Source of the DNA: Fidelibacterota bacterium
Lineage (GTDB): Bacteria > Fidelibacterota > UBA8477 > JABMPR01
Reading direction: 5' to 3'
Length of the DNA: 64,000 nt
Assembly: GCA_013203185.1 (NCBI GenBank)
Contig: JABMOS010000118.1
Location: forward strand, 23,006-87,005
The notes under the pieces are model-generated. The model worked only from the letters and a program-made list of their open reading frames with translations. It did no database searches and was not told where the DNA came from. The first letter of the stretch is position 1; each line of letters opens with the position of its first letter. The translations under genes and the position numbers were made by a program. Of the stretch, positions 1 to 64,000 are shown one piece after another.

Positions 1-111
1 ATTGTCCCTGGCCCCATCCTCTGCAGCTTCCTCACAGGACACAAAAGGTGTGGCTAGCCCAAGCAGGAGCACCAGCAATTTTGAATGTAGCGAGTAATAA
101 TTGATCTTCAT
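1..111 (-). CDS. Putative lipoprotein, 5' end only (gene runs off the window start)
   Basis: Hand translation of the minus strand: ATG at 111-109 gives MKINYYSLHSKLLVLLLGLATPFVSCEEAAEDGARDN, open to base 1. Basic N-region, hydrophobic core and Cys look like a signal peptide/lipobox. Too short for the ORF track; product unknown. Confidence 0.4.
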   Translation of the reverse strand, partial: MKINYYSLHSKLLVLLLGLATPFVSCEEAAEDGARDN

Positions 112-217
112 TATTGAACTACCTATAGAATATTTTGATCTTGCTAATATAGGTACACGAATCTATTTCCAGTGTCTTTTCCCTTCTCCATCAGTGCATT
201 CACCTTATTTTGTTTCA

Positions 218-1063
218 ATGCAGATACCCTTTCCATCCGCACCCACCATACACCGCTGGGGAAATCCAGAAGGAGACCTTCTCTTTTTTCTCCATGCAAA
301 CAGTTTCTCCTCAAAAATGTATCAGCCATTTCTTGAGCCCTTGTTCAAGGATTATGATGTCTGGGCTCCCGATCTCCCTGGTCATGGTGATTCACGCTGG
401 AATGGTCGGATCGAGGCCTGGATGGATTTGGCCAACTATTATATAGCCCATCTTGAAATGAACCCACCGGGAAAACCCATGATTGCCATGGGACACTCAA
501 TCGGTGGCATTGTTATCATGCTCATGGCCATTCAAAAACCCCATTGGTTCAAAAAAATTATTCTTCTGGATCCAGTGATGCTTCCGAAGGGAATTCTGGC
601 TGTGATTAGAGTCCTCAAGTTTCTTTCCCTAACCCATACCATCCCATTGGCAAGGGCTGCCAAACGGCGTAAAAATAATTTCCAGGACAGGGCAACTGCG
701 CGCAACCACTACTCCAGGAAGAAAATTTTCTCGCGCTGGGAACCCAGATTTCTAGAAGCCTATGTTGAGACCTGTCTTCATGAAGATGGAAAGGGTGAAT
801 TCCAGCTATCTTGCGCCCCCCAACTTGAATCCAGTATCTATCAGTCTATCCCCTTAAATGTCTGGCGACTACCGAAAAAGCTACCCACGCCTGCCCTATT
901 CATAATTGGTAAGTTATCCGATACTGTGAATAAGCCTGGTCTTAGCCGGCTCAAACGGTCCAGTGGAAATCATATTGTGAAAACCGTCGTAGCAGGGCAT
1001 CTTTTCCCCTTTGAAAAACCAACTGAAAGTATGGCTATCATAAAGGATTATCTCACCACATGA
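218..1063 (+). CDS. Alpha/beta-fold hydrolase
   Basis: Nucleophile elbow GHSIGG, PGHGDS motif and a C-terminal His region (AGHLFPFEKP). The ORF-track start at 101 is a TTG that overlaps the divergent lipoprotein gene; the first ATG (218, MQIPFPS...) fits better. Confidence 0.8.
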   Translation: MQIPFPSAPTIHRWGNPEGDLLFFLHANSFSSKMYQPFLEPLFKDYDVWAPDLPGHGDSRWNGRIEAWMDLANYYIAHLEMNPPGKPMIAMGHSIGGIVIMLMAIQKPHWFKKIILLDPVMLPKGILAVIRVLKFLSLTHTIPLARAAKRRKNNFQDRATARNHYSRKKIFSRWEPRFLEAYVETCLHEDGKGEFQLSCAPQLESSIYQSIPLNVWRLPKKLPTPALFIIGKLSDTVNKPGLSRLKRSSGNHIVKTVVAGHLFPFEKPTESMAIIKDYLTT

Positions 1064-1674
1064 GAATTGAGATTCACGGAAATGGTATTAATCATCGAAT
1101 TGTCGAACAAGCAGTGGATGTTCTAAAAAATGGTGGTCTAATTATCTATCCCACTGACACCGTTTATGGACTGGGCTGTGATATCACCCAGAAAGCCAGC
1201 ATTGAAAGAATTTATCGAGTCAAAAGGATGGAAAAGCAAAAACCCCTGAGTTTTGTCTGCTCTGACATAAAAGATATTTCCAAATATGCAAAAATTTCTA
1301 CTGTGAGCTATCGCAATCTCCGCAAATACCTTCCTGGGCCTTATACATTTATCCTCCCAGGGACCAGAGAAGTCCCCAAAGCGCTGTTATCAAAACAGAA
1401 AACAGTAGGTGTAAGAATACCTGATCATCCTCTCACCCTGGCCATTGTGGAAGCTCTGGGCAATCCAATTATTTCAACCAGCGTTAATATGAGCGCAAAA
1501 AGTTTTGCAAGTGATCCTCAGGAATTTTCAGAGTATTATGAAGGCCAGGTAGATCTCATCCTGGATTCAGGTCCTACCTGGGCAGAGTTATCTTCTGTGA
1601 TTGATATGACTGATGATGATCAACCCATAGTGATCCGCGAAGGCCAGGGCGATGTCAGTTGGTGCCTGACATAA
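1060..1674 (+). CDS. tsaC: L-threonylcarbamoyladenylate synthase, short YrdC/TsaC type
   Basis: YrdC-domain signature IIYPTDTVYGLGCD; 204 aa with no Sua5 C-terminal domain. ATGA start/stop overlap with the upstream hydrolase. Confidence 0.85.
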   Translation: MRIEIHGNGINHRIVEQAVDVLKNGGLIIYPTDTVYGLGCDITQKASIERIYRVKRMEKQKPLSFVCSDIKDISKYAKISTVSYRNLRKYLPGPYTFILPGTREVPKALLSKQKTVGVRIPDHPLTLAIVEALGNPIISTSVNMSAKSFASDPQEFSEYYEGQVDLILDSGPTWAELSSVIDMTDDDQPIVIREGQGDVSWCLT

Positions 1675-1695
1675 TCATTTTGAAAGGAAGCTAGT

Positions 1696-2766
1696 ATGGC
1701 TCAAGTAACTCTCAAAAAATTAGATAAATTTTATGGCGAAACACAAATTCTTCATGGTATTGACCTTGAAATTCAGGATGGTGAATTTGCTGTTCTTGTG
1801 GGACCTTCCGGATGTGGAAAATCCACCACACTGAGAATCGTGGCAGGCCTGGAAGAGGCCAGCGGCGGCGACGTCTACATTGGTGATACCCGGGTAAATG
1901 ATGTTGAGCCAAAAAACCGAGATATCGCCATGGTTTTTCAAAATTATGCTCTCTATCCCCACATGAATGTTTATGAGAACATGGCTTTTGGTTTGCGTCT
2001 ACGGAAATATTCTGACAAGGAAATAAAAGAACGTGTTGATGAAGCTGCAGAAATTCTCAGTGTTGAAGATTATCTATATCGCCGCCCCAAAGAACTATCA
2101 GGAGGTCAACGACAGCGTGTTGCCGTAGGTCGAGCCATCGTCAGGAAACCTTCTGTCTTCCTCTTTGATGAACCCCTTTCCAATCTTGATGCAAAACTCA
2201 GGGTACAGATGCGAACGGAGATAAAAAAACTCCATGCCCGTCTCAAGACAACCATGATATATGTTACTCATGATCAGGTTGAGGCCATGACCATGGGAGA
2301 TCGCATCGTGGTTATGAAGGATGGCTATATCATGCAGGCCGATGAACCCCTGGAAATATACAAACGTCCACAAAACCATTTTGTGGGAAGCTTTATTGGT
2401 TCTCCATCAATGAATTTTTTCGATGTGGAGATTCAATCAGGTCAATTGGTGAATGAGAAGTTCTCTTTACCCATAGATGATGTACATCCAGATGCGCTCA
2501 AAGCCTTTGATGGTCGCAAGGTCAGATTAGGAATTCGCCCAGAACATTTTCAGCTAATCGACTCCCCCACGAGTATCAAGGCAAGCCTTGAAGTAAGCGA
2601 ACTCATGGGCAACGAGTCCTTTCTATATTGCTCTACTGGATTGGATACTTTTATTGCACGAGTTGCTGACAATGCTCCTCGCAAGATTGGAACTGCCCTT
2701 AGTCTATATGCTGCACCTGAGACCTATCAATTCTTTGATATGGATTCTGGGCTACGAATAGATTAG
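1696..2766 (+). CDS. ABC transporter ATP-binding protein, MalK/UgpC/MsmX type (carbohydrate importer ATPase)
   Basis: Walker A GPSGCGKST, signature LSGGQRQR, Walker B FLFDEPLSNLD, H-loop VTHD, and a C-terminal MalK-type regulatory domain. No permease or binding-protein genes adjacent. Confidence 0.9.
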   Translation: MAQVTLKKLDKFYGETQILHGIDLEIQDGEFAVLVGPSGCGKSTTLRIVAGLEEASGGDVYIGDTRVNDVEPKNRDIAMVFQNYALYPHMNVYENMAFGLRLRKYSDKEIKERVDEAAEILSVEDYLYRRPKELSGGQRQRVAVGRAIVRKPSVFLFDEPLSNLDAKLRVQMRTEIKKLHARLKTTMIYVTHDQVEAMTMGDRIVVMKDGYIMQADEPLEIYKRPQNHFVGSFIGSPSMNFFDVEIQSGQLVNEKFSLPIDDVHPDALKAFDGRKVRLGIRPEHFQLIDSPTSIKASLEVSELMGNESFLYCSTGLDTFIARVADNAPRKIGTALSLYAAPETYQFFDMDSGLRID

Positions 2767-2769
2767 CCC

Positions 2770-3408
2770 TTAGTTAAAAGTAAGTGTCAATATTCTTTCT
2801 GTAATTGTTGAGACGGGTAGACAGGCTGGAGTAATTGCAACATCAGTACCCAGATAATTCACATTGGAAATCGTACGCGCATCATTGCTTAGCGTGGACT
2901 CATAAAAGACTTCTAGATGATCTGCTGAAATGCTAAAGGATCCATCGATATCCAATGCATCAACAACCAAATCCAGGGTAAATACACCTGTGGTGGTATC
3001 TGCGGACCAGGTACCATCTGATGTTAGTCCCGAGATGAGGACGCTGGGAGAGCACCCTGTTCCCCAGTTAACAGGTAAGTTGCCAGAGAGAGTCCCACTG
3101 AGATCATTTCTCAAGCTCACCGTGCCCTCGATGGGGTCAATTGAGTCTGCGCTAGTGTACCAATCATTTTCAATTAGAATCAGCGTCCCAGCAGGTATGC
3201 TAACTGAGTCTACACCATTTTGAGGTGTGCTAAATGCCAAGGTTGTGTCGCGCAGGGTGGTTGATTCAACATTAATGGTCATTTCCGTTAAAGTATATTC
3301 CCCAGTCAGAGGATGGATGTTTTCAGGAGTAACTTCATCATCCTCACAGCCAATCAACAATCCTCCAAAGATTGAAATGATTAATCCAGCTCTAATGATA
3401 TTTAACAT
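2770..3408 (-). CDS. Hypothetical lipoprotein
   Basis: MLNIIRAGLIISIFGGLLIGCEDDE is a signal peptide with lipobox LIGC. The start is moved to the internal ATG (3408) because the track start at 3429 lies inside the upstream terminator hairpin flank. Confidence 0.55.
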   Translation of the reverse strand: MLNIIRAGLIISIFGGLLIGCEDDEVTPENIHPLTGEYTLTEMTINVESTTLRDTTLAFSTPQNGVDSVSIPAGTLILIENDWYTSADSIDPIEGTVSLRNDLSGTLSGNLPVNWGTGCSPSVLISGLTSDGTWSADTTTGVFTLDLVVDALDIDGSFSISADHLEVFYESTLSNDARTISNVNYLGTDVAITPACLPVSTITERILTLTFN

Positions 3409-3427
3409 GATTGTACTCCTTAAGAGC

Positions 3428-3453
3428 AAAAAGGCCGCAGGAGCGGCCTTTTT
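3428..3453 (-). terminator. Rho-independent terminator after the FadL-like OMP gene
   Basis: AAAAA-GGCCGC-AGGA-GCGGCC-TTTTT: a perfect 6-bp GC stem, 4-nt loop and T-run on the minus-strand reading. It lies 22 nt downstream of the stop at 3475. Symmetric A/T flanks. Confidence 0.75.
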
Positions 3454-3474
3454 ACAGATATTATAACGTGTTAC

Positions 3475-5025
3475 TTAAAAGCTTTTCTGAAGACCTAATG
3501 CAAAAATAGTTGCTGTTTTTGCGTAAGTCTCATTGCCTGTTCCAGCAGCCACAGAAGGATTCTGACCTTCTTCATATGTGGTGTTGGAGAATCCAAGAGA
3601 AATAGCCATACCAGGATTAAGCTGATACTTTGCTCCCAGACCAATTGTTGAAGAATTCAGGCTATAGCTGAGATCTGTTTGGTATGTATCCATTGCACCT
3701 GAGGTGGCCATATTGTAACCAGCACTAAGAATAAGTGCATCAGTCAGTGAATATTCAGCACCAAAAGCGATTTCAGAACCGTTGTCAGCAAATGCTTCTC
3801 TACCATCCCAATTTGCATCTTCATTGAAATACATATTGTAATCAAATGCGATATTTAAGGAAGGCATAGCAAGATAGGAAAGACCAACACCTAACATGGC
3901 AGGCATATCAGCATTACTCTCAGCGTCATTAGGAAACATTCCTGATCCATCTACTTCAGTTTCATTTGTCAATACCAGAGGAGCCAGCATTTCATAGCGA
4001 ACACCAATATTCAACTTGTCCATAAGACTGATATTCAAACCTACGATAGGTGCAAAACCAGAACCTGTTTGAACAACATCAACTTCCATATCTGCAGTTG
4101 CAGCGTCCAGGCCTAAACCTTGAGCAGTGTAACCAGCTGCTGTAGCTGTTGCGCTAGCGGCAGCACCGGTATAGGCGGCAATAGCATTATCAACACTGTA
4201 ACCTGCTGGATCAATTCCAAAAGCAACAAGTCCAGCAGCAATAGCACCGTCAGAATCAATTGCAGATAGTGGAGTAGTACCCAAGAATTGGCCCGCAGTA
4301 ATTCCAGCCGTCATACCAGTAGCAGCACCAGTAGCACCTGCAGCAGCACTGGTATACTGTGCAGCAACACCACGCATGACATTACCAGGAATCATATCGC
4401 CAGCTGCGGTTTCAACCATGATATCTTTGAGATGTCCTGTGTAGCTATTTGAAGCTGAAAAATATCGAACACCAGCAGAAACTGAAATCATATCATTGAT
4501 TGCATAAGAAACTGAAGCCTGACCACCGAGATAGGTTGATGAACCATTAAATTCAACATCTAGATTATATCCAGTTACACCAGCTGCTGCCATCATTGGC
4601 ACCAATGCTGAGACAGGAGCTTCGAATGAAGGTAGGCCATCTTCAAATGCTGCAGTTCCGCCACCACCAACGGGTACAAATCCAGCCGAGAAGACAAGTT
4701 TGTCCATTTTGTATGCGAAATAAAAGTTGGGGAATACAGGCGCAAAGGTTGTGCCCTCAAAGGTATCACTATTGAGTGAAGCAATATCACTTGTAATGGT
4801 TCTGCCCTGTGTAATCGTTTGGCTACTCAGATACAGATGCATTCCGTTATCCAGTTTGGTCAACCCTGCTGGATTAAAGAATACGGCGTCTAGATCTGTT
4901 GAAGCGTTGCGAGCCAACATGCGGACAAAGTCAGCACTCTGGTTCGTGTTTTCTACCATACCGCCACCAAATGCGATGCTGATCATCAGCAGAAGGGGTA
5001 ATACGCGCAAAAGCTTACTCATCAT
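3475..5025 (-). CDS. Outer-membrane beta-barrel protein, FadL/OMPP1-like (hydrophobic-compound channel family)
   Basis: Signal peptide MMSKLLRVLPLLLMISIAFG, N-terminal FFNPAGL (the NPA hatch motif of the FadL family), alternating beta-strand pattern and a C-terminal ...GLQKSF aromatic terminus. Contains an Ala/Gly/Thr-rich insert. Confidence 0.6.
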   Translation of the reverse strand: MMSKLLRVLPLLLMISIAFGGGMVENTNQSADFVRMLARNASTDLDAVFFNPAGLTKLDNGMHLYLSSQTITQGRTITSDIASLNSDTFEGTTFAPVFPNFYFAYKMDKLVFSAGFVPVGGGGTAAFEDGLPSFEAPVSALVPMMAAAGVTGYNLDVEFNGSSTYLGGQASVSYAINDMISVSAGVRYFSASNSYTGHLKDIMVETAAGDMIPGNVMRGVAAQYTSAAAGATGAATGMTAGITAGQFLGTTPLSAIDSDGAIAAGLVAFGIDPAGYSVDNAIAAYTGAAASATATAAGYTAQGLGLDAATADMEVDVVQTGSGFAPIVGLNISLMDKLNIGVRYEMLAPLVLTNETEVDGSGMFPNDAESNADMPAMLGVGLSYLAMPSLNIAFDYNMYFNEDANWDGREAFADNGSEIAFGAEYSLTDALILSAGYNMATSGAMDTYQTDLSYSLNSSTIGLGAKYQLNPGMAISLGFSNTTYEEGQNPSVAAGTGNETYAKTATIFALGLQKSF

Positions 5026-5161
5026 TTTCTCTCCTTGTTATTGTCTTATTACAGATATCGACTTGAATATCCGTATCTGTGTAAAGTGATCACGTAAAAT
5101 AGAAGTGCTTTTCAACGAAGCAAATTAAAATGTGCTTATGTAAAATGCCTCAGGTTGTAGA

Positions 5162-5620
5162 TTAAAACTGAACATACCAGTCAGTCTGTTCGTTTATTTG
5201 TTTTTCTCGGATTACAATCCCCCGTGGTGCAGAGTTTTCAGGAATAACAATATAGTTTTGTATTTCCTGAAATAATTCTTCATTGGCCAGCAATTGAGCA
5301 GGGTCTAAGAGCAAGCCTATGACCATGAGTTGATACTCTCCTGCTTCCAATTGGACAAAATAATCCAAACTGGATGTACCTGGATTTATGGGGTCACCAT
5401 AGGTAATAAAATGGTCAATGACTTTATAGCCTGGTTCGTCTATTCGAGTAAAATCCAGGCTGTCATCAAATACAACAACCACCCCACCTTCAAGTGAGTC
5501 TGACCAACTGTTGAAGATCACTGTTCCCTCAACACCGGCGATGGCTTCCAGGCTTGCCGGTTTTTCACATGCAGTCATCGTCATGAGCGAAACAATGATA
5601 AAGGTTAAGCCAATACGCAT
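5162..5620 (-). CDS. Hypothetical lipoprotein, translationally coupled to the TonB-dependent receptor
   Basis: MRIGLTFIIVSLMTMTACEKP has a lipobox MTAC. Its start overlaps the receptor stop (TAATG at 5620). Confidence 0.55.
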   Translation of the reverse strand: MRIGLTFIIVSLMTMTACEKPASLEAIAGVEGTVIFNSWSDSLEGGVVVVFDDSLDFTRIDEPGYKVIDHFITYGDPINPGTSSLDYFVQLEAGEYQLMVIGLLLDPAQLLANEELFQEIQNYIVIPENSAPRGIVIREKQINEQTDWYVQF

Positions 5621-7836
5621 TAGAACCGCCTCTCAACAGTAAAAGTAGCTATACGCTCTTCTTCAATATTCCGCTCCAGTTGGGTATAGTAGTATTGAAA
5701 GACATTTTCCACTCGCACCAATAAATGCCAATCTCCCATTGATCTTCCAATTCCAACATTCCACACATGAATGGGCACCCGTGCATCGGCACCCGTGAGG
5801 GGCTTCTCCTGAAAAAGTTCGACGCTTTCCATGCGGCTAAGATATCTATATTCAATGGAGGCATCCATCCCCCAGTAATGTATACCCATGGTACTGATCC
5901 AGTGGTAACGATGCCGATAGGACAGGGTGTCCAGGATTTCACCCTTAGAATCTGTTTCCATGGGGTCAATCACCGTTAGTGCTGACTTATAGTCTATCAA
6001 ATTGTTGAAGGCACTCAAGCCCAAGCCTATTTCCAGACCCATGATGCGGGCATCTGCAATATTCTGAAAATGAATAACCGCATTCTCGTCGGGAATGGGC
6101 TCAATAAAACGTTCAAACCTGTTGTGAAAAATGGCTGCATCCAGCTTAAATAAATCCACCACACCTATCTGCCCCGCCAGTAGAGTCAATCCAAACTCAC
6201 GATTAATACTGGTTTCTGAAATCAAATCTGGATTTGGTTCAACAGTAAAAATACTTCGCCGTGCAGACGTAAACATTTCTGCCACTGTGGGAACCCTGAA
6301 ACCCTTCCCCGTAGAAATTCGTAACCCCAGCCAGGGAGATGGCTTCCAATTCAAAGCCAGTTGAGGCGTAACCACCTCATCCTGACGCTTACCATCTACC
6401 TGATATGCTTCCCAACGACTTCCTGCAGAAAGCGTGAATTGGTGTAGTCTCTTTTCAATAAGTAGAAAGGTAGCCAAGGATGAACTGGTGTGAGCGCCAA
6501 AAATTTCTGCATTAACCTTGTTCTGCTGCATGGTTAATCCCACGAGCGTAGTAAGATTCGTGGTCCAACTTTTACTTGCCTGTACCTCTTCATAAAAGCG
6601 ATTTTCGTTTGAGTAATTAGGATCTACACCAAAGTTGGTCCATTCATTCCAATAAGCGCTTCCCTTGGTTTTTATAACCAGATCCTGAGAGTACACATAA
6701 TTATAGTGACCATTGAGGACAATCTTTTGTCCTTGAGTGCCATCATTTTTTGATCCCTTTGGTGCACTAAAGGGGTTCGCAGGGCTCTCCCAAATCGATG
6801 TTAATCCTGACTTGTCATCAAGCACATTCATAAAAACTGCAGCTGAGTGAGCATTGCCAAAGTTCAATTTAAGTTTAGCAGAAATATTGATAGCTTCTTC
6901 CCAATTCAATTCCATGAACCCATCGTCGCTACGTTTTTGAACCCGTAACCAGGCTGAATGATTTCCAATTCTCCGAGAATGGGATATTTCTGTATTATAC
7001 AATAGTCCACGATCTTCTCGCCAGCGCCACTCATCAACACGGGGATGACTATATACGCCAAGTTTTGTTGAAATGCGGGTTTCTGGCTGTACTGGGGCGT
7101 TTCGAGTGATAATATTAACGACGCCACCCATGGCACTTGAACCATACAATGCAGATCCACCTGATTTGACAATCTCGACCCGGTCAACTTCTGAAGTGGG
7201 GATAGTCGCCCAGGTAACGTTTCCAGCAGCACTCCCCAGCATGGGGATACCATCTAACAAGAGCAGGGAGCGCGTACCGGCACCCATGGTATATCCCGAT
7301 GTACCTCTGATATTCAATTGTCCCTTAATTGTAGACACGCCTGATTCGTAGGATAGGATATCTATCATACTCACCACAGCCTTTGCCTGTATCTCTCGCG
7401 GGCCTATAGCTGAAACTGAAAAAGGAGATTCAAGAATATCCTGTTCCTTGCGGCTGGAGGTGACAACCACCTGTGGCGATGCGAGGACATTAGATTTTAA
7501 TTGCACCGACAGCTGAGTTGGAGCATCAAGGATAACAGCCACACCTCTCTCATTCAGGGGTGCATAGCCCATCATGGAGAATGAAATTGTGTACTCCCCC
7601 GGGCTTAAACCTTCAAGCTTGTAATAGCCCTCCAGATCCGTCGTCGTGCCAAAGGAGCTGCCCTGAATTTGAATATTTACACCCGGGAGTCCTTCGCCAG
7701 AGCGGCCATCAATGACCCTTCCAGTTACTGAGCCTGCAGATTGTCCAAACCCTGAGGCAGATAGAAATATGAGCAGCAGAAACAGACACTGACCTAGCCT
7801 CAAGGGGTTCATTCTTTGATAAAATTGTCTTTTCAT
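5620..7836 (-). CDS. TonB-dependent receptor with N-terminal carboxypeptidase-regulatory-like domain
   Basis: GSVTGRVIDGRSGEGLPGVNIQIQGS...GEYTISFSMMGYAP (CarboxypepD_reg-like), then a plug (VEIVKSGGSALYGSSAMGGVVNIITR) and a barrel ending ...TFTVERRF. The track start at 7875 is TTG; ATG at 7836 (MKRQFYQRMNPLRLGQCLFLLLIFLSASGFGQ) gives a normal signal peptide. Confidence 0.85.
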   Translation of the reverse strand: MKRQFYQRMNPLRLGQCLFLLLIFLSASGFGQSAGSVTGRVIDGRSGEGLPGVNIQIQGSSFGTTTDLEGYYKLEGLSPGEYTISFSMMGYAPLNERGVAVILDAPTQLSVQLKSNVLASPQVVVTSSRKEQDILESPFSVSAIGPREIQAKAVVSMIDILSYESGVSTIKGQLNIRGTSGYTMGAGTRSLLLLDGIPMLGSAAGNVTWATIPTSEVDRVEIVKSGGSALYGSSAMGGVVNIITRNAPVQPETRISTKLGVYSHPRVDEWRWREDRGLLYNTEISHSRRIGNHSAWLRVQKRSDDGFMELNWEEAINISAKLKLNFGNAHSAAVFMNVLDDKSGLTSIWESPANPFSAPKGSKNDGTQGQKIVLNGHYNYVYSQDLVIKTKGSAYWNEWTNFGVDPNYSNENRFYEEVQASKSWTTNLTTLVGLTMQQNKVNAEIFGAHTSSSLATFLLIEKRLHQFTLSAGSRWEAYQVDGKRQDEVVTPQLALNWKPSPWLGLRISTGKGFRVPTVAEMFTSARRSIFTVEPNPDLISETSINREFGLTLLAGQIGVVDLFKLDAAIFHNRFERFIEPIPDENAVIHFQNIADARIMGLEIGLGLSAFNNLIDYKSALTVIDPMETDSKGEILDTLSYRHRYHWISTMGIHYWGMDASIEYRYLSRMESVELFQEKPLTGADARVPIHVWNVGIGRSMGDWHLLVRVENVFQYYYTQLERNIEEERIATFTVERRF

Positions 7837-7890
7837 GAAGTTGGTGAATATAGAAGTGTTGCCAAAGTCAGACAACGTGAAAAGCAGGGT

Positions 7891-8787
7891 TTAACGAACA
7901 GAATGCCTCTTGTTCAAATATGCCAGCAGTGCCACATCAAGAGATTGATCAGTGGTTAATGGGACATAATCAACATGCTGTTCACGACTCCGTGCACCAA
8001 GCTTGGTTCTGAACTCATCCACGGCGTTCTGATAGTCCTTCTGAATATGCCAGGGTTCCGTCGCCATGACCTCACCTGATTCCATATCCTTAAATTTCGC
8101 CTGGGCATCAAAGGCAAAATCGACCTCCCTGGGGTCCAGAATGTGGAATACCAGAACCTCATGCCTGTCATGCCTGAAATGTTTGAGACCATTCAGGATA
8201 TTGTCCAGATCATCCAGCATATCTGAGATGATAATTACCAGACCACGGCGATTGATGCGATCAGCAAGATGATGAAGGCTATGTCCTATGGCGGTTTCTT
8301 CACCAGGGGTTACATGTTCCAAATGGCTCAAAATATTATTCAACATGGAGGGACGTGAAGAAGGTCGGATATGGGTACGAATTTCAGTATCGAAGAGGGT
8401 TAGACCAACTGCATCCTGCTGACGGAGCAAGAGGTAGGTAAGCGCTGCAGCGAGATAACTGCCATATTGTAATTTACTGATATCTCCAGAAGCATAGGCC
8501 ATGGATTTGGACATATCCAACATGAGATGGGCTTTGAGATTGGTTTCTTCTTCAAATTGTTTGACATAAAAGCGATCTGTCTTGCCATATAGACGCCAAT
8601 CCAGATAGCGCAGGTTGTCGCCAGGGCCATAGGCTCGGTGTTCAGCAAATTCAACGGAAAATCCATGATATGGGCTTTTATGAAGACCCACAATAAATCC
8701 TTCAACCACCATACGAGCCCTGAGCTGCATGTTTGCCAGAGTCGCCAGGGTGCGGGGATTTAAATATTTCCGTTTGTCAGTCGCCAC
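7891..8787 (-). CDS. DUF58 domain protein (MoxR-associated, vWA-like fold)
   Basis: Typical DUF58 N-terminal core: GxH.S..G.S.EF.E.R.Y..GD (here GLHKSPYHGFSVEFAEHRAYGPGDNLRYLDWR). GTG start. Confidence 0.8.
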   Translation of the reverse strand: MATDKRKYLNPRTLATLANMQLRARMVVEGFIVGLHKSPYHGFSVEFAEHRAYGPGDNLRYLDWRLYGKTDRFYVKQFEEETNLKAHLMLDMSKSMAYASGDISKLQYGSYLAAALTYLLLRQQDAVGLTLFDTEIRTHIRPSSRPSMLNNILSHLEHVTPGEETAIGHSLHHLADRINRRGLVIIISDMLDDLDNILNGLKHFRHDRHEVLVFHILDPREVDFAFDAQAKFKDMESGEVMATEPWHIQKDYQNAVDEFRTKLGARSREQHVDYVPLTTDQSLDVALLAYLNKRHSVR

Positions 8788-8822
8788 TTTTTATTTCCAG
8801 TCCATTTTCTGCTTCATACGTT

Positions 8823-9458
8823 TCAGTCTTCGATCAGCTCCAGTATACTATCTATTCTCCATGTGGGCTGAACAGGTAAAGTTTCAGGGGCCGCATGGCT
8901 CCAGTTAACGAAAACTGTATCTATCCCAGCAGCATTGCCACTAGAGATATCATACTGAGCATCACCCACAAAAACAGCATTCGCTTTTCCGGCGTCAAGC
9001 CTTGACAAAGCCAACAAGACAGGAGCTGCATCAGGTTTATGGAAGGTCGTGTCTTCCGGGTTAACAATGACATCAAAATATTTTGCTGTATCTGTAATTT
9101 CAAGAATTCGACCCGTACTATAGCGCTTACGTGAGGTGACTATCGCTAGTTTTTTTCCATTCTTTCTCAATGTTTCTAGTGTGGCCACTACACCTGGAAA
9201 GGGCTGAATATTATCTTCAAGAATACGCATCTGGTAGTCAATGAAATCATCTAAAACAACATCAATATCCAGATTATCACCTAACTGTTTGAGCAGTTGG
9301 CCTTTCAGGGGAAGTCCATAACCTGACAGTATTGCATCCCTGGATAAAGACATGGCACAATACTTTTGGGCAACATACTGAAAACAGTGACAGACAAGGT
9401 CCGCTGTATCAAACAGGGTTCCATCTGCATCAAAGAGATAGTAAGAATATTTTTTCAT
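8823..9458 (-). CDS. HAD-superfamily hydrolase (phosphoglycolate phosphatase/PpaX-like subfamily)
   Basis: HAD motif I FDADGTLFDT, motif II VTSR, motif IV VGDAQYDISSG. Confidence 0.8.
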   Translation of the reverse strand: MKKYSYYLFDADGTLFDTADLVCHCFQYVAQKYCAMSLSRDAILSGYGLPLKGQLLKQLGDNLDIDVVLDDFIDYQMRILEDNIQPFPGVVATLETLRKNGKKLAIVTSRKRYSTGRILEITDTAKYFDVIVNPEDTTFHKPDAAPVLLALSRLDAGKANAVFVGDAQYDISSGNAAGIDTVFVNWSHAAPETLPVQPTWRIDSILELIED

Positions 9459-9494
9459 TTTCTTTCTACTCTTCTCATATCGAACTCAGATAAC

Positions 9495-12365
9495 TCAAAA
9501 CGGATTCACCAGAGCCATTCTCAGATATGATCGGGCTAAAAAATCCTCATTTCTGAGATCATCCTCCCCAGCCCAATAATCAGCATCTCCTCCCCAGCCC
9601 CAGGCAAGGGTAACCAATGGAACCGTCGCCAGTGTTACATCAAATTTTAACTCAGCACCAAATGTTTCTATATGCGCTTCTGATTCAGGGATAAAACCAA
9701 AATCATAAAAAAGAGCTGAGGTCACATTTCCTATACCCAGGCTTAGAATATTAATAGGAGCCTTGTCAAGAATGGGCAAACGCAATTCAGCCGATGAAAA
9801 GATTAACTCGCTTCCAGCATATTGGCCATTTTGCCCCCTTAGGCTAAAGGATTCAGGGGCCGTAATTATTCCGGTGCTTTCAATGAACCTCAAATACTGC
9901 GTTGAAAAATACAGCGGGGCGGATTCTGAAAAACCCAACTTATCTTGCTCAAGGATATCTCCAGTTTGTCCCACATATTTCATGCGACCATATAAGACAA
10001 GAGGTACCCTGGGAATATCAAAGTTAAAGAACCCATCTAGCCAGTATTGGGAATAGTCGAGGTCTCCCCAGATTACTGAAGTAGCGCGCTCCACGTATGC
10101 CTGAATTCCAAGTCCATCATGTGGAAGACTATAGATATCTACATGAGGCCTTTGAGATTTCCAGGTGTAAGTGAGCCCGGTTTTAAACTCTTTTGGGGGT
10201 GAGTTGGTCGTCACTGCACCACCATCCATCATGACCACATTTCGGTTTGAGAATTGCAGTTTTGCCGTAAGGGTATGATTAGAAGAAAGCGATTCTCCAC
10301 TATTCCCAGGGAGGGATATCATTAGGTCAATTTCATCTCTTTGCTCCAGGAAGGAATGCATCGATGTGTTGGTAAAGTGATAAGCCACATTCTTGAATCC
10401 CATGACATGAATTGCAGGTCTAAACTGCAGGTTTGTATATCCGATATATGCACCTGGCATGGAACCATCCCACGGTATTTCAGCACCAGCCTGTAACAAA
10501 TGTTTCCCAAGAGCATCTTCTCCGGCCCCCAGTAGGAGCAAAGCATCACCCACAGGCCAGATAAACTTAAACAGAGGCCGCATTGTCTTTAGTGATTGAT
10601 ATGAGTGAGATTTTTGTGTTAGCAGTTCAGCGTTATAGTCAATTGGGGGCAGCTGAATTTCTGGTGCCTTTGTCCGCCATGCATTGAAAGGTTCTCTGAT
10701 CTGGAGGCCAAGAGAAGGAGCCACCCGAGAGTCTTCAACCACCATGATCCTTACTGTATCCACATCGGCCAGCGTAGATGAAATGATCCTGTTCGAATTG
10801 GGAAGTCTTTGTCTGGAATAAATCCCTTCTGCCACGTCTGTCATCTGGGTTACCTGAAGACTATCCATATCTACACGAAACAGATTGGGGGTTGAATTTC
10901 GATACGAGGTATACACAATGGCTGATCCATCACTTGACCAGACGGGATAGACATCTTCCTCTGGATCGTTGGTGACCTTTTGGAATTGAGTACCATCTAC
11001 ATTCATGATGGCGATATCCACATCACCTTTGATATCCTGAATCATAAACGCCAGCCTTTTTCCATCTGGTGCTAAATCGAGATCTTGAATCTGAATATCA
11101 CCTTCAAAGTGACTCATTTGGATTCGCTTCCCTGATTCAGTATTTTGATAGTAAATCTGTGTGGTTTCAGAGGGGTGAGCCACAAAAAAGACACCCTGTC
11201 CATCGTGAGAAAAAATTGGATGAAGCGCTCTGAAGTTTTGAGTGATCCAGCGACTCTTGCTTGTCTCTACATCAATGAGACGCAGATCATTCAGCAGTGA
11301 GCCATGGCTCCCACGATGATATTCGGCGACAACGAGTTGCTTTGAATCTGGAGACCAAGCGGGATCTCCATTGAACCGCCCGTAGTGAATTTCCTTTACC
11401 TGGTGAGTGGAGTCAGTGCTTTGCAAATACAGCCCATAGTCCCGCATTTTTCTGTCACGGCGACCGACAACTGCTATGGTTTCTACATCTGGTGATATTG
11501 ACGCGCTTTGCACGCTAGTGAAACCTGTGAGGGGAAGCACTTCTCCCACTTCCCCAATGGTCTCCTTTTGGGCTTTGTAACCGTAATAATATGTGTTCAT
11601 CGCGCGACGCCACTCTTCATTAAAAGCTTCAACCGTTTGCCCTGTAACCTCCTTGAAAGCAGCTTTGAAGTCATACCAGTATGGATATTTCTCTTTTTCT
11701 TTTAACAGATAAAGTCGGTGATGCGAGATTTTGACCAGGGTAGAATCACCATATTTCCATGCGAGATAGAGAACTTTTGCATAGCCATCATCGTGGGCAT
11801 CCAGCTCATTCATGCTGTTTCGATAGGTATGGATCTTCATCCGTGAATCGCTGCGACCAACGCGCCAAACTTCTGTCATGTATTCAGCCATGCCTTCAAT
11901 CCACCAGGCTGGGATGGAGAGGCCACCGAAAATCCCGGCCCAGGTTCGGTGAGCCTGGAATTGGACGATATGCTGAAATTCGTGGGTGACCACCAGCTTT
12001 AACCATTTGTCCGAACCCCCAAAATGTCCAGCCACATCATTCTGACTGACCCAGATAAATATTTGATTGCTGGGCATGGCAAAACCATTCATTATTTCAT
12101 CTTCAGCAGAAAAAACGATATCGGTTTTACCAAAATCTTTAACCTGGAGTTGATCCATAATGGGCTGATACGTCTGCTCGGCGATGAGAGCACCTTTTTC
12201 AGCCATGGTTTCCAGTCCCTGATGATAGTGGAGATTAAAATGCTCTGTTTCCAGGGTTTGCCATTTTAATTCTGGATGGGTACGTTGATTCCACATCCAC
12301 ATATTTTGGGCTGACAGGGACTGAGCCATGACAACTAGAGATATTATTATCAGCCTGATATTCAT
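9495..12365 (-). CDS. Secreted multidomain protein: HExxH peptidase-MA-like domain + TolB-like PD40 beta-propeller + C-terminal beta-barrel-like region
   Basis: Signal peptide MNIRLIIISLVVMAQSLSAQ (ATG at 12365). Zinc motif VTHEFQHIVQF with downstream WWIEGMAEY. PD40-type repeats (AWSPDSKQLVV, PIFSHDGQGVFFV, LAPDGKRLAF, PVWSSDGSAIVYTS). The last ~400 aa are strand-like and end ...LRMALVNPF. Confidence 0.6.
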   Translation of the reverse strand: MNIRLIIISLVVMAQSLSAQNMWMWNQRTHPELKWQTLETEHFNLHYHQGLETMAEKGALIAEQTYQPIMDQLQVKDFGKTDIVFSAEDEIMNGFAMPSNQIFIWVSQNDVAGHFGGSDKWLKLVVTHEFQHIVQFQAHRTWAGIFGGLSIPAWWIEGMAEYMTEVWRVGRSDSRMKIHTYRNSMNELDAHDDGYAKVLYLAWKYGDSTLVKISHHRLYLLKEKEKYPYWYDFKAAFKEVTGQTVEAFNEEWRRAMNTYYYGYKAQKETIGEVGEVLPLTGFTSVQSASISPDVETIAVVGRRDRKMRDYGLYLQSTDSTHQVKEIHYGRFNGDPAWSPDSKQLVVAEYHRGSHGSLLNDLRLIDVETSKSRWITQNFRALHPIFSHDGQGVFFVAHPSETTQIYYQNTESGKRIQMSHFEGDIQIQDLDLAPDGKRLAFMIQDIKGDVDIAIMNVDGTQFQKVTNDPEEDVYPVWSSDGSAIVYTSYRNSTPNLFRVDMDSLQVTQMTDVAEGIYSRQRLPNSNRIISSTLADVDTVRIMVVEDSRVAPSLGLQIREPFNAWRTKAPEIQLPPIDYNAELLTQKSHSYQSLKTMRPLFKFIWPVGDALLLLGAGEDALGKHLLQAGAEIPWDGSMPGAYIGYTNLQFRPAIHVMGFKNVAYHFTNTSMHSFLEQRDEIDLMISLPGNSGESLSSNHTLTAKLQFSNRNVVMMDGGAVTTNSPPKEFKTGLTYTWKSQRPHVDIYSLPHDGLGIQAYVERATSVIWGDLDYSQYWLDGFFNFDIPRVPLVLYGRMKYVGQTGDILEQDKLGFSESAPLYFSTQYLRFIESTGIITAPESFSLRGQNGQYAGSELIFSSAELRLPILDKAPINILSLGIGNVTSALFYDFGFIPESEAHIETFGAELKFDVTLATVPLVTLAWGWGGDADYWAGEDDLRNEDFLARSYLRMALVNPF

Positions 12366-12433
12366 TTTTTGTGTTGTGTTTTTGTAGAGATGCAATGCAT
12401 TGGGTTTCTACAAGCAATAATTTCGTATTCTGT

Positions 12434-13405
12434 TTAGAACAATTTCTTTATGATTTCATCCACCGAAACGCCATCAGCTTCAGCATTAAAATTGGTGAGA
12501 ACGCGGTGTCTTAGCACTGGGAGAGCCACCGCTTTGACATCATCAATTGATGGGGTTGGATTGCCCATCATAGCAGCTCGGGCTTTTGCCCCCAGTATGA
12601 GATATTGTGAAGCCCTGGGTCCCGCTCCCCAACCAACCCACTTTTGAATGAAATCAGGAGCATCATCTGAATCAGGTCGTGTTTTACCCACCAAGTCAAC
12701 AGCATAATCAATGACGTTGTCAGCAACCGGGACTCGACGAATGAGGTCCTGGTATTCCATGATAGCCTTTCTATCAAGAATTTTCTTCAATTGGACAGAG
12801 GCACCAGACGTGGTTTGATCCACAATCTGCCGTTCTTCGTCACGACTTGGATATTCGACTCGTAAGTTGAACATAAAACGATCAAGTTGGGCTTCAGGTA
12901 AGGGGTAGGTCCCTTCCTGCTCGATGGGGTTTTGCGTCGCCAGAACGAAAAAGGGTTCATCCAGGACATAGCTTTCCACGCCAGCAGTTACTCTATGCTC
13001 CTGCATGGCTTCCAACAGGGCTGCCTGAGTTTTGGGTGGCGTTCTGTTGATTTCATCAGCAAGAACGATATTGGCAAACACTGGCCCCTTTACAAAGCGA
13101 AACTCACGTTTACCGGTGGTGTGATCTTCTTCGATGATATCAGTACCGGTAATATCCGAAGGCATCAAATCGGGTGTAAACTGAATACGTGAGAAGGAGA
13201 GATCCAATACTTCGGCTAAACTTTTGATCAGTAAGGTTTTTGCGAGGCCAGGTACACCAACCAGAAGAGCGTGTCCCCTTGAAAGCATGGCTATGACCAA
13301 CTGCTCAATGACTTTGTTTTGCCCAACAATTGCCTTTGATAATTCATTTTTCAAGCGGTCAAAAGCATCAACCATTTCATTTAATTTTTTTACATCATCA
13401 GTCAT
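12434..13405 (-). CDS. moxR: MoxR-family AAA+ ATPase
   Basis: Walker A GVPGLAKT, Walker B/MoxR core VLADEINRTPPKTQAALLEAMQE, ATQNPIEQEGTYPLPEAQLDRF. The track start at 13414 is TTG; ATG at 13405 is preferred. Confidence 0.9.
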   Translation of the reverse strand: MTDDVKKLNEMVDAFDRLKNELSKAIVGQNKVIEQLVIAMLSRGHALLVGVPGLAKTLLIKSLAEVLDLSFSRIQFTPDLMPSDITGTDIIEEDHTTGKREFRFVKGPVFANIVLADEINRTPPKTQAALLEAMQEHRVTAGVESYVLDEPFFVLATQNPIEQEGTYPLPEAQLDRFMFNLRVEYPSRDEERQIVDQTTSGASVQLKKILDRKAIMEYQDLIRRVPVADNVIDYAVDLVGKTRPDSDDAPDFIQKWVGWGAGPRASQYLILGAKARAAMMGNPTPSIDDVKAVALPVLRHRVLTNFNAEADGVSVDEIIKKLF

Positions 13406-13607
13406 ATTTATCAATCACCTTCCGGAGCGGTTTAGAAATATATCCTTTAAAAAACCATCGTCATCAAACCCTTCGACAGGCTCAGGGAGACAAGTGTGTG
13501 TAGTGGATTTACAGATTGTCTTGCTGAGGCTCTCGAAGCATAGTATTTCGATTAATGATCAGAACCTATGCTTAGTTTTTTAATCACAAGGAAGTTATTT
13601 GTTCATA

Positions 13608-13650
13608 AGTTCAATAAAATAAAAATCCCCCGATTGCTCGAGGGATTTTG
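13608..13650 (-). terminator. Rho-independent terminator of rplU-rpmA
   Basis: Minus-strand reading: AAAAUCCCUCGA-GCAA-UCGGGGGAUUUU. This is a 12-bp stem with one G-U pair and a GNRA tetraloop, followed by UUUUUAUUUUAUU, about 22 nt after the rpmA stop. Confidence 0.85.
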
Positions 13651-13671
13651 AGGTTTGTACTGGAAAACAGA

Positions 13672-13929
13672 TTAAGCTTCTGGGTAGACGCTTACCTGTT
13701 TTCTCGTGCGGTCTTTACGTTCAAAGGTCACAAAACCATCGATCTTTGCGAAAAGGGTATCATCCCCACCGATGCCAACATTCTGGCCGGGGTGAATGGC
13801 GGTTCCGCGCTGACGGACTATGATACTTCCAGCAGAAACGAATTCTCCACCATAACGTTTTGTACCCAGTCGCTTGGAATGACTCTCGCGACCATTTTTG
13901 GAGCTACCAACACCTTTTTTATGAGCCAT
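13672..13929 (-). CDS. rpmA: 50S ribosomal protein L27
   Basis: [22 protein letters not shown]...VRQRGT is a near-universal bL27 sequence. Confidence 0.97.
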
Positions 13930-13931
13930 TG

Positions 13932-14417
13932 CTATTCTCCTTTTTCAGCGGCCGGTTTAGCTGCAGCCTTTTTAACGGCTGGTTTCTTAGCAGCTGGAGC
14001 TTTCTTAGCTGCTGGCTTTTTGGCGGCTGTTGCCTTTTTTGCTGCTGGCTTTGCTGCTTTTACTTCAGCATCGGCCTTGGCGGCGGTTTTCTTGGCAGCA
14101 GGTTTTGCAGGTGCAATACCTTCTACCTTAATCTGTGTAAAACCCTGGCGGTGTCCTTGTTTCTTCTGGTAACCCTTGCGGCGTTTCTTCTTGAAGACGA
14201 TGATTTTCTTAGCGCGACCATGAGCCACAACCGTTCCGTCGATGTCAACATTGGTTAGCTCAGGTGTGCCAACCTCAAGACTTTTACCGTCAGAGTAAGC
14301 CAGTACTCTCTCGACTTTGACCTTATTACCAGGTTCAGCATCGAGAGTCGGAACGTTCAGGACCATACCAGGTTTCACCTTGAACTGTTTCCCTGCAATT
14401 TGGATAATTGCGTACAT
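13932..14417 (-). CDS. rplU: 50S ribosomal protein L21 with Ala/Lys/Pro-rich C-terminal extension
   Basis: [14 protein letters not shown]... is the canonical bL21 N-terminus. AGGAG lies 8 nt upstream of the ATG at 14417. The track start at 14465 lies inside the promoter. The C-terminal ~60 aa are AAKK/AKP repeats. Confidence 0.93.
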
Positions 14418-14447
14418 AACTTTATCTCCTTTATTAAAAAGCCAGCG

Positions 14448-14476
14448 AATATAGACGGCACCCAAGCATGTGTCAA
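14448..14476 (-). promoter_or_regulatory. Sigma70-type promoter of rplU-rpmA
   Basis: Minus strand reads TTGACA - 17 nt (catgcttgggtgccgtc) - TATATT, about 30 nt upstream of the rplU ATG. Consensus -35, near-consensus -10, optimal spacing. Confidence 0.65.
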
Positions 14477-14538
14477 CGGTATATCACCATTTATTCTATA
14501 TGGAATGCGGGTCTAGCTTGTGCTTTTTGGCTATGTAG

Positions 14539-16527
14539 CTATTTAAGCAACTCTCTGGCTGCCTGAGTTACAGCATCCACGGTCATCCCAAACTTTTCAG
14601 CCAAGACCCCTGCTGGTGCTGAAGCGCCGTAATGATTTATCCCAAGAATTCGGCCTTCTATTCCAACATACTTTTCCCAACCAGTGGGATATCCAGCCTC
14701 AACAGCTAGACGTGTTCGACATTCTGAGGGGAGAACCGAGGCTTTATATTCCGCATCCTGGGCCTCGAACAACTCCCAACTGGGAAAGCTGATGACCCGA
14801 ACCTTGTGTCCCTGCTCAGCTAGTTTTTTACCGGCATCAATGGACATGCTTACCTCTGATCCGCTGGCCATGATCAGAATGTCATGATCACTTCCTGCAT
14901 TCTCCCAGATGGTGTAGGCTCCTTTTTTGAGGTTGGCTGCTGATGGCAGCTCATTCCGGTCCAGAATTGGCAGATTTTGACGGGTGAGTAGAAGCGCAGT
15001 GGGTCCCGACTGGTTTTCCAACGCAGCCACCCAGGCATATCTGGTTTCCGTAGCGTCTGAAGGCCGGATGACGGTGACGTTGGGCGTGATGCGCAAACTC
15101 ATTGTAGTTTCAATTGGTTGATGGGTTGGTCCATCTTCACCCACATAAAAACTGTCATGGGTATACACATAAATGACAGGCAGATTCATCAGAGCTGCCA
15201 GACGCGTGGCTGGCCGAACATAATCAGCAAAAACCAGGAATGTTGCACCGAACACCCGGAAGCCACCATGGAGTTGCATACCATTAATGATGGCACCCAT
15301 TCCTAGTTCACGTACACCAAAGTGCAAATTCCTGCCATTAAAAGCGCCTGCAGCAATATCACCATAACCTTTGAGATTGGTGTTGTTTGATGGAGCAAGA
15401 TCTGCAGAACCTCCCACCAGATAAGGAATGGCTTTCGCCAGGTCCTGTAAAATTTTGCCCGATGCTGATCGGGTGGCGATGGCTCCATCTGGTTCGAAAT
15501 CGCCAATCAGTTCGTCTAGATTTGCAGGCAATTTACCATCCATACACTGAATCCATTCAGCAGCCTTATCAGGCAGATTCATCTGGTAAACATTGAACAT
15601 ATCTTTCCAGACATTCTCTTTTTTTTCATTGGCTCCCACCACCTTTGTGAACAGTTCACGGACTTCGTCTGGAACATGGAATTTTTCTTCAGGTATCCCG
15701 AGAGCCGCTTTGGTCAGCAGAATTTCCTCTTCACCTAAAGGAGCACCATGGGCTTCATGAGAACCAGCCTTGTTTGGTGAACCATAAGCGATGGTTGTTT
15801 TACAGATAATAACAGAGGGTCGATGGGATTCAAGTTGCGCTAGTTTGGTCGCATTGCTGATCTGATCATAATCATGACCATTGATACGCTGTACATGCCA
15901 GCCATATGCTGACATGCGTTTTTCCACATCATCGGAATAGGTGATGCGAGTATCGCCCTCAATACTGATAAAATTCTCATCATAGAACACGATCAACTTG
16001 CCAAGTTTGTGATTCCCTGCAAAGGAAAACGCTTCGTGAGATACGCCCTCCATAAATTCGCCTTCTGAGGCAATGACATAGGTATGATGATCAACCAGTT
16101 TGTGGTCAGGTGTGTTGAAGCGAGAGGCCAGCATTTGCTCAACCAGGGCCATGCCCACTGCATTTCCACATCCTTGCCCCAGTGGACCGGTTGTGGCTTC
16201 CACACCAACGGTGTGTCCCTTTTCAGGATGTCCTGGGGTCAGGCTCCCCCATTGCCGAAAATTCTTGAGCTCATCCAGAGGGAGGTCGTAGCCTGACAAG
16301 TGCAGTAAGCTATAGATAAGCATAGATCCATGCCCTGCCGAAAGGATAAAGCGATCGCGGTCCACCCATTCAGGATTTCGAGGATTATATTTTAAAAATT
16401 TGGTCCAGAGAACTGTGGCCACGTCTGCCATCCCCAGAGGAAGTCCGGGGTGGCCTGAGTTAGCCGCCTGGATTCCATCCATTGACAACCCTCTGATCGT
16501 ATTCGCAATAATTTTATAATCCATCAT
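14539..16527 (-). CDS. tkt: Transketolase
   Basis: [15 protein letters not shown] (ThDP-binding N-terminus), GEGEFMEG-like region and [20 protein letters not shown]. Length 662 aa. Confidence 0.97.
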
Positions 16528-16545
16528 ATATAATTCCTCTATTCG

Positions 16546-17460
16546 TTATTCAGTCGAAGATGCAGAACCCCAGGCGTTCCACAAAAGAGCAGATATGTCC
16601 CGCAACAAGGCAAAACCTGCATTGTTCTCTTCCCAGGATTCGTCTTCTTGATTATTGGTAATCACACAAAACACATAGTCATCCCCAGGAGCATTTACCA
16701 GGAGCACTTCAGAGCGTGAGGCATTTACGGCTCCCTGCTTGGAGGCAACCTGAACCGTCCTGGGAACAGATGACAATGCTTCATCATCCCAATAAATCCT
16801 GGTCAGGTATCGGTACATCTCTTCGCTGGCCCACGGTGACACAGCTTTCTGCTCATGAATTAATTGGAGCAGCCCTGCCATTTCTCTGGGTGTGGTTTGT
16901 CCCCATCCATAAATCTCCCAATCATCCTGGCGATCTGGGGTTCTGGAATTCATCCGAGTCTGCGGAAAACCATTGGCATCCAGCCACCTATTTATCTCAA
17001 GCCCACCGCCTGATAATTGCTGGCACCATAGACTGGCCAGATTGTCACTGTAGGTGATCATGAGGGATATAATTTTTGAAAGTGATATGCTGGAACTATC
17101 CTTAAAACAACTCAATATGCCATCATCGGTGTAATTCACCAAATCAGAGGACCAGATGAAGGTTGAATCGTAATCAATATCCCCGTTCTGAATTTTTTGG
17201 AAGAGGGTAAGCAGGATTGGCACCTTGACCATACTGGCCGTGGGGAAAAGATCATCGGCGTTGATCTCAACCTCCTCACCAGTCCTCAGGTTTTTAGCAT
17301 AAACCCCGACATCCCCTTTGAATGCTGAGACCAGAGTATCAAGCTCAGGTTTTACTGCATGCTCGCTTTCAACCAGAACTGTCCTGGAAGCTGAGCACCC
17401 CCCAACTATCAAAAGTAAACTTAAGATGATGATTACGCGGCCATAGCTTAGGGATCGCAT
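16546..17460 (-). CDS. Class A beta-lactamase-related serine hydrolase, lipoprotein
   Basis: SxxK (SMVK) and SDN (YSDN) motifs are present; the third motif reads KQG rather than KTG/KSG. The signal peptide MRSLSYGRVIIILSLLLIVGGC has a lipobox, with ATG at 17460. Substrate unknown. Confidence 0.6.
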   Translation of the reverse strand: MRSLSYGRVIIILSLLLIVGGCSASRTVLVESEHAVKPELDTLVSAFKGDVGVYAKNLRTGEEVEINADDLFPTASMVKVPILLTLFQKIQNGDIDYDSTFIWSSDLVNYTDDGILSCFKDSSSISLSKIISLMITYSDNLASLWCQQLSGGGLEINRWLDANGFPQTRMNSRTPDRQDDWEIYGWGQTTPREMAGLLQLIHEQKAVSPWASEEMYRYLTRIYWDDEALSSVPRTVQVASKQGAVNASRSEVLLVNAPGDDYVFCVITNNQEDESWEENNAGFALLRDISALLWNAWGSASSTE

Positions 17461-17493
17461 GTTTGAAACCTCTCTCGCCTCTAGCATTAGGAA

Positions 17494-17922
17494 TTAGTCT
17501 TTTAGATGAATGAGCTCGATCTGAGCTTCTTTGGCGTGGATTTTAATCCTTTCATCTCGATACAATTCACCATAAAAAATGCGTTTGATACCAGAATTGG
17601 CAATAAGTTTAAAACAGTTGTAGCAGGGACTGGCGGTTACATAAATATCTGACCCGTCAATACTGACACCATTTCTAGCGGCCTGCACAATGGCATTTGC
17701 TTCAGCATGTACCGTTCGTACACAGTGTCCGTTATCCATTTCATGGCCAACTTCCTCACAGTGGGGTAACCCTCTGATGGAGCCATTGTATCCAGTAGAT
17801 AGAATCATTTTGTCACGGACGATAACAGCGCCAACAAATTTTCGATCACAAGTAGAGCGTGTGGAAACATCAAGCGCAATCTGCATAAAATAATTGTCCC
17901 AGGAGGTTCTTTCCTTCGTCAT
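17494..17922 (-). CDS. Deoxycytidylate (dCMP) deaminase
   Basis: Zinc-deaminase motifs HAEANAI and PCYNCFKL. Size and N-terminus (WDNYFMQIA) are typical of dCMP deaminase/ComEB. Confidence 0.85.
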   Translation of the reverse strand: MTKERTSWDNYFMQIALDVSTRSTCDRKFVGAVIVRDKMILSTGYNGSIRGLPHCEEVGHEMDNGHCVRTVHAEANAIVQAARNGVSIDGSDIYVTASPCYNCFKLIANSGIKRIFYGELYRDERIKIHAKEAQIELIHLKD

Positions 17923-17939
17923 GTCTCCAAATTCCTTAT

Positions 17940-18923
17940 TTATTCAACAATCAACGTTTTGGTTGTACCGATGATACGCTTTGCATGATTTTTTAATTCT
18001 GGCTGCCACCATTTCATCAGCTTTTCGGACAAAGGTTCTTTTACAAAGCCAATGTCTTCCAACATCTTCAACACCATCTGGCCAATGGCACGATAATTAC
18101 CATCAAGCACTTTCACAGCCAGTCCATAGACTTGACCGTCAGGCATGATAAATCCTGCAGCTGAAACAGCTTCAGCACCCCCCTTTGACATAAGTCTTTC
18201 TGGATAACTTTCCATAAGCGCCGTATCAAAGCGACCTTCACCTCCAACCAGATGGGGATCTCCATTCATGGCCTGAAAAATCTGGCGACTTTCCTGATTC
18301 TCTTGTTGGCTTATTCGGGCAAAAGCCCTGGCCACTTTTTGGAGCGACAGGTGGAATACTGGAGCCGAACAACCGTCCACCCCTCGATGAATTTGATCAG
18401 AAGAGGTGTACTCTTTCACAATGGAGTAGATGTATTGTTGTACAGGATGGTCTGGGTTCAAATAGTCCTGTGGATCATGCCCCAGTTGAACACAGGTGGC
18501 CAACATTCCAGAATGTTTCCCAGAGCAGTTGTTATGAATTTGCTGAGGAGCTATTCCTGCATTTTGCAGGGCCTGAGCGCTTTCCCTGTGGATGGGTGGA
18601 TGAATGCCACAGGCCAGGAGATCTGGACTAATTCCTGCTTTAGAGAATATCTGGGATACTGTTTCAGTATGAACTGGTTCACCACTATGAGAAGAGCAGA
18701 TGACCGCTAACTCTTGTGGGGTAAAGCTGAAATTATCATATGCGCCTGAGCGTAAAACTGCCATTCCCTGGAGGGGTTTGGCCGATGACCGAACATAGGT
18801 GAGATATTCTGTATCCCCATAAGCTCTGACAATGTTACCAGCTGGGTCAACAATGACGCCATATCCTACATGAAAGCTTTCAACGTGACCCGATCTTGTA
18901 ACCTGGGTGATCAGTGATTTCAT
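17940..18923 (-). CDS. Asparaginase family protein (L-asparaginase II / Rhizobium-type family)
   Basis: VESFHVGYGVIVD...YVRSSAKPLQ and NCSGKHSGML match the Asparaginase_II family pattern as I recall it. Confidence 0.65.
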   Translation of the reverse strand: MKSLITQVTRSGHVESFHVGYGVIVDPAGNIVRAYGDTEYLTYVRSSAKPLQGMAVLRSGAYDNFSFTPQELAVICSSHSGEPVHTETVSQIFSKAGISPDLLACGIHPPIHRESAQALQNAGIAPQQIHNNCSGKHSGMLATCVQLGHDPQDYLNPDHPVQQYIYSIVKEYTSSDQIHRGVDGCSAPVFHLSLQKVARAFARISQQENQESRQIFQAMNGDPHLVGGEGRFDTALMESYPERLMSKGGAEAVSAAGFIMPDGQVYGLAVKVLDGNYRAIGQMVLKMLEDIGFVKEPLSEKLMKWWQPELKNHAKRIIGTTKTLIVE

Positions 18924-19606
18924 TGAACCTGAGCTTTGAAATCCCGGATAGCCGTTTCCAATCCAACAAAGATTGACCGACCAATAATTGCCCGCCCAAC
19001 AACGATATTCTCTACAGCTTCAATGCTTACCAGGGGCAACACATTTTGGAATGAGATACCACCATTGACAGCAACACCCAGACCATTTTTTTCAGCAGTT
19101 CGTGCCATGAGGGCAATTTGTTCCTGGGCTTCAGCCTGACCCGCCATGCTAATGTTTTCAGAATAGTGGTTTACACTAAGTTCAACCAGGTCAGCCTGTT
19201 GACGATACGCCTTTTTTAGCAGTCCCAATTCAGGGGCCAGACAGAAAGAAATTAGCTTGCCTGTATCCTTCAATTGTGGGACAAAAGTCTCCAGGTCAGC
19301 ACCGAAATCTTCAAAAATATTCTCCCCGGTAAAAGTAACCTGATTAATTGGGAGATTAAGTGCAAGCTGGAGAAGGTCGGCCCTTGGTGTTATCCTCAGG
19401 GCGAACCGTGTATCCATGGCAGCTGCAATAGTCAATTCCAGGTCTTTCTCATTGAAATACGGAGAACGTCCATCAAAAGTCAAACTAAAGCCATCTACTC
19501 CTGATAGTCCGGCAATGGTCACCACGCCAGGTATGCTGAGACCATCTACTTTGAGTTGCTGTTGGGCATTAATAAAGCCGTCCAGATTGAGTTCCATTTG
19601 CGCCAT
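18920..19606 (-). CDS. PdxJ-like (pyridoxine 5'-phosphate synthase fold) protein with degenerate active site
   Basis: Collinear with E. coli PdxJ along its full length (for example GVAVNGGISF..VENIVVGRAIIGRSIFVGLETAIRDF versus [36 protein letters not shown]). The catalytic His/Arg/Glu positions are substituted. ATGA overlap with the asparaginase gene. Confidence 0.55.
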   Translation of the reverse strand: MAQMELNLDGFINAQQQLKVDGLSIPGVVTIAGLSGVDGFSLTFDGRSPYFNEKDLELTIAAAMDTRFALRITPRADLLQLALNLPINQVTFTGENIFEDFGADLETFVPQLKDTGKLISFCLAPELGLLKKAYRQQADLVELSVNHYSENISMAGQAEAQEQIALMARTAEKNGLGVAVNGGISFQNVLPLVSIEAVENIVVGRAIIGRSIFVGLETAIRDFKAQVQ

Positions 19607-19634
19607 AATATCCTCGATTTATTTCTTTAGGTGA

Positions 19635-20804
19635 TCATTTTGCCAGTTTTGAAACTGGAACCAGATCAAATCCTGCTTCAGCCAGCGCAGGTAAATATTT
19701 TTTTAATGTTTTCAACGTATTCGGTCTGCAATGTCCAATTCCTATGGCTTCCCCTTGCTCCTTAGCAATACGAGCCAAGCGAAAGAGTTCGTCAGCGATG
19801 GCTTCCTGATCATCAACTTCATCCAGGAAAACATCCCTGCTGTTGGTGGGAACATAACGTTCCCTCGCTACGGTTTCTCCTACTGAAGCAGCTATGGTCC
19901 TGCTATCAATGAAGAACATTTTCTGCTCAGTTAAAAAATCTGTCACACCTGTCATGACTTTACGGCTCTGGGAGCCCCCACTCCCTTGGTGGTTATTCAT
20001 TCCAACTGCCTTGGGAACATCTTTGCGGGCTTTTTTCAACCGCCTGGAAATTTCTCCATCACTCAGGTCTTCCGACAGAGCATAGTCAGGCTCACTGGTT
20101 GCGTTGGTGACGGTAACCATGGGCATATGAATCAAGGTCTGTATAGATCTGCTATTTAAACGCTCATCCACTTGCGTTGAATAGGGTCGACCTGGAATGA
20201 CAGCTGCTGTGTAAGGTTCTTTGAGCGAGATAAACCCTGTGATGGTTTCATTCATGGAATAACCAAAATCATCTATGATAACAGCCAGCTTTGGTCTTTT
20301 TGAGACCTTGGCAATATCTGCGGGTAAAATTGATGTAGGGGCAGACTTTTCTTCGGGATACTCAAATCTGTACACCGACCATACTGTAGAATCGCTGCCA
20401 ACCTGGAATTCCCAATAATCAGCATTTGCAGTCTGCTCAACCTGGAAGCCGAAGCCACCTAATGTGCTTTCCAGTAATTTTTCGATATCTGAGGATCGAA
20501 TTTTTTTCTGATCAGTTATCTTGAATACACGTGTACCCAGACCATCGTCACTCAATCGGCCCTCAACAAACTCCAGGCTAGGGAAACGACGGGTCAAGGT
20601 CTGGTCCATCCTCGTATTGAGCGTGAAGTATCCTTCATAAAACCCCTGCTCAGACATGAGTTCAGGTTCGTAAGTGTTGGCCTGGTTCCACATGATAACC
20701 CCCACAACTACCACAACCAGAATCAAGGCCATGAGGAATATTTTAAGAAAATTACCGCTATGGGGATTTGCCTTTATTCGCTCTTTATAATACTGATATC
20801 TCAT
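19635..20804 (-). CDS. Divergent polysaccharide deacetylase family protein (YibQ-like), N-terminal membrane anchor
   Basis: TM segment FLKIFLMALILVVVVVGVIMW. C-terminal domain with PKLAVIIDDFGYS and GMNNHQGS, typical of the YibQ family. Confidence 0.75.
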   Translation of the reverse strand: MRYQYYKERIKANPHSGNFLKIFLMALILVVVVVGVIMWNQANTYEPELMSEQGFYEGYFTLNTRMDQTLTRRFPSLEFVEGRLSDDGLGTRVFKITDQKKIRSSDIEKLLESTLGGFGFQVEQTANADYWEFQVGSDSTVWSVYRFEYPEEKSAPTSILPADIAKVSKRPKLAVIIDDFGYSMNETITGFISLKEPYTAAVIPGRPYSTQVDERLNSRSIQTLIHMPMVTVTNATSEPDYALSEDLSDGEISRRLKKARKDVPKAVGMNNHQGSGGSQSRKVMTGVTDFLTEQKMFFIDSRTIAASVGETVARERYVPTNSRDVFLDEVDDQEAIADELFRLARIAKEQGEAIGIGHCRPNTLKTLKKYLPALAEAGFDLVPVSKLAK

Positions 20805-20896
20805 GATGACTTATTATAGTTTTCTACTGGCTTGAGTCCACCGAAAAACATTGTTTCCAGCAGATAATTCCGCACGATTCGCAGGTCTCTCCACAC

Positions 20897-21349
20897 CTAT
20901 CTAAATTCCAGCTTCATGATGACTTCTCCCTCTTCCATGATGCCAGTATCTATAAATCCAAGCTTCTCATAAAACCCCTTTGGATTGCCTGCTCCTGGAA
21001 CATAGCTGAGAAGAAATTCAGTGCTGCCAGGGAGGGCTTTTACATATTCAATTACCAACTCCAAAGCTTTCAAGCCATACCCCTGGCCCTGAAATTTTTC
21101 GTCGATCATATAGCGCCATAAATAGTATTCCGGTTTGTCCATATCAAGATCAAGCATGACAAAACCGATTGCAATATCCCCATCATAAATTCCCCGATAC
21201 CACGCTTGAGAGTGGAAAAGTGCCTGGGCTAGCGAAATAGCATTACTGGCAACAAAACCAGTCTGATGGTCCGCCACTTTTAGTTTGAGAATGTCCCGAT
21301 AATTGGACTTGCTCAGTTCGCGCAGTGCTATTTGTGATTCAGCCATCAT
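20897..21349 (-). CDS. GNAT-family N-acetyltransferase
   Basis: Acetyl-CoA-binding motif A: FQGQGYGLKALELVIEYV. 150 aa. Overlaps the udk 3' end by 11 nt. Confidence 0.7.
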   Translation of the reverse strand: MMAESQIALRELSKSNYRDILKLKVADHQTGFVASNAISLAQALFHSQAWYRGIYDGDIAIGFVMLDLDMDKPEYYLWRYMIDEKFQGQGYGLKALELVIEYVKALPGSTEFLLSYVPGAGNPKGFYEKLGFIDTGIMEEGEVIMKLEFR

Positions 21350-21968
21350 GCTTTTCCTTGAGCACTGCGTCGATCTTGGTGCGAATTAAATCTACTGCAA
21401 CATGATTCAACCCGCCTTCAGGGATGATTACATCTGCATGGAACTTGTTGGGTTCAACAAATTGGGAGTGCATGGGTCTTACTGTTGATTTGTACTGATC
21501 AATGACTGAATCCACAGATCTTCCGCGCTCGACTATATCACGCTTGAGGCGTCGAATAAAGCGAATATCAGAAGGGGTATCCACGTAGAGTTTCACATCC
21601 ATCCTTGCCGTGAGTTCCGCAAAGTATAGTGCCATTATTCCCTCGATGATGATGACTTTGTGGGGCTCGACCTGGCGTGTGTCTTTCGACCGGTTATGAG
21701 TGGCAAAATTGTAAATTGGAATGTGAACCGTTTTTCCCTGACACAGCTCATCCACATGTCGAACAAGTAACTCAATCTCCAGAGAGGAGGGGTGATCAAA
21801 ATTTATCGCTGCCCGCTCTTCGACACTCAAATTAGACAAATCTCGGTAATATGAATCCAGATCCAGACGTAAAACCTCACCTGGTCCATACTCCTGGACA
21901 ATATTTTTGGCGATGGTCGTTTTCCCTGAACCAGTGCCACCAGCAATACCAATTATTATAGATTTCAT
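21339..21968 (-). CDS. udk: Uridine kinase
   Basis: P-loop IIGIAGGTGSGKTT, NFDHPSS, and IIIEGIMALY...KLYVDTPSDIRFIRRLKRD. Confidence 0.92.
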   Translation of the reverse strand: MKSIIIGIAGGTGSGKTTIAKNIVQEYGPGEVLRLDLDSYYRDLSNLSVEERAAINFDHPSSLEIELLVRHVDELCQGKTVHIPIYNFATHNRSKDTRQVEPHKVIIIEGIMALYFAELTARMDVKLYVDTPSDIRFIRRLKRDIVERGRSVDSVIDQYKSTVRPMHSQFVEPNKFHADVIIPEGGLNHVAVDLIRTKIDAVLKEKHDG

Positions 21969-22009
21969 GGCTTTTCCTTAAGCAAATATATGTCAGATCG
22001 TGCAATCAT

Positions 22010-23164
22010 TTAAAAAAGGAATGCCCTGAAAATATAAGCAAATCCAACACCCAGATAATTTCCGATGGCGTAGCCTATAATTCCAGTTGTCAAACCAGAT
22101 AAAATTATTTCTTTATTATTCAAAGCCTTAGCCACCACGGGCACAAAGGGTGGTGAGCAAACGGCTGAAACAGACGTGATGAGGAAGGTGTCCGTATCAA
22201 TATTGAAGATTTTACAGAAAACAGCATGGAGTAGCATGGTACCGAACACGATGAAGTTCACAAAAAACATCATGGACCAATTGATGTTCACCAGTTCTTT
22301 CAAGTTGGCCATGGACCCCACAATGAGACTAAAGACCAGAATGATGTACATCCCGAATTGAAAGGTCATGGGAATCTTTCTGATCTTTGGAATAAATGAA
22401 GAGCTAATACCGAATGTGGTAATCAGCAACATAATGGCAGCAGTTGAATATTCCTTTGGAATCAGTTGGGATAGCCCAAAACTCACACCCAGGATAACGA
22501 TTGAAATACCCAGGCCAGTCAAAAGGCCTAAAAGAATTCGTGGGTTGAATATGCCTTCGTATGAATGGATGTTCTCACTGGCTTCTGAAGTAGAGTATTT
22601 TGTGAGAACCGATTTGTATTTTGGCAGCACCTTATTGAAAACCTTCTGACCAAAACTCATCACAAAAATGAGGTAAATGATTCCGTTGACAGCGTCATAG
22701 GTATGCATCATGATGTATTGGGTCGAATCAACATCCAAGGCGGTTTTGATGGCAGCCAGGTTAGGGGTACCTCCAGTATATAGCCCAATAGCCATCCCAC
22801 CAAACTGCCAGGCATTATCAATATGTGCATGCACCAGCCAACTTCCCAGGCCAGCTACAAAAACAACCAGTACGGTAGCACCAAGCATGGATAGAATGGC
22901 CTTCCCTGCAGAGTGCAACCAGGAGGGCACATCCATGGAGAACAGGAGGAGCGGTAAGGCCAGGGCAACTGTGATACCGCTTAACTCATCCTGAACACCT
23001 GCTGCGCCCTCAGGTAAGAGACCACTATTCCCCAGCAAAATGCCAAAGACATAGGCCAGTATTACAGATCCGATTTTATCAATGAGAGTTGATTTGTAAC
23101 ACAACCAAAGAATCAGTGCTGGCATGAGCAGGTAGAAGGCAATGAGTGCAGGAGTTGGTATCAT
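22010..23164 (-). CDS. DUF819-like polytopic membrane protein
   Basis: About 10-12 predicted TM segments. The N-terminus (PALILWLCYKSTLIDKIGSVILAYVFGILLGNSG) resembles the DUF819/YjcL family. Function unknown. Confidence 0.5.
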   Translation of the reverse strand: MIPTPALIAFYLLMPALILWLCYKSTLIDKIGSVILAYVFGILLGNSGLLPEGAAGVQDELSGITVALALPLLLFSMDVPSWLHSAGKAILSMLGATVLVVFVAGLGSWLVHAHIDNAWQFGGMAIGLYTGGTPNLAAIKTALDVDSTQYIMMHTYDAVNGIIYLIFVMSFGQKVFNKVLPKYKSVLTKYSTSEASENIHSYEGIFNPRILLGLLTGLGISIVILGVSFGLSQLIPKEYSTAAIMLLITTFGISSSFIPKIRKIPMTFQFGMYIILVFSLIVGSMANLKELVNINWSMMFFVNFIVFGTMLLHAVFCKIFNIDTDTFLITSVSAVCSPPFVPVVAKALNNKEIILSGLTTGIIGYAIGNYLGVGFAYIFRAFLF

Positions 23165-23181
23165 GTGATTAACCCTTCAAA

Positions 23182-23541
23182 TTAAGTTGTGAGCCAAACT
23201 TCAGCATCTTCTCTATTGTCATAAAATCTAAAACTATTTGATCTGCTCATTTCATACATCAATTGTTTAAATCTTTGAGATTGCTCTGCATCAGATGATA
23301 GAAGGATGGCCACCCTGGCCTGATAGTTAGCAAATTTTTGCATGGCTGCGCCAGCCAGTCCACTTCGTAGATTAAAAAAATCCGACGAAAGATTCTTCTC
23401 ACTCAGCAATAGCAGATTTGAATTGTGGTAATAGCACAAACTCAGCAGATCATTCAAATCGCCTTCTTGATTGATACGTGAATCGCTTTCGGTGAGATCA
23501 ATGTAATTAATACCCCCAAAGGATTTTAAGGCACTATCCAT
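23182..23541 (-). CDS. DUF4180 domain protein
   Basis: LSSDFFNLRSGLAGAAMQKFANYQARVAILLS...RSNSFRFYDNREDAEVWL matches the DUF4180 pattern as I recall it. Confidence 0.5.
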   Translation of the reverse strand: MDSALKSFGGINYIDLTESDSRINQEGDLNDLLSLCYYHNSNLLLLSEKNLSSDFFNLRSGLAGAAMQKFANYQARVAILLSSDAEQSQRFKQLMYEMSRSNSFRFYDNREDAEVWLTT

Positions 23542-23651
23542 CCAGCATATTCTCCTGTTTTCGTAGGGATTTCAATATAGTCTAAATGTTGTTGCAACAA
23601 AATCATGAGCTATTTTAAGTAAGATGAATAGGCAAAGATATTTGGAAACCC

Positions 23652-24461
23652 ATGACACTTATTGATCCTGCAGCATTTGAAAAAGAAACAGTCGCCTTTC
23701 TTGAGCGATTCCAATTCAGTGGTGCAAAACCCTCCCTTGAGCATATCGCTGAAGTCTCCAGGTATTTCAGCAGGCTCCCCTACGAGAATATCAGTAAAAT
23801 ATTGAAAAGAGACCAAGCACTTGGGACAAACCGACTCAGGTTACCTGATGAAGTCACCCATGATCATATGGCCTGGCATCTTGGCGGGACTTGCTTTTCT
23901 CTGACTTATTTCCTCAGCGGGATATACACCATCTTGGGTTACAAGACACAACCCTTAATCTGCCATTTGAATTGGGGAGAAAACACACATTCAGCAGTGG
24001 TTATTCAATTTGGGGGTTCAAAATATCTTGTGGACCCAGGCTATATGATTTTCAGACCGCTCCCATTAAGGAAGTCCAATATGGAAGCACAGCTTTCTGC
24101 TGAAACTGGACTATCGTTGCGCTTCGATGGGGATAATGATGAGTACGCTGTCTATACCTATCGCCAGGGGCAGTTTGTCAGGCGCTATCGATTTATTGAT
24201 AAGCCCGTCACCTGGGAACAGTTTGCTACATTCTGGGAGAATTCTTTTCACCTTCCAGGCATGGACGATCTCACCCTCACACGGGTAGAAGGCAATGAGA
24301 TGATATTTGTTCAAGGAGATTTTATAAAGATAACGTCACCTCAATCTGTTCAGAAAATTCGTGAGGCGAATCTGGCTGAAAAAGTGATTAAGGAGCGATT
24401 CAAGATCCCTCTTGAGAAGCTTGAGGAAGCCAGACATGTATTAAAGCAGAGGCAAAAATGA
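23652..24461 (+). CDS. Arylamine N-acetyltransferase (NAT)-family protein
   Basis: LPYENISKIL, then a candidate Cys-His-Asp triad in NAT order and spacing: LGGTCFSL (Cys), THSAVVIQ (His), YLVDPGY (Asp). Confidence 0.5.
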   Translation: MTLIDPAAFEKETVAFLERFQFSGAKPSLEHIAEVSRYFSRLPYENISKILKRDQALGTNRLRLPDEVTHDHMAWHLGGTCFSLTYFLSGIYTILGYKTQPLICHLNWGENTHSAVVIQFGGSKYLVDPGYMIFRPLPLRKSNMEAQLSAETGLSLRFDGDNDEYAVYTYRQGQFVRRYRFIDKPVTWEQFATFWENSFHLPGMDDLTLTRVEGNEMIFVQGDFIKITSPQSVQKIREANLAEKVIKERFKIPLEKLEEARHVLKQRQK

Positions 24462-24979
24462 AAACCACAGAACCCCAACCTGTTAAATATTTTATTGGTG
24501 CCCTATACTCAGATGTTTACCTGCTAAGGCAAGGAATATCTCTTTGTGAACAGCGTATTGGGGAGATTGACCTGATATCAGAAGCTTTTCCCTTTGAGGT
24601 GACATCCTATTATGATGATGAAATGGGCAAAACTATCTCCAGAATCATCTACAGCTTTGATGCATTGTTATCTCCTGGTGAACTGCCACGCTTAAAAGTC
24701 CTTTGCAATCAAATTGAGGCTGAATTGATGGCAGGTGGATCCCGAAAGGTCAATCTTGATATTGGTTATCTGGATTTACACAAATTGGTCTTGGCTTCGG
24801 CCAAATATAATGGTCAAAAAATCTATTTAGAGCAGGGCGTTTACGCTGATCCCACACTCTATTTTGAGAAGGGACAGTTCCATGCTTTTGAGAACACCTT
24901 CCCAGACTTTAAATCAAACACTTATCATGAAGTCTTTTTGATCATGCGAAAGACCTACAAGGCTCAGCTCAAGACCTGA
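24458..24979 (+). CDS. DUF4416 family protein
   Basis: PVKYFIGALYSD...FPFEVTSYYDDEMG...LDIGYLDLHKLVLAS resembles DUF4416. ATGA overlap with the upstream NAT-like gene. Confidence 0.45.
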   Translation: MKTTEPQPVKYFIGALYSDVYLLRQGISLCEQRIGEIDLISEAFPFEVTSYYDDEMGKTISRIIYSFDALLSPGELPRLKVLCNQIEAELMAGGSRKVNLDIGYLDLHKLVLASAKYNGQKIYLEQGVYADPTLYFEKGQFHAFENTFPDFKSNTYHEVFLIMRKTYKAQLKT

Positions 24980-24988
24980 ACCACGATG

Positions 24989-27349
24989 CTAGGCTTGAGA
25001 TTCAGTGACTTTCTGTAGTTCTCTGGCTCTGGTATAGAATTCTTCCAATTCCATCTCTTTGAGATAGACCAGCCCATGAGCGGCTCGAACACGTGGATGT
25101 GCATTTTCATACCAAAAATCGCGTCCCATTACCCTTTTCATATCCTGATGTTGTTGGACCTGAATGGCCTGCGCCAAACCTGAAAACGGTCCATTAAATT
25201 CATGACTGGGAAATGGGGCATCCACTTGTGATTGAAAACAATACTTGAAAGTTTCCTTCATGATGGCCATTGAGTTTAGAGATACGGGCACAAAAATATT
25301 GGCATCCGTCGGCTGAAATTTGAACCAGACATTGCGGTAACCCCAGACCCTTAACGATGCGGAGGGATGCCTCTCTTTATAGAGACGAATGGCTTCAGCA
25401 ATAGCCTGCATCACTTTGTAGTGGGTATCAGGACCGCTGGCTTCAGGGTCAAGTGCCAGCGTCACCACGGTTGGCCTAATTTTCTCCATGTACTCGAGAA
25501 TGGGCTGGACATCACGATCTATGGTGGGATCTTCAGTGAATATATCACCCTTATAAAAACCCAGACGCAGATGGTGAACATTTTTTATGGGGGTTCCATA
25601 ATGACCCCAAACCAGGTCAGCCTCCCATTCTCTGATACGCCCTTTTAGCAATTGCATGACAGGGTCATCTTTTTGACCGGGATAGCATGTATCCAGGTAT
25701 TCAATGAGCTCACCCATTTTCACGTGAAGCGTATCAAGATTAAAATCTGGATATAGAATCAGGAGATTACGGATAAGTCTCCGGGATGAGCCATTGTTTC
25801 GCAGGGTTTTGCTATGGTGAGCCACACCATCCAGATAGGTGTAAATATCTCGCTGGGCACCTGCCGCATTGTCAGCATCATAATAATTTTCTGCCTTAAG
25901 ACGATTAAACTGATCAGTTTCCATATGCTCCATGGCATTGAGGATTTGGTCTTTCACAAAATCATTGGTCACTGCATTAAAACCACTGGTCATGTACGCG
26001 AAATGATGTTCGTTTCGAGGGGTTCGTACGAGATGAACAATATGGGCGAGATATCCCAACATGATGTCGTCATGATGGGGGGCTGTGTGGAAAAACACAT
26101 CGTCTTGTATTGGTGTCAGCCCTCGAGTGAGTTTTGCATGGAGATTCTTGAAGATCCTTGCCTTGATCTCTGGGAGGGTGGCCTTGCTCCGCTTGAGGGC
26201 CATGGCCGGGACTTGTTTTTCTGCTACCTGGGCCTCAGTAATATCCTTAATAGGTGTTTGTGACCGCATGGAGAGCGTAATCAGGTGCTGATCTACAAGT
26301 TCTTCAGATACTTCATCAGCACTTTCAATTTCATGGACCTGTCTTCTGTCCAAAAATACTGCAGCCCCAGAAGTGATATAAAATCGAGCATTTCCCATGT
26401 TATGCAGGGCGCCAGCTGGATACATATTGCTGGCAGGTTCCTGGATAGATCCGGCTACGATTTTTGCCTTGGCTTCTCCTGCAGCAAAAATCAAACAGGT
26501 TGCATCCGGGTTGTGGGTAATGGTCTGAAGGCCAACAGTAATAACCAGACGCTTCTTAGAGACTTCAATGCCACCTAAATCACCAGCTGCGGCAGCTTGT
26601 GTTTCAAAATTTGTTGGTGTTAGACGGGTTGTCGAAAAATAGTCAGATCCGCGAACATTGAAGGCAATGTGGCCATCTGGTCCAATACCACCCAGAAAGA
26701 ACCCGATACCCCCTTTTTCCCGTATACGTCTTTCATACTCTGTGCAAAACTCATCAACCCGTTCAATGGCTTCCTTTTGTAAACGACCTTTGGTTGAGTT
26801 GGGTTGACTAAATCGCAGACCAAGATCAACCACATCATCAGGAAAGATCTCGCGATAATTCTTGCCCTGGGGCAGAATAATCTGTGTTGCATCAATGAGT
26901 TGCGCACGTTCTGCACTAATCCCAAAGCCATTGATATAATATTTCATCACATAATCAAAAAAGCTGTTGTGCTGGGTGGGAGATATGGGAAAGAACTCAT
27001 CTATCTGAACAAACTGTAGATTCTGCAGGTGAGGTTTTCGTGAATGATCAAGACCCACTTCCTCCAGGAAGGCACTGGTTAACTTGTCCTCCCAATTTTT
27101 CAAATAATATTCGGCATAGCGGATAAAATATTCAGGCGTTTTACCCGTGGGTAGAGAGACTACGCCTTCTGGATTATTCTGGACCCATTCCAAAAAGCGC
27201 AGAGCTGTTAATTGACCAAGATTTGGAAAATTACCTACCTGGATGACTGGAATTTTTTCATCCGGACTATACCTAAAATCAAGCTTCGAACGGTTCAGGA
27301 AATAGCTTTCTACAGGTGTGGGTGGATTAAAAATATTCTTTTTATTCAT
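24989..27349 (-). CDS. Long glucosamine-6-phosphate deaminase/isomerase family protein with C-terminal LmbE/PIG-L-like domain
   Basis: N-terminal NagB/6-phosphogluconolactonase-fold motifs (VVSLPTGKTPEYF; GGIGPDGHIAFN). The C-terminal half has TAPHHDDIMLGY (like the LmbE AHPDD motif) and DPEASGPDTH. ATG at 27349 is preferred to the track start at 27388. Confidence 0.7.
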   Translation of the reverse strand: MNKKNIFNPPTPVESYFLNRSKLDFRYSPDEKIPVIQVGNFPNLGQLTALRFLEWVQNNPEGVVSLPTGKTPEYFIRYAEYYLKNWEDKLTSAFLEEVGLDHSRKPHLQNLQFVQIDEFFPISPTQHNSFFDYVMKYYINGFGISAERAQLIDATQIILPQGKNYREIFPDDVVDLGLRFSQPNSTKGRLQKEAIERVDEFCTEYERRIREKGGIGFFLGGIGPDGHIAFNVRGSDYFSTTRLTPTNFETQAAAAGDLGGIEVSKKRLVITVGLQTITHNPDATCLIFAAGEAKAKIVAGSIQEPASNMYPAGALHNMGNARFYITSGAAVFLDRRQVHEIESADEVSEELVDQHLITLSMRSQTPIKDITEAQVAEKQVPAMALKRSKATLPEIKARIFKNLHAKLTRGLTPIQDDVFFHTAPHHDDIMLGYLAHIVHLVRTPRNEHHFAYMTSGFNAVTNDFVKDQILNAMEHMETDQFNRLKAENYYDADNAAGAQRDIYTYLDGVAHHSKTLRNNGSSRRLIRNLLILYPDFNLDTLHVKMGELIEYLDTCYPGQKDDPVMQLLKGRIREWEADLVWGHYGTPIKNVHHLRLGFYKGDIFTEDPTIDRDVQPILEYMEKIRPTVVTLALDPEASGPDTHYKVMQAIAEAIRLYKERHPSASLRVWGYRNVWFKFQPTDANIFVPVSLNSMAIMKETFKYCFQSQVDAPFPSHEFNGPFSGLAQAIQVQQHQDMKRVMGRDFWYENAHPRVRAAHGLVYLKEMELEEFYTRARELQKVTESQA

Positions 27350-27531
27350 GGCGTCATTATGGTTGAGAAAAAAGCAAATTACAACCATTTATTATGGGGT
27401 TCTGTTTCTATAAAGATAATATTATCAATGATCGCCCCTTATTGTTTGTTAGCTTTATTTACTAACTTAAAATAAATATTTATTGGAGATTAAGACCAAT
27501 GAGAAAATTGTAATCTCCGGGATTCTTGGCT

Positions 27532-28212
27532 ATGTTAAACGATATGAGTGGAAAAATAAATACAGCTATCATTGTTGCAGCAGGGAGTGGCAGCAGATTG
27601 GCCAGCGACACGCCAAAACAATTTCTGAAATTGAAAGACGTGGAAATCCTGGCCTATTCTGTTCAGGCCTTCCTGGAGCATCCACAAATAGATGCAGTTA
27701 TTGTTGTCACTTCAGCGGATTATTTGGACCATGTGATCCGTCACTATCCAGACTGCAAAGTGGTGCCTGGAGGCGACACCCGACAAGATTCTGTCTTCAA
27801 TGGGCTGGAGGCCTGCTCGGCATCTACTGATAATGTATTGATTCATGATGCCGCCCGTCCCTTAATTCCTTCCTGGGTTATCGATTCATGTCTGTCCAGT
27901 CTGGAAACGTGTGATGGTGTTGCTCCTGCAATCACGCCTGCTGACTCAATGGTCCAGATTGAGGATTCGGGATTCAGAAACCTCAACCGAGACAGCCTGC
28001 GGATTGTCCAAACCCCACAATGCTTTCACTTGAATATTCTTAAAGCCGCCCATGCATCTGGAAAAGTTGATACTGATGAAATGGGCCTCGTAAAACAAAG
28101 TAATCCGCAAGCCCTCCTCGGTTTCATTGAAGGCGCACCAGAAACCATGAAAGTGACCAGACCCCTGGATCTGGAGATTATTAAGAATTATCTCGATGCA
28201 GCCGAGAAATAA
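27532..28212 (+). CDS. ispD: IspD/TarI-family cytidylyltransferase (2-C-methyl-D-erythritol 4-phosphate or polyol-phosphate cytidylyltransferase)
   Basis: AIIVAAGSGSRLASDTPKQFLKL, GGDTRQDSV, VLIHDAARP and VQTPQCF are IspD-family signatures. Possible starts are TTG 27526, ATG 27532 and ATG 27544. I cannot distinguish IspD from TarI by eye. Confidence 0.8.
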   Translation: MLNDMSGKINTAIIVAAGSGSRLASDTPKQFLKLKDVEILAYSVQAFLEHPQIDAVIVVTSADYLDHVIRHYPDCKVVPGGDTRQDSVFNGLEACSASTDNVLIHDAARPLIPSWVIDSCLSSLETCDGVAPAITPADSMVQIEDSGFRNLNRDSLRIVQTPQCFHLNILKAAHASGKVDTDEMGLVKQSNPQALLGFIEGAPETMKVTRPLDLEIIKNYLDAAEK

Positions 28213-28228
28213 GTAGCCAACACTCTTC

Positions 28229-29293
28229 ATGATGACACCGACCCTCGATTTAGTCTATTCAACGACCAAGGGATATGCCAGTCTACTCCCGCTTTTCTCA
28301 CACATGAAAACCCTGGGTTGGCAGGTGAGACTGGAGAAAGTCCATCGGAACTGTTTTCTGAATAGGCGACTGTTAAAATCGATCTCATCCATGATTGTTA
28401 TCGCATATGATAAACCCCTTGTCCGTCTGGAAAAATGTGGATGGGAAGGTGAGTTTATCTATATCGAGCATGGTCTCAGCCCCATGAAGTATTACACCTA
28501 CAAGTATGAATTCTTTCAGCGAGCTGCCCTCCTTTTTTATCCCGGCGAAGTCTTCAAACGCAAGATGGAAGCCATCAATCCTCAGTTTGTGCGTGGACTC
28601 CTGGGTGGCTATCCCAAGGTGGACGAACTGGTTAATTTGGAGATTAACAGAAATCAATTATGCTTGAGATACGGTTTAAATCCAGAAAAACCTGTCATTC
28701 TTTTTGCCCCCTCCTGGGGTGGCAAGAGGAACAAGAATTCTGGCATTCACAATGCCAAACACCTTTCCTCTCTGGAGAACCTGTTAATTGTTCCCCACTC
28801 CGCAGATTACTCCCTTGCCAAAAAATATGGAGCGGTAAAACCAGGAGATGGCAATATTAATCAGTTCCTCCATCTTGCCAATGTTGTGATTAGTGATATT
28901 TCCTCAGTACTTGCTGAAGCCTCTATTCTGGATAAGCCCGTAGTCCAACTCATCTTACCAGACTATCCAGGATGTTTTCCAGAGATCGAAAAACGGAAAT
29001 CAGGAACCTGGGTCTCTGAGGATGTCCTGGCTAAGGAGCAACGGACAGACCGTTCTAGCCGTCCGTTTAAAATCCCCTATATAGATGAAGACTGGATTAT
29101 GGGGCACACTGCTGAAGCTCAAGATCTGGAGGCAGCGATTCTGGATGCTCTTCAAAATCCTCACAAGTTCGCTGAGCAACGAAAATATTGGGCTGAGCAG
29201 AGCTGCTGGAAAGCTGATGGCAAATCATCAAGCCGGATCAGTCATATGATTGAGCAACTTTTAAAGGATGGTTCAATTACGCAGGTGGCGTAG
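28229..29293 (+). CDS. CDP-glycerol/ribitol glycerophosphotransferase-family protein (TagB/TagF-like)
   Basis: YIEHGLSPMKYY (cf. WHG...K), VILFAPSWGG (cf. ILYAPTWR), LIVPHS, and VISDISSVLAEASILDKPVV (cf. SDYSS...D...kPii). Starts 16 nt after ispD. Confidence 0.6.
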   Translation: MMTPTLDLVYSTTKGYASLLPLFSHMKTLGWQVRLEKVHRNCFLNRRLLKSISSMIVIAYDKPLVRLEKCGWEGEFIYIEHGLSPMKYYTYKYEFFQRAALLFYPGEVFKRKMEAINPQFVRGLLGGYPKVDELVNLEINRNQLCLRYGLNPEKPVILFAPSWGGKRNKNSGIHNAKHLSSLENLLIVPHSADYSLAKKYGAVKPGDGNINQFLHLANVVISDISSVLAEASILDKPVVQLILPDYPGCFPEIEKRKSGTWVSEDVLAKEQRTDRSSRPFKIPYIDEDWIMGHTAEAQDLEAAILDALQNPHKFAEQRKYWAEQSCWKADGKSSSRISHMIEQLLKDGSITQVA

Positions 29294-29420
29294 TAACCAC
29301 CAGTGAAACCTTGTCTTTACAATTTGCTTAATTATATAATCAGGTCCTGAAAATGTGTGATGGGAAATTCATATTGAGTGAAATTTAAATTTTAGGTTTA
29401 TGAAAAATTAAAGGTGTGAT

Positions 29421-30101
29421 GTGAGAGCAATAATTCTAGCAGCCGGTATAGGTTCCCGCCTTGGGAATCCTCGTCCCAAGCCTCTGACTAAACTTTCCAC
29501 AGGGGAAATGATTATGGGCAGACAGGTTGAATATCTGAAACAAGTTGTCTCGGTAGATGACATCTTTGTTGTGATTGGTTTTAAAAAAGACCTCATCATG
29601 GAAGAATTTTCAGAACTGACCTATGTGTTTAATAATGTCTATGACAGAACAAATACTTCAAAAAGCTTGCTGAAGGCCATGCGCAAAGTCAGGGCAGATG
29701 ATGTCATCTGGCTCAATGGTGATGTGGTATTTGATCCTGAAGTACTGGCTAGAGTAGTTGCTTCAAAAACGTCATGCATGGCAGTCAACACCTCGTCAGT
29801 GGCAGAAGAAGAGGTCAAATACACCCTGTCCACCGATGGTTCAATTAATGAAGTTTCAAAAACTGTACAAAATGCCCTTGGTGAGTCCGTAGGTATCAAT
29901 AAAATTATATCCAGTGATGTGCCACTCTTCATAGAGATGCTGGAACGTTGTGATGATAATGATTATTTTGAACGTGGCATCGAATTCGCCATCAATGCTG
30001 GTTTGAAAATTTATCCTGTTGATGTATCAGATGTCCTTTGCATTGAGGTTGACTTCACCGAAGACCTTGAAAAAGCCAACAATGAACTAGGAGAGGCGTG
30101 A
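29421..30101 (+). CDS. LicC-like sugar/alcohol-phosphate nucleotidyl(cytidylyl)transferase
   Basis: MRAIILAAGIGSRLG...PKPL is the N-terminal NTP-transferase signature. Overall collinearity with pneumococcal LicC as recalled. GTG start with AAGGTG upstream. Confidence 0.65.
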   Translation: MRAIILAAGIGSRLGNPRPKPLTKLSTGEMIMGRQVEYLKQVVSVDDIFVVIGFKKDLIMEEFSELTYVFNNVYDRTNTSKSLLKAMRKVRADDVIWLNGDVVFDPEVLARVVASKTSCMAVNTSSVAEEEVKYTLSTDGSINEVSKTVQNALGESVGINKIISSDVPLFIEMLERCDDNDYFERGIEFAINAGLKIYPVDVSDVLCIEVDFTEDLEKANNELGEA

Positions 30102-31183
30102 GCGATTCCTTTTCCAAAACGCTAAAGGTCTTCCAACAATCAAATTTACGCTATACGATGGGCGCTGAATCACTGGTTGGATTTGTGGAAGGTGATATAT
30201 ACAAGTACACCCACAACCTGCGCATCTACCTATTCCCCACTTCTGCCTTTCGACTTGTATTTCTGGCCCTTAAGCTATTAAAGTCAGGTGTTATTTTTAA
30301 ACCCAAATTTAGCCAGGGGCACCTTTATTATAAGCTGAGGTACAAACCGAGTCTCCTGGGTAAGGAATCGACTTTCATTTCCATCACGCCTCTGGAAGCC
30401 ACCAAGGGGGGGTTCGTTGCATTTTTAGGTGGGCATGACACGTTTTTTTCAATCGAAGACCTAAACGAATCCACCCTTAAGAAAATTGAGCTGAATGATC
30501 TCTCGATTATGGCTCCAGCAGCCTACACTAATTTTGAACAAAAATACCGCATGGAATTGATGTCCGGGTTTTACCAGAAACATGAGGTTCAGTTTGATTC
30601 TGAGTCTGAGAAAAAAGCTATCCGCTTCATGCATGAGAACGTGTCTGTAATGACTGAGGCTGGCATTGATTTTTGGATAGAAGGCGGCACCCTTCTCGGG
30701 GCCTTACGCGATAATAAACTAATTCCCTGGGATCATGATCTTGACTTTGGAATGAAGTACGAATCTGAAATCCAAATGAAGCGACTTATTCGAAAGTTAC
30801 GCCGCCATTTTAATGTGAGTGTGAGATCCTTTCCCAAGACCTCCAAAATCTGGCATCTGGGAAACTATCGAGTTCTAAAAATATTTCCACGCAAACACCT
30901 GTTCTTTAAGGAAGATTTGTGTCTAGATCTCTTTGTTTACTACAAGGGCACCCTGCCTGGCAAGGATGAGGTTGTCTACAAATATGTAGTCTGGGACAGA
31001 AATGCCTACCACCGCAAGGAATTCTTTGAAACCACAGATACTCTTAATTTTTATGGCGGTGAGGTGCCCATCCCTGCCAATGCAGAACAGTTTATCGAAG
31101 TCAAATATGGCAAGGATTGGCGAACACCTATTAAGGAATGGAATGTCGCCCTTGATGATGGATCCATTTACAAAGAAGATTAA
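30098..31183 (+). CDS. LicD/fukutin-family phosphotransferase (phosphocholine or polyol-phosphate transferase)
   Basis: FWIEGGTLLGALRDNKLIPWDHDLDFGM (LicD/FKRP core with DxD) and a C-terminal VPIPANAEQFIEVKYGKDWRTP. GTGA overlap with the LicC-like gene. The ~190-aa N-terminal region has no assignment. Confidence 0.75.
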   Translation: MSDSFSKTLKVFQQSNLRYTMGAESLVGFVEGDIYKYTHNLRIYLFPTSAFRLVFLALKLLKSGVIFKPKFSQGHLYYKLRYKPSLLGKESTFISITPLEATKGGFVAFLGGHDTFFSIEDLNESTLKKIELNDLSIMAPAAYTNFEQKYRMELMSGFYQKHEVQFDSESEKKAIRFMHENVSVMTEAGIDFWIEGGTLLGALRDNKLIPWDHDLDFGMKYESEIQMKRLIRKLRRHFNVSVRSFPKTSKIWHLGNYRVLKIFPRKHLFFKEDLCLDLFVYYKGTLPGKDEVVYKYVVWDRNAYHRKEFFETTDTLNFYGGEVPIPANAEQFIEVKYGKDWRTPIKEWNVALDDGSIYKED

Positions 31184-31186
31184 GAT

Positions 31187-31819
31187 ATGACTCATTTCAC
31201 TATTAAGGATCTTCCGCAAGAGTATCAGTTTCTAAAAGACTCCTCCATCCTCATCATTGGGAATGGACCCAGTGCCGCCAAGCATGAGATGGGCAGAGAG
31301 ATTGACAAGTTTGATCAGATCATCAGAATTAACAACTATGTCACCGATCACATGGAATCACGGGTTGGCTCGCGGACAGACATCTGGGTAAATGGTGCCA
31401 ATCAGGGCTTAAAAAAACGACTCACGTTACCCGAAAAGATATTGGTGATGATACCTCCTGTCGTGTTGAATCATAAGGGGGTAGCCATTCACCGCCGCAT
31501 TGAAAACCGACTTGGATCGAAAAATTATACGCTGCTGCCACTGGAAATCATGTCTGAGATGGAATCATCATGTGGGCTTGATCGACCAACAACAGGATTC
31601 TTTACCATATATTTCTTCTATTTATTAGGGCTTGATGTCACACTTCACGGTTTCGATTTCTTCGTCGGATCAACTGCTCACTATTTTGATAGTCCCCTCA
31701 AGCGGTGGCTCAAGGAGAAGGGAATTATCAAGAAGGCAGTCAAGCACGATGTGGTCGGTGAAAAAGTATTCATTGAGACCCTCATCCAGAAGGGAGGAGT
31801 AAAAGTTTTACATGCCTAG
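31187..31819 (+). CDS. GT29-like (eukaryote-type) sialyltransferase homologue
   Basis: Four motifs in GT29 order: L-like ILIIGNGPS...GREIDKFDQIIRINN...ESRVGSRTD; S-like PTTGFFTIYFFYLLGLDVTLHGFDFF; III-like HYFD; VS-like KHDVVGE (H-x4-E). Starts 3 nt after licD-like. No signal peptide or TM segment. Confidence 0.6.
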   Translation: MTHFTIKDLPQEYQFLKDSSILIIGNGPSAAKHEMGREIDKFDQIIRINNYVTDHMESRVGSRTDIWVNGANQGLKKRLTLPEKILVMIPPVVLNHKGVAIHRRIENRLGSKNYTLLPLEIMSEMESSCGLDRPTTGFFTIYFFYLLGLDVTLHGFDFFVGSTAHYFDSPLKRWLKEKGIIKKAVKHDVVGEKVFIETLIQKGGVKVLHA

Positions 31820-32701
31820 CTAACTTCGTTTCAAGGTGAGCAGTACCAGACCTGATAGCGTGATTGCTCCCCCGATTATCACATTCAATCCAACCAATTC
31901 ACCAAAGAATATATAGGCCAGAACCGAAGCCAGAACCGGTTCCCCAAAAGGCATAGAACCAACAATTGTTGGACGAAGATATTTGACGGCATAGCTCATA
32001 CTATTATGCCCAATGAGGGTTGGTAAAACAACCAGTCCAAACAGCCATTTTGTATCTGCCTGCTGAAAGCTTATGTCAATTCCCATACTGAAAATTATTA
32101 ACGCTAAGGTAAGGGCAGCGAATAAGTATAGCCAGCGTGTGTACATGATATTGGTAATTTCACTGCGCACACGTTGAGCAATGATAAGTACCACTGACAT
32201 GAAGGCAGAACTGGCCAGGGCATAGAAATTTCCTTTAGTAGCTTCTGAGCCCCATTCAAATCCAGTCCCCTGGACAATAACAGCACCTGCTATGGCCATC
32301 CAAAGGCCAAACAGTGCTCCCACAGGGAACTTGTGCTTCAACGCAAAGCGCTCATAGGCAAGGGTAAAGATGGGTGCCAGAGTGGCAAAGAGGGTGGCAC
32401 TTGCAATTGAGGTCGACTTGACAGCAGAATAGAAAAATGCAAAATGAAGGGCCAGGAAAATCCCGGCAACGATAATCGCAGGAAATTTGTTTTTTGCCAG
32501 TGGTGCCTGCCTCTTGATGGCCCCATGACTCCACAATAGAGTTGATGCTCCAGCCATGCGCCAAAATGCAATAGTTAGTGCAGCGAGCTCTGGAAGGAAC
32601 CGGGCAAGGGGAGCTCCAAAGCTGACCCCCAGAAGCCCAAATACAAGCATGACATAAATCCTGTTATTCATAGCTTTGAACATAATCGTGGTGAATGTCA
32701 T
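31820..32701 (-). CDS. EamA/DMT-superfamily transporter
   Basis: Ten hydrophobic segments in two EamA-like halves. The track start at 32809 is a TTG that would overlap the divergent neuA start; in-frame ATGs at 32701, 32683 and 32671 are more plausible. Confidence 0.75.
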   Translation of the reverse strand: MTFTTIMFKAMNNRIYVMLVFGLLGVSFGAPLARFLPELAALTIAFWRMAGASTLLWSHGAIKRQAPLAKNKFPAIIVAGIFLALHFAFFYSAVKSTSIASATLFATLAPIFTLAYERFALKHKFPVGALFGLWMAIAGAVIVQGTGFEWGSEATKGNFYALASSAFMSVVLIIAQRVRSEITNIMYTRWLYLFAALTLALIIFSMGIDISFQQADTKWLFGLVVLPTLIGHNSMSYAVKYLRPTIVGSMPFGEPVLASVLAYIFFGELVGLNVIIGGAITLSGLVLLTLKRS

Positions 32702-32802
32702 GGACACGTATTGATTAAGCTCCTGCCCTACAAATCTGATTCCACTGGGAGTGATTAAAAAATTGTGGGCTGTGATGGGCGTCTCTTCATATATATTGGG
32801 GG

Positions 32803-33486
32803 ATGTCAATTTTTTGTATTATTCCTGCTCGCGGTGGTTCCAAAGGGGTTCCACATAAAAACATAGCTCCATTTTTAGGACAGCCTTTGATCAGCCACAC
32901 CATCAAGTATGCTCTCGCATCCAAATTTGTTGATGGCGTCTTTGTTTCCACTGACGATGAGGAGATTTCTAAGATATCCACAAGTGATGGTGCACAGGTA
33001 ATTCCGAGACCAGCTGAGATCGCTGGTGATACTGCTACCACAGAGTCTGCTATTTCACATGCAATTGGATGGTGGCAAGAGCAGAACTTAACCCCGGATA
33101 TCATTGTTTTATTGCAGGCAACAAGTCCACTTCGGCCCACAGGCTCACTGGACGAGGCTCTGGATAAGTTTAAGGATGGGGGTTTCGACTCCTTACTTAG
33201 TATCTCGCCCACACATCGGTTTTTCTGGAGTGTAAATGGGAAAGTAGCACGCGCTGAATACGATTTTATGAACCGGCCTAGACGTCAGGATATGAACGAA
33301 GCTGACATCAGATATGTTGAGAATGGATCTGTTTACATTTTTTCATTGGACCATTTCCAGCGCACAGAGAATAGACTTGGTGGAAAGATCGGGTATACCA
33401 TTTTCCCCGAAGAATTCAGCCCGGAGATAGATATTCCAAGTGACTTTACTTTGCTGGAAGAGATTGCTGAAAATTTAATCAGGTAG
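32803..33486 (+). CDS. neuA: CMP-sialic acid (N-acylneuraminate/KDN) cytidylyltransferase
   Basis: IIPARGGSKGVPHKNI, LLQATSPLR, RPRRQD and VENGSVYIF. The last two strings also occur in animal CMAS as I recall it. Confidence 0.85.
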   Translation: MSIFCIIPARGGSKGVPHKNIAPFLGQPLISHTIKYALASKFVDGVFVSTDDEEISKISTSDGAQVIPRPAEIAGDTATTESAISHAIGWWQEQNLTPDIIVLLQATSPLRPTGSLDEALDKFKDGGFDSLLSISPTHRFFWSVNGKVARAEYDFMNRPRRQDMNEADIRYVENGSVYIFSLDHFQRTENRLGGKIGYTIFPEEFSPEIDIPSDFTLLEEIAENLIR

Positions 33487-33503
33487 ATCGCTTTACTTAA
33501 ATA

Positions 33504-34565
33504 TTGGAGGTTGCTTTGCCAACTTTACAACTAGGCTCACAAACCGTTGGTGAGAATGATCCAACCTACATTATCGCTGAGATAGGTATTAATCATCAGG
33601 GTGAAGTAGAGATTGCAAAAAAACTGATCAAAGAAGCTGCTCATGGTGGCGCAAATGCAGTAAAATTTCAAAAGCGCAGCATCAAGCGCATCTTGACCCA
33701 CGAAGGTCTTGAAATGCCCTACGATAATCGCAATTCATTTGGCAAGACCTACGGCGAACATAAAAAAGCCTTAGAGCTGTCTGAGTCCGATTATCAGGAA
33801 CTCATGAATTATGCCAGTGAGCATAATGTCGACTTTATTGCCTCAGGGTGGGATGAAGAGAGTATCGATTTTCTTGATGAATTGGGTGTACCATTTTTCA
33901 AAATGGCTTCAGCCGATCTAACCAACATACCCCTGCTTATTCATACTGCAAAAAAGAACAAGCCAATGATTCTTTCCACAGGGATGGCAAACATGGAAAT
34001 GGTAGAAACTGCTGTTAATGCTATCAAGCCATTTGACGTTCCCCTGTGTATTCTCCAATGCACATCAACATATCCATCAGTTTTTGAAGAGGTTAATCTC
34101 GGTGTTATTAACACTTTCAAGCAACATTTTCCACAAGCTGTTATTGGCTATTCAGGTCATGAATTAGGAATTGCCATCACTGAAGCAGCTGTGGCCCTTG
34201 GAGCAAAGATTGTGGAACGCCATTTCACATTAGATAGGACCATGAAGGGTGGGGACCATGCCGCATCTCTTGAACCAGGTGGTTTTTCAAAGCTGGTCCG
34301 AGATATAAGACATATCGAGGTCGCCATGGGTGGGCCGACTAAACAGATTCAAGCATCGGAAGCACCCATTTTCAAGAAGTTAGCTAAAAGCGTCGTTTCC
34401 CTGGTAGAGCTGTCTGCAGGCACTATTCTGACGAGGGATATGCTTACTACCAAGGGACCTGGAACCGGCATTTCACCTGCAAGAATGGATGAACTATTGG
34501 GAAAAATGGTGATTAATGATATTGCTGCCGATGTGGTACTCAAGGACGAAGACATCAACTGGTAA
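33504..34565 (+). CDS. neuB: Nonulosonic acid synthase of the NANS (9-phosphate) type: Neu5Ac-9-P/KDN-9-P synthase-like, with C-terminal SAF domain
   Basis: YIIAEIGINHQGE, FGKTYGEHKKALELS, PFFKMAS, LQCTSTYP, IGYSGHELGIAITEAAVALGAKIVERHFTLD and GGDHAASLEPG. Collinear with human NANS as recalled (GYSGHE rather than the GxSDH of NeuB). TTG start. Confidence 0.8.
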   Translation: MEVALPTLQLGSQTVGENDPTYIIAEIGINHQGEVEIAKKLIKEAAHGGANAVKFQKRSIKRILTHEGLEMPYDNRNSFGKTYGEHKKALELSESDYQELMNYASEHNVDFIASGWDEESIDFLDELGVPFFKMASADLTNIPLLIHTAKKNKPMILSTGMANMEMVETAVNAIKPFDVPLCILQCTSTYPSVFEEVNLGVINTFKQHFPQAVIGYSGHELGIAITEAAVALGAKIVERHFTLDRTMKGGDHAASLEPGGFSKLVRDIRHIEVAMGGPTKQIQASEAPIFKKLAKSVVSLVELSAGTILTRDMLTTKGPGTGISPARMDELLGKMVINDIAADVVLKDEDINW

Positions 34566-34577
34566 ACAGGAGAGCAA

Positions 34578-35075
34578 ATGATATCTGAAGAACTTCGGGC
34601 TAAAGCTCAAAAGATCAAATTGGTAATAACGGATATTGATGGTGTCTGGACAGATGCAAAAATCTATTACACAGAGCATGGCGAATTAATGAAAGCCTTC
34701 AGCTATTATGATGGCATGGGAACAGCCCTCTTAACCAAAGCCAACATTAGAACAGCCATCATAACCGGTGAAAATTCCAAGCCAGTGGCTCAACGAGCCA
34801 AGAAGCTGAAAATCGAAGATGTCTTCCTGGGGATAGATGATAAGCTGGAAGTTTTTGAGTCCCTTCTTGAGAAGTATCAGCTCTTACCCTCAGAAGTAGC
34901 CTACATTGGTGATGATTTGAATGACTACACCGTCATGCAGGTCGCAGGCCTTACTGCAGTCCCCTCAAGCACGCCAGCCTTTCACATTCTCAAACCCGAC
35001 ATTTTATTGAGCCGTGCAGGGGGTGATGGCGCCTTCCGCGAATTTGCCGATCTCATCATCGCATCGCAGCAATGA
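34578..35075 (+). CDS. HAD-IIIA C0-type phosphatase, KdsC family (KDO-8-P or KDN-9-P/Neu5Ac-9-P phosphatase)
   Basis: KLVITDIDGVWTD (motif I), ITGE, IGDDLND and GGDGAFREF. 165 aa with no cap domain. Starts 12 nt after the synthase; ATGA overlap with waaA. Confidence 0.8.
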   Translation: MISEELRAKAQKIKLVITDIDGVWTDAKIYYTEHGELMKAFSYYDGMGTALLTKANIRTAIITGENSKPVAQRAKKLKIEDVFLGIDDKLEVFESLLEKYQLLPSEVAYIGDDLNDYTVMQVAGLTAVPSSTPAFHILKPDILLSRAGGDGAFREFADLIIASQQ

Positions 35076-36343
35076 AAATACTTTTTTATTCTTTCTACAA
35101 TCTTCTTCTTTTAATAGCTATACCAGTCTTTTGGATCGGAGCTTTTTTTAATAGCAAACTTGGCGGCAGTTTTACTGGCCAGAAGGATATTACTTCAAGA
35201 GTTATACGTTTTAAGGATAAAGTTAATTCTAACCCCAAACCTATCATTTGGACTCATTCTGCCTCAGCAGGAGAGTTTGAGCAAATGCGTCCAGTTTTAT
35301 CACGGCTATCTAAAATGGATGTGTACATCTTCCAGACTTTCACTTCAGCTACAATCTATTACAAAGCCTCACAGAATAAGATTTTCCATGGTGTCTGCTT
35401 TTTACCCTGGGATCTATATTCTAGAGTGAATCGTTTCGTTACACTTCTCAAGCCCGACTTATTCATTAATACCAGACATGATATCTGGCCGAATCTCCAA
35501 CTTTCAGTCCAGCGCAATCAGATCAGAAATATTTTAATCAATGCAAACCTATATCAGGATTCGAAACGACTCCTCCCTCTCTTTCGTGGGATCAACTCGC
35601 TTGTATTTAATCAAATCAATCACATTTATACTGGATCATCTACTCTTGAATCCCTGCTCAAGCAAATCTATGCTGGTCCGATTGATGTGGTAGGTGACTC
35701 ACGGTTCGACCAAGTTCAGGAAAGAGCTCTCAGCAACACAGAAATGTTGATAACTGAGGATTTGCTTGCTGACCGACGGGTCGTTGTATATGGTTCCGTA
35801 GGTGATACAGATTTAAAAATTATCACAGCGGCTATTGCTCAGGCTAATACCAATAGGGCTTTCATGCATATTATCGTACCCCATGAAACTGCTGAACGGG
35901 ATCTCATTCCCTGGGAGGCTGAACTCTTTCGCCAAAAGGTAAAATCCATACGAAAATCTGAGATTGATCAGTTCAAAGATGAAACCGTCATGATTTGGGA
36001 TAGCGTGGGACAATTGGCCGACTTGTATAAATATGCTAATCTGGCATTTATTGGAGCAGGATTTGGTGCTGGAGTACACTCTGTTACAGAAGCAGCCATA
36101 TTCAATGTCCCCTGTTCACATGGCCCCAAATATGACATCCTCGCTGAAGCAATAGATTTGGTTAATGAAGGTCTCTCAACAGTGACAAATGAAGTTCCGG
36201 ACCTCATCAGCTTTTTAACCATGCCCGACACTAGCATCACCGAGCTCTCATTGAAAATTGAATCCTTTGTCAAGCATCGACTTGGAGCCACTGATAAAAT
36301 ATTTGAAAACGAACCCCTTCTGAGATCTTTTATTCCACGATAA
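35072..36343 (+). CDS. waaA: 3-deoxy-D-manno-octulosonic acid transferase family (GT30)
   Basis: N-terminal membrane-associated helix, PIIWTHSASAGEFEQMRPVLSRL (cf. WaaA SVSVGE), LPWDL, TRHDIWPNL and INANL, collinear with E. coli WaaA as recalled. Confidence 0.8.
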   Translation: MKILFYSFYNLLLLIAIPVFWIGAFFNSKLGGSFTGQKDITSRVIRFKDKVNSNPKPIIWTHSASAGEFEQMRPVLSRLSKMDVYIFQTFTSATIYYKASQNKIFHGVCFLPWDLYSRVNRFVTLLKPDLFINTRHDIWPNLQLSVQRNQIRNILINANLYQDSKRLLPLFRGINSLVFNQINHIYTGSSTLESLLKQIYAGPIDVVGDSRFDQVQERALSNTEMLITEDLLADRRVVVYGSVGDTDLKIITAAIAQANTNRAFMHIIVPHETAERDLIPWEAELFRQKVKSIRKSEIDQFKDETVMIWDSVGQLADLYKYANLAFIGAGFGAGVHSVTEAAIFNVPCSHGPKYDILAEAIDLVNEGLSTVTNEVPDLISFLTMPDTSITELSLKIESFVKHRLGATDKIFENEPLLRSFIPR

Positions 36344-37994
36344 AATCAAATAGTAACTCCTGGCCGAAATCTGGTGGGAAAGACAGCAGCGTATCTCCAG
36401 ACATCGATTCAAAGAGCACTAATCCATCCATCCCTACCTGGCTGGGTGCCGCGTTCCTGTTCCACCAATGTCGTGATATCCCATCTTCCATCTCATCACT
36501 GAATTTGAACTGATACATGCCCTTGGCTAAATCAACAGGTATTCTATAGTTTGTGCTGTCCTTAAAATCATCCATATAGTACCAGATCAACCCTGACATA
36601 TCACTAATATAGTATTTATTCTCTGCCGAACGCCCGAGGTTATTTGTTTGTATGGATAGAACAAACTTATGAGGAAAACTAACGGGCTTTTGAAAGTGTG
36701 AAGTTAAAGTATTGTTTTCAGGGTATTCATCAAGCATTGGTTTGGGAAGTACAAGATGCACCTGAAACCTTCCAGATTCCCTCATCTGTTTCCTACTCAA
36801 TGCTGGAAGAACGACTTCTTCGGATTCAAGGAACTCTAGATTGCCTTTCCAGTTAAATTTCTTCTTCCTATGTCCTGCAATTCCATAAGTAATATTCAAA
36901 TCCCTTATGGGATATGCTCCCTCATTTTTGATAATTATGATTGGATTACCACCACTGGGATTCATTCTTGAATATTGGTCTTTAGCGTTGGGTACAAGTA
37001 TCTGAACAACAGCAGCATTATAATTGAAATGTGGTGGGCCAAAGCTGAACAATTGGTGGCTCATCCTCAAGGTTCCATCCTTTTCCCCATTGTCCATAAA
37101 TGGTTCAATAGTATAGTCCAGAGTAATGGTGTCTCCAGGGGATACTTTTGGTGTCAGTTCAAACATGTATTCATCTACTTTTGTTCCTGGGCACCAACCA
37201 GCCCTATCAAATGCCCAGGTTCCACCTTGTGGATATATTGGATTATTCCCACAATCTTTCCATACATTCCATCTGTAGGTCTCCCAACTGTTTAAACGGT
37301 AGGTATGAGTCTTGCTATCCCATTCACAGCAATTGTATGGCCCTGCATGACCATGTCCTGATATAGTCGCTTTGAGACTGAAAGCTGCGGCCGCCTCAGA
37401 AAGTACAATCTGCCTTTCTTTTAATAAGCTATCTGTAGAAAGATATTCGTACTTATACTCCCCATAAGGATACACGTTTTCTACTGACAACACCTGTCTT
37501 GCAGGTGTTCCTCGAATAAACAGAAACTGCAGGTTTAGCAATTCTTGGTTATTGCCTGCAATTATATTACGAGCGCCCTTTAGGAGCGGCGCATACTCAG
37601 TTATATCATACACCCACTTCCAACCGCTCTCACCTCCAAGTTTTAATCGTTTCCCATATGGCGTGACAAAACTTCCAAGTGTGAATAGCTCTGTACTATC
37701 CCCCTGTGGAACTTCGATAAATATATTCCAAATGTAATCCCACTCACCACATGGGTATGCATCACCAGCAGTGGCAGTATCACATTTTAAGGTCTGAACC
37801 ATAAATATTTGCGACCACCTGCTATCATCATCAGGAAAGTTGACAACTGTTTTATACTGTGCATTCCACCCCAATGGGCTTGGTTCATCAAAAGTAATGG
37901 GGGTGAATTGTAAGGTGTCACCAGACCAGGATTGACTTAAGCAAACTGACAATGGTGACCCAGTAACTAGTATAAATAGCAATACTCGATACAT
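36330..37994 (-). CDS. Secreted PNGase F-like peptide-N-glycosidase (glycoamidase) with ~220-aa C-terminal extension
   Basis: Signal peptide MYRVLLFILVTGSPLSVCLSQ. Collinear with Elizabethkingia PNGase F as recalled: CGEWDY (CDEWDR), LGSFVTPYG (IGRFITPY), TISGHGHAG (TISGWGHA), CCEWD (CAEW) and AFDRAGWCPG (APDRAGWCPG). Confidence 0.7.
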   Translation of the reverse strand: MYRVLLFILVTGSPLSVCLSQSWSGDTLQFTPITFDEPSPLGWNAQYKTVVNFPDDDSRWSQIFMVQTLKCDTATAGDAYPCGEWDYIWNIFIEVPQGDSTELFTLGSFVTPYGKRLKLGGESGWKWVYDITEYAPLLKGARNIIAGNNQELLNLQFLFIRGTPARQVLSVENVYPYGEYKYEYLSTDSLLKERQIVLSEAAAAFSLKATISGHGHAGPYNCCEWDSKTHTYRLNSWETYRWNVWKDCGNNPIYPQGGTWAFDRAGWCPGTKVDEYMFELTPKVSPGDTITLDYTIEPFMDNGEKDGTLRMSHQLFSFGPPHFNYNAAVVQILVPNAKDQYSRMNPSGGNPIIIIKNEGAYPIRDLNITYGIAGHRKKKFNWKGNLEFLESEEVVLPALSRKQMRESGRFQVHLVLPKPMLDEYPENNTLTSHFQKPVSFPHKFVLSIQTNNLGRSAENKYYISDMSGLIWYYMDDFKDSTNYRIPVDLAKGMYQFKFSDEMEDGISRHWWNRNAAPSQVGMDGLVLFESMSGDTLLSFPPDFGQELLFDFIVE

Positions 37995-38063
37995 ATTATT
38001 CCAGCTCCCATATATAGGTTTTAGCGTAATGTTTTAAGTGATCTGTATATTAAATATAAATAT

Positions 38064-38102
38064 GCCCCCTATTACCAGTGATATATCTGGCAATAGAGGG
38101 GC
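38064..38102 (-). terminator. Probable rho-independent terminator after tpx
   Basis: Minus strand: GCCCCUCUAUUGCCAG-auauauca-CUGGUAAUAGGGGGC. About 15 bp with one bulge and one G-U pair, followed by AUAUUUAUAUUU. It lies 32 nt after the tpx stop. Confidence 0.6.
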
Positions 38103-38133
38103 AATTAATTAAATGACCTATAGATCAAGAGTT

Positions 38134-38634
38134 TTATCCCAGCTTGGCAACAACCTCATCATAGTTAGGTTCATCAGATAAAACTGGAACTTGCTGTGTG
38201 TACTCAATGATACCATTAGCATTTACTATAATGACCACTCTGGATAGGAACCCTTTCATAGGACCATCAATAAGTTGAAGTCCATAGTCCTTCCCAAATT
38301 GTCCGGTTTCGAAATCAGAAAGTGTGTGGACATTTTCAAGTCCCTCAGCACCACAAAACCGTGACTGTGCAAACGGAGTATCTCTGGAGATACACAAAAC
38401 CTTGGTGTCAGGTAGCTTCCCTGCCAACTCGTTAAAATACCTAACAGATGCGGCACATGTTCCAGTGTCAAGACTTGGGAAAATATTGAGTACCAGTCGT
38501 GAGCCACTAAAGTCTTCCATTGAAACGCGAGCAAGGTTTTTTGCCACAAGTTCAAAGTCCTGTGCCTGTGTCCCCACTTCTGGCAGTTCACCAATAGTAT
38601 GTATGGGATTATCCCTGAGTTTTATTGTAGCCAT
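38134..38634 (-). CDS. tpx: Thiol peroxidase (atypical 2-Cys peroxiredoxin)
   Basis: FPSLDTGTCAAS (peroxidatic Cys motif) and the resolving Cys in FAQSRFCGAEG. 166 aa. Confidence 0.92.
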   Translation of the reverse strand: MATIKLRDNPIHTIGELPEVGTQAQDFELVAKNLARVSMEDFSGSRLVLNIFPSLDTGTCAASVRYFNELAGKLPDTKVLCISRDTPFAQSRFCGAEGLENVHTLSDFETGQFGKDYGLQLIDGPMKGFLSRVVIIVNANGIIEYTQQVPVLSDEPNYDEVVAKLG

Positions 38635-38728
38635 ATTCTTTATCCCTTCTAGTAATATTATTATTGATATTGTGGATTATGACGGAGTATATCAATTCGT
38701 AGCCAAAACTTAAATTAATTTGATGCGT

Positions 38729-39658
38729 TTAATTTACCTGGTCCTGTGGGAGATCAAGCAATAAATCCCTGAGAGCTGCATTAAGTTCAGGATAAACAAA
38801 TTTATATCCTGATTCGATAATCTTTTCTGCAGACACCCTCGACCCCTCGAGGACAATTACAGCCATTTCACCGAGCAACATGCGCAAAATAGTGGCTGGA
38901 ACTTTTGGTAAAAAAAACGGCTTCTTTAATATGTTTGCTACAAGTCGCATGAACGATTCATTATTCGTTGATTCTGGAGCGACGGCATTGTAAGAACCAT
39001 TCATTCCTTCAGCTTCGATAGACTGAATCAATATTCCGACCAAATCATCAATATGAATCCAGGGGATATATTGTTTTCCATCACCCAGTGCCGAGCCCAC
39101 ACCATATTTTATGGGTAACATCATTTTTGGTAAAGCACCACCCTCCCGTGCCAGCACCACACCAATACGCAGGATGACTGACCTAATCCCCAGCTTCGAA
39201 ATTTCACCAGCCGGTTTCTCCCAGGTTTCACAGGTATTACCTAAAAAATCGGAGGCAGGAGAGTCGTTTTCGCTAAATACTTTTTCACTGGTTTCAGCGC
39301 CGTAATATCCCACAGCTGAAGCAGAGATAAATGCTTTTATCTTTTTATTGTTCTCACGGATGCTATTTGTTAAGAGTTGACCTGATTTGACACGGCTATC
39401 AGCAATTTCCTGCTTTCTGGTATTGGTCCATTTTTTTTCACTGATGTTTACACCAGCCAGGTTCACCACATAATCGGCTCTGGCAATCGCCTCATGGGCT
39501 ATCTCCTGTTCCTCAGGATTCCATGTGTATGTTGAATACTTCAAACTGGAAGCGTTCTTCCTGCTTAGTAACATGACTTCATAGCCTCTTTCAGATAACG
39601 CTGCTGAAAGTCGCTGGCCTACTAAACCAGTTCCACCGGAAATTAGAACAGTACTCAT
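38729..39658 (-). CDS. TIGR01777/YfcH-type SDR epimerase-family protein (with DUF1731 C-terminus)
   Basis: ISGGTGLVGQRL Rossmann motif; the length and C-terminal region are typical of the YfcH/SDR39U1 family. Confidence 0.8.
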   Translation of the reverse strand: MSTVLISGGTGLVGQRLSAALSERGYEVMLLSRKNASSLKYSTYTWNPEEQEIAHEAIARADYVVNLAGVNISEKKWTNTRKQEIADSRVKSGQLLTNSIRENNKKIKAFISASAVGYYGAETSEKVFSENDSPASDFLGNTCETWEKPAGEISKLGIRSVILRIGVVLAREGGALPKMMLPIKYGVGSALGDGKQYIPWIHIDDLVGILIQSIEAEGMNGSYNAVAPESTNNESFMRLVANILKKPFFLPKVPATILRMLLGEMAVIVLEGSRVSAEKIIESGYKFVYPELNAALRDLLLDLPQDQVN

Positions 39659-39696
39659 ATTTGTGATCTCATATTAATTGGCATTGAGTAAAACAC

Positions 39697-40128
39697 TCAC
39701 TTTTGAATTTCCCATGCTTCAACATCTCCGTCGATCAAATTGAATAGAGGATGGAGCTGCAATTCGATAGTCTCGCTCAGCTTGTGATATTTAGTCAGAT
39801 TCCTGACCCTTAATTTTCCCAAGAGATGATCATGTTCATAGAGAATCTGTCCTGTGGTCACCGGCATAAATTTTACATCCAGGGATGACCCTATTTTGCT
39901 CTCATCAAAATTGTACCCTCGTTGTTTGGCTTCTTCGAGAATAGCTGAAAGATATGCATTAATTTGGCGAAGTGGATGACTTGTGGCTTTAAATCGTTCA
40001 AGTTGGGGATGATTTGAATATCTCTTGGTTCTACCTTCAAGGACATTTTTTGCCAGCAAAGCCTCTCGCCAGAGAGCGACAAGCCCCTTACTATCTAAAT
40101 ACTTGGGATGAAGTGACCAGATTCTCAT
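39697..40128 (-). CDS. Pyrimidine dimer DNA glycosylase family protein (endonuclease V/DenV-like)
   Basis: MRIWSLHPKYLDSKGLVALWREALLAK is the characteristic N-terminus of this family. Confidence 0.75.
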   Translation of the reverse strand: MRIWSLHPKYLDSKGLVALWREALLAKNVLEGRTKRYSNHPQLERFKATSHPLRQINAYLSAILEEAKQRGYNFDESKIGSSLDVKFMPVTTGQILYEHDHLLGKLRVRNLTKYHKLSETIELQLHPLFNLIDGDVEAWEIQK

Positions 40129-40191
40129 TATTTCAACCTATAGCATATTAGGAATCAGGAAATAATATAAGTATAAACCTTGAATCTTTTG

Positions 40192-41463
40192 TTAGGCAGT
40201 TTTGCGGCCTGAGGAACGTCCTCGTTTAGGTCGACCACCTCCACCGGCGTTTGAAGGTTTGGATTTTTTCCGAAGCCCATAAGGCACTGCTGCATCTTTA
40301 GCTGTTACTTCTGGCTTATAATTCACAAAGGGATGTTCTGACACAATCTTAATTTTCTGTTTGATCAATTTTTCGATATCCCGGAGAAATGCCTTTTCCT
40401 CGTCATCGCAAAAGGATATGGCCATACCACTCAAGCCAGCTCTTCCTGTTCGTCCGATGCGGTGGACATAAGTCTCAGAAATATTGGGAAGGTCATAGTT
40501 AACCACATGAGACAATTCATCAATATCTATACCACGGGCGGCAATGTCAGTTGCAACCAGAACTTTTGTCGCCCCATTTTTAAAATTTCCCAATGCCCTT
40601 TGACGAGCGGTTTGTGATTTATTGCTGTGAATAGCTTCAGCTGAAATACCAGCTCGATCCAATAGTTTGACAATTTTATTGGCGCCATGTTTTGTTCGAG
40701 AAAACACCAGGACAGATTCCATGGGCATGGTTTGTAATAAATGAATGAGCAGTTTTGTTTTACCTGGTTTATTGACATAATAAACAGCTTGTTCAACTTT
40801 TTCCGCCGTTGTTTGATCTGGTGTTACAGAAACTTTCTCAGGATTCCCAAGAATCTTCCGTGATAAGGCCACAATATCTGGAGGCATCGTCGCGGAGAAA
40901 AATAAGGATTGGCGCTTTGGTGGCAATAGAGCTATGAGTTTTTTAATATCATGAATGAACCCCATATCCAACATTCTGTCTGCCTCGTCCAGAACTGAGT
41001 ATTCCACATCCTTCAAACTTATGAATCCCTGGCCGATGAGATCCAGGAGGCGTCCTGGCGTTGCAACCAAAACATCGATACCTCTTTCAAGGATTTTCGT
41101 CTGGGCGCCCTGTTTTACACCGCCAAAAATGACCGTATTTTTAATGCCAGTATGCTGTCCATAGACACTGAAACTTTCACCGATCTGTATGGCCAGCTCT
41201 CGAGTAGGGGTAACAATAAGGGCCTTAATTTTCCGTCGACCTCTTTGGTCTTGGCGATTTTGCAGCTTCAGATAAAGATGTTGCAGAATGGGGATGGCGA
41301 AGGCAGCTGTTTTTCCAGTGCCCGTCTGAGCGCAGCCCAGTAGATCCTTACCCTGCAAGAGAATAGGAATGGACTGCTCTTGGATGGGGGTTGGATTTGT
41401 ATAGCCCTCGGCACTCAATGCCCTGAGAATAGGGTCAATAACCCCAAGCTGTTGAAAGGTCAT
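40192..41463 (-). CDS. rhlE: DEAD-box ATP-dependent RNA helicase, RhlE-like
   Basis: Q-motif region, [21 protein letters not shown] and [10 protein letters not shown]. Basic Gly/Arg C-terminal tail. Confidence 0.9.
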
Positions 41464-41472
41464 ACTAGTCTA

Positions 41473-43305
41473 TCACTTCTTGTTACTTCGGCGCGGACTA
41501 ATTCCGCTCTTTTTACTTCTGCTACCACGTCTTCCACTCTTAGTGATTCCATATTCTTTTTGCTTGGAGAATTTTTTGTTCTTGGTTGGCAGCGGGGTAG
41601 GTTTATCGGTAGAAACCTCAAGTTGAACTTTGACGCCTTCATGTTCCCGACCATGTAATTTTTCAACCAGTGTGTTCACCACGCCCTGTTCAATATCGAA
41701 GAAGGCAAACTTCTTCATTATTTCTATAGCACCTACATCAGCTTCATTGGAGTTTAAAGTTTTATTTATTAATCCAATCAAACGAGTTGGCGTTAAATCA
41801 TTTTTCATACCCAGATTAATAAACAATCTGGTGAAAGTTTTATGGTGGGGACCTTGCTCTTTCCGACTATCCACCCTGTCGCCGCGTTTGTTACTATCTC
41901 GTCTGCTGGCTGGATTGTCGCCGTGCTTGTTTCTATCTCTTCGACCAGGACGTTCCCCACGTTCCGGTTTGTCGTCGGCCGAAACATTGATATCTGTAGC
42001 ATGCTTGTAGTAGGCCAGGAAGCGATTGAATTCTGCTGATACGAAATGCTTAATAAGTTCCTCTCGGCTCAACCATTCCAGCTTTTCATAGATGGCTGGC
42101 ATGAAGGGTCCAATCTGCTTTTCGTCAACATCAACTTTTTCAATTTTATCAATCAAAGAGTATAGCTGTTTGGTACAAATATCTTTTCCAGTGGGAACCA
42201 GTTCCTTTGTGAATTTTACCTTAAATTTACTTTCGATGGATCTGATTTTTCCAAACTCACGGGTATGAATGATGGCAATAGAAATACCACTCTTTCCAGC
42301 CCTGCCAGTTCTACCGCTTCGATGGATATACACTTCTGAATCATCAGGTAGATTGTAGTTTATCACATGGGTAAGATCGTTAATATCCAAGCCGCGGGCA
42401 GCAACATCAGTTGCTACTAAAATTTGGATTTTTTTGGTTCGGAATCTTTTCATCACTTCATCGCGTTGAGCCTGGGACAATTCACCATGCAAGGCATCTG
42501 CATTGTACCCATCATGCATAAACTTGTGCGCTGTATCTTTTGTCTCTTGTCTGGTGCGACAAAAGACCAGCCCATAAATGCTTGGATTTGAATCTGCGAT
42601 TCGCTTTAGAACTTCATATCTATTCTTGGCCTGAACCATATAGTAAATGTGCTTAACGTTTACAGCGCCAGTATTCATTTTTGAAGCAGCGATCTCAATG
42701 GGATTGTCCATGTAAGTTTTGGTCATTCGCTGTACTTCTTTTGACATGGTGGCTGAGAACAAAAGTGTTTGCTTGGTGGCTGAAGTTTCTGCCAAGATGG
42801 CATCCAGGTCTTCCTTGAAGCCCATATTAAGCATCTCATCAGCTTCATCTAAAATCACTCGTTCAACATTCCCAAGGAGCAATTTTCTTCGCTTAATTAA
42901 GTCTTTGGCTCGACCTGGTGTGGCCACTACGATTTGAGCAGCTTTTCTCAGTGCCTTCATCTGTGTATCAATAGGAGCACCACCATAAACTGGGACGACG
43001 CCTATTTCTTTGATGTATTTAGCATAATTATTCAGATCCTTGGAAATCTGGATACAGAGTTCCCTGGTCGGGCAAAGGATGAGTGTCTGTGTTCTTTTGT
43101 CTTCAGGTTTTGTGAGATGTACAGCCGGCAAACCAAAAGCTCCAGTTTTTCCTGTCCCCGTCTGGGCAAAAGCTACCAAATCCTGAGTTGAGGTTAACAA
43201 GTGTGGTATTGTCTGTTCCTGAATAGGGGTTGGTTCTTCAAAACCCAGTTCTTGAATGGCCTTAACAATATCATCATATAGGCCGAGTTGAGCGAAAGCA
43301 TTCAT
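41473..43305 (-). CDS. deaD: DEAD-box ATP-dependent RNA helicase, DeaD/CsdA-like with C-terminal DbpA-type RNA-binding domain and basic tail
   Basis: [21 protein letters not shown] and HRSGRTGRAG. The C-terminal FTRLFINLGMKNDLTPTRLIGLI is DbpA/DeaD-C-like. The track start at 43323 is TTG; ATG at 43305 is preferred. Confidence 0.88.
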   Translation of the reverse strand: MNAFAQLGLYDDIVKAIQELGFEEPTPIQEQTIPHLLTSTQDLVAFAQTGTGKTGAFGLPAVHLTKPEDKRTQTLILCPTRELCIQISKDLNNYAKYIKEIGVVPVYGGAPIDTQMKALRKAAQIVVATPGRAKDLIKRRKLLLGNVERVILDEADEMLNMGFKEDLDAILAETSATKQTLLFSATMSKEVQRMTKTYMDNPIEIAASKMNTGAVNVKHIYYMVQAKNRYEVLKRIADSNPSIYGLVFCRTRQETKDTAHKFMHDGYNADALHGELSQAQRDEVMKRFRTKKIQILVATDVAARGLDINDLTHVINYNLPDDSEVYIHRSGRTGRAGKSGISIAIIHTREFGKIRSIESKFKVKFTKELVPTGKDICTKQLYSLIDKIEKVDVDEKQIGPFMPAIYEKLEWLSREELIKHFVSAEFNRFLAYYKHATDINVSADDKPERGERPGRRDRNKHGDNPASRRDSNKRGDRVDSRKEQGPHHKTFTRLFINLGMKNDLTPTRLIGLINKTLNSNEADVGAIEIMKKFAFFDIEQGVVNTLVEKLHGREHEGVKVQLEVSTDKPTPLPTKNKKFSKQKEYGITKSGRRGSRSKKSGISPRRSNKK

Positions 43306-43577
43306 TTTAATAGTTTGATCCAATTAATATTTAGTATGTTGTTATTTTCATTTCGTTTAGTATAAACGAGTTCAACCCTTCAACTAACCATATCTGAAAA
43401 TGAGGCCAAATCAGCATTTTTGAACTTGAATGGCGACAGGTAAGGCATATAGCCAATCTACATACCCTAAAAAGCCCACAATGAACTCTAAATGATTGAA
43501 ATTTGGGGAAAGATGCTCAACCTCAATGATCAAAATCAGGGAGCGATACAGATTTAGAGGTCTTATTTTTCCACTAC

Positions 43578-44261
43578 TCAGGAGTTTTTACCCGCTTCCT
43601 TGAGTGCCTGCTTAAGAAGTTTGGACATTTTGATATAACCTGCCCTATTGGGATGCACCCCATCATAGGTGTACTTTTCCGTGAAACCATTTTTACTATC
43701 TGCCATAGGAGTGAAATAATCCAGATAGGTAATTCCACTTGTCTGGGCGAATTCCTTCAATAGTTCATTCAACTCTATGATCTGCCCTGCTGGCTGAACC
43801 CCTTTTTTCCAGGGATACTCATAAGCCGGCAATACAGATGATAGAACAACCTTTATGTTGTTGGCACGAGCCAACTCACACATGGATACGATGTGCCCAT
43901 GAATCTCATCCAGGGTCATGGGGCCAGTATTGCCTGCTATATCATTTGTCCCTGCCAGGATAACCACCACATCAGGTTCCAGATCCAGGACATCCTGCCT
44001 AAAGCGCAACAGCATTTGTGGTGTGGTCTGGCCACTGATACCCCGTGGTATGAAGGAGGAATTCTCAAAGAACTCAGGATAATATTTTGGCCATCCCTCA
44101 GTAATGGAATTTCCCATGAGTACCACGCGTGACTCTCCCTTTGAGGGGGGCTTCAGCTTCAGGTTTTCATCCTGGAAGCGTTTGAGATTTGCCCAATCCT
44201 GACCGAGCAGAAGCTGCAGGGAGCAAAAACCAATAAAAACGATCTTCACAAAAACTTTCAT
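43578..44261 (-). CDS. Secreted SGNH/GDSL-family hydrolase
   Basis: Signal peptide; block I VVLMGNSITEGW (Ser nucleophile), block III ILAGTNDI, block V DGVHPN. Confidence 0.8.
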   Translation of the reverse strand: MKVFVKIVFIGFCSLQLLLGQDWANLKRFQDENLKLKPPSKGESRVVLMGNSITEGWPKYYPEFFENSSFIPRGISGQTTPQMLLRFRQDVLDLEPDVVVILAGTNDIAGNTGPMTLDEIHGHIVSMCELARANNIKVVLSSVLPAYEYPWKKGVQPAGQIIELNELLKEFAQTSGITYLDYFTPMADSKNGFTEKYTYDGVHPNRAGYIKMSKLLKQALKEAGKNS

Positions 44262-44271
44262 TTCGGGACTC

Positions 44272-44745
44272 CTATTGGGGGCTGTTGGGACCGAATATTT
44301 CTATTAAAGCCTGATTCCTGTAATCGAAAATTCGCTTGAGTTGAGCTTGAATAAAAAATTTATTCGCCATAGCTCCAAGAATTCCAAAGGGGGGTTGATA
44401 ACTGATGATATCTCGCATAAAAATGCCTCCTGCCTGTGCTTCAAGATGATGCTCATGATGCCACATGGAGTAAGGCCCCACTCGTTGCTCATCAATAAAG
44501 AACTTCCCTTGCTGGATCTGGGTGATCTCAGTAACCCAGGTCGTGGGAATTCCCAGTATGGGGCTGACTCGATATCTGATTATCATACCTTGATACATCT
44601 TCTCTGGGAGTTCATCTGAAGTAATCTCAAACCCCATTGAGGGCGGGGTAATCTTCTGCAGGTTAGCTGGAGATGAGATAAAATCCCAGACTTCGTCAAG
44701 GCTGGCGGGAACCAGCTGGGCTCGTTTAAATTGGTAAAAGGCCAT
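44272..44745 (-). CDS. SRPBCC-superfamily protein (cyclase/dehydrase-like ligand-binding fold)
   Basis: Size and pattern (VWDFISSPANLQKITPP...GPYSMWHHEHHLE) are typical of the SRPBCC COG4276-like family. Confidence 0.6.
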   Translation of the reverse strand: MAFYQFKRAQLVPASLDEVWDFISSPANLQKITPPSMGFEITSDELPEKMYQGMIIRYRVSPILGIPTTWVTEITQIQQGKFFIDEQRVGPYSMWHHEHHLEAQAGGIFMRDIISYQPPFGILGAMANKFFIQAQLKRIFDYRNQALIEIFGPNSPQ

Positions 44746-44783
44746 GAATATTGTAATTCCTTTTCAAATCTTGGAAATCAACA

Positions 44784-47333
44784 TTATGCTGAATTCCTAC
44801 TTGCATTAATGTTTCCATATAGGGATCGCAGGACAATCTTTTCATAGCTACTTTTTTTGTCCCCACCAGCTTCAATTTTTTGCATGGCATACTGTTGAAT
44901 CAGAAGCAGGGGCAGCACGATTCGCTTCCTAACCTCAATGGATTCTCTGGAAACAGATTCCTCTTCCATGAGATGATTATAACCTGAGATGGATAGAAGC
45001 ATTTCAATTGATAGAAGGTATTCATCATTGAGAATGTTCCAGAATTTAGCATATTCCGGGTCGTTGGCTATATATCGGGTTAGATCAAAATCGCATTTGA
45101 AAAGCGACATCATACTGTTGAGCATAAGGGTCTTGAAGTAGGGAACATCTATAAACAGCCGCTTTAGCTCATCCAATCTTCCCTGGTCAACCAGGGTTTT
45201 TATGGCCGTACCCACACCAAAATAACCCGGTACATTTTGTTTCATCTGACTCCAGGATCCCACAAAGGGAATCGCACGCAAATCATCCAGTTCTAGTTTC
45301 TTTTGAGTTCCCCTTTTAACTGGACGACTTCCGATATTAGCTTCCGAATAATATTGTAAGGTGCTCTTATTTTCTAGATACGGAATAAACATCACATGAT
45401 TTTTTAGATTAAGATATTTATTGTGACTCAACTTTGCCAGATCTTCAAGAAGGTCTCGCTCCTCGCCTGAAATGGTGATCTCTTTATCGTAGATTACATT
45501 TGACAATCCAGCGGTTAGCAACTGCTCACAATTATGTGTGAAATGTTCTTTGGTTCCGTAGCGGCTGGTGATGGTCTGCCCTTGAATTGTCATTTGAATT
45601 TCATGCTTGGCAATCTGTTTGCTCTGGGACGCATAGAAACGATTTGTTTTCCCTCCACCACGAGCCGGTGGTCCTCCGCGACCATCAAAAAAGATTGCTT
45701 TAATATCATGGCGTTCACAGATGGCAGACAAGGATTCCTTTGTTTTAAAAATCGCCCAATTTGCCTGGAGATAGCCACCATCCTTTGTTCCATCCGAGAA
45801 GCCCAACATGACCGTTTGTTTATTGTGGCGTTGCACCAAGTGTTTTCTATATAAAACTGTATTAAAGAGTGCATCCATTATGGTCTTTGAATGTTCCATG
45901 CCTTTCATGGATTCAAAGAGTGGAACAATATCAAAAGGCAATTGATCCCCCTTCCACCCACACCATCTGAAAAGTGCAAAAACAAAAAGTACTGAGAAAA
46001 CATCTTCCGAGTTGCTGATGATATACCGATGACACCCTATCTCTCCATTTTTGGCCTGGATTTCTTTTAGAGAAGAAATGGTTTGCATGGTATCTCGAAT
46101 GAGTTCATCCTCGTATTGTGTAATATCCAGTAGCAATTCTTTCGTGGTGAGAATCTTAACCAGCTCATTGGAATCAAGTTCGTCTAAGCTATTGTCAACA
46201 AGCCCCTCTTTCACCAGGATGGCCTCTATAGTTTTGAGGTGGACGCGGTGATCCTGGCGAATATCCAATGACGCAAAATGCGACCTGAATATTTTCACCT
46301 TATCGATCACTCTGTCCAGATCTTCCAGATACAATCCATTGTTTTTTTTTCGAATAATGTCCCTCACCTGAAGTAGAGGATCGAGAAGATTTCTATAGGA
46401 GATAGCTTTTTCAGAATCATAAGTGGCAGTGTAGAGTTTGTTTCGCAAACTAGCGACGATTTCATCTACACCCTTAAAAGTCAGTTTTAATTCGAGGTCT
46501 TTTATATCCCAATAGTAGCACTTCATCAAACTCATTCTGAGATCATTGGCTACTTCCATAGTCGTTTTTGAAGTAACAAAAGGATTTCCGTCTCGATCTC
46601 CCCCTGGCCAAAACCCTAACTGAATAATATTATGATTGTCAAAGTCATCCGTACCAAGATTGTGCTTGATTTTCCAATAGAGATCTCCAATGGCATCATA
46701 GTATACGTATTTGAGGTAGTAGATCAGGTTTTTGGCTTCCTCAAGCGGCGTGGGTCGTTTTCTATTAAGTAGAGAGGTCATCCCCAACTGCTGAAGAACC
46801 TGGTCAATACGATTGACATCATTCTTTTTGATGAGCTTGCGCAAATCACTAATAATATTTAGAACAGCCTGGGGGTAAAATTGAGTGGGATGTGCTGTGA
46901 GTACCAAGCGCGCACTAAATACAGATAGCTTTTCTAAAATTTCTTTGGTCTTGTTCTTGGAGTTTAAGAGGGTGAAAAAATCATTTAGGGATAGATCGGA
47001 ATGATATTTTTGAAGCTGACCAAAAGAGGCATCTTCAACACTGTCAAACAATACCACCTGCCGCTCAACATATTGGATAACGTTGAACATAAATTCAATT
47101 TTTTCTGTCTCAGACTTAATCTCTGAGTGGGTAGTAAAGAATGCATCCAGAATTTCCAGCGGTTCTAGACCTTCTGCCAAACCCTTTTTTGCCACTTCGT
47201 GCAAAATAGGAATGAGGATTCCAACATTGCTTATGCTTTCTGAAGGAAGATTTAAAAACAGACTATTGTAGATATTGAATTTATTTTTGACCCATTTTTC
47301 ATAGGTTTCGATTCTTACAATTTGATTCTTCAA
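44784..47333 (-). CDS. ppc: Phosphoenolpyruvate carboxylase
   Basis: VLTAHPTQ, GFWPGGDRDGNP, FFDGRGGPPARGGG and MLGFSDGTKDGG. TTG start with no nearby ATG. Confidence 0.93.
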   Translation of the reverse strand: MKNQIVRIETYEKWVKNKFNIYNSLFLNLPSESISNVGILIPILHEVAKKGLAEGLEPLEILDAFFTTHSEIKSETEKIEFMFNVIQYVERQVVLFDSVEDASFGQLQKYHSDLSLNDFFTLLNSKNKTKEILEKLSVFSARLVLTAHPTQFYPQAVLNIISDLRKLIKKNDVNRIDQVLQQLGMTSLLNRKRPTPLEEAKNLIYYLKYVYYDAIGDLYWKIKHNLGTDDFDNHNIIQLGFWPGGDRDGNPFVTSKTTMEVANDLRMSLMKCYYWDIKDLELKLTFKGVDEIVASLRNKLYTATYDSEKAISYRNLLDPLLQVRDIIRKKNNGLYLEDLDRVIDKVKIFRSHFASLDIRQDHRVHLKTIEAILVKEGLVDNSLDELDSNELVKILTTKELLLDITQYEDELIRDTMQTISSLKEIQAKNGEIGCHRYIISNSEDVFSVLFVFALFRWCGWKGDQLPFDIVPLFESMKGMEHSKTIMDALFNTVLYRKHLVQRHNKQTVMLGFSDGTKDGGYLQANWAIFKTKESLSAICERHDIKAIFFDGRGGPPARGGGKTNRFYASQSKQIAKHEIQMTIQGQTITSRYGTKEHFTHNCEQLLTAGLSNVIYDKEITISGEERDLLEDLAKLSHNKYLNLKNHVMFIPYLENKSTLQYYSEANIGSRPVKRGTQKKLELDDLRAIPFVGSWSQMKQNVPGYFGVGTAIKTLVDQGRLDELKRLFIDVPYFKTLMLNSMMSLFKCDFDLTRYIANDPEYAKFWNILNDEYLLSIEMLLSISGYNHLMEEESVSRESIEVRKRIVLPLLLIQQYAMQKIEAGGDKKSSYEKIVLRSLYGNINASRNSA

Positions 47334-47421
47334 CTATCTATTTATCCTTATGGGCCAGCTTCTGCTCACCATGAGCATGAAACAACTTATCTTATTACTC
47401 GACGAGTGAAAGACAACAGTA

Positions 47422-48057
47422 TTATAACCACCCTAATCCCAGCCCAAAAATCAAAACAGCAAGCACATCAAACCCCCAGATGGCACCCACGGTGATAATT
47501 TTTTGTTTCATGGTCGGCATATCATAAACCCAGAAGGCTACTACAAAAAAGGTGAGATAGCCAAACAAGAAAATGAGCCAGGGGGTATTGGCATCCCAAA
47601 AGGTCCAATCCCAGGTAAGTGCACCTACAGAATTAAGAAGTATCTCGATAACCACACAAAAAACGGAACCTGCTATGGCTATGAACCACCTGTTGGGAAC
47701 ACCAAGAATTTTATCTTCTTTGCTGGGGAGTAAAAACTTTGTCCAGATAACACCTGACACAGCAAACATAAACATGATCTCAATGTTTAGTCCAATGAGA
47801 ATGAGATAGGCAGTCTCACCTGGTGCACACCAGAGTGGCGCCCAACCAGCAAGTTTAAAAATTACTGAGTTCATGATCTCATTGAACCAGTCCATGCCCC
47901 AAAAAGCCAGCCCTGCCAGCACTGCGGCGTAATTCTTCTTCTCCATCTCAATGGCATAGACATAAAATACAAATGCCAGTAATGGAATGATATACCATTG
48001 GAAGTTTGATCCATCACGCAGCTGTGTCAGCGCTTGTTGCGAAAAATCACTGGGCAT
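47422..48057 (-). CDS. Hypothetical integral membrane protein
   Basis: About 6 hydrophobic segments, Trp-rich. No family recognised. Confidence 0.5.
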   Translation of the reverse strand: MPSDFSQQALTQLRDGSNFQWYIIPLLAFVFYVYAIEMEKKNYAAVLAGLAFWGMDWFNEIMNSVIFKLAGWAPLWCAPGETAYLILIGLNIEIMFMFAVSGVIWTKFLLPSKEDKILGVPNRWFIAIAGSVFCVVIEILLNSVGALTWDWTFWDANTPWLIFLFGYLTFFVVAFWVYDMPTMKQKIITVGAIWGFDVLAVLIFGLGLGWL

Positions 48058-48160
48058 ATTGCCTCCCCTCGTCAGAATTTTGCCAACTATTTAGCAGTCC
48101 AACAATATAGTTATTGCTCTAAGTACTTGGGGCAAAACAATCCTTTTTCAGAAGGTCAAA

Positions 48161-49303
48161 TCAAGAGTGTCTACACTTTTTCCATTCAATAAAGATGAGG
48201 GCCATTAATCCTGTGGCAATAACTGTAAAAGCTATTGCTGGGGGCTGCCCCACAGATAAAGCGATTCCGATTACCGAAATCAATACAATGATCATCCTGG
48301 GGGCCAGAAACAAGCCACTCATTCGCCAGACAGAAGCAGCAGTAAATGACACAAAAAGTACATAACCACCACCCAGAGCCAAGGCTACTGGTACTGAGAG
48401 CACATCATGGGGATGTCCGATAATTTTCTCGAAGCCAATGGCTATTCCAATAATACCACAGATGAGAGGGAAGTGCATCACAGAGTAGGCGTCCCTTGCA
48501 GAGCGACCCCGTTCAACCTTCTTTGTTTTTGCGAAATGATTTTCCAGATGTTCATTAATCCATGAGAAATAGCTCCACCATAGCAAGCAAGTAACAATGA
48601 CTGCCAGCCCCCCATTGACTAGAAGTGCCTGTGTTCGTTCTTGAATATCGAAGGCACTGGCAGCTACAATGAGAGATTCCCCCAAAGCAATAATCACAAT
48701 CAGTCCATGACGCTCAGCAAAATGTTTGGGTCGCAAATTAAAACCCTCAGAGCGCCCTCCGATACCACTTGCCATTAAATCGAGTAGGATGGCTGCCAGC
48801 CACCATATAACTCGTTGACCCGGGGAGACCAGGGCACCGCCAATCACAGCCACCAGACCCGTGATTGAAAGAAGAGCGAACATGGTCGCTGCAGACTGTT
48901 GATCCTTATGATTGGATGTAACTCGAATATAAAGTCCAAGACCTAACACCCTGATAATGACATAAGGAATGGCGAACCACATCACTTTATCACTGAAGGC
49001 TTCGGTAATAGAAGCTGCCAGAACAAAGGCTACGGCCGTAGCGATTAACACGCCCATCCTGACTTCTGCAATCCTGGTATTGGCTGCATTTAAAGCCCAG
49101 GTAAATTGTGTCCAACCCCACCAAATTAGCCAGAAGATTAATACGGATTGAACCACACTTGTAACACTAAAATGTTCTGCTGCCAATCCGGTGATCCTGG
49201 TAATGGCAAAAACAAATACCAGATCAAAGAATAATTCAACAAAATCAGCTCCTTGTTCATCGGGTGAAACCAAATGTTCAACTGGGGTTAGTATTTTTTT
49301 CAT
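48161..49303 (-). CDS. Low-temperature-requirement A (LtrA)-family membrane protein
   Basis: N-terminal VELFFDLVFVFAITRIT is the LtrA family hallmark. Polytopic, 380 aa. Confidence 0.7.
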   Translation of the reverse strand: MKKILTPVEHLVSPDEQGADFVELFFDLVFVFAITRITGLAAEHFSVTSVVQSVLIFWLIWWGWTQFTWALNAANTRIAEVRMGVLIATAVAFVLAASITEAFSDKVMWFAIPYVIIRVLGLGLYIRVTSNHKDQQSAATMFALLSITGLVAVIGGALVSPGQRVIWWLAAILLDLMASGIGGRSEGFNLRPKHFAERHGLIVIIALGESLIVAASAFDIQERTQALLVNGGLAVIVTCLLWWSYFSWINEHLENHFAKTKKVERGRSARDAYSVMHFPLICGIIGIAIGFEKIIGHPHDVLSVPVALALGGGYVLFVSFTAASVWRMSGLFLAPRMIIVLISVIGIALSVGQPPAIAFTVIATGLMALIFIEWKKCRHS

Positions 49304-49364
49304 AAAAAATTTTCTTTCTGTTTGAGTGAAGGACTACCCTATAATAATCGAAAATCTATTTTTT

Positions 49365-50948
49365 CTAAATGACCTGTTCCAGGGGATCGTCATCTTTAGT
49401 TTCGGGTCTGTTGTTGATAAACACCAAAGCCATTAGCCCACCCAGGAATGTCAAAAATGAAGCTGAGTAAGCAACCCTATTAAATGCCAATATAAACGAA
49501 TCCTTAAAAAGTGCCTCAACGGCTGACTTCTGGTCATCTGGAAGTGATGGGGGTGCTTCAGCTCCAGCAAATTTTGAAGCCTCCAGCCTGATTTCATTTT
49601 TCATTGTCTCTGATAGTTGCATACTATCCAGTTTCTTGTCGATGGAGTTATTGAAGTAGAACAAGACAAGGGCACCAAACAGTGCAACTGCAAGCACCCC
49701 AGCTGCTCTTGCTACCGTGTTGTTAATCCCTGACGCAACTCCTGCATTATTGGGGGAAACAGCGCCCATTACTGCAGCAGTTAATGGTGCAACGGTGATA
49801 CCCATTCCAATACCCAGAAGGCAAAATGAGATAAAGTAGGTCTGCCAATAATCGACTGGACCCTGTGTAACCCCATAGGTAGAGAAGAGAAAAAATCCAG
49901 CGCTTGTGATCATAGGTCCTATAATGAGGGGTAATCGAACTCCCCTCCCGTCCACATATTTCCCCATAAGTGGAGAGATACTTGCAATAAAGAGGATCAT
50001 TGGAAGCATAGCCATGCCTGTATATATCTCACTATAGTTTTGAATCTGGATCAAATTCAAAGGCAAAAAGAACAGGGCGCCACCCAAGGCACCATAGACA
50101 AACAAAGTTAATAGATTTCCCCCACTAAAAGTAGACGACCTGAATAATTTCAGAGGCATCATGGGGTGTTTTGAGGTGTACTCTACCCTGATGAAGGCAA
50201 TAAGCGCCAGGACACCTACACTCAGGGAAACCATTATTATGGGATTCCCCAAGCCCTGTTTGTGAGATTCAATAAAACCATAAGTAAGTCCAGCAAGGCC
50301 AAGCGTCACCCACAAAGCACCCCACACATCTAATTTTCCCGCATCAGGATTGAGGGATTCAGGCACTTTTGTCAACATGGTAACGAGCACGATTAGTGAA
50401 AGTGGAAGATTAATTATGAATATAACTCTCCACCACCCCATTCCGGCCAACCAACCACCTAATATGGGCCCAAAGACGGCTGTCACAGCGCTAAAAGTAG
50501 ACCAAAGCCCGATTGCGCGTCCGCGACTTTCTGAGCCAAATTGAGAGCTTAGAATTGAAAGGCTGCCTGGGGTAAGTAGTGCTGCACCAACACCCTGAAA
50601 AGAACGGGCAACAATCAATTGAAGGGGCGTTTGGGAAATGCCACAAACCAGTGAAGAGAGGGAAAATAATCCCAGACCTAACAGAAATATTTTATTCCGA
50701 CCATAAAGATCTCCCAGGGAGCCACCTACCAGGAGTAGGGCAGAAAGGAATAACGCATAGCTATTGATTACCCACAATAATTGTGTACCGGAAATGCCCA
50801 GATCAGCCTGAAGAGCAGGAAGGGCAACATTCAGAGCCGTGCTATCAATAAACACCAGGCTGGAGGCTAAAATAGTTGCCAATAAAGTCCATTTTTGAGT
50901 CCCTGTAAAACGAGATGATTGAATCGATGACGGAGATTTTTCTGTCAT
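49365..50948 (-). CDS. MFS transporter, DHA2 (EmrB/QacA, 14-TMS) type
   Basis: 14 hydrophobic segments. MFS motif A-like GSLGDLYGRNK and motif C-like region. 527 aa. Confidence 0.8.
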   Translation of the reverse strand: MTEKSPSSIQSSRFTGTQKWTLLATILASSLVFIDSTALNVALPALQADLGISGTQLLWVINSYALFLSALLLVGGSLGDLYGRNKIFLLGLGLFSLSSLVCGISQTPLQLIVARSFQGVGAALLTPGSLSILSSQFGSESRGRAIGLWSTFSAVTAVFGPILGGWLAGMGWWRVIFIINLPLSLIVLVTMLTKVPESLNPDAGKLDVWGALWVTLGLAGLTYGFIESHKQGLGNPIIMVSLSVGVLALIAFIRVEYTSKHPMMPLKLFRSSTFSGGNLLTLFVYGALGGALFFLPLNLIQIQNYSEIYTGMAMLPMILFIASISPLMGKYVDGRGVRLPLIIGPMITSAGFFLFSTYGVTQGPVDYWQTYFISFCLLGIGMGITVAPLTAAVMGAVSPNNAGVASGINNTVARAAGVLAVALFGALVLFYFNNSIDKKLDSMQLSETMKNEIRLEASKFAGAEAPPSLPDDQKSAVEALFKDSFILAFNRVAYSASFLTFLGGLMALVFINNRPETKDDDPLEQVI

Positions 50949-51045
50949 AATTGATTGGTTCAGATTGTTGATAACCAGGCTTTCTGCTTGTCTATCCGGT
51001 TGGTTTAAATCTGTAGCCGTTTACCTCCAATTTCTTCGAATAATA

Positions 51046-51540
51046 TTAGTCCTGGGACCTTTCTGGTTTGGTTTTCAGGAATATGGCAACAATGGCGCTG
51101 GTTATTACCCCCATGACTGGAGCAAAGACCGTACTCTGAATGATATAGTTTTTGAGGTTGAAGTATGCCTCAGCTTCTTCTATCGTTGCAAGGCCATTTG
51201 CTACACCATGACTGATGGCATTTTCAAAATAATGAGGACTGATGACGTAAGCTGAAATTAGTTGACCCAAGGGCGTTAATACGCCAACTATAAGTGAGAT
51301 TACAAGACCACTCATGAGTCCTTCCCTATAGGTCATTTTGCCACCCAGATCAGTAGCTCGCTTATCCCGTAATGCGAATACATAAACTGCTATAGCTATG
51401 GGCGCGAAAAAGTTTGTGTAGATCGCATGCTTGTCGATGTGGGTACTATGTAGACCAGTGAGACGTTCCAGAAGCATCCAGGCCAGGGTTACTCCCATAA
51501 AGATGAGAGCCCATTTTATTTCAGTTTTAAATTTATTCAT
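51046..51540 (-). CDS. DUF4199-like small membrane protein
   Basis: Four hydrophobic segments; the N-terminus EIKWALIFMGVTLAWMLLERLTG resembles DUF4199. Confidence 0.5.
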   Translation of the reverse strand: MNKFKTEIKWALIFMGVTLAWMLLERLTGLHSTHIDKHAIYTNFFAPIAIAVYVFALRDKRATDLGGKMTYREGLMSGLVISLIVGVLTPLGQLISAYVISPHYFENAISHGVANGLATIEEAEAYFNLKNYIIQSTVFAPVMGVITSAIVAIFLKTKPERSQD

Positions 51541-51549
51541 GGCACCCTC

Positions 51550-51927
51550 CTATTGTCTTGAATGGATTCCGATTGCATTGCCCTCACTGTCTTCAAGGAT
51601 GGCAATAAATCCGTGTCCGCCAATAGCGTGTTTGGAGCTTAACACCTTGCCGCCAGCGGCACCTGCGCGACTCTCCTCGTTAGCACAATCAGCAGAGTTG
51701 AAGTAAACCATAGTTCCACCCCTTCCCGGCGCGTAACCATCACTCTTTGCCAATGCTCCTGCTGCATAAAGGCCGTTTTCAACCCAGGGAAACCCCATAA
51801 GCATTTCATTGGCAAAACTAAAGTCTTCGAACTCCCCACACTGTAATACGGCCCGATAAAAATTTACGGCTCTCTCCATATCATCAACATAAATTTCAAA
51901 CCAGCCAACGACATTTGCTTGACTCAT
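51550..51927 (-). CDS. VOC (glyoxalase/bleomycin-resistance) family protein
   Basis: VGWFEIYVDDMERAVNFY and a C-terminal GHGFIAILEDSEGNAIGIHS. ATG at 51927 is preceded by AAGGAGG; the track start at 51978 is rejected. Confidence 0.75.
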   Translation of the reverse strand: MSQANVVGWFEIYVDDMERAVNFYRAVLQCGEFEDFSFANEMLMGFPWVENGLYAAGALAKSDGYAPGRGGTMVYFNSADCANEESRAGAAGGKVLSSKHAIGGHGFIAILEDSEGNAIGIHSRQ

Positions 51928-52075
51928 AATTCCCTCCTTAATTTGAGTATATACATGACTACAGCGGTCACCTTTCAATATCCACTGCTTTCAGATAAAA
52001 TACAAGCCTGTTTAAAGATTTAGGTTTTAGAGGGGGTGTTTGTCTGATACCCCTACACCAGGAGGATCTTGGGTC

Positions 52076-53353
52076 TTAGCTATTTCGACGGCTTACCAGT
52101 TTATTCAGGAAAGTAGATTTCAGGGGCTCAATGGCCATGAGTGCCTTCACAGGTGGCGTTTTCTCCAGGACACTTAGAACACGGCCCAGTGTGCGATGGC
52201 TAAATCCATCGTAGTCATAGAAGATTAAATCAGAAAGCTTGCCTCGTTCTATGGCCATGGCAGCATATTTATCAAAACTGCTTTCTGGCGTATAAATTCT
52301 TTGTGGTCGAGCCTTCATGGCAGCTGAACCTGTAGTACAGTATGTGGGACAGACACCACAGCCCAGACAGACGTCCTCATCCCGAACAGCTTTCTGTTTC
52401 TTGCGACCATTCATCTCATACTTCACCATTTCAATGGCGTCAACTGGACAGGCAGATTCACATTTTGCGCAACCACTGCAGGTTTCTCCATCAATCTCAA
52501 CAATCCAGCTTGAAGACACAATGGCGTTATTCATATCGAAGGTTTTTATGGCTTCCATCATCCCACAGCAACATCCACAGCAATTGCAGATGTAGCTCAA
52601 GTCATTTTGAACATTATCTCCAGTTTGTGCCAGGCCTGCCTCTTTACTTGTCTCTAATAGGCGCATGGACTCAGAAACAGAGACATGTTGTGCCAGACCA
52701 TTGTACACGAGAACATCAGCTGCTCCGCCAAATGAAAGACAATTACTCTGCTCATGGTCACAAGCTTTGCCAAGATGTTCGGCCTTGTGTCGACAGGCAC
52801 ACAAAGAGACTGCATGGGAACTGGCGTTTTTAACCACATGAGATGCCCGGTCGTAATCCAGAATTTCGATATGATCACCCTGAGGTAGAGATTCCTCTCT
52901 GGGGAGTGAACGCCCCACCTGGGTTTGACCTTCAAACACAGCTCTGCTGAAGCGATCATTCTCCAGCATATATGTTTCGAATAATTGGGCAATTTCTTTC
53001 ATGGGGGCATCTGGTCTTGAGCGCATAAATGTGTATTCAAAAAAACCGATTACCACAGGAGGGAGTGCAACATATCGGCGGCCTTTTCGCTCCATATCCA
53101 CAACCAGACCACGGTGTGCTAAATCCTGAATCAGGTCATTGAGCTTGTCTTCATCCATATTGAGTTTTGTAGCCAATTTGGCTGTTCGAGTTGGAATTGT
53201 AGGGAAACGGCGCACGAGCCTGGCTTCATCAGGCGTAAACAGGAGTTCTAAAATTTTGGTGAAAGTTGGCGACGCTGGCGCGCCTGTTATATGTCGGTCA
53301 AAACGTTGCTGAAGCAGGCGGTACTCTCGGTGCTCACTGACAATATGTCCCAT
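52076..53353 (-). CDS. 4Fe-4S dicluster domain protein with N-terminal winged-helix-like region and Cys-rich CNCCGCCCG motif
   Basis: CSGCAKCESACP and CLGCGVCPTYC ferredoxin motifs, plus CACRHK and CNCCGCCCG clusters. ATG at 53353 with GAGGGA upstream. Confidence 0.7.
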   Translation of the reverse strand: MGHIVSEHREYRLLQQRFDRHITGAPASPTFTKILELLFTPDEARLVRRFPTIPTRTAKLATKLNMDEDKLNDLIQDLAHRGLVVDMERKGRRYVALPPVVIGFFEYTFMRSRPDAPMKEIAQLFETYMLENDRFSRAVFEGQTQVGRSLPREESLPQGDHIEILDYDRASHVVKNASSHAVSLCACRHKAEHLGKACDHEQSNCLSFGGAADVLVYNGLAQHVSVSESMRLLETSKEAGLAQTGDNVQNDLSYICNCCGCCCGMMEAIKTFDMNNAIVSSSWIVEIDGETCSGCAKCESACPVDAIEMVKYEMNGRKKQKAVRDEDVCLGCGVCPTYCTTGSAAMKARPQRIYTPESSFDKYAAMAIERGKLSDLIFYDYDGFSHRTLGRVLSVLEKTPPVKALMAIEPLKSTFLNKLVSRRNS

Positions 53354-53672
53354 AGATCCCTCAAATTGATTAGCGAATAATATAGCTGAGAGGAGCAACA
53401 ATATATGCTCTGTTTTTCATTGAAAGAGCTTGGCCTTGGGAGACCTTTTACTATATTGCTTCACATGAGAGCTGGCATTCATGTGACCCTAAGATTCCCC
53501 CTCATTTCCGGCCTCTCAAAAGCAACAACCCCAGCAAGTTATGATTTAAACCGATGGAAGCTTCACAAGCGTTAGACCATGCATATCGAGGTGGCCCATA
53601 TCAGTACCAACGCTTTCACACCGGCACTGGCACCACCAGGAAAACAAACGCTCCTGAACTTACAGCCACTAA

Positions 53673-55316
<1,644 letters not shown>

Positions 55317-55482
55317 CGCCATTTTCAAACCCTGCACGGGTTCAATCTTTTCTGATTCACAGGATTGAACTTCAAGCAATAATTATTAAATTTACCTCCT
55401 GATCAGCTAACCCAGTTTCAGTAGTTACAATCATTCGGTGTTACCAGCACCAAAATCCACTTATCTATATTGGGAGAATACC

Positions 55483-56166
55483 ATGAATGCAAAAGCTGTT
55501 TCAAGTTCAGGTCATCGAGAGAGATTGAGAGAACGTTTTTTTCAAAATGGAATCGAATCATTCCACGATTATGAGGTTCTGGAGCTCCTCCTAACCCTGG
55601 CAACCCCCCGAAAAGACATGAAACCCCAGGCCAAGGAATTGATTAGACGTTTTGGAAATCTGGCAGGAGCACTGGAGGCTCCCACTTCAGTGCTTCTGGA
55701 TATTAAGGGGATGGGACAAGCAAATGTTTTTGCCCTAAAACTTCCCCATGCCGTGGGCCGGAGGTATTTATTTGAAAAAACCCAGGGCAAAGATTATCTC
55801 AGATCCAGCAAAACGGTTAAGGATTACCTCACCCACAATTTGCGTGAAAGAAATCGCGAGGTGTTTATGGTTATTTTTCTAGACGGTCAAAATCAGATCA
55901 TCAAAATGGAAGAACTCTTTACTGGGTCGCTCACTACTTCAGCTATCTATCCCAGAGAGGTCATCCAGAAAGTTTTGAGTTATGATGCCGCCAGTGTCAT
56001 TCTGGTTCATAATCACCCATCTGGGTCGCTCACACCTTCAGGGAGTGATCGGGCTGTGACAAAAAAACTGAAAGTAGCCCTGGCTTCCATTGACGTGGAA
56101 ATTCTGGATCATCTGATTGTCGGTGGGAATGAATTTTTCTCATTCGCTGATCATCGGCTTTTATAG
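55483..56166 (+). CDS. radC: RadC-family JAB/JAMM domain protein (UPF0758)
   Basis: N-terminal GHRERLRERF...YEVLELLL (HhH region) and an intact JAMM motif VHNHPSGSLTPSGSD. ATG at 55483 with GGGAGA upstream. Confidence 0.88.
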   Translation: MNAKAVSSSGHRERLRERFFQNGIESFHDYEVLELLLTLATPRKDMKPQAKELIRRFGNLAGALEAPTSVLLDIKGMGQANVFALKLPHAVGRRYLFEKTQGKDYLRSSKTVKDYLTHNLRERNREVFMVIFLDGQNQIIKMEELFTGSLTTSAIYPREVIQKVLSYDAASVILVHNHPSGSLTPSGSDRAVTKKLKVALASIDVEILDHLIVGGNEFFSFADHRLL

Positions 56167-56347
56167 TACCCAGGATATAATTTCAGCCTTTTAATTAAAA
56201 ATTGAAGTATATCCGATGTGATGTTCGGTATTGCATCTTATTATTTTATAAATACCTACGACACTACAAAACAACAATTTATATTGATAATTATTATTTG
56301 TGATATATATTATCATATTAAACTTCAAAAACGAACGGGGAAATTGT

Positions 56348-56896
56348 TTGAGAAATATTTATTTAATGCTATTGGTGGTAGGTTTATCGTCCTGTGGTTT
56401 ATCCCCTAAGGCAGATCCTGATTCGCACCACGCTTCAAGGAGAGCTCACTCAAATAAATACATCGTCGAGGAAGCCCATGTTACGGGAAGCCGTAACCTC
56501 TTTATTCAACCAGATGGCATGAATTGTCTTAATTCCAGTAAAGCGGTGCTGGAATACATTAATTTGCATCACCATGAACGCAATCAGGATGCTGTTTTAA
56601 TTTTTCTTCTCGACGATTCAAACCTGATTTTAAATGTAGATGAATTGGGACCAAAAGTTCTTTCCATGCCATCAGTATACACATCCGAGGTGACACAAAA
56701 GGCCACGGAACATAAGGCCGCTTCAGTAATTTTAGTCCAATGTCTCCCCACACGAACATCCACACCTTATAAGAATGACCGTGAGATTTCAAAAAAATTA
56801 AAGCTAGCCCTGGAAACAATCAATGTTGACCTATTAGATCATATCATCATGGGTCGGAATCAGTGTTTTTCATTTGCAGACAATCAACTGCTATAA
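56348..56896 (+). CDS. RadC-like paralogue with degenerate JAMM site and lipoprotein-type signal peptide
   Basis: The C-terminal 100 aa align with the upstream RadC (ASVILV, KKLK.AL..I.V..LDH.I.G.N..FSFAD..LL), but HNHPSG..S..D reads QCLPTR..Y..D. The N-terminus (M)RNIYLMLLVVGLSSCG has a lipobox if TTG 56348 (or ATG 56366) is the start. Confidence 0.6.
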   Translation: MRNIYLMLLVVGLSSCGLSPKADPDSHHASRRAHSNKYIVEEAHVTGSRNLFIQPDGMNCLNSSKAVLEYINLHHHERNQDAVLIFLLDDSNLILNVDELGPKVLSMPSVYTSEVTQKATEHKAASVILVQCLPTRTSTPYKNDREISKKLKLALETINVDLLDHIIMGRNQCFSFADNQLL

Positions 56897-56909
56897 TTCG
56901 GAATAAATC

Positions 56910-57863
56910 ATGAAAGCTATTTTTGTGTTAGTTGTTGCATTTTCTTTAATCTCATGTGGCATATTTTTACCCATCAAAGTAGATAAGGCTCAAGATATTG
57001 TTGTTGAATTAACACCTGAACGTCTCGAACGAGGAGCCTACCTGGTTGAACATGTCTCCGGATGCGCTGACTGTCACAGTCAAAGAGATTGGTCAATTTT
57101 CATGGCACCGACCAAAGCTGGTACCAATGGTGCCGGGGGTGAGGTCTTCAATGAGGAAATGGGTACTCCAGGAACCATCTATGCTCCAAATATCACACCA
57201 GCTGCTCTAAGCTCCTGGACTGATGGTGAAGTTATTCGAGCCATCGTCAGTGGGGTCAGCAAGGACGGAACCCCACTTTTTCCAATCATGCCATATCCTA
57301 ATTATGCCCGCATGAGTCAGGAAGATATCTTTAGCATAGTAGCCTACATCAGAACCCTGGAACCCATTCCAAATGATGTCCCTCCTCGAAAACTAAACTT
57401 CCCCCTTAACTTCATTGTACGAACCATTCCAAGCCAGGCTGAGTTTGGGAGTCTCCCATATAAAACTGATGCCATTGCTTATGGAAAATACATGACTAAC
57501 GCAGCAGGATGCACTGACTGCCATACCCCCATGGAAAAAGGGAAGCCTGTAAGTGGAATGGAGTTCGCCGGCGGGTTCACCATGGGGATGGTATCAGGTG
57601 GAGCTGTGAATTCAGCCAACATCACCCCTCATAAAACAGGCATCAAGAGCTGGTCGAGAGAAGGCTTTATCCAGCGCTTTAAGGCCTTGGATAATCCTGC
57701 GGCGCGTGCAATCCCCCTTGCTGAGAATCAAATAAATACGCCCATGCCATGGACATATTATGCCAGCATGGAAGCTGAGGATCTAGGGGCGATCTACGAT
57801 TATTTGAGAAGCATTCCCGCAATAGAGAACCCCGTCATCAGATACCCAGAATTAAAGGAATGA
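56910..57863 (+). CDS. Dihaem c-type cytochrome, lipoprotein
   Basis: Two CxxCH sites (CADCH, CTDCH) and the signal/lipobox MKAIFVLVVAFSLISCG. Resembles the cytochrome c subunits of periplasmic dehydrogenases. Confidence 0.8.
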   Translation: MKAIFVLVVAFSLISCGIFLPIKVDKAQDIVVELTPERLERGAYLVEHVSGCADCHSQRDWSIFMAPTKAGTNGAGGEVFNEEMGTPGTIYAPNITPAALSSWTDGEVIRAIVSGVSKDGTPLFPIMPYPNYARMSQEDIFSIVAYIRTLEPIPNDVPPRKLNFPLNFIVRTIPSQAEFGSLPYKTDAIAYGKYMTNAAGCTDCHTPMEKGKPVSGMEFAGGFTMGMVSGGAVNSANITPHKTGIKSWSREGFIQRFKALDNPAARAIPLAENQINTPMPWTYYASMEAEDLGAIYDYLRSIPAIENPVIRYPELKE

Positions 57864-57865
57864 GT

Positions 57866-58462
57866 TTAGGCTTCCTGCTCTTCTCTCAAGATGATGTCTG
57901 ACTCAAGTTCGGGATGATCACCTCTGATGTCAGCATAAAATTCACGAATCAAACCCATATCCTTTTTGATATCTCCCGACAGGACTATTTGAGGTCCTGT
58001 CCCCACAGTTTTGTTGGGGAAATCTACATATCCCAGTAAAAGTGGTACTTGTGCCGTGTAGGCCATATGATAGAATCCAGATTTCCAGTGGTCGCGTTTT
58101 GCCCTCGTGCCTGAAGGAGCCAGTGCAATCATCAGATTCTCATGTGATGCAAAATGATCGGCAATCTGTTCAACCACACCATGGGTACTTCTACGATCAA
58201 TAGGAATTCCACCCAACCATCTCATCACAAATCCAAAGGGTTTTTTAAAGAGTGTGTGTTTACCCAACCAGGACACTTTAATACGATCCACAAACATTGC
58301 TGCCAGTAGAAAAATAAAATCCCAATTACTGGTGTGAGGTTCACAAATCAGAATGTACTTACCTGTGGTAGGTAGATTCCCTTCATATTTCCAACCTGTT
58401 AATTTTAACCAGGTTCTACCCAGTAATAATTTGGCTATTCCAGAGCGTTTGTTTTTAGTCAT
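57866..58462 (-). CDS. Lysophospholipid (1-acyl-sn-glycerol-3-phosphate) acyltransferase family protein
   Basis: H-x4-D acyltransferase motif (EPHTSNWD) and ALAPSGTR (cf. the EGTR block). Confidence 0.7.
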   Translation of the reverse strand: MTKNKRSGIAKLLLGRTWLKLTGWKYEGNLPTTGKYILICEPHTSNWDFIFLLAAMFVDRIKVSWLGKHTLFKKPFGFVMRWLGGIPIDRRSTHGVVEQIADHFASHENLMIALAPSGTRAKRDHWKSGFYHMAYTAQVPLLLGYVDFPNKTVGTGPQIVLSGDIKKDMGLIREFYADIRGDHPELESDIILREEQEA

Positions 58463-58465
58463 GAG

Positions 58466-59737
58466 TTACACTCCAAGATTCTTAATTCGCATCGATCGAC
58501 CTGCTAAATATCCTGTCGACCAGCTTGAGGTAAGATTATAGCCACCCGTTTCACCATTTACATCAATAACCTCACCTGCAAAATATAGATTCGGCATCAA
58601 CTTAGATTCCATGGTAGTTGGGTCGATTTCCTTTAAGGAAACCCCACCCGAAGTTACGATGGCATGATCATATGAATCATGACCAATAACCTCCATGGGA
58701 AATTCTTTAAGCAATAGTCTCAATCGTTTCCGCTCTTCTCCAGTCACTTGGTGCAATTTCTTTGCTGGATCCACTTGCAATAGGTCCATAAAAAGATCGA
58801 TCATTTTCAATGGTATAAGAGATTTCAGCAAGCTTTTAAAGTTTTGCTTGCTGTTATTTGTTAACTCCCTTTGCAGACGCTGATCCAGTTTTTTATGATC
58901 CAGAGCTGGTTTCAGATCAATTTTAATTTGAACTTCCTTCCGTGACTCCAACATGGTCACCAGGGTTTCACTTAGGGTCAATATTATGGGACCGGTCACC
59001 CCTTTTCTGGTGAACATCATTTCCCCAAACATTTCAGTGACTTTTTTACCCTCGTCCCAGATTGAAAGTGAAATATTTCTGAGGCTTAATCCCATCACAC
59101 GTTGTGAAATGTCACCGGCTGTAAGGACAGGTACCAGAGATGGAGCCGTATCCACAATAGTATGGCCAAAGGCTTTGGCCATGGCGTATCCCTCACCCGT
59201 AGATCCAGTGGCTGGATACCCCAATCCTCCAGAGCAAATACACACTTGATCTGCAAGCACCTGAGTCTCGTGTTGTCCCTCTTTTACCTGCAGTACAAAT
59301 TTGCCCTCATCATTTTTTTTAATTCTAGTCACATGGGTTTTCATGGCAATAGGGATATTTAATTCACTTAATTTCTTCTCAAATGCCACAACAATATCTG
59401 TCGCCCGATCACTCTCACAGAAATATCGGCCTCCCCGCTCCAGCTTTGTTGGAACACCCAGATCATTTATGTATTTGAGTAAATCATGATTGAAAAATTG
59501 TGAAAATGCATATTTGAGGAAGCGACCCTTTTTTCCGAACCGGTTCAGGAAGCTTTGCATACTCTCCTCATTGGTGATATTGCAGCGACCCTTGCCTGAA
59601 ATGCGCAACTTGATTCCTGTTTTGTGCATTTTCTCCAGGATGACAATGCGATAATCAGGATTGTATGCTTCAACACCTGCAATGAGACCAGCAGGACCAG
59701 CGCCAATGATTACTGTATTATAGTGAGGTTCTAGCAT
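58466..59737 (-). CDS. HI0933/BaiN-like NAD(P)/FAD-dependent flavoprotein
   Basis: VIIGAGPAGLIAG dinucleotide fold, SGKGRCNITN and a C-terminal GGYNLTSSWSTG. Confidence 0.85.
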   Translation of the reverse strand: MLEPHYNTVIIGAGPAGLIAGVEAYNPDYRIVILEKMHKTGIKLRISGKGRCNITNEESMQSFLNRFGKKGRFLKYAFSQFFNHDLLKYINDLGVPTKLERGGRYFCESDRATDIVVAFEKKLSELNIPIAMKTHVTRIKKNDEGKFVLQVKEGQHETQVLADQVCICSGGLGYPATGSTGEGYAMAKAFGHTIVDTAPSLVPVLTAGDISQRVMGLSLRNISLSIWDEGKKVTEMFGEMMFTRKGVTGPIILTLSETLVTMLESRKEVQIKIDLKPALDHKKLDQRLQRELTNNSKQNFKSLLKSLIPLKMIDLFMDLLQVDPAKKLHQVTGEERKRLRLLLKEFPMEVIGHDSYDHAIVTSGGVSLKEIDPTTMESKLMPNLYFAGEVIDVNGETGGYNLTSSWSTGYLAGRSMRIKNLGV

Positions 59738-59743
59738 ATCAAG

Positions 59744-60301
59744 TCAAAGCGTCTGTTGAGCCTGCCAGGTTGAGGATAATATTCCGTAAACAGCCAGATC
59801 AACGAACTGATCCCATTTGAGGGCGTGTTCCTTGAGGATACCCTCCTGTTCCATGCCAATTTTCTGCATGACCCGTCCAGAAGCAGGATTCCGCATCATG
59901 TGACTCGCATGAATCTTGTTCAGCTTTATTTTCTCAAAACCATATGCAAGTATTGCCTCTGAGGCTTCAGTGGCAAAGCCTTGTCCCCAAAAAGGTTTCC
60001 CAACCCAATAGCCCAGTTCGGCACGGTTAAATCGACGATTAACCTTAAGGCCAACGGCACCTACTAACTCATTCGATGTGAGATCAACCATGGCCAAAAC
60101 CACACCTTCACCTGATTCGAAATGCTTTTCATGGTTTTCCATCCAGGTCTCGGCCATGCCTTCAAGATATGGATGGGGGATGTTGAGGGTCATTTCAGCA
60201 ACCTCAAAATCACCAGCCAAATTCTGTATTTCTCGGGCATCAGAAAGTTGAAAGCCCCTTAGTAGGAGACGATCTGTATTAACCTTGGGATACTTTTTCA
60301 T
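59744..60301 (-). CDS. GNAT-family N-acetyltransferase (RimJ/RimL-like)
   Basis: TDRLLLRGFQLSDA...ELGYWVGKPFWGQGFATEA is typical of the RimJ/L subgroup. Confidence 0.75.
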   Translation of the reverse strand: MKKYPKVNTDRLLLRGFQLSDAREIQNLAGDFEVAEMTLNIPHPYLEGMAETWMENHEKHFESGEGVVLAMVDLTSNELVGAVGLKVNRRFNRAELGYWVGKPFWGQGFATEASEAILAYGFEKIKLNKIHASHMMRNPASGRVMQKIGMEQEGILKEHALKWDQFVDLAVYGILSSTWQAQQTL

Positions 60302-60351
60302 GGGATTCTTAAACCCATTCTGGATTTTGTCATCGTGATGGTTTTTTGTGG

Positions 60352-61719
60352 CTATAATAAATCCTGAATCTCCGTTTTAAACTCATTCACCAGTGAGGCC
60401 GCGATGGTCTGCGTCGATGCTTCAGCAAAGATGCGGACAATTGGCTCTGTATTTGAAGCTCGAAAGTGAACCCAACGGTCCTTCCAACTTATCTTTACTC
60501 CATCTTCGAGATTTGGAGCAAGACTGGCGTATTTTTCAGCCAGGGAATGAAGGATATCTGCAGGTTGGTAACCCTGGACATTGATTTTATCCTTTACCAT
60601 CTCATAGCGGGGAAGGTCGTCAGCAATTTCACGTATTGATTGCTTTGTCTCAGCCATGAGAGATAGAATGAGACCGGATGCTACAAGTGAGTCACGACCA
60701 AGGTGAGATTCGGCCAGAATTACACCCCCATTACCCTCACCGCCAATAAGGGTGTCTTGTTGCTGCATTTTGCGGGCGACATGGATTTCACCCACGGGCG
60801 TTCTCAATACTTGTCGCCCATATCGTTCAGCCAGATCATCCAGAGCTTTGGTAGAACTTAGATTTGTAACCAGAGGTCGACGATCATCCTCCCTGGCATG
60901 TCGGAGAGCATGGTAGGCAGCTAAAACAAGGGTGTATTCTTCAACCAGAGGATTCCCATTGGCATCGACGACGGCCAGCCTATCAGCATCTGGATCTGTG
61001 GCAATACCAATATCAGCACCAACCCGACTCACTGTACTCCTAAGTTCCATGAGATTTTCAGGCAAGGGCTCCGGGGTATGAACAAAATTCCCATCGTTGT
61101 TACAGTTGATGGAAATAACTTCACATCCTAACCGTTCCAGGAAGGCAGGCAAAATTTCTGATCCAGCACCATTTATAGCATCAATAACAACCTTAGGTTT
61201 CAAGGCCCGAATGGCGGGCACATTCATCAGGTCCAGTGCCATCACATTCTCAATATGCCGTTCAAGTCTATCATCAAGCTTGGTTACAGACCCACTCCGT
61301 TCAGCATTCAGCGGTCCAGCCTCCTTCACCTTAGCCAATTCAATTTGAAGTTGCCTGTGCTCATCTGAATCTAGAAAGAGACCCTCATCCCCAACAAATT
61401 TCAAAGCGTTCCACTCTATGGGGTTGTGACTGGCGGTGACAATGATTCCACCTCTGGCGTTCAGGTCCTTTACCATGAGCTGGGCTGTAGGAGTGGGACA
61501 TATTCCACAATCAATGATTTCACAACCTAAACGACTCAGGGTTTCTTCAACAACACCCTTGAACATTTCTCCTGAGGGTCGACTATCCTGGGCAATAACT
61601 ATACGCCCCTTATTCATGAGTTGAGCAAATGCTCGAGTGTATACTTTAACGACCTCTTCATCGAATCCGTCGTTAATGATTCCGCGGACTCCAGAGATTC
61701 CTGAAATTAGAATTGGCAT
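60352..61719 (-). CDS. Phosphohexomutase (phosphoglucosamine mutase / phosphomannomutase family)
   Basis: Active-site loop TASHNP, metal loop ATDPDADR and sugar loop GGEGNGG. Substrate (GlcN, Man or Glc phosphate) is not assignable by eye. Confidence 0.85.
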   Translation of the reverse strand: MPILISGISGVRGIINDGFDEEVVKVYTRAFAQLMNKGRIVIAQDSRPSGEMFKGVVEETLSRLGCEIIDCGICPTPTAQLMVKDLNARGGIIVTASHNPIEWNALKFVGDEGLFLDSDEHRQLQIELAKVKEAGPLNAERSGSVTKLDDRLERHIENVMALDLMNVPAIRALKPKVVIDAINGAGSEILPAFLERLGCEVISINCNNDGNFVHTPEPLPENLMELRSTVSRVGADIGIATDPDADRLAVVDANGNPLVEEYTLVLAAYHALRHAREDDRRPLVTNLSSTKALDDLAERYGRQVLRTPVGEIHVARKMQQQDTLIGGEGNGGVILAESHLGRDSLVASGLILSLMAETKQSIREIADDLPRYEMVKDKINVQGYQPADILHSLAEKYASLAPNLEDGVKISWKDRWVHFRASNTEPIVRIFAEASTQTIAASLVNEFKTEIQDLL

Positions 61720-61744
61720 GTTTCCTCCGTGGGGTATCTCTGAA

Positions 61745-62242
61745 TTAGATCAGCTTATACCCGTATAAATGTTGTATGGTCGTTTTTCCAATGGTAAAGG
61801 GTTTGCTATCCTCAAAGATAAATCCCTGACGATTATACCAGTCAATGGCTGGTAAGTTTTCAACCATGACACCCAGCCATACACGATCAGCGTTGTAGTT
61901 TGTTTTGGCAATATTGATTCCGTATTCCATCATGCGCTTTCCCAGCTTTAACTTTTGATATGATGGCAATACATACAGCGATGTAATAAAAAATTGGAGG
62001 TCCGGTTGATTCCAGTATGTTTTGCTATAACCAACAATGAGATCATCAACCAGAGCGACGCAACCATCTACTATTTTTGAATCATACAGATTCTGTAATT
62101 TCTGAAGATCATAATAAGAGTCGTGGAATTCTTTTCGGTCTTCCTCTGGGACGAAGGCCCCATATGCATCAGCCCAGGTATCCCAGGCAACCCTTTGGAT
62201 AGAGGGCAGGTCAGATCGACGCCAGGAACGAATTCCATTCAT
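61745..62242 (-). CDS. GNAT-family N-acetyltransferase
   Basis: Motif A-like YQKLKLGKRMMEYGINIA. 165 aa. Confidence 0.65.
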   Translation of the reverse strand: MNGIRSWRRSDLPSIQRVAWDTWADAYGAFVPEEDRKEFHDSYYDLQKLQNLYDSKIVDGCVALVDDLIVGYSKTYWNQPDLQFFITSLYVLPSYQKLKLGKRMMEYGINIAKTNYNADRVWLGVMVENLPAIDWYNRQGFIFEDSKPFTIGKTTIQHLYGYKLI

Positions 62243-62625
62243 GATCGAAACGTTGCCTTAAACAGGGAGACGGCTAACCATGACCACCCTATAATAAGTG
62301 CCACACCACCTACAGGAGTAATGGCGCCAAAATATTTCTTTCCACTAAGAGCCAAAATATAGAGGCTCCCTGAAAAGAGGATAACGCCTGCAACAATCAT
62401 ATACCCCGCTATGTTCATCGCTTTAGGCGATATAAAGCTTGATAGCGTAGGTAAAACGAGGAGAAGGAGAGCATGAATGGCCTGATATAAAACTGCCTTT
62501 TCCCAAATGCTTTGACCATAACCATCCAAAATGGTTTTTAAAGCATGTGCTCCAAAAGCACCCAGGACAACTGTGAGGATTCCAAACATGGCCCCAATGA
62601 ATGCAAAAAACGCTGCTGGCATCAT
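62239..62625 (-). CDS. DUF423 (YgdD-like) small membrane protein
   Basis: VVLGAFGAHALK and four TM segments. Both ends overlap the neighbouring genes by 4 nt. Confidence 0.8.
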   Translation of the reverse strand: MMPAAFFAFIGAMFGILTVVLGAFGAHALKTILDGYGQSIWEKAVLYQAIHALLLLVLPTLSSFISPKAMNIAGYMIVAGVILFSGSLYILALSGKKYFGAITPVGGVALIIGWSWLAVSLFKATFRS

Positions 62626-63674
62626 CCTTTTATATCCCTGGCTCGTTTTTGCCCACGTAAAAAGTATTGAAAGAAAATGGATCCGCCATACATCCTCCGC
62701 AGGGTGGCTGCCACAGCCCGAGGCTTACGCTTTTTACCCGCTTCTTGATGTTTCTTTATCAGGAGAAATGGATGGGAAAGGTTCCATCCAATAGACATGG
62801 TAATTGCTGCCATGCGTTTCCAGTCGCGAATTAAGGCTGAGAAAACAAAGGCCACACCTTCAAGAGCAATGCGGGCAGGCAATATGGCAGCAAGATAGGC
62901 GAAGGGGTAATTCTTGATAATCATCATAAGATTGTTACGGTGATTCAAATATTTTTTTTGGTAGCGATCTGGTGGTAAGGTCCAGCCAGAATGATGGAAT
63001 ATTCTGGATTTTGGAGCATTGACCACACGCCAACCTGCATTATGAAATCGCCAGCATAGATCAATTTCTTCCATGTGAGCAAAAAAGTCTTCATCGAAGA
63101 GCCCTACATCCTTTAGTGCTGCTCCCCTTAATAAGAGAGCTGTTCCGCTGGCCCAAAAGATATCCCTCGGCGTATCGTAATAGCCATCATCCTTCTCAGT
63201 CGTTGTGAATATTCTACCCAGGGCATAAGGAAAAGCCAAGATATCCATTAGCCCACCGACACCTCCGGCATAGTCAAAGACTTCGGGGTTTTGAGCGGAC
63301 ATAATTTTGGGTTGCACAGCGGCAATGTTCGAATCCATCTCCATTTGTTCAACCAATGGAGCAATCCAATCCGAGTCATGAGTTGTATCATTGTTTAGTA
63401 CAAGGTAGTACTCTGAATCTAATGCCTGTAATCCAACATTACAGCCACCTGCAAATCCCATATTTTCAGAATTCTGTATAACTTTTACATCAGGGAATTC
63501 TCTATGAACAAAGGCAACACTATCATCTGATGATGCGTTGTCAACTACAACGATTTCCAGATGATTGTAATCGGTGGCTTCCAATGAGCGCAGACAGGGC
63601 TCTAATACTTCAATTCCATTCCAGTGTGGAATAACAACCGTCACTTTAGGACCCTTTTTTTGGTGCGTTATCAT
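62622..63674 (-). CDS. Family 2 glycosyltransferase
   Basis: VVIPHWNG...VVDNASSDDS (nucleotide-binding), LNNDT, and FDEDFF plus EEIDLCWR, typical of rhamnosyl/GT2 enzymes. Confidence 0.85.
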   Translation of the reverse strand: MITHQKKGPKVTVVIPHWNGIEVLEPCLRSLEATDYNHLEIVVVDNASSDDSVAFVHREFPDVKVIQNSENMGFAGGCNVGLQALDSEYYLVLNNDTTHDSDWIAPLVEQMEMDSNIAAVQPKIMSAQNPEVFDYAGGVGGLMDILAFPYALGRIFTTTEKDDGYYDTPRDIFWASGTALLLRGAALKDVGLFDEDFFAHMEEIDLCWRFHNAGWRVVNAPKSRIFHHSGWTLPPDRYQKKYLNHRNNLMMIIKNYPFAYLAAILPARIALEGVAFVFSALIRDWKRMAAITMSIGWNLSHPFLLIKKHQEAGKKRKPRAVAATLRRMYGGSIFFQYFLRGQKRARDIKG

Positions 63675-63894
63675 AGCTTTAAAGATACACGAGAGGAATG
63701 ATGATTCAAATCATTGTGGATTCAAAAAGCACATTTTGCTGTAGTTTTTCAACAAGAATTCAAACAGATCATTATATCACACACATCAGAATGCATGTTC
63801 TAAGACAAGTATTTGATATTGTTGATTTATTTTGTAAATATGAGGCTCGAAAATAGAAGATGAGAAATGAATGAAAAGGAGGCGAGAAGCTTCA

Positions 63895-64000
63895 ATGGAT
63901 AAGATTAGCGTTCGTGATTTTATGACAAAAGAGCTGGTTGTCTTTACTCCTGAAACGGATATTTACGCAGCCATAGATGAACTGGTGAAATCTGAAATTT
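63895..64000 (+). CDS. CBS-domain protein, 5' end only (runs off window end)
   Basis: Hand translation: MDKISVRDFMTKELVVFTPETDIYAAIDELVKSEI is a typical CBS-domain opening. AAAGGAGG lies 12 nt upstream of the ATG at 63895. Confidence 0.6.
   Translation, partial: MDKISVRDFMTKELVVFTPETDIYAAIDELVKSEI

What the first reader, a model, noticed from the sequence alone, without database searches (positions are those of the whole stretch)
27526..37994. Composite glycan locus resembling a eukaryote-style sialylation plus polyol-phosphate toolkit
Eleven consecutive genes, ten with glycan-related family assignments (the eleventh is an EamA/DMT transporter), in about 10.5 kb:
- IspD/TarI-type cytidylyltransferase
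- TagF-like polyol-phosphate transferase
- LicC-like nucleotidyltransferase
- LicD/fukutin-family transferase
- GT29-like sialyltransferase
- EamA/DMT transporter (opposite strand)
- CMP-sialate synthetase
- NANS-type 9-phosphate synthase
- KdsC-type phosphatase
- GT30 WaaA
- a convergent secreted PNGase F-like amidase

Spacing is operon-like: 16-nt gap, GTGA overlap, 3-nt gap, 17- and 12-nt gaps, ATGA overlap.

Several members look closest to the animal enzymes rather than the classical bacterial ones: NANS instead of NeuB plus NeuC, CMAS-like strings, GT29 motifs, and FKRP-like PWDHDLDFG. In animals, ISPD plus fukutin/FKRP (LicD family) build ribitol-phosphate glycans, and NANS, a phosphatase, CMAS and GT29 build sialoglycans. 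Finding homologues of both sets side by side in a bacterium is unusual.

Inference: the cell makes a surface glycan (LPS core, capsule or glycoprotein) carrying a phospho-polyol or phosphocholine unit and a terminal nonulosonic acid. I know of no described bacterial system with this combination.
Basis: partly seen in the sequence, partly recalled or inferred. Interest (0 to 1): 0.85.

Follow-up and report, generated by a model that had tools for sequence, protein, structure and literature searches.

The report
Marinimicrobia LPS-core sialic-acid-type glycan locus
This stretch of an uncultured marine bacterium (Marinimicrobia/SAR406) is a real, conserved gene cluster that most likely decorates the cell's lipopolysaccharide core with a sialic-acid-like sugar (probably Kdn) and a swappable phosphate-linked substituent; its enzymes are strikingly animal-like, but each part was already known in bacteria.

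Summary
All eleven ORFs exist at the stated coordinates and every family assignment holds. The DNA is from a Candidatus Marinimicrobia MAG whose public annotation already names most of these genes.

The 210-aa GT29-like protein is a genuine minimal GT29: all four sialylmotifs are invariant, and its AlphaFold model matches only mammalian sialyltransferases. The synthase is NANS-type, 49% identical to human NANS.

Synteny in 60+ related loci splits the locus into:
- a constant module: CMP-sugar synthetase, NANS-type synthase, KdsC-type phosphatase, divergent GT30;
- a variable insert: GT29 plus a three-gene phospho-substituent cassette (TagF-like, nucleotidyltransferase, LicD). Close relatives swap this cassette for a CDP-ribitol-synthase version. 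More distant relatives carry phosphonate genes or a Stealth enzyme instead.

In other Marinimicrobia the module lies beside a lipid A acyltransferase and MsbA, which points to LPS core.

IspD is probably the housekeeping MEP enzyme. EamA and the PNGase F-like gene are lineage-specific neighbours.

Bacterial GT29s (2018) and the bacterial Kdn-9-P pathway (2008) were already described. This is a new variant of known kinds, not a new category. The sugar's identity, the acceptors and the GT30's donor remain unproven.

The parts
27526..28212 (+). IspD, a cytidylyltransferase (likely start ATG 27532). It is a frame gene of the locus and probably the housekeeping MEP-pathway enzyme rather than a CDP-ribitol synthase.
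   Evidence: TIGR00453 196.5 bits, above the 181.3 cutoff. Best PDB hits are true IspDs (102 bits), against TarI at 63 and human ISPD at 53. Next-best database relatives outside its own clade are IspD/IspDF of other phyla. It coexists with a second IspD-SDR gene in L014, L017, L021, L023 and L027. An IspD follows MsbA in L066 and L067, which lack TagF, LicD and GT29.
28229..29293 (+). TagF-like CDP-alcohol phosphotransferase of primase size (354 aa). First gene of the swappable phospho-substituent cassette.
   Evidence: Pfam Glyphos_transf 41.9 bits (GA 22.1). Best NCBIfam hit is the TarB primase. Best PDB hit is the TagF-like capsule polymerase Cps3D, E=7.5e-7. Identity drops to 45% in L014 and L017 while flanking genes stay at 70-92%. 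PGAP name: CDP-glycerol glycerophosphotransferase family.
29421..30101 (+). NTP_transf_3 nucleotidyltransferase (LicC/IPCT-like), substrate unknown. Second gene of the cassette, replaced by IspD-SDR in some close relatives.
   Evidence: Pfam NTP_transf_3 59.7 bits. Only weak PDB hits: LicC at 27 bits and the inositol-1-P cytidylyltransferase at 24 bits. Absent from L014, L017, L021 and L023, where an IspD-SDR fusion takes its place. PGAP name: phosphocholine cytidylyltransferase family.
30098..31183 (+). LicD-family phospho-alcohol transferase (fukutin/FKRP superfamily) with an extra N-terminal domain of about 170 aa. Third gene of the cassette.
   Evidence: Pfam LicD 43.7 bits (GA 22.6). FKRP hit at E=5e-9 over residues 182-338. 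G196-G201 and W211-D212-H213-D214-x-D216 are conserved at 95% or more in 32 homologues. Identity is 35-36% in L014 and L017 although the flanks are 70-92%.
31187..31819 (+). Minimal soluble GT29 sialyltransferase-like enzyme (210 aa). Proposed transferase for the CMP-activated nonulosonic acid.
   Evidence: Pfam GT29 57.7 bits. It is 100% identical to an NCBI 'glycosyltransferase family 29 protein'. Sialylmotifs L, S, III (H165-Y166-x-D168) and VS (H187...E192) are invariant in 27 homologues. AlphaFold2 pLDDT 88. The top 30 Foldseek hits are all mammalian GT29. No TM segment. The CMP-synthetase lies directly or nearly downstream in 38 of 48 genomes.
31820..32809 (-). EamA/DMT transporter (real start probably about 32701). 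A lineage-specific insert of unknown role.
   Evidence: Pfam EamA 90.5 bits. Six or more hydrophobic segments. Present only in the window's subclade (L008-L027) and retained whichever cassette type is present. Absent from L002-L007 and other distant loci.
32803..33486 (+). CMP-nonulosonate synthetase (NeuA/CMAS type). Part of the constant module.
   Evidence: Pfam CTP_transf_3 87.7 bits. PseF 125 bits against KdsB models at 60 or less. PDB: V. cholerae NeuA 122 bits, mouse CMAS 103, N. meningitidis NeuA 74. The N-terminal IPARGGSKG motif is conserved in 53 homologues.
33504..34565 (+). NANS-type nonulosonate-9-phosphate synthase (NeuB plus SAF domains). Proposed Kdn-9-P synthase. Part of the constant module.
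   Evidence: Pfam NeuB 270 bits plus SAF. Below the NeuB equivalog cutoff, 340 against 400. It is 49% identical (335 bits) to human NANS, and that sequence was verified as NP_061819.2. N. meningitidis NeuB gives 174 bits. D138 aligns with NeuB E134 and G318 with R314. It is the most conserved gene of the locus: 58-90% identity in the full-length (SAF-containing) copies; about 40-43% in the short or outlying copies of L002/L003, L053, L064 and L065.
34578..35075 (+). KdsC-type (C0 HAD) sugar-acid phosphate phosphatase. Proposed Kdn-9-P phosphatase; Kdo-8-P activity is not excluded. Part of the constant module.
   Evidence: Best NCBIfam hit is the Kdn-9-P phosphatase NF058599 at 167.3 bits (cutoff 180). 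TIGR01670 KdsC subfamily 156.8 bits, above the 107 cutoff. PDB: Aquifex KdsC 131 bits, BT1713 Kdn-9-P phosphatase 116, E. coli KdsC 114, B. thetaiotaomicron Kdo-8-P phosphatase 61.5, mouse CMAS C-terminal domain 57. In all but a few loci that carry it, the GT30 gene follows directly.
35072..36343 (+). Divergent GT30 (WaaA/KdtA-like) ulosonic-acid transferase with an N-terminal membrane anchor. Part of the constant module. Its donor (CMP-Kdo or CMP-Kdn) is unresolved.
   Evidence: Pfam Glycos_transf_N 101.5 bits. All WaaA equivalog models are far below cutoff, 117 against 363 or more. PGAP calls it 'hypothetical protein'. An H62-x-A-S-x-G-E68 motif is conserved. TM segment at residues 8-26. Linked to the HAD, NeuB and CMP-synthetase genes across several phyla, including loci without GT29.
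36330..37994 (-). Secreted PNGase F-like amidase, convergent with the GT30 gene. A neighbour, not part of the conserved system.
   Evidence: Pfam N-glycanase_C 51.6 bits. PNGase F 1pnf at E=1.3e-20 over residues 65-305. N-terminal hydrophobic leader. Present only in close relatives; replaced by NamZ and other genes in L006 and L007.

Best explanation
The region is the lipopolysaccharide-core glycan locus of a Candidatus Marinimicrobia (SAR406) bacterium. It is built from a constant module and a variable insert.

Constant module (32803-36343):
- A NANS-type synthase condenses PEP with a 6-phospho-hexose. This is most simply mannose-6-P, giving Kdn-9-P, because no ManNAc-forming gene is present.
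- A KdsC-type phosphatase removes the 9-phosphate.
- A NeuA/CMAS-type synthetase makes the CMP-sugar.
- A membrane-anchored, divergent GT30 (WaaA-like) works on the lipid A/Kdo region at the cytoplasmic face of the inner membrane.

Variable insert (28229-32809):
- A soluble minimal GT29 sialyltransferase homologue transfers the CMP-nonulosonate onto the nascent core. The acceptor is possibly a Kdo or ulosonic residue.
- A three-gene cassette (TagF-like transferase, NTP_transf_3 nucleotidyltransferase, LicD transferase) activates a small phospho-alcohol with CTP and adds one or two phosphodiester-linked units. For this window the alcohol is unknown; glycerol-phosphate is the most economical guess.
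- Among close relatives the cassette is exchanged as a unit for a CDP-ribitol-synthase (IspD-SDR) version. In more distant relatives it is elaborated with phosphonate (PepM) genes or a Stealth hexose-1-P transferase. This is surface-antigen diversification at a fixed site.

Other genes: IspD at the upstream edge is probably the housekeeping MEP-pathway enzyme that has long resided in this locus. EamA and the PNGase F-like gene are lineage-specific neighbours.

Shown: family memberships, motif conservation, predicted fold, synteny, cassette replacement, linkage to lipid A genes.

Inferred: Kdn as the sugar, LPS core as the acceptor, donor and acceptor of each transferase, the substrate of NTP_transf_3.
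For: Families and motifs.

GT29 fold: AlphaFold2 pLDDT 88, and the top 30 Foldseek hits are all mammalian GT29 at E down to 2e-8.

NANS type: 49% identity to verified human NANS. D138 and G318 lie at the E134 and R314 positions, with marker definitions from PMC8208679. The adjacent KdsC-type phosphatase has the Kdn-9-P phosphatase as its best NCBIfam hit.

Precedents for the Man-6-P to Kdn-9-P to Kdn to CMP-Kdn route: B. thetaiotaomicron and Prymnesium parvum (PMC6200933).

Synteny in GTDB species-representative genomes:
- the CMP-synthetase lies just downstream of GT29 in 38 of 48;
- NeuB, HAD and GT30 are in the locus in 33-34 of 44;
- LicD lies upstream in 26 of 43 and TagF-like in 29 of 43.

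The five genes NeuB-HAD-GT30-GT29-CMPs form a compact block in Flavobacteriaceae MAGs, among unrelated housekeeping genes.

Cassette swap: in L014 and L017 the flanking genes are 70-92% identical to the window, but TagF is 45%, LicD 35-36%, and NTP_transf_3 is replaced by IspD-SDR. L048 has a CTP_transf-PepM fusion, a TPP decarboxylase and an Fe-ADH between NTP_transf_3 and LicD. L054 has a Stealth protein.

LPS link: Lip_A_acyltrans, Sua5/YrdC and an MsbA-like ABC transporter lie next to the cluster in L002-L005, L054, L066 and L067.

Topology: the GT30 has an N-terminal TM anchor; GT29, TagF-like and the synthetic enzymes have none.

Not a recent import: GC content matches the flanks.
Against: - No chemistry exists: no LPS structure or enzyme assay for any Marinimicrobia or for any bacterial GT29 was found.
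- Kdn versus Neu5Ac or another nonulosonate rests only on the absence of ManNAc genes in the locus. Such genes could lie elsewhere.
- The phosphatase is about equally similar to KdsC (Kdo-8-P) and to the Kdn-9-P phosphatase.
- Some related loci lack NeuB nearby (L048, L054, L057, L058) or carry a short NeuB without a SAF domain (L002, L053), so the sugar may differ between lineages.
- In the window itself the lipid A acyltransferase and MsbA are not adjacent. Its Sua5/YrdC gene lies 26 kb away.
- Loci with the constant module but no GT29 (L066, L067) show that GT29 is not the only possible transferase.
- The TagF-like enzyme needs a CDP-alcohol. If NTP_transf_3 does not supply it, IspD might.
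Confidence: 0.6

Rival explanations
1. One reading: all eleven genes form one toolkit. IspD acts like animal ISPD or bacterial TarI and makes CDP-ribitol, or another CDP-polyol, for the TagF-like and LicD transferases, in parallel with a sialylation arm.
For: - IspD is 16 nt upstream of the TagF-like gene.
- An IspD-type gene lies inside or beside the cluster in many arrangements: between TagF and NTP_transf_3 in L004, L028, L048, L049 and L062, and between GT29 and the CMP-synthetase in L054, L057 and L058.
- TagF-like enzymes need a CDP-polyol, and no TagD is present.
- IspD-SDR fusions of the CDP-ribitol-synthase type sit in the same cluster in relatives.
Against: - Close relatives carry both the window-type IspD (70-72% identity) and a separate IspD-SDR.
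- An IspD follows MsbA in L066 and L067, whose variable regions hold only GT2/GT4-type genes.
- The window IspD has one of the lowest scores in the set on the ribitol-5-P cytidylyltransferase model: 94 bits (its L014 orthologue scores 92.9), against 135-141 for the L014/L006-type fusions (the L032-type fusion scores only 99.4). Its best PDB and database relatives are true IspD/IspDF.
- No ribulose-5-P reductase is present in the window.
Confidence: 0.2
2. The divergent GT30 is not a Kdo transferase. It is the transferase for the module's own CMP-nonulosonate. Kdn would then be attached directly to lipid A or to the inner core, and GT29 would add a further residue.
For: - Where the flanking DNA is held, the GT30 gene lies directly after the HAD gene, apart from L013, L062 and the outlying L064/L065. 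It travels with the NeuB and CMP-synthetase genes across phyla, and it does so in loci that have no GT29 or other known sialyltransferase.
- It scores far below every WaaA equivalog cutoff, and PGAP leaves it as 'hypothetical'.
- The flavobacterial copy's nearest relatives are uncultured sequences and Marinimicrobia proteins at about 41% identity, not named WaaA of cultured flavobacteria.
- No kdsA or kdsB is present in the 64-kb window.
Against: - Every characterised GT30 enzyme transfers Kdo (established knowledge).
- kds genes are often unlinked to waaA, so their absence from 64 kb means little.
- Divergence from E. coli-trained models is expected in a deep phylum.
- The unassigned GT2/GT4 genes in L066 and L067 could be the nonulosonate transferases.
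Confidence: 0.2
3. The products go to a capsule, a teichoic/teichulosonic-acid-like polymer or a glycoprotein, not to LPS core.
For: - TagF-like and LicD enzymes are typical of teichoic acids and capsules. The best PDB hit for the TagF-like protein is a capsule polymerase.
- Kdn-containing polymers are known in some bacteria (background knowledge).
- A PNGase F-like gene is adjacent.
Against: - No polymer export or polymerase genes (Wzx/Wzy, Wzm/Wzt, KpsMT, TagGH) occur in the window locus or in related loci.
- The TagF-like protein is primase-sized at 354 aa.
- Linkage is to GT30, the lipid A acyltransferase and MsbA.
- The PNGase F-like gene is not conserved with the cluster.
Confidence: 0.1
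4. The arrangement is a chance juxtaposition of unrelated LPS-core and isoprenoid housekeeping genes, with no joint function.
For: IspD, EamA and the PNGase F-like gene do behave as separable neighbours.
Against: The remaining eight genes recur together, in varied order and on both strands, in dozens of species-level genomes from several FCB-group phyla, with GT29 only 37-65% identical.
Confidence: 0.02

Closest known systems
Kdn pathway of Bacteroides thetaiotaomicron (BT1714 Kdn-9-P synthase, BT1713 Kdn-9-P phosphatase, CMP-Kdn synthetase; Wang et al. 2008, as described in PMC6200933)
   Same: Both have a NANS-type synthase, a KdsC-type C0 HAD phosphatase and a NeuA-type synthetase, giving a phosphorylate/dephosphorylate route with no ManNAc genes. 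The window phosphatase's best NCBIfam hit is the BT1713 family, and it scores 116 bits to the BT1713 structure. Both organisms belong to the FCB group.
   Different: The phosphatase scores just under the equivalog cutoff (167 against 180). No enzyme here has been assayed. Here the pathway is wired to a GT29 and a GT30 transferase and to a phospho-substituent cassette. The original paper was not held, so I could not check whether the Bacteroides genes have such neighbours.
Bacterial GT29 sialyltransferase-like proteins (Petit et al. 2018, PMC5811610)
   Same: [quoted passage not shown] Most carriers are marine Gram-negatives. The paper notes LPS cores in which a Kdo carries a neuraminic acid.
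   Different: That study had 23 sequences, all Proteobacteria. This one is from Marinimicrobia and the FCB group, and belongs to a far larger set: 4856 clusters at 50% identity with E<=1e-3. Its gene context (NANS-type pathway plus GT30 plus cassette) was not described there. No bacterial GT29 has been characterised biochemically in the literature searched.
Vertebrate sialylation pathway (NANS, NANP, CMAS, GT29 sialyltransferases)
   Same: Homologues of NANS (49% identity), the CMAS catalytic domain (103 bits to mouse CMAS) and the GT29 catalytic domain are encoded together. The KdsC-type phosphatase is homologous to the C-terminal domain of mouse CMAS (3ewi, 57 bits).
   Different: There is no GNE or ManNAc kinase. 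The phosphatase is not NANP-type. GT29 is 210 aa, cytosolic, and lacks the stem, the TM segment and the disulfide. The likely sugar is Kdn and the likely acceptor is lipid-linked LPS core rather than Golgi glycoproteins.
CDP-ribitol / ribitol-phosphate systems: bacterial TarI-TarJ and Bcs1 with TagF- or LicD-type transferases; mammalian ISPD-FKTN-FKRP
   Same: Relatives of this locus (L006, L014, L017 and others) carry an IspD-SDR fusion next to TagF-like and LicD genes, which is the Bcs1-type architecture. The window LicD aligns to the FKRP catalytic domain, including the WDxDxD motif.
   Different: In the window itself the fusion is absent and an NTP_transf_3 enzyme of unknown substrate takes its place. 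The stand-alone IspD looks like the MEP enzyme. No polymerase-sized TagF is present.
lic1-type phosphocholine decoration (LicA-LicB-LicC-LicD) of Haemophilus LOS and pneumococcal teichoic acid
   Same: A LicC-like nucleotidyltransferase lies immediately upstream of, and overlapping, a LicD transferase. An EamA/DMT transporter, the LicB superfamily, is nearby. PGAP names the nucleotidyltransferase 'phosphocholine cytidylyltransferase family'.
   Different: There is no choline kinase (LicA) in the locus or elsewhere in the window. The LicC match is weak (27 bits). EamA is retained in relatives whose cassette is the ribitol type, so it is not tied to the NTP_transf_3/LicD pair.
WaaA/KdtA Kdo transferase (GT30)
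   Same: It has the Glycos_transf_N domain at 101 bits, an N-terminal membrane anchor, a conserved HxASxGE motif, and similar length.
   Different: It fails all five WaaA equivalog models by a wide margin and is annotated 'hypothetical' by PGAP. It is genetically tied to a nonulosonate pathway rather than to kds genes.

Membership tests
CAZy GT29 sialyltransferases | Sialylmotifs L, S, III (H/Y-Y-x-E/D) and VS (H-x4-E) in order | tested here: met
   All four are present and invariant in 27 homologues: G27/S29/R47/N49/N50; T136/G137/G155-F159; H165/Y166/D168; K186/H187/E192. Pfam PF00777 scores 57.7 bits against GA 23.
CAZy GT29 sialyltransferases | GT-A variant 2 fold shared with solved GT29 enzymes | tested here: met
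   The AlphaFold2 model has pLDDT 88 and pTM 0.86. The top 30 Foldseek PDB hits are all ST8Sia3, ST6GalNAc2, ST3Gal1 or ST6Gal1, with E from 2e-8 to 1e-4 and TM-score (query-normalised) about 0.5-0.64. No GT42 Cst-II chain appears at E<=1e-3.
CAZy GT29 sialyltransferases | Type II membrane topology and the L-S disulfide (eukaryotic members) | tested here: not met
   No TM segment and no conserved Cys in motifs L or S. Petit et al. report the same for bacterial GT29 (PMC5811610), so this separates bacterial from eukaryotic members rather than excluding it from the family.
CAZy GT29 sialyltransferases | Transfer of a sialic acid from a CMP-sugar | not testable with these tools
   Only genetic linkage supports this: a CMP-synthetase gene lies next to GT29 in 38 of 48 genomes.
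NANS-type (9-phosphate-forming) sialic acid / Kdn-9-P synthases | Closer to eukaryotic NANS than to bacterial NeuB; Asp at NeuB E134; no Arg at NeuB R314 | tested here: met
   It scores 335 bits (49% identity) to human NANS NP_061819.2, against 174 bits to N. meningitidis NeuB. D138 and G318 lie at the two marker positions; the markers are defined in PMC8208679. It falls below the NeuB equivalog cutoff.
NANS-type (9-phosphate-forming) sialic acid / Kdn-9-P synthases | Uses Man-6-P or ManNAc-6-P and yields a 9-phosphate product | not testable with these tools
   Inferred from the adjacent KdsC-type phosphatase (12-nt gap) and from the absence of ManNAc genes in the locus.
Kdn-9-P phosphatase (BT1713 family, NF058599) versus KdsC | Score above the equivalog cutoff; discrimination from Kdo-8-P phosphatase | tested here: inconclusive
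   NF058599 scores 167.3 bits against a cutoff of 180. The KdsC equivalog scores 150.6 against 208. The TIGR01670 subfamily model is met. PDB scores are 131 (Aquifex KdsC), 116 (BT1713) and 114 (E. coli KdsC).
LicD family (fukutin/FKRP superfamily) | LicD domain with the GG(T/S)LLG and DxDxD nucleotidyltransferase-fold motifs | tested here: met
   Pfam LicD scores 43.7 bits against GA 22.6, though only the first 43 profile positions align. The FKRP catalytic domain aligns at E=5e-9. G196-G201 and D212/D214/D216 are conserved at 95% or more.
TagF-like CDP-alcohol phosphotransferases (Glyphos_transf) | Pfam PF04464 domain; similarity to solved TagF-like enzymes | tested here: met
   It scores 41.9 bits against GA 22.1 with partial coverage, residues 124-239. 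Cps3D matches at E=7.5e-7. The donor was not tested.
IspD (MEP cytidylyltransferase) versus TarI/ISPD (ribitol-5-P cytidylyltransferase) | Equivalog score, and discrimination between the two specificities | tested here: inconclusive
   TIGR00453 is met at 196.5 against 181.3, but the IspD-SDR fusions of relatives also pass it. The ribitol model scores 94 bits here, against 135-141 in the L014/L006-type fusions (99.4 in the L032-type fusion). PDB and database neighbours favour true IspD. Context favours housekeeping.
WaaA/KdtA (GT30 Kdo transferase) | GT30 N-terminal domain, and an equivalog-level match to Kdo transferases | tested here: inconclusive
   The domain is met at 101.5 bits. Every equivalog model is far below its cutoff: best 117 against 363. 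Donor specificity is not testable here.
lic1 phosphocholine system | LicA choline kinase together with LicC and LicD | tested here: not met
   No kinase of any kind is present in the locus, and no choline-kinase family turned up among the window ORFs of 120 aa or more that were scanned.
PNGase F | Both beta-sandwich domains of PNGase F | tested here: met
   1pnf aligns over residues 65-305 at E=1.3e-20. Pfam N-glycanase_C scores 51.6 bits. A C-terminal region of about 240 aa is unassigned.

The most novel reading that the evidence does not exclude
In Marinimicrobia and allied FCB-group bacteria, the always-linked set of NANS-type synthase, KdsC-type phosphatase, CMP-synthetase and divergent GT30 may be the inner-core pathway itself. 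Under this reading the GT30 puts Kdn, not or not only Kdo, onto lipid A, and the GT29 enzyme extends it. This would be the first GT30 with a nonulosonate donor and the first LPS inner core built on a sialic-acid-family sugar.

A related reading is also not excluded. This operon encodes homologues of NANS, of both CMAS domains and of GT29 side by side. It therefore resembles the kind of bacterial gene set from which the eukaryotic sialylation pathway was acquired.
Probability: 0.2. Interest if true: 0.8.

Novelty: new variant of a known kind. Interest (0 to 1): 0.55.

Why it matters
Marinimicrobia (SAR406) are among the most abundant uncultured bacteria of the dark ocean, and nothing is known about their envelope chemistry. 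This locus predicts three things:
- a sialic-acid-family sugar on their LPS core;
- phosphodiester substituents that differ between close relatives at one fixed genomic site, a plausible phage- or grazer-driven surface-variation hotspot;
- a concrete gene context in which to test the first bacterial GT29 sialyltransferase.

It also enlarges bacterial GT29 from a handful of proteobacterial sequences to thousands of metagenomic clusters. It shows homologues of the animal NANS, CMAS and GT29 enzymes encoded together in one bacterial operon, which bears on proposals about how eukaryotes acquired sialylation.

The 210-aa soluble, disulfide-free GT29 could be a useful enzyme for glyco-engineering if it is active.

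Tried and rejected
1. Sigma-70 promoter and intrinsic terminator scan of 27000-38700. Counts equal the shuffles (30 against 26±5.5; 11 against 9.6±3.3), so it says nothing about operon structure.
2. Rfam and tRNA scans of the window found nothing.
3. Taxonomy of distant GT29-family representatives by cluster look-up. No organism names were returned.
4. Fetching Wang et al. 2008 and Daughtry et al. 2013 for the BT1713-1715 gene context and the phosphatase specificity residues. Neither is held, so Kdn-9-P and Kdo-8-P specificity could not be separated by marker residues.
5. Whether the 202-aa ORF upstream of the CMP-synthetase in L067 is a cryptic GT29. hhalign probability was 0.1%, so this was rejected.
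6. The NCBIfam IspD equivalog as a discriminator between MEP and ribitol enzymes. It is passed by the IspD-SDR fusions too, so it does not discriminate.
7. Search for cultured flavobacterial relatives of the module's GT30. The top 120 hits are all uncultured or unnamed, so no tractable host was identified.
8. The idea that EamA is a LicB-type partner of the NTP_transf_3/LicD pair. Rejected, because EamA persists unchanged in relatives with the ribitol-type cassette.
9. Recent horizontal import from a eukaryote. Rejected: GC content matches the flanks, and the module is spread through a whole phylum and its neighbours.

Full report
**1. What is there**

The window carries eleven intact ORFs at exactly the coordinates given. 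The quoted spacings follow from those coordinates: a 16-nt gap, a GTGA overlap, a 3-nt gap, 17- and 12-nt gaps, and an ATGA overlap.

- There is a 127-nt gap between the TagF-like gene and the next gene.
- There is a roughly 100-nt divergent spacer between EamA and the CMP-synthetase, once EamA is started at its likely ATG.
- The PNGase F-like gene overlaps the 3' end of the GT30 gene by 14 nt, in convergent orientation.

A simple promoter and terminator scan was no better than shuffled sequence. GC content (0.41-0.45) matches the rest of the window. The flanks are ordinary housekeeping genes: transketolase, PEP carboxylase, CTP synthase, DEAD-box helicases, a peroxiredoxin.

**2. Source and existing annotation**

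The GT29-like protein is 100% identical to an NCBI MAG protein named 'glycosyltransferase family 29 protein [Candidatus Marinimicrobia bacterium]'.

The neighbours are NQV42683-NQV42692 of the same MAG. PGAP already names them:
- CDP-glycerol glycerophosphotransferase family
- phosphocholine cytidylyltransferase family
- LicD family
- acylneuraminate cytidylyltransferase family
- HAD hydrolase-like

The GT30 and the PNGase F-like proteins are left as 'hypothetical'. The sequence is therefore public and mostly auto-annotated. I found no paper that treats it as a system.

**3. Family checks**

*GT29.* This assignment is the most robust.
- Pfam scores 57.7 bits.
- The four sialylmotifs are invariant across 27 homologues down to 41% identity. 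Motif L is ILIIGNGPS...REIDKFDQIIRINNY; motif S is PTTGFF...HGFDFF; motif III is HYFD; motif VS is HDVVGE.
- An AlphaFold2 model has pLDDT 88. Its 30 significant Foldseek hits are all mammalian GT29 enzymes: ST8Sia3, ST6GalNAc2, ST3Gal1 and ST6Gal1. No GT42 Cst-II chain is among them.
- It has no membrane segment and no conserved cysteines, as Petit et al. (PMC5811610) described for bacterial GT29.
- The family is large. A profile search of 1.84 billion representatives gives 4856 clusters at E<=1e-3 and 1240 at E<=1e-10. Many are stand-alone proteins of 180-210 aa. Some are fused to GT4, DUF4422 or TPR domains.

*Synthase.* It is NANS-type.
- It is 49% identical (335 bits) to human NANS.
- N. 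meningitidis NeuB gives only 174 bits.
- It has Asp138 where NeuB has Glu134, and Gly318 where NeuB has Arg314. PMC8208679 reports these two differences as typical of eukaryotic and archaeal enzymes.

*CMP-synthetase.* It is NeuA/CMAS-type, not KdsB-type. Mouse CMAS (103 bits) is closer than N. meningitidis NeuA (74 bits). V. cholerae NeuA is closest of all at 122 bits.

*Phosphatase.* It is a KdsC-type C0 HAD. Its best NCBIfam hit is the Bacteroides Kdn-9-P phosphatase family, at 167 bits against a cutoff of 180. By PDB scores it is about equally close to Aquifex and E. coli KdsC and to BT1713. It is also homologous to the C-terminal domain of mouse CMAS.

*LicD-like protein.* It aligns to the FKRP catalytic domain, including WDHDLD. 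FKRP is the only LicD-family chain the PDB search returned.

*IspD.* It is closer to genuine MEP cytidylyltransferases than to TarI or human ISPD.

*GT30.* It has the WaaA N-terminal domain and a membrane anchor, but it falls far below all WaaA equivalog cutoffs.

*PNGase F-like protein.* It matches PNGase F over both domains at E=1e-20.

**4. Synteny changes the picture**

I collected loci in two ways: exact-protein look-ups of GT29 and IspD homologues, and a scan of GTDB species-representative genomes that returned 58 loci. I labelled their ORFs with the window's proteins.

*(a) Distribution of the core.* The scan labels most loci Neomarinimicrobiota. Others are labelled Cloacimonadota, Gemmatimonadota, Fibrobacterota (Chitinispirillum), Eisenbacteria and Flavobacteriaceae MAGs.
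- GT29 is followed by the CMP-synthetase in 38 of 48 genomes with enough flank.
- NeuB, HAD and GT30 are in the locus in 33-34 of 44.
- In the Flavobacteriaceae MAGs, the five genes NeuB-HAD-GT30-GT29-CMPs form a compact block among unrelated genes.

*(b) A conserved frame.* In other Marinimicrobia the layout is: lipid A acyltransferase, Sua5/YrdC, MsbA-like ABC transporter, IspD, then variable glycan genes, then CMP-synthetase, NeuB, HAD and GT30.
- In L066 and L067 the variable part contains only GT2, GT4, epimerase, methyltransferase or sulfatase-type genes. It has no TagF, LicD or GT29.
- Genes 7-10 are a constant module.
- IspD is a frame gene that does not depend on the polyol-phosphate transferases.

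*(c) A swappable cassette.* L014 and L017 are collinear with the window, and their flanking genes are 70-92% identical.
- Their TagF-like protein is only 45% identical and their LicD 35-36%.
- NTP_transf_3 is replaced by a 431-aa IspD-SDR fusion. This is the Bcs1/TarIJ architecture of CDP-ribitol synthase.
- These genomes still carry the window-type IspD upstream. L027 has both nucleotidyltransferases.
- Further variants exist. L048 inserts a cytidylyltransferase-PEP mutase fusion, a TPP decarboxylase and an Fe-alcohol dehydrogenase, which is a phosphonate route. L054 has a Stealth hexose-1-phosphate transferase. L031 has a sulfatase-type enzyme.
- The TagF-like and LicD alleles change together with the nucleotidyltransferase. 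This suggests both transferases use the cassette's own CDP-activated donor.

*(d) Lineage-specific genes.* EamA occurs only in the window's subclade and is kept whichever cassette is present. The PNGase F-like gene occurs only in the closest relatives.

**5. Most likely mechanism**

*Shown:*
- family memberships
- conserved catalytic motifs
- predicted fold
- cytoplasmic or membrane-anchored topology
- co-conservation
- cassette replacement
- linkage to lipid A genes

*Inferred:*
- The constant module makes a CMP-nonulosonate by the 9-phosphate route. Kdn from mannose-6-P is the economical reading, because no ManNAc-forming gene is linked. The same route is established in B. thetaiotaomicron and Prymnesium parvum (PMC6200933).
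- The GT30 acts on lipid A or Kdo.
- The GT29 enzyme transfers the nonulosonate to the nascent core. A ulosonic acid acceptor would echo both its best structural match (ST8Sia3) and the Neu-on-Kdo cores of marine bacteria noted in PMC5811610.
- The cassette adds one or two phosphodiester-linked units before MsbA-type export.
- For this window the NTP_transf_3 substrate is unknown. There is no kinase, reductase or mutase in the cassette, so a central metabolite such as glycerol-phosphate is the simplest guess. Confidence in that guess is low.

**6. What remains open**

- The sugar could be Neu5Ac or another nonulosonate.
- The phosphatase could serve Kdo-8-P as well.
- Some related loci lack a nearby NeuB, or have a short one without a SAF domain.
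- The GT30's donor is unknown.

The GT30 question deserves weight. In every locus with enough flank except a few (L013, L062 and the outlying L064/L065), the GT30 gene lies directly after the HAD gene. It accompanies the nonulosonate genes even where no GT29 exists. It fails the WaaA equivalog models, and PGAP leaves it unnamed. A search from the flavobacterial copy found only uncultured relatives and Marinimicrobia proteins at about 41% identity. A Kdn-transferring GT30 is therefore a live minority hypothesis. It cannot be tested without whole genomes, where the question is whether kdsA, kdsB or a second GT30 are present.

**7. Comparison with what is known**

Each component belongs to a described family:
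- The Kdn-9-P route is known in Bacteroides.
- Bacterial GT29 homologues were reported in silico in 2018, though only from Proteobacteria and without gene context.
- TarIJ/Bcs1-, LicD- and TagF-type modules are classical.

What I did not find described:
- the fixed linkage of a NANS-type pathway with a divergent GT30 and a minimal GT29 across the FCB group;
- the location of this linkage in the lipid A/MsbA neighbourhood;
- the cassette polymorphism at that site.

I therefore rate it a new variant of known kinds. It is of moderate to good interest, mostly because of the organism, the untested bacterial GT29, and the animal-like composition of the operon.

Noticed in passing
window 24989-27388 (-): A 799-aa protein with no Pfam match and no hydrophobic segment is transcribed divergently from IspD. 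It keeps the same position in all close relatives, at 66-92% identity. Function unknown.
   Followed up: partly
L014, L017, L021, L023, L027 (about 5.7-10 kb in each locus): Close relatives replace the window's TagF / NTP_transf_3 / LicD trio with divergent TagF and LicD alleles plus an IspD-SDR (CDP-ribitol-synthase-like) fusion. L027 carries both nucleotidyltransferases. This is a surface-glycan cassette polymorphism at a fixed site.
   Followed up: yes
L048 5326-8850; L054 7863-8858; L031 11267-13300: Other Marinimicrobia carry, at the same site: a cytidylyltransferase-PEP mutase fusion with a TPP decarboxylase and an Fe-ADH (phosphonate synthesis); a Stealth-family hexose-1-phosphate transferase; or a 677-aa sulfatase/DUF3413 protein.
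   Followed up: partly
L066 and L067 (whole loci): The Marinimicrobia frame is lipid A acyltransferase, Sua5/YrdC, MsbA, IspD, variable glycosyltransferases, CMP-synthetase, NeuB, HAD, GT30. It exists without any GT29, TagF or LicD. In the window's lineage the frame is broken: the Sua5/YrdC gene lies at 1060-1674, 26 kb from IspD.
   Followed up: partly
window 32803-33486 (+) / L001 5453-6052: The JGI gene call for the CMP-synthetase starts 28 codons too late (199 aa). It removes the conserved N-terminal IPARGGSKG nucleotide-binding motif. The NCBI call (227 aa) keeps it.
   Followed up: yes
window 55438-56166 (+) and 56300-56896 (+): Two tandem RadC-like JAB-domain genes sit next to each other.
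   Followed up: no
window 7891-8787 (-), 9495-12395 (-), 12434-13414 (-): A MoxR-type AAA ATPase, a DUF58/VWA protein and a 966-aa PD40-repeat protein lie on one strand. This resembles a MoxR-VWA (Bat-like) operon.
   Followed up: no
window 39697-40128 (-) and 40192-43323 (-): A T4 endonuclease V-type pyrimidine-dimer DNA glycosylase lies next to two consecutive DEAD-box helicase genes, one of which has a DbpA RNA-binding domain.
   Followed up: no
window 60352-61719 (-) and 62622-63674 (-): A phosphomannomutase/phosphoglucomutase and a GT2 glycosyltransferase lie about 24 kb downstream. Both are generic sugar-metabolism genes. The mutase could bear on the mannose-phosphate supply for Kdn.
   Followed up: no
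L064 and L065 (Verrucomicrobiota MAGs), about 10 kb: Proteins of 658-670 aa match only the N-terminal sialylmotif-L region of the GT29 profile. They lie next to NeuB and a long (428-476 aa) CMP-synthetase-like gene. They may be a more distant multidomain relative of the system.
   Followed up: no

Follow-up and report, generated by a model that had tools for sequence, protein, structure and literature searches.

A compact GT29-family glycosyltransferase in a conserved, probable nonulosonate gene module of Marinimicrobia and other FCB-group bacteria

Bacterial members of glycosyltransferase family 29 (GT29), the family of the animal sialyltransferases, were described by Petit et al. 2018 (PMC5811610) as a set of 23 sequences, mostly alpha-proteobacterial, that carry all four sialylmotifs and have neither a transmembrane domain nor conserved (disulfide) cysteines. 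A bacterial origin of eukaryotic GT29 was proposed in the same paper and repeated in a 2023 review (PMC10225777). Literature searches on bacterial GT29, on the Pfam family PF00777 in bacteria and on sialic acid in Marinimicrobia returned only this paper and the reviews citing it. No biochemically characterised bacterial GT29 was found in the searchable literature, so that the activity of the protein described here is assigned by homology; a GT29 from Marinimicrobia (SAR406) or other taxa of the FCB (Fibrobacterota-Chlorobiota-Bacteroidota) group, and an operon joining GT29 to a NANS-like pathway, were likewise not found in the searchable literature. The 9-phosphate route to nonulosonates is known from Kdn synthesis in Bacteroides thetaiotaomicron and Prymnesium parvum and from Neu5Ac synthesis in humans (PMC6200933).

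The initial annotation of a 64-kb stretch of bacterial DNA (64,000 nucleotides, referred to as the window) drew attention to a short reading frame thought to encode a GT29 protein new to bacteria, from a family regarded as essentially eukaryotic or viral. The frame itself stands. It runs from 31187 to 31819 on the plus strand, begins with an ATG that is kept among the homologues of alignment A1 and encodes a protein of 210 residues, identical to the translation quoted in the annotation. The claim of novelty does not stand, nor does the taxonomic restriction: bacterial members were published in 2018, compact ones are abundant and NCBI already labels a 100% identical protein, from a Marinimicrobia MAG, as a 'glycosyltransferase family 29 protein'. 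The host is an uncultured marine Marinimicrobia (SAR406) bacterium. What is new here is a GT29 subfamily of the FCB group and its conserved operon link to a NANS-like route.

When profiles for GT29, GT42 and DUF115 were compared, as the annotation had proposed, GT29 alone was significant. The protein matches Pfam Glyco_transf_29 (PF00777) with 57.7 bits (E = 1.6e-15), exceeding the gathering score of 23 by 2.5-fold, and gave no match at E ≤ 10 to the Pfam models for GT42 (CST-I) or MptE/DUF115 (PF01973); among the NCBIfam models none matched. As a single sequence searched with phmmer against the PDB its matches were marginal, with rat ST6Gal1 found at E = 9e-4 through motif L alone and pig ST3Gal-I also marginal, and motifs S, III and VS were recovered in the PDB only with a family profile built from 28 homologues (alignment A1). 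With this profile ST3Gal-I was found at E = 1e-7 (35 bits) across both halves of the protein, and ST6GalNAc2, ST8Sia3 and ST6Gal1 at E-values of 3e-5 to 7e-4. The GT42 enzyme Cst-II was also found through both halves, at E = 3e-6 (30 bits).

A confident AlphaFold2 model calculated from A1 (pLDDT 88.7, pTM 0.87) has the GT-A variant 2 sialyltransferase fold. In a Foldseek search of the PDB the best 30 matches were all animal GT29 chains (30/30; E-values of 7e-9 to 4e-5, probability 1.0, TMq 0.54–0.64), and no Cst-II chain was among the matches at E ≤ 1e-3. The weakest stretch of the model, residues 161–190 (pLDDT 66–78), lies between motifs III and VS, presumably at the site of the mobile lid in sialyltransferases. 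Directly below the GT29 chains, at rank 31, comes the MptE-type HPPK of M. jannaschii (8sd5, E = 9e-4), with thiamin pyrophosphokinases next to it. This, together with a weak MptE-like segment in some multi-domain relatives, might be taken to suggest an enzyme of the MptE/DUF115 type that acts as a pterin pyrophosphokinase or, like Maf, transfers nonulosonic acid to flagellin. However, these fold E-values are 4–5 orders of magnitude worse than those for GT29, PF01973 does not match the window protein and the four sialylmotifs are all present and invariant, so that we attach next to no probability to such a function. The GT29 family call thus passes the computational tests of profile and fold that were proposed for it.

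The four motifs named in the annotation were all confirmed by profile alignment to animal GT29, and their key residues are invariant. They are placed as follows.

31244–31390, plus strand: sialylmotif L, residues 20–68 (S20–V68), SILIIGNGPS...RINN...VGSRTDIWV, including EID
31586–31663, plus strand: sialylmotif S, residues 134–159 (P134–F159), PTTGFF...HGFDFF
31679–31690, plus strand: sialylmotif III, residues 165–168, HYFD
31745–31762, plus strand: sialylmotif VS, residues 187–192, H-D-V-V-G-E (H-x4-E), with the putative catalytic base H187

Motif L aligns with the same motif of ST6Gal1, ST3Gal-I, ST6GalNAc2 and ST8Sia3. With the family profile, motif S aligns with PSTG...YGFG of ST3Gal-I and ITSG...SGIDFY of Cst-II, and the HYFD of motif III with HYWE of ST3Gal-I, Y166 being also aligned with Tyr162 of Cst-II. 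Motif III begins 6 residues after the end of motif S and not about 10 as had been stated. Across the 28 homologues, down to 41% identity, the invariant residues are G27, S29, R47, N49, N50, G61 and T64 in motif L, T136, G137 and G155–F159 in motif S, and H165, Y166, D168, K186, H187 and E192 in and around motifs III and VS. The family-profile alignment gives the following equivalences with pig ST3Gal-I, whose numbering was taken as chain index + 45, an inferred offset that yields the published positions N150, N173, H302 and H319.

Window N26: ST3Gal-I N150
Window N49: ST3Gal-I N173
Window T135-T136-G137: ST3Gal-I S271-T272-G273
Window H165/Y166: ST3Gal-I H302/Y303
Window H187: ST3Gal-I catalytic His319
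Window E192: ST3Gal-I E324

At the level of sequence, then, the motifs appear to map to the active site as the annotation expected, with H187 falling on H319 and H165/Y166 on H302/Y303. In GT29 enzymes it is the motif VS histidine that serves as catalytic base (PMC10225777).

That Cst-II scores almost like ST3Gal-I with the A1 profile (30 against 35 bits) puts the window family at an intermediate position in sequence space, with GT29 on one side and GT42 on the other, and it is not a pure animal-type enzyme. Cst-II and the window family have in common an exact GNGPS motif and its placement near the N-terminus, and both F159 and Y166 find aromatic partners in Cst-II (Y156 and Y162). The setting of the gene beside licD also resembles the decoration of lipooligosaccharide in Haemophilus. 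It might therefore be argued that in function and descent the protein belongs with the bacterial GT42 enzymes (Cst-I/II, Lic3A-like) and that its GT29 label is an artefact of the profile. Against this, PF00777 is matched at 2.5 times its cut-off where CST-I is not matched at all, Foldseek places 30 GT29 chains and no Cst-II structure at E ≤ 1e-3, and two motifs that are invariant in the family, H-x4-E (VS) and EID...R.N...VGS(K/R)T (L), are signatures of GT29. We regard membership of GT42 as very improbable and retain the assignment to GT29.

The annotation had also claimed that the protein has no membrane anchor, and indeed no transmembrane or signal segment is present (maximum 19-residue Kyte-Doolittle mean 1.39). 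The type II topology with a stem that is seen in animals is absent, as motif L already starts at residue 20. The disulfide between motifs L and S of the animal enzymes is absent too, the sole cysteine, C129, being non-conserved; this bond is missing from other bacterial GT29 proteins as well, so that it marks the animal branch and not the GT29 family. In relatives the Pfam match runs from profile position ~59 to 271 of 272. Taken with the position of motif L and the absence of an anchor and of conserved cysteines, this argues that the compact form is the GT29 core and lacks what animal enzymes carry in addition, namely ~60–80 N-terminal residues, a stem, an anchor and the L-S disulfide.

In NCBI 82 close homologues were found, nearly all of 208–215 residues; PF00777 is carried by every one of them and by 10 distant or fused relatives. 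Among the GTDB species representatives 44 loci hold relatives, most of them from Neomarinimicrobiota and the remainder labelled Lentisphaeria, Gemmatimonadota, Cloacimonadota, Eisenbacteria, Chitinispirillum and Flavobacteriaceae. More widely, the A1 profile collected 4,789 clusters (50% identity) at E ≤ 1e-3 and 1,219 at E ≤ 1e-10, many of 180–215 residues and some with GT4, DUF4422 or a second domain as fusion partner, and compact GT29 domains of 180–220 residues are abundant across metagenomes, phages and giant viruses. On one phage-like contig a two-domain GT29 adjoins NeuB and CTP_transf_3 genes. The window protein has the features by which Petit et al. recognised bacterial GT29, being bacterial, with four motifs, no transmembrane domain and no conserved cysteine. 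Because the A1 profile scores the Alteromonas, Idiomarina and Roseomonas proteins of their set at only 32–49 bits, similar to pig ST3Gal-I, the window family forms a distinct bacterial GT29 subfamily of the FCB group. The region that can be aligned for a GT29 phylogeny is only ~90 residues long, and the reference sequences used were OCR text.

The gene stands within a module whose members, in order along the window, are as follows.

28229–29293, plus strand: TagF/TarB-like protein of the CDP-glycerol glycerophosphotransferase family (PF04464; weak TarB match), kept at the module's upstream end
29421–30101, plus strand: NTP_transf_3 nucleotidylyltransferase (PF12804), in a LicC-like slot
30098–31183, plus strand: LicD-family phospho-alcohol transferase (PF04991; NCBIfam Mf1 cholinephosphotransferase-like)
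31187–31819, plus strand: compact GT29-family glycosyltransferase (PF00777, AlphaFold/Foldseek)
31820–32809, minus strand: EamA/DMT-family transporter (PF00892), between the GT29 and CMP-synthetase genes
32803–33486, plus strand: CMP-nonulosonate synthetase of the CMP-sialic-acid-synthetase type, CTP_transf_3 (PF02348)
33504–34565, plus strand: NANS-like nonulosonate-9-phosphate synthase, NeuB + SAF (PF03102 + PF08666), conserved in the module
34578–35075, plus strand: KdsC/KDN-9-P-type HAD phosphatase (NCBIfam and PDB matches)
35072–36343, plus strand: GT30-like (WaaA/Kdo-transferase-like) glycosyltransferase (PF04413)

The genes for CMP-sugar supply are thus close by, as had been claimed, with the synthetase, NeuB and HAD genes all lying between 32803 and 35075. 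The linkage is conserved. Synteny determined with phmmer over the 44 loci shows the GT29, CMP-synthetase, NeuB, HAD and GT30-like genes together in every phylum sampled, the CMP-synthetase accompanying the GT29 gene at 38 of these 44 loci and the GT30-like gene travelling with NeuB-HAD in each phylum. It also survives changes of gene order, the module being inverted at three loci (L015, L029 and L031) and permuted in Flavobacteriaceae (L041–43). Upstream there are usually genes for the TagF-like, nucleotidylyltransferase and LicD proteins, with LicD directly before GT29 in most loci and the LicC-like slot filled in some by an IspD/TarI-like enzyme; the EamA transporter takes its position only in Marinimicrobia-like loci. 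The GT30-like protein reaches 117 bits with the NCBIfam models for WaaA, far under their cut-offs, and weakly matches Aquifex WaaA (2xci). LicA, the choline kinase that would complete a lic1-type phosphocholine pathway, was not found in the 64-kb window.

That the gene is not native to bacteria but came recently by transfer, with a eukaryote or a giant virus as its source, or is a contaminant of the assembly, has also to be weighed. Petit et al. (PMC5811610) suggested that Marinimicrobia, Chitinispirillum and Flavobacteriaceae might have received their NANS-like genes from eukaryotes by lateral transfer, and compact GT29 proteins occur in ChoanoV1 and in phages. In the window, however, the module is flanked by housekeeping genes and GC content is uniform at 0.40–0.46 across both, while the GT29 gene sits in a tight operon among bacterial genes, its start only 3 nt after the LicD stop. 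Forty-four species-level genomes have orthologues in this synteny, with identity falling from 58–80% in Marinimicrobia loci through 43–52% in Gemmatimonadota and Cloacimonadota to 37–39% in Flavobacteriaceae. On the uniform GC content and deep synteny a recent foreign origin was rejected; it is largely refuted and we consider it extremely unlikely. An ancient transfer, in either direction, may have occurred.

The donor sugar is suggested by the neighbouring genes. The window NeuB has 49% identity (326 bits) to human NANS, against 31–41% identity to the NeuB/PseI/SpsE-type synthases of the reference set, and is 64–72% identical to the Chitinispirillum, Flavobacteriaceae and Marinimicrobia synthases that come out as the sister of eukaryotic NANS in Petit et al. 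2018 (PMC5811610). The cytidylyltransferase scores 122 bits with the CMP-Neu5Ac synthetase 6ifd and 103 bits with mouse CMAS against only ~30 bits with KdsB, and by these matches is of the CMAS/NeuA type and not KdsB. The HAD protein gives 167 bits with the NCBIfam KDN-9-P phosphatase model (cut-off 180) and 157 bits with that of the KdsC subfamily (cut-off 107). Genes that would supply ManNAc (NeuC, NanE, ManNAc kinase) were found neither in the 64-kb window nor in the conserved core, which favours Kdn as a piece of negative evidence drawn from these 64 kb. Given the NANS-like NeuB, the CMP-Neu5Ac-type synthetase, the 9-phosphate route and the lack of a ManNAc-supplying gene, CMP-Kdn would be the most economical donor, with CMP-Neu5Ac as the alternative. 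The equivalog cut-offs of NCBIfam are not reached by NeuB, by the synthetase (PseF/KdsB) or for the KDN-9-P phosphatase, and since NeuB and the synthetase fall below them the donor could be a sugar other than Kdn or Neu5Ac.

The most serious alternative is the eight-carbon sugar Kdo, or a Kdo-like sugar, transferred to the inner core of lipopolysaccharide by the window protein with a WaaA-like partner, the HAD protein then being KdsC. A GT30/WaaA-like gene is always in the module, and the HAD protein passes the cut-off of the KdsC subfamily and in the PDB scores about equally with E. coli KdsC and with the KDN9P phosphatase of B. thetaiotaomicron (3e81, BT1713). Plant GT29-like proteins have been proposed to transfer Kdo or Dha, with CMP-Kdo as the presumed donor. 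The co-conserved synthase, on the other hand, is of the NeuB/NANS family and not KdsA, the cytidylyltransferase matches CMP-Neu5Ac synthetases with 103–122 bits and KdsB with ~30, and neither KdsA nor KdsB was found in the 64-kb window. Transfer of Kdo would thus seem improbable, and a nine-carbon nonulosonate remains the preferred donor.

We consider it likely that the protein is a soluble, cytoplasmic, minimal-core GT29 that transfers a nonulosonate, with Kdn as the most economical candidate and Neu5Ac as the alternative, from its CMP form to what is probably a lipid-linked surface glycan. The conserved gene linkage supports a putative role in CMP-ulosonic-acid transfer. In the pathway that we infer, the NANS-like synthase would make the 9-phosphate, in the case of Kdn from mannose-6-phosphate and in that of Neu5Ac from ManNAc-6-P, the KdsC/KDN-9-P-type phosphatase would remove the phosphate and the CMP-sialic-acid-type synthetase would activate the nine-carbon sugar to give the CMP donor. 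If the solved GT29 enzymes are a guide, the CMP-sugar would be bound by motifs L and S, H165 and Y166 of motif III would contact and stabilise the CMP phosphate leaving group and H187 of motif VS would be the general base, taking the proton from the acceptor hydroxyl. The transfer would be inverting, metal-independent and SN2-like and would take place in the cytoplasm.

The acceptor may belong to the lipopolysaccharide core or to a capsule-like polymer, built jointly with the GT30-like, LicD, nucleotidylyltransferase and TagF-like enzymes, and the two candidates are a Kdo residue of the core and a phospho-polyol polymer. Petit et al. 2018 (PMC5811610) cite marine bacteria whose lipopolysaccharide cores bear neuraminic acid on Kdo. 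Acceptor recognition cannot be carried over from the animal enzymes, because the disulfide cysteines, the N-terminal ~60–80 residues and the anchor are absent.

These findings widen the range of GT29 to Marinimicrobia and other FCB phyla, abundant in the ocean, and join it to a 9-phosphate route otherwise typical of eukaryotes and of Kdn synthesis in Bacteroides. The operon link provides a concrete hypothesis for the donor and a better data set on the origin of eukaryotic sialylation, and a very small, anchor-free GT29 core should express in E. coli, making it attractive as a first bacterial GT29 for biochemistry and possibly for engineering. It is conceivable, though on balance unlikely, that the FCB operon brings the entire eukaryote-type sialylation/Kdn pathway together at a single bacterial locus and that its 210-residue enzyme represents the minimal ancestral catalytic core of GT29. 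In that case the machinery of eukaryotes could have been passed on as one block, from an FCB-like lineage to early eukaryotes or the other way, instead of GT29 alone coming from alpha-proteobacteria as proposed in 2018.

Among known systems, the animal GT29 enzymes (pig ST3Gal-I 2WNB, human ST6GalNAc-II 6APL, ST8Sia-III 5BO9, ST6Gal-I 4JS1) share with the window protein the PF00777 domain, the GT-A variant 2 fold and the four sialylmotifs in the same order, and both the catalytic histidine (VS) and the His-Tyr pair (III) are conserved. Identity is only 14–19%, however, and the animal catalytic domain has ~270–300 residues against 210 here, includes Pfam positions 1–58, carries a type II anchor and stem and an L-S disulfide that the window protein lacks, and is lumenal in the Golgi where the window protein is presumably cytoplasmic. 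The proteobacterial GT29 proteins of Petit et al. (from Alteromonas, Idiomarina, Roseomonas, Rhizobium and others) are likewise bacterial and compact (220–330 residues), with the same four sialylmotifs, no transmembrane domain and no conserved cysteine, and are likewise known by sequence only. The window family comes from other phyla, namely Marinimicrobia with further lineages of the FCB group. In Petit et al. 2018 (PMC5811610) no GT29 is listed from these taxa, nor is an operon link to a NANS-like gene reported.

Cst-II, the GT42 alpha-2,3/2,8-sialyltransferase of Campylobacter jejuni (1RO7), is like the window protein bacterial and soluble or peripheral, and has the same GNGPS in a near-N-terminal motif and aligned aromatic residues after motif S, but it lacks the H-x4-E motif that the window protein has. 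The GT29 of Mimiviridae sp. ChoanoV1 (A0A5B8IFN6, 220 residues) has the same size and fold (TMq 0.68, TMt 0.66, nearly full length in both); it and the GT29 of an uncultured Caudovirales are virus-encoded, with ~21% identity and another genomic context. The Kdn pathways of B. thetaiotaomicron and P. parvum and the human NANS-NANP-CMAS pathway use a 9-phosphate-forming synthase, a phosphatase and a CMP-synthetase, the kinds of enzyme predicted here, and at the window locus a conserved operon unites the three genes with those for a GT29 and for a GT30-like transferase.

The TagF-like, nucleotidylyltransferase and LicD genes 5' of the GT29 gene (window 28229-31183) are replaced by far more divergent versions in several Marinimicrobia loci. 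When the window was compared with the surveyed loci L007, L010, L014, L016 and L019, the divergent versions of all three gave scores about two-fold lower, and an IspD/TarI-like enzyme fills the nucleotidylyltransferase slot, while the similarity of the GT29, CMP-synthetase, NeuB, HAD and GT30-like genes is still high. The three upstream genes look like a swappable phospho-alcohol cassette, as in serotype variation. Within the 361-aa 'LicD' protein (30098-31183, +) the match to the LicD profile is confined to residues 187-229 and covers about the first 45 positions of the profile; no family was assigned to the N-terminal 170 residues or to the C-terminal third.

Other genes of the window, within, beside and distant from the module, are as follows.

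31820-32809, minus strand: EamA/DMT-family transporter, between the GT29 and CMP-synthetase genes and on the opposite strand to them
36330-37994, minus strand: 554-aa protein matching PF09113 (Peptide-N-glycosidase F, C-terminal domain) at 51.6 bits
24989-27388, minus strand: 799-aa protein matching NCBIfam PRK02122, 'glucosamine-6-phosphate deaminase-like protein' (200 bits)
7891-13414, minus strand: MoxR-type AAA ATPase (bpMoxR), large PD40 beta-propeller protein, HAD_2 hydrolase and DUF58/VWA protein

The EamA/DMT gene is found at this position only in Marinimicrobia-like loci. Other members of the DMT superfamily are the choline permease LicB and, in eukaryotes, the transporters of nucleotide sugars (CMP-sialic acid). 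The TTG annotated as start codon of the EamA/DMT gene lies within an overlap with the start of the divergently oriented CMP-synthetase gene and has probably been placed too far upstream. Residues 91-152 of the CMP-synthetase (32803-33486, +) give odd PDB matches to designer pentatricopeptide-repeat proteins, that to cPPR-Telo1 reaching E = 5e-12 without any individually significant stretch. Chance is a more probable source of this signal than homology: a fortuitous resemblance to '...GSLDEALDKFKDGGF...' would be counted again in each repeat of the target.

The PF09113 protein lies directly downstream of the module, a position kept in most Marinimicrobia loci. The 799-aa protein, whose place just upstream is conserved in Marinimicrobia, has no Pfam match at E <= 1e-3 and may possibly supply an amino-sugar or hexose-phosphate precursor.

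A GT29 gene is also present on a phage-like contig of 54.5 kb (L045, Logan SRR7589087), with a faint Gp23 capsid match, DUF2786 and many small ORFs.

L045 6001-7158: two-domain protein of 385 aa, with a GNG-type N-terminal domain and a C-terminal GT29 domain

Since its neighbours on this contig are three methyltransferase genes, NeuB and a CTP_transf_3 gene, the group is predicted from its genes to be a virus-borne cassette for the synthesis and transfer of nonulosonic acid.

The MoxR cluster at 7891-13414 is unrelated to the GT29 finding and resembles the MoxR-vWA-beta-propeller ternary systems.

Follow-up and report, generated by a model that had tools for sequence, protein, structure and literature searches.

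Which nonulosonic acid is made by a small gene cluster of Candidatus Marinimicrobia, a major marine phylum of abundant, uncultured ocean bacteria, by what route, and for what acceptor? The cluster lies in a MAG of this group, within a stretch of 64,000 nucleotides (hereafter the window) for which an earlier note had proposed an animal-type 9-phosphate route, possibly to Kdn, resembling that of Bacteroides thetaiotaomicron. The synthase, the phosphatase, NeuA and the set of missing genes all support a 9-phosphate route of the B. thetaiotaomicron type, probably to Kdn. The label "animal-type" suits the synthase and NeuA but not the phosphatase, which is of the bacterial C0 type (BT1713) and not an animal NANP. 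Three plus-strand open reading frames fill 32803-35075 of the window; their products are a NeuA of the CMAS type, a synthase of the NeuB family and a C0 HAD phosphatase without a cap. They and their neighbors are as follows.

27526..31183, + strand: accessory decoration genes, 5' of the GT29 gene (Pfam)
31187..31819, + strand: minimal GT29 sialyltransferase-like protein, candidate Kdn transferase (210 aa; PF00777 1.6e-15)
31820..32809, - strand: EamA/DMT-family transporter, divergent from neuA (PF00892 1.4e-25)
32803..33486, + strand: NeuA, CMP-sialic acid synthetase family, predicted CMP-Kdn synthetase (227 aa; PF02348 1.3e-24)
33516..34565, + strand: NANS-type nonulosonate-9-phosphate synthase, predicted Kdn-9-P synthase (349 aa; PF03102 1.9e-80 plus SAF)
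34578..35075, + strand: cap-less C0 HAD phosphatase, YrbI/8KDOP subfamily, predicted Kdn-9-P phosphatase (165 aa)
35072..36343, + strand: GT30 WaaA-like glycosyltransferase, candidate CMP-ulosonate transferase (423 aa; PF04413 5.1e-29)

To judge from the sequence, 32803-36343 is quite likely a single operon, the first three genes of which would form a CMP-Kdn module that works through a phosphorylated intermediate. The spacer between the synthase stop codon and the ATG of the HAD gene, acaggagagcaa, is exactly 12 nt, as had been counted before, and contains a Shine-Dalgarno-like AGGAG; the ATG of the GT30 gene overlaps the phosphatase stop codon (ATGA). Called mechanically, the synthase frame opens at 33504. 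Its true start is most likely the TTG at 33516, because GGAGG lies 5 nt upstream and the resulting product has 349 aa, as in all public homologues; residue numbers below refer to this product. By Pfam, the decoration genes encode an IspD/TarI-like cytidylyltransferase, a TagF-like glycerophosphotransferase, a LicC-like nucleotidyltransferase and a LicD-family phosphotransferase, and they are found together with the GT29 gene in many related loci. The EamA/DMT transporter, 290-295 aa long in public gene calls, keeps this place in none but the closest Marinimicrobia loci.

The synthase was said to be of the NANS type, condensing phosphoenolpyruvate with a phosphosugar, and this is supported, although not by all of the features first invoked. 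The quoted strings FGKTYGEHKKALELS, IGYSGHELGIAI and DHAASLEPG are present at residues 75, 210 and 247, the protein matches NeuB (1.9e-80) and SAF (PF08666, 7.2e-07), and its SGH and ERH align with the metal-binding His pair of the Nm enzyme (His215 and His236). G.SDH, the motif of classical NeuB, is absent from the whole 349-aa product, which has GYSGH in its place, but this absence is not diagnostic, because the characterized Kdn-9-P synthase BT1714 itself carries GFSDH. At the level of the alignment, the informative features are an extended beta2-alpha2 loop, NSFGxTYGEH, the change E134D and the loss of Arg314. The loop is common to the window synthase, fish NANS and BT1714 (KFQKR...NSFGxTYGEH), takes the form NSYGDTYGAH in the Prymnesium enzyme, and is not found in the six classical NeuB/PseI sequences aligned, all of which retain E134, SDH and R314. 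Nm-E134 is replaced by D in the window synthase, fish NANS and BT1714 and by S in the Prymnesium enzyme, and Nm-R314 is lost in all of these; D and G occupy the two columns in the window synthase and all 27 members of its clade. The part of PMC8208679 that cites Cotton 2014 describes the beta2-alpha2 loop region as favoring phosphosugar binding in human NANS. At the position of human NANS Met42 the window synthase has Glu, which is uninformative.

The tree places the enzyme on the same side. In a neighbor-joining analysis (NJ only, 200 bootstraps) the window synthase clusters with fish NANS, BT1714 and the Prymnesium Kdn-9-P synthase, apart from NeuC-linked NeuB and from PseI; the split between NANS-like and classical NeuB/PseI enzymes has 99% support and the clade that contains the window synthase 96.5%. 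Fish NANS are 51-52% identical to it, BT1714 is 37% and the Prymnesium enzyme 35-36%; classical NeuB and PseI reach 30-32%. On this side lie the three lineages for which use of a phosphosugar has been shown biochemically, namely animal NANS, BT1714 and the Prymnesium enzyme. Both Man-6-P and ManNAc-6-P are substrates of human NANS, and Man-6-P is the only sugar substrate accepted by the Prymnesium enzyme (PMC6200933).

Four independent lines, namely this grouping of the synthase, the marker residues of the phosphatase, Arg191 of NeuA, and the lack of NeuC, kinase and aminotransferase genes from the window and from about 30 related loci, lead us to a Kdn-9-phosphate route. We infer its substrates, product and acceptor as follows. 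The NANS-type synthase would join phosphoenolpyruvate and mannose-6-phosphate to give Kdn-9-phosphate, the C0 HAD phosphatase would take off the 9-phosphate, and the CMAS-type NeuA would turn Kdn and CTP into CMP-Kdn, with Arg191 selecting a C5 hydroxyl over an N-acetyl group. CMP-Kdn would then be used by a glycosyltransferase of the same locus, the translationally coupled, WaaA-like GT30 protein, the GT29 protein or both, most likely to build an LPS-type glycolipid of the outer membrane or some other glycoconjugate of the cell surface. We favor a model in which a known pathway is found in a new, conserved operon, probably with a role in the assembly of an LPS-type glycolipid. The transferase step is the weakest link of this proposal.

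Two candidate transferases, GT30 and, upstream, GT29, had been overlooked in the earlier note. The GT29 family is best known from eukaryotes, and we know of no function for its bacterial members. GNGPS...RINN, TTG...GFDFF, HYFD and H187...E192 are invariant among 41 members of the present family, and we take these residues to be sialylmotifs L, S, III and VS. An AlphaFold2 model of the window protein (mean pLDDT 88.2) matches only mammalian GT29 enzymes among the top 30 Foldseek hits in the PDB (E 5e-9 to 3e-5, TM-scores 0.54-0.64), which indicates that the predicted structure shares the GT-A variant 2 fold of solved GT29 enzymes. Type II topology is not seen in its 210 residues, which include no hydrophobic N-terminus, membrane anchor or stem, and the motif L and S positions carry no Cys for the conserved disulfide. 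The family is present in Marinimicrobia and other FCB-group MAGs, where it is linked to the Kdn operon. The bacterial GT29 proteins of Petit et al. 2018 are likewise short and anchor-less and keep sialylmotifs L, S, III and VS without the conserved cysteines; that set comprises 23 sequences, nearly all proteobacterial and 19 of them from Alphaproteobacteria, and was published without a description of gene context (PMC5811610).

The GT30 protein has a hydrophobic N-terminus and an N-terminal GT30 domain. Its gene lies directly 3' of the HAD gene in 27 of the 31 related loci compared, across FCB-group phyla, with the synthase, HAD and GT30 genes contiguous in these 27 and separated by gaps of -23 to +37 nt. 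We raise, tentatively, the possibility that it uses CMP-Kdn as donor and lipid A or the innermost core as acceptor. There is, by our reckoning, close to an even chance that it is a housekeeping WaaA that transfers Kdo, with kdsA and kdsB encoded elsewhere and Kdn added later by the GT29 protein or another glycosyltransferase; the tight linkage would then be mere clustering of LPS-core genes, a reading that bears on the last step only and is compatible with the Kdn pathway. WaaA models align to the protein over nearly its full length, and Aquifex WaaA (2xci) matches it at 4.6e-14 with HSASAGEF aligned to HTASIGEF, so that the S-x-G-E motif is kept. However, it falls below every WaaA equivalog cut-off, with a best score of 117 bits against 363-617, and is named "hypothetical protein" at NCBI. 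In some related loci the operon adjoins lpxA, lpxC/fabZ, lpxD, skp and bamA and opens with an MsbA-like ABC gene, as would suit a housekeeping WaaA, but the stop codon of the HAD gene and the start of the GT30 gene overlap or nearly touch across several phyla. A GT29 gene that could add Kdn later is present in about half of the related loci, and LPS cores with Kdo bearing a neuraminic acid residue are known in marine bacteria that have GT29 (PMC5811610). Against this, about half of the loci are without GT29, all 11 such loci examined have the GT30 gene, and no known sialyltransferase family occurs among the 25 most frequent of their 99 Pfam families.

Our literature search found no description of a GT30 enzyme that transfers Kdn, or of an LPS in which Kdn replaces or adjoins Kdo. 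If the GT30 protein did transfer Kdn, Marinimicrobia and other FCB-group phyla would make an LPS with Kdn in place of Kdo or directly beside it, and the operon would mirror KdsA-KdsC-KdsB-WaaA with a nine-carbon sugar. In the textbook view Kdo is the universal lipid A-proximal sugar, and transfer of Kdn onto lipid A or core would change that view.

Whichever transferase acts, NeuA bears on the identity of the activated sugar. The motifs quoted for its likeness to CMAS are in place, RPRRQD at residue 158 and ENGSVY at 173, and the CTP loop ARGGSKG begins at residue 9. Among solved structures it is closest to V. cholerae CMAS (6ifd), Prymnesium PpNeuA (9t4z, second) and mouse CMAS (1qwj). The conserved residues of the sialic-acid site are present, in that Leu, Gln (in QATSP) and Tyr align with positions 109, 110 and 183 of PpNeuA, and Arg191, within NRLGGK, aligns with PpNeuA Arg196, the published Kdn gatekeeper of the C5 pocket. 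PpNeuA has a kcat of 4.7 s-1 with Kdn versus 0.007 s-1 with Neu5Ac, and R196L turns its preference to Neu5Ac (PMC12934254). The Arg is kept in 25 of 25 clade orthologues; the column holds Phe in V. cholerae CMAS and in the NeuC-linked Alistipes NeuA, and Ile in the NeuA of L057, the one locus with NeuC nearby. The gate rule is not absolute, because rainbow trout CMAS prefers Kdn despite a Leu at the gate (PMC12934254).

These residues weigh on the possibility that the three enzymes instead follow the animal route to CMP-Neu5Ac, with ManNAc-6-P supplied by genes elsewhere (for example nanE, with GlcNAc-6-P as its substrate, or neuC together with a kinase), which we consider improbable. The closeness of the synthase to vertebrate NANS, whose main substrate is ManNAc-6-P, speaks for it, as do bacterial NANS-like synthases that are tied to NeuC (in L057, and in P0245 as a 1146-aa NeuC fusion). 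A source of ManNAc-6-P could also be encoded beyond the 64 kb in view. The conserved gatekeeper argues for Kdn, and so do the genes that are missing. As had been claimed, no NeuC, ManNAc kinase or aminotransferase was detected in the window; nor was KdsA or KdsD, by a Pfam scan that covered 56 of the 59 ORFs with 150 aa or more (of the other three, two lie within larger opposite-strand ORFs), supplemented for NeuC by tblastn with the protein from the Alistipes NeuA-NeuB-NeuC locus. NeuC was likewise absent from about 30 orthologous and related FCB loci, and no ManNAc kinase or NanE family appears among the Pfam annotations of the related loci that were read.

The phosphatase supports the phosphorylated intermediate without distinguishing between the two sugars. 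It is a cap-less C0 HAD core of 165 aa in which the DxDxT nucleophile motif reads DIDGV (residues 19-23), the previously quoted strings DIDGVWTD and GDGAFREF lie at residues 19 and 149, and the key residues are Asp19/Asp21, Glu65, Arg73 and Lys76. It belongs to the YrbI subfamily (TIGR01670, 156.8 bits, cut-off 107). Its best NCBIfam model is KDN-9-PPhBT (NF058599), although it scores below that equivalog cut-off (167.3 versus 180 bits), as it does below that of the KdsC equivalog NF007019 (150.6 versus 208 bits). Overall similarity is much the same to E. coli KdsC (114 bits), Aquifex 2p9j (131 bits) and BT1713 (116 bits). The alignment to BT1713 (3e81) is free of gaps over residues 11-161 and pairs Glu65, Arg73 and Lys76 with Glu56, Arg64 and Lys67, which we take to be the specificity markers of KDN9PP, as Lu et al. 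reportedly proposed in 2009; in E. coli KdsC and Aquifex 2p9j, position 56 is Arg and position 67 is Thr or Glu. By these markers the enzyme carries the KDN9PP set and not the KDO8PP set, and the Glu...Arg...Lys pattern recurs in nearly every HAD that adjoins a NANS-like synthase in the loci compared, with few exceptions, all distant and poorly aligned. The same authors are said to have found that BT1713 also hydrolyzes Neu5Ac-9-P, and the phosphatase therefore cannot tell Kdn from Neu5Ac.

It is very unlikely that the phosphatase is a KdsC paired with WaaA and the synthase a classical NeuB acting on an unphosphorylated sugar, with no 9-phosphate route at all. Members of the cluster are labeled KDO 8-P phosphatase at JGI, the best PDB sequence match is Aquifex 2p9j with its KDO8PP-type residues, and the gene adjoins a WaaA-like gene; these points are outweighed by the marker residues, by a synthase that, unlike classical NeuB, has neither Arg314 nor Glu134 and clusters with phosphosugar users, and by archaeal and Bacteroidota loci in which the HAD gene follows the synthase gene without a GT30 gene. 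Least probable of all is that the NeuB-family synthase replaces KdsA and converts arabinose-5-P to Kdo-8-P in a non-orthologous Kdo pathway of four genes, as the step-by-step parallel to KdsA-KdsC-KdsB-WaaA and the lack of KdsA and KdsD in the window might suggest, since the related Prymnesium enzyme refuses Ara-5-P (PMC6200933), NeuA is of the CMAS type with weak scores against KdsB models, and it has the Arg gate of nine-carbon Kdn enzymes.

In public annotation the Marinimicrobia genes bear generic names ("N-acetylneuraminate synthase family", "HAD hydrolase-like", "hypothetical protein") or, in the case of "KDO 8-P phosphatase", a wrong one. To our knowledge B. thetaiotaomicron is the only bacterium in which the Kdn-9-P route to Kdn has been demonstrated biochemically. 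The conserved Kdn operon allows a surface sugar to be predicted for a major phylum of the sea, offers a compact enzyme set for making CMP-Kdn, and yields two candidate Kdn transferases, one of GT29 and one of GT30, the Kdo-transferase family. The locus also bears on the debate over the origin of the eukaryotic sialylation toolkit, which the phylogeny presented here does not settle.

The closest known bacterial system is that of B. thetaiotaomicron, for which Wang et al. reportedly described the Kdn-9-P synthase BT1714 and the Kdn-9-P phosphatase BT1713 in 2008. The arrangement likened to it does hold, as the reference locus has the same order of cytidylyltransferase, 6-phosphosugar-using NeuB-family synthase and C0 HAD phosphatase, and the two systems share the beta2-alpha2 loop motif, E134D, the loss of Arg314 and the Glu/Arg/Lys signature of the phosphatase. 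However, BT1714 is only 37% identical to the window synthase and falls in another well-supported clade, and its partner cytidylyltransferase is similar to an N-terminal domain that related Bacteroidota synthases carry as a fusion; this domain looked SpsF-like by eye and gave no tblastn match to the window NeuA at 1e-5. The Bacteroides locus is of the capsule type, with a flippase and glycosyltransferases and without GT30 or GT29.

The animal NANS/NANP/CMAS/Golgi GT29 pathway shares a synthase about as close to fish NANS as arthropod NANS is, a CMAS-like NeuA with RPRRQD and ENGSxY, and a GT29-fold transferase. A sister relation of the window synthase to animal NANS is not robust in our trees (71.5% in a small tree, at most 25% with 214 taxa). 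The window differs in having a C0 YrbI-type HAD instead of NANP, no GNE, a predicted sugar that is Kdn and not Neu5Ac, and a GT29 protein of 210 aa without anchor or stem. The Kdn pathway of Prymnesium parvum is similar in its phosphosugar-type synthase and its NeuA gatekeeper, Arg196 in PpNeuA and Arg191 here (PMC6200933, PMC12934254). The algal synthase is more distant (35-36%) and has no SAF domain, the alga yielded no phosphatase homologue (PMC6200933), and PpNeuA bears a C-terminal membrane anchor.

Classical NeuC-NeuB-NeuA and PseI/LegI systems have in common with the window the NeuB TIM-barrel plus SAF fold and CTP_transf_3 activation, but their synthases are 30-32% identical, keep E134, SDH and R314 and have a shorter loop, and their genes are linked to NeuC or Pse genes with no phosphatase. 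The Kdo pathway differs from the window in its synthase, which is of the KdsA/DAHP-synthase type and not the NeuB type, while the window has KDN9PP residues, a CMAS-type NeuA and a GT30 protein that fails the WaaA equivalog cut-offs. It nevertheless shares with the window a KdsC-subfamily phosphatase, a GT30 transferase and an activating enzyme of the same cytidylyltransferase superfamily, and the window operon parallels its steps and lies near lipid A genes in related loci.

The core of the locus is a run of four genes, assigned by Pfam:

32803-33486, forward strand: NeuA-like gene (CTP_transf_3)
33504-34565, forward strand: open reading frame of the NeuB-family synthase (NeuB plus SAF)
34578-35075, forward strand: HAD gene, 165 amino acids (HAD)
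35072-36343, forward strand: GT30 (WaaA-like glycosyltransferase) gene, 423 amino acids (Kdo-transferase N-terminal domain)

Judged from the sequence, TTG at 33516 is the most likely start codon of the synthase; GGAGG lies 5 nt before it, and the 349-residue product then equals all public homologues. A gap of 12 nt with AGGAG inside it separates the synthase and HAD genes, and the HAD stop overlaps the GT30 start as ATGA. All motifs quoted in the earlier note, which had read these genes as a 9-phosphate route to a nonulosonic acid, possibly Kdn, are present in the genes to which it assigned them, and G.SDH is indeed absent from the synthase. By Pfam, neuA is preceded by an EamA transporter gene on the opposite strand and then by a gene for a 210-residue protein of the sialyltransferase family GT29. 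Beyond the latter lie, in order, genes for LicD, a LicC-like nucleotidyltransferase, a TagF-like (glycerophospho)transferase and an IspD/TarI-like cytidylyltransferase (27526-31183, forward strand), a block that accompanies the GT29 gene across many loci and that in one locus, L166, is separated from the NeuA operon by a nos (nitrous oxide reductase) cluster. The window belongs to a Candidatus Marinimicrobia (Neomarinimicrobiota) MAG, which includes the proteins NQV42688-NQV42691: its NeuA, synthase, phosphatase, GT30 and GT29 sequences all have identical counterparts among NCBI proteins from MAGs of this phylum.

The GT30 gene is met at its end by a converging reverse-strand gene (36330-37994), whose 554-residue product bears a PNGase F C-terminal domain, a glycan-releasing type of domain beside a glycan-building operon; its position is kept in the Marinimicrobia loci L004-L006 and L008 (57-73% identity) and L164. 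Elsewhere the window holds an arylamine N-acetyltransferase (PF00797) homologue (23652-24461, forward) followed by a DUF4416 gene, two RadC-like JAB-domain genes in tandem (55438-56166 and 56300-56896, forward) and two adjacent DEAD-box helicase genes (40192-43323, reverse), the second one also encoding a DbpA RNA-binding domain. Immediately downstream of this helicase pair, the twin contig L001 carries a T4 endonuclease V-like Pyr_excise gene.

Use of a 6-phosphosugar has been shown for animal NANS, for BT1714, the Kdn-9-P synthase of Bacteroides thetaiotaomicron, and for the Kdn-9-P synthetase of Prymnesium parvum, which accepts Man-6-P as its only sugar substrate (PMC6200933). The window synthase is 51-52% identical to fish NANS, 37% to BT1714, 35-36% to the Prymnesium enzyme and 30-32% to N. 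meningitidis NeuB, two NeuC-linked NeuBs, an S. meliloti homologue and two PseI. The BT1714 sequence was taken from gut-metagenome contigs bearing a 100% identical copy of BT1713, the B. thetaiotaomicron Kdn-9-P phosphatase; a frameshift that splits BT1714 in one contig (L086, 4869-5908) is probably an assembly error, because the gene is intact in L085, L088 and L092. In a neighbour-joining tree built from 89 sequences (200 bootstraps), the synthase falls on the NANS-like side of a split from classical NeuB and PseI that has 99% support, in keeping with the NANS-type identity first proposed for it, and its own clade and that of BT1714 are supported at 96.5% and 99.5%, respectively.

Column comparison shows that the window synthase and the phosphosugar enzymes (animal NANS, BT1714 and the Prymnesium enzyme) have in common an extended loop, KFQKR...NSFGxTYGEH, and, in N. 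meningitidis NeuB numbering, the loss of Arg314; the Glu134 column holds Asp in this group, with Ser in the Prymnesium enzyme. All six classical enzymes compared retain Glu134, SDH and Arg314. E134D and loss of R314 are features of eukaryotic and archaeal synthases (PMC8208679), and the loop favours a phosphorylated substrate according to the passage of that paper citing Cotton et al. 2014. The lack of GxSDH, which had also been counted in favour of a phosphosugar synthase, is an invalid argument because the characterised BT1714 contains GFSDH. In human NANS, the M42T change reportedly abolishes Kdn-9-P synthase activity (work of Hao in 2006); the window synthase has Glu at the Met42 position, which is uninformative for substrate.

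The phosphatase aligns without gaps to BT1713 (KDN9PP; PDB 3e81). Among NCBIfam models it scores highest against the KDN-9-P phosphatase equivalog, slightly below the cut-off (167.3 vs 180), and it lies above the cut-off of the YrbI subfamily model. Glu56 and Lys67* are said, in work by Lu et al. from 2009, to separate KDN9PP from KDO8PP, with Arg64* also contacting the sugar. At the columns that we take to be these markers, as judged from the sequences, the window phosphatase has the KDN9PP-type residues Glu65, Arg73 and Lys76, as the earlier assignment would predict and unlike E. coli KdsC and Aquifex 2p9j, in which position 56 is Arg and position 67 is Thr or Glu. The same Glu...Arg...Lys set occurs in nearly all HADs beside NANS-like synthases in the compared loci, and the exceptions are few, distant and poorly aligned.

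The closest solved relatives of the window NeuA are V. cholerae CMAS, mouse CMAS and PpNeuA, the CMP-Kdn synthetase of Prymnesium. A 2026 structure paper identifies Arg196 of PpNeuA as a Kdn gatekeeper: the position is Arg in enzymes of Kdn-only organisms and hydrophobic in Neu5Ac enzymes, and R196L flips the preference to Neu5Ac (PMC12934254). Arg191 of the window NeuA (NRLGGK) occupies this column, as does Arg in 25 of 25 clade orthologues; Phe is found there in V. cholerae CMAS and a NeuC-linked Alistipes NeuA, and Ile in the NeuC-associated locus L057.

The reported lack of NeuC, kinase and aminotransferase genes in the window was borne out. A Pfam scan of 56 of its 59 ORFs of at least 150 residues (two of the other three are nested in larger opposite-strand ORFs) returned no UDP-GlcNAc 2-epimerase, sugar kinase, DegT-type aminotransferase, KdsA or KdsD. 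A tblastn search with NeuC from the Alistipes NeuA-NeuB-NeuC locus gave zero matches in the window or any locus of its clade, and it does detect the distant L057, the one locus with NeuC. Our literature search found nothing on kdsA, kdsB, a second waaA, nanE or neuC for these phyla. Pseudaminic and legionaminic acid routes were rejected: Pse or Leg genes are absent, PseI is only a distant relative of the synthase, and these routes need no phosphatase. The gatekeeper Arg, the absence of NeuC and the features of the synthase and phosphatase together make Kdn the most likely predicted product, and we think it quite probable that the Kdn-9-P route operates. The interpretation in the earlier note is thus supported as to the type of pathway, and gives way only in its one faulty criterion.

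A scan of species-representative genomes yielded 80 loci, to which others were added from context look-ups. Every synthase at least 62% identical to that of the window belongs to an FCB-group lineage or a neighbouring one (Marinimicrobia, Fidelibacterota, Cloacimonadota, Chitinispirillum, Eisenbacteria, a Flavobacteriaceae MAG and MAGs labelled Lentisphaeria), and the loci of these synthases keep the order NeuA, synthase, HAD, GT30. The GT30 gene directly follows HAD in 27 of 31 compared loci, with gaps of -23 to +37 nt and most commonly the 4-nt ATGA overlap. Compared loci whose NANS-like synthases are more distant (Bacteroidota, Archaea, candidate phyla radiation and Chloroflexota) often retain HAD, and none of them retains GT30. 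A fused lpxC/fabZ gene abuts the operon in four loci (L015, L017, L172 and L173); in the last two it belongs to an lpxA, lpxC/fabZ, lpxD, skp, bamA cluster, an MsbA-like ABC gene opens the operon and an EptA/LtaS-like "Sulfatase" gene lies within it. This last gene (626-678 residues; 4357-6393, between NeuA and synthase) suggests that the same glycoconjugate also bears a phospho-substituent, and L008, L020, L023, L025 and L164 share the NeuA-synthase spacing of L172 and L173.

About half of the related loci have a GT29 gene no more than 8-10 kb away. The residues at the four sialylmotif positions are invariant in 41 members of the family, and the AlphaFold2 model of the window protein (mean pLDDT 88) has mammalian GT29 enzymes as all of its best 30 PDB matches; earlier reports of bacterial GT29 are nearly all from Proteobacteria, without gene context or function (PMC5811610). 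In a set of 11 loci without a GT29 gene, Pfam finds GT30 in every one, and of the 99 Pfam families present there the 25 commonest include no known sialyltransferase family; on this distribution, GT30 is the most constant candidate for the use of CMP-Kdn. The GT30 protein, named "hypothetical protein" at NCBI, matches Aquifex WaaA and retains the S-x-G-E motif, and it falls below every WaaA equivalog cut-off. It could equally well be the usual Kdo transferase of the cell, sited among clustered LPS-core genes, an explanation that we put a little short of an even chance. Transfer of Kdn by GT30 is possible but in our view less likely, and we found no paper linking CMP-Kdn with GT30.

When 1.84 billion proteins are searched from the side of fish NANS, the nearest non-animal representatives are sequences like those of the window's clade; one of them, P0226, shares 60% identity with the window synthase and 53% with fish NANS, a level similar to that between arthropod and fish NANS. 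Fish NANS is placed as sister to the window's FCB clade at 71.5% in the 89-taxon neighbour-joining tree, but backbone support is 25% or less with 214 taxa, and we make no claim of ancestry. The bacterial P0245 (1146 residues; NCBI name "UDP-N-acetylglucosamine 2-epimerase") is a GNE-like fusion joining early and late sialic acid steps, and its NANS-like domain is 49% identical to fish NANS.

Fusions also occur among the distant loci. In Bacteroidota (L059, L073, L074, L076 and L082), a BT1714-type synthase is joined to an N-terminal domain of about 255 residues, by eye SpsF-type cytidylyltransferase-like; in B. thetaiotaomicron two neighbouring genes encode them individually (L085, 4120-4869 and 4869-5908). 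In Chloroflexota (L046, L047, L049, L056, L069 and L070), NeuA carries the Arg gatekeeper and forms one protein of about 390-460 residues with a C0 HAD domain, the same architecture as animal CMAS, and the NANS-like synthases of these loci have an additional C-terminal domain of about 280 residues. The Kdn-9-P pathway was already known in B. thetaiotaomicron and Prymnesium; new here are its predicted presence among Marinimicrobia and allied phyla, a synthase clade distinct from those known and a conserved operon coupling the pathway to a WaaA-like GT30, often to GT29, and to lipid A neighbourhoods.
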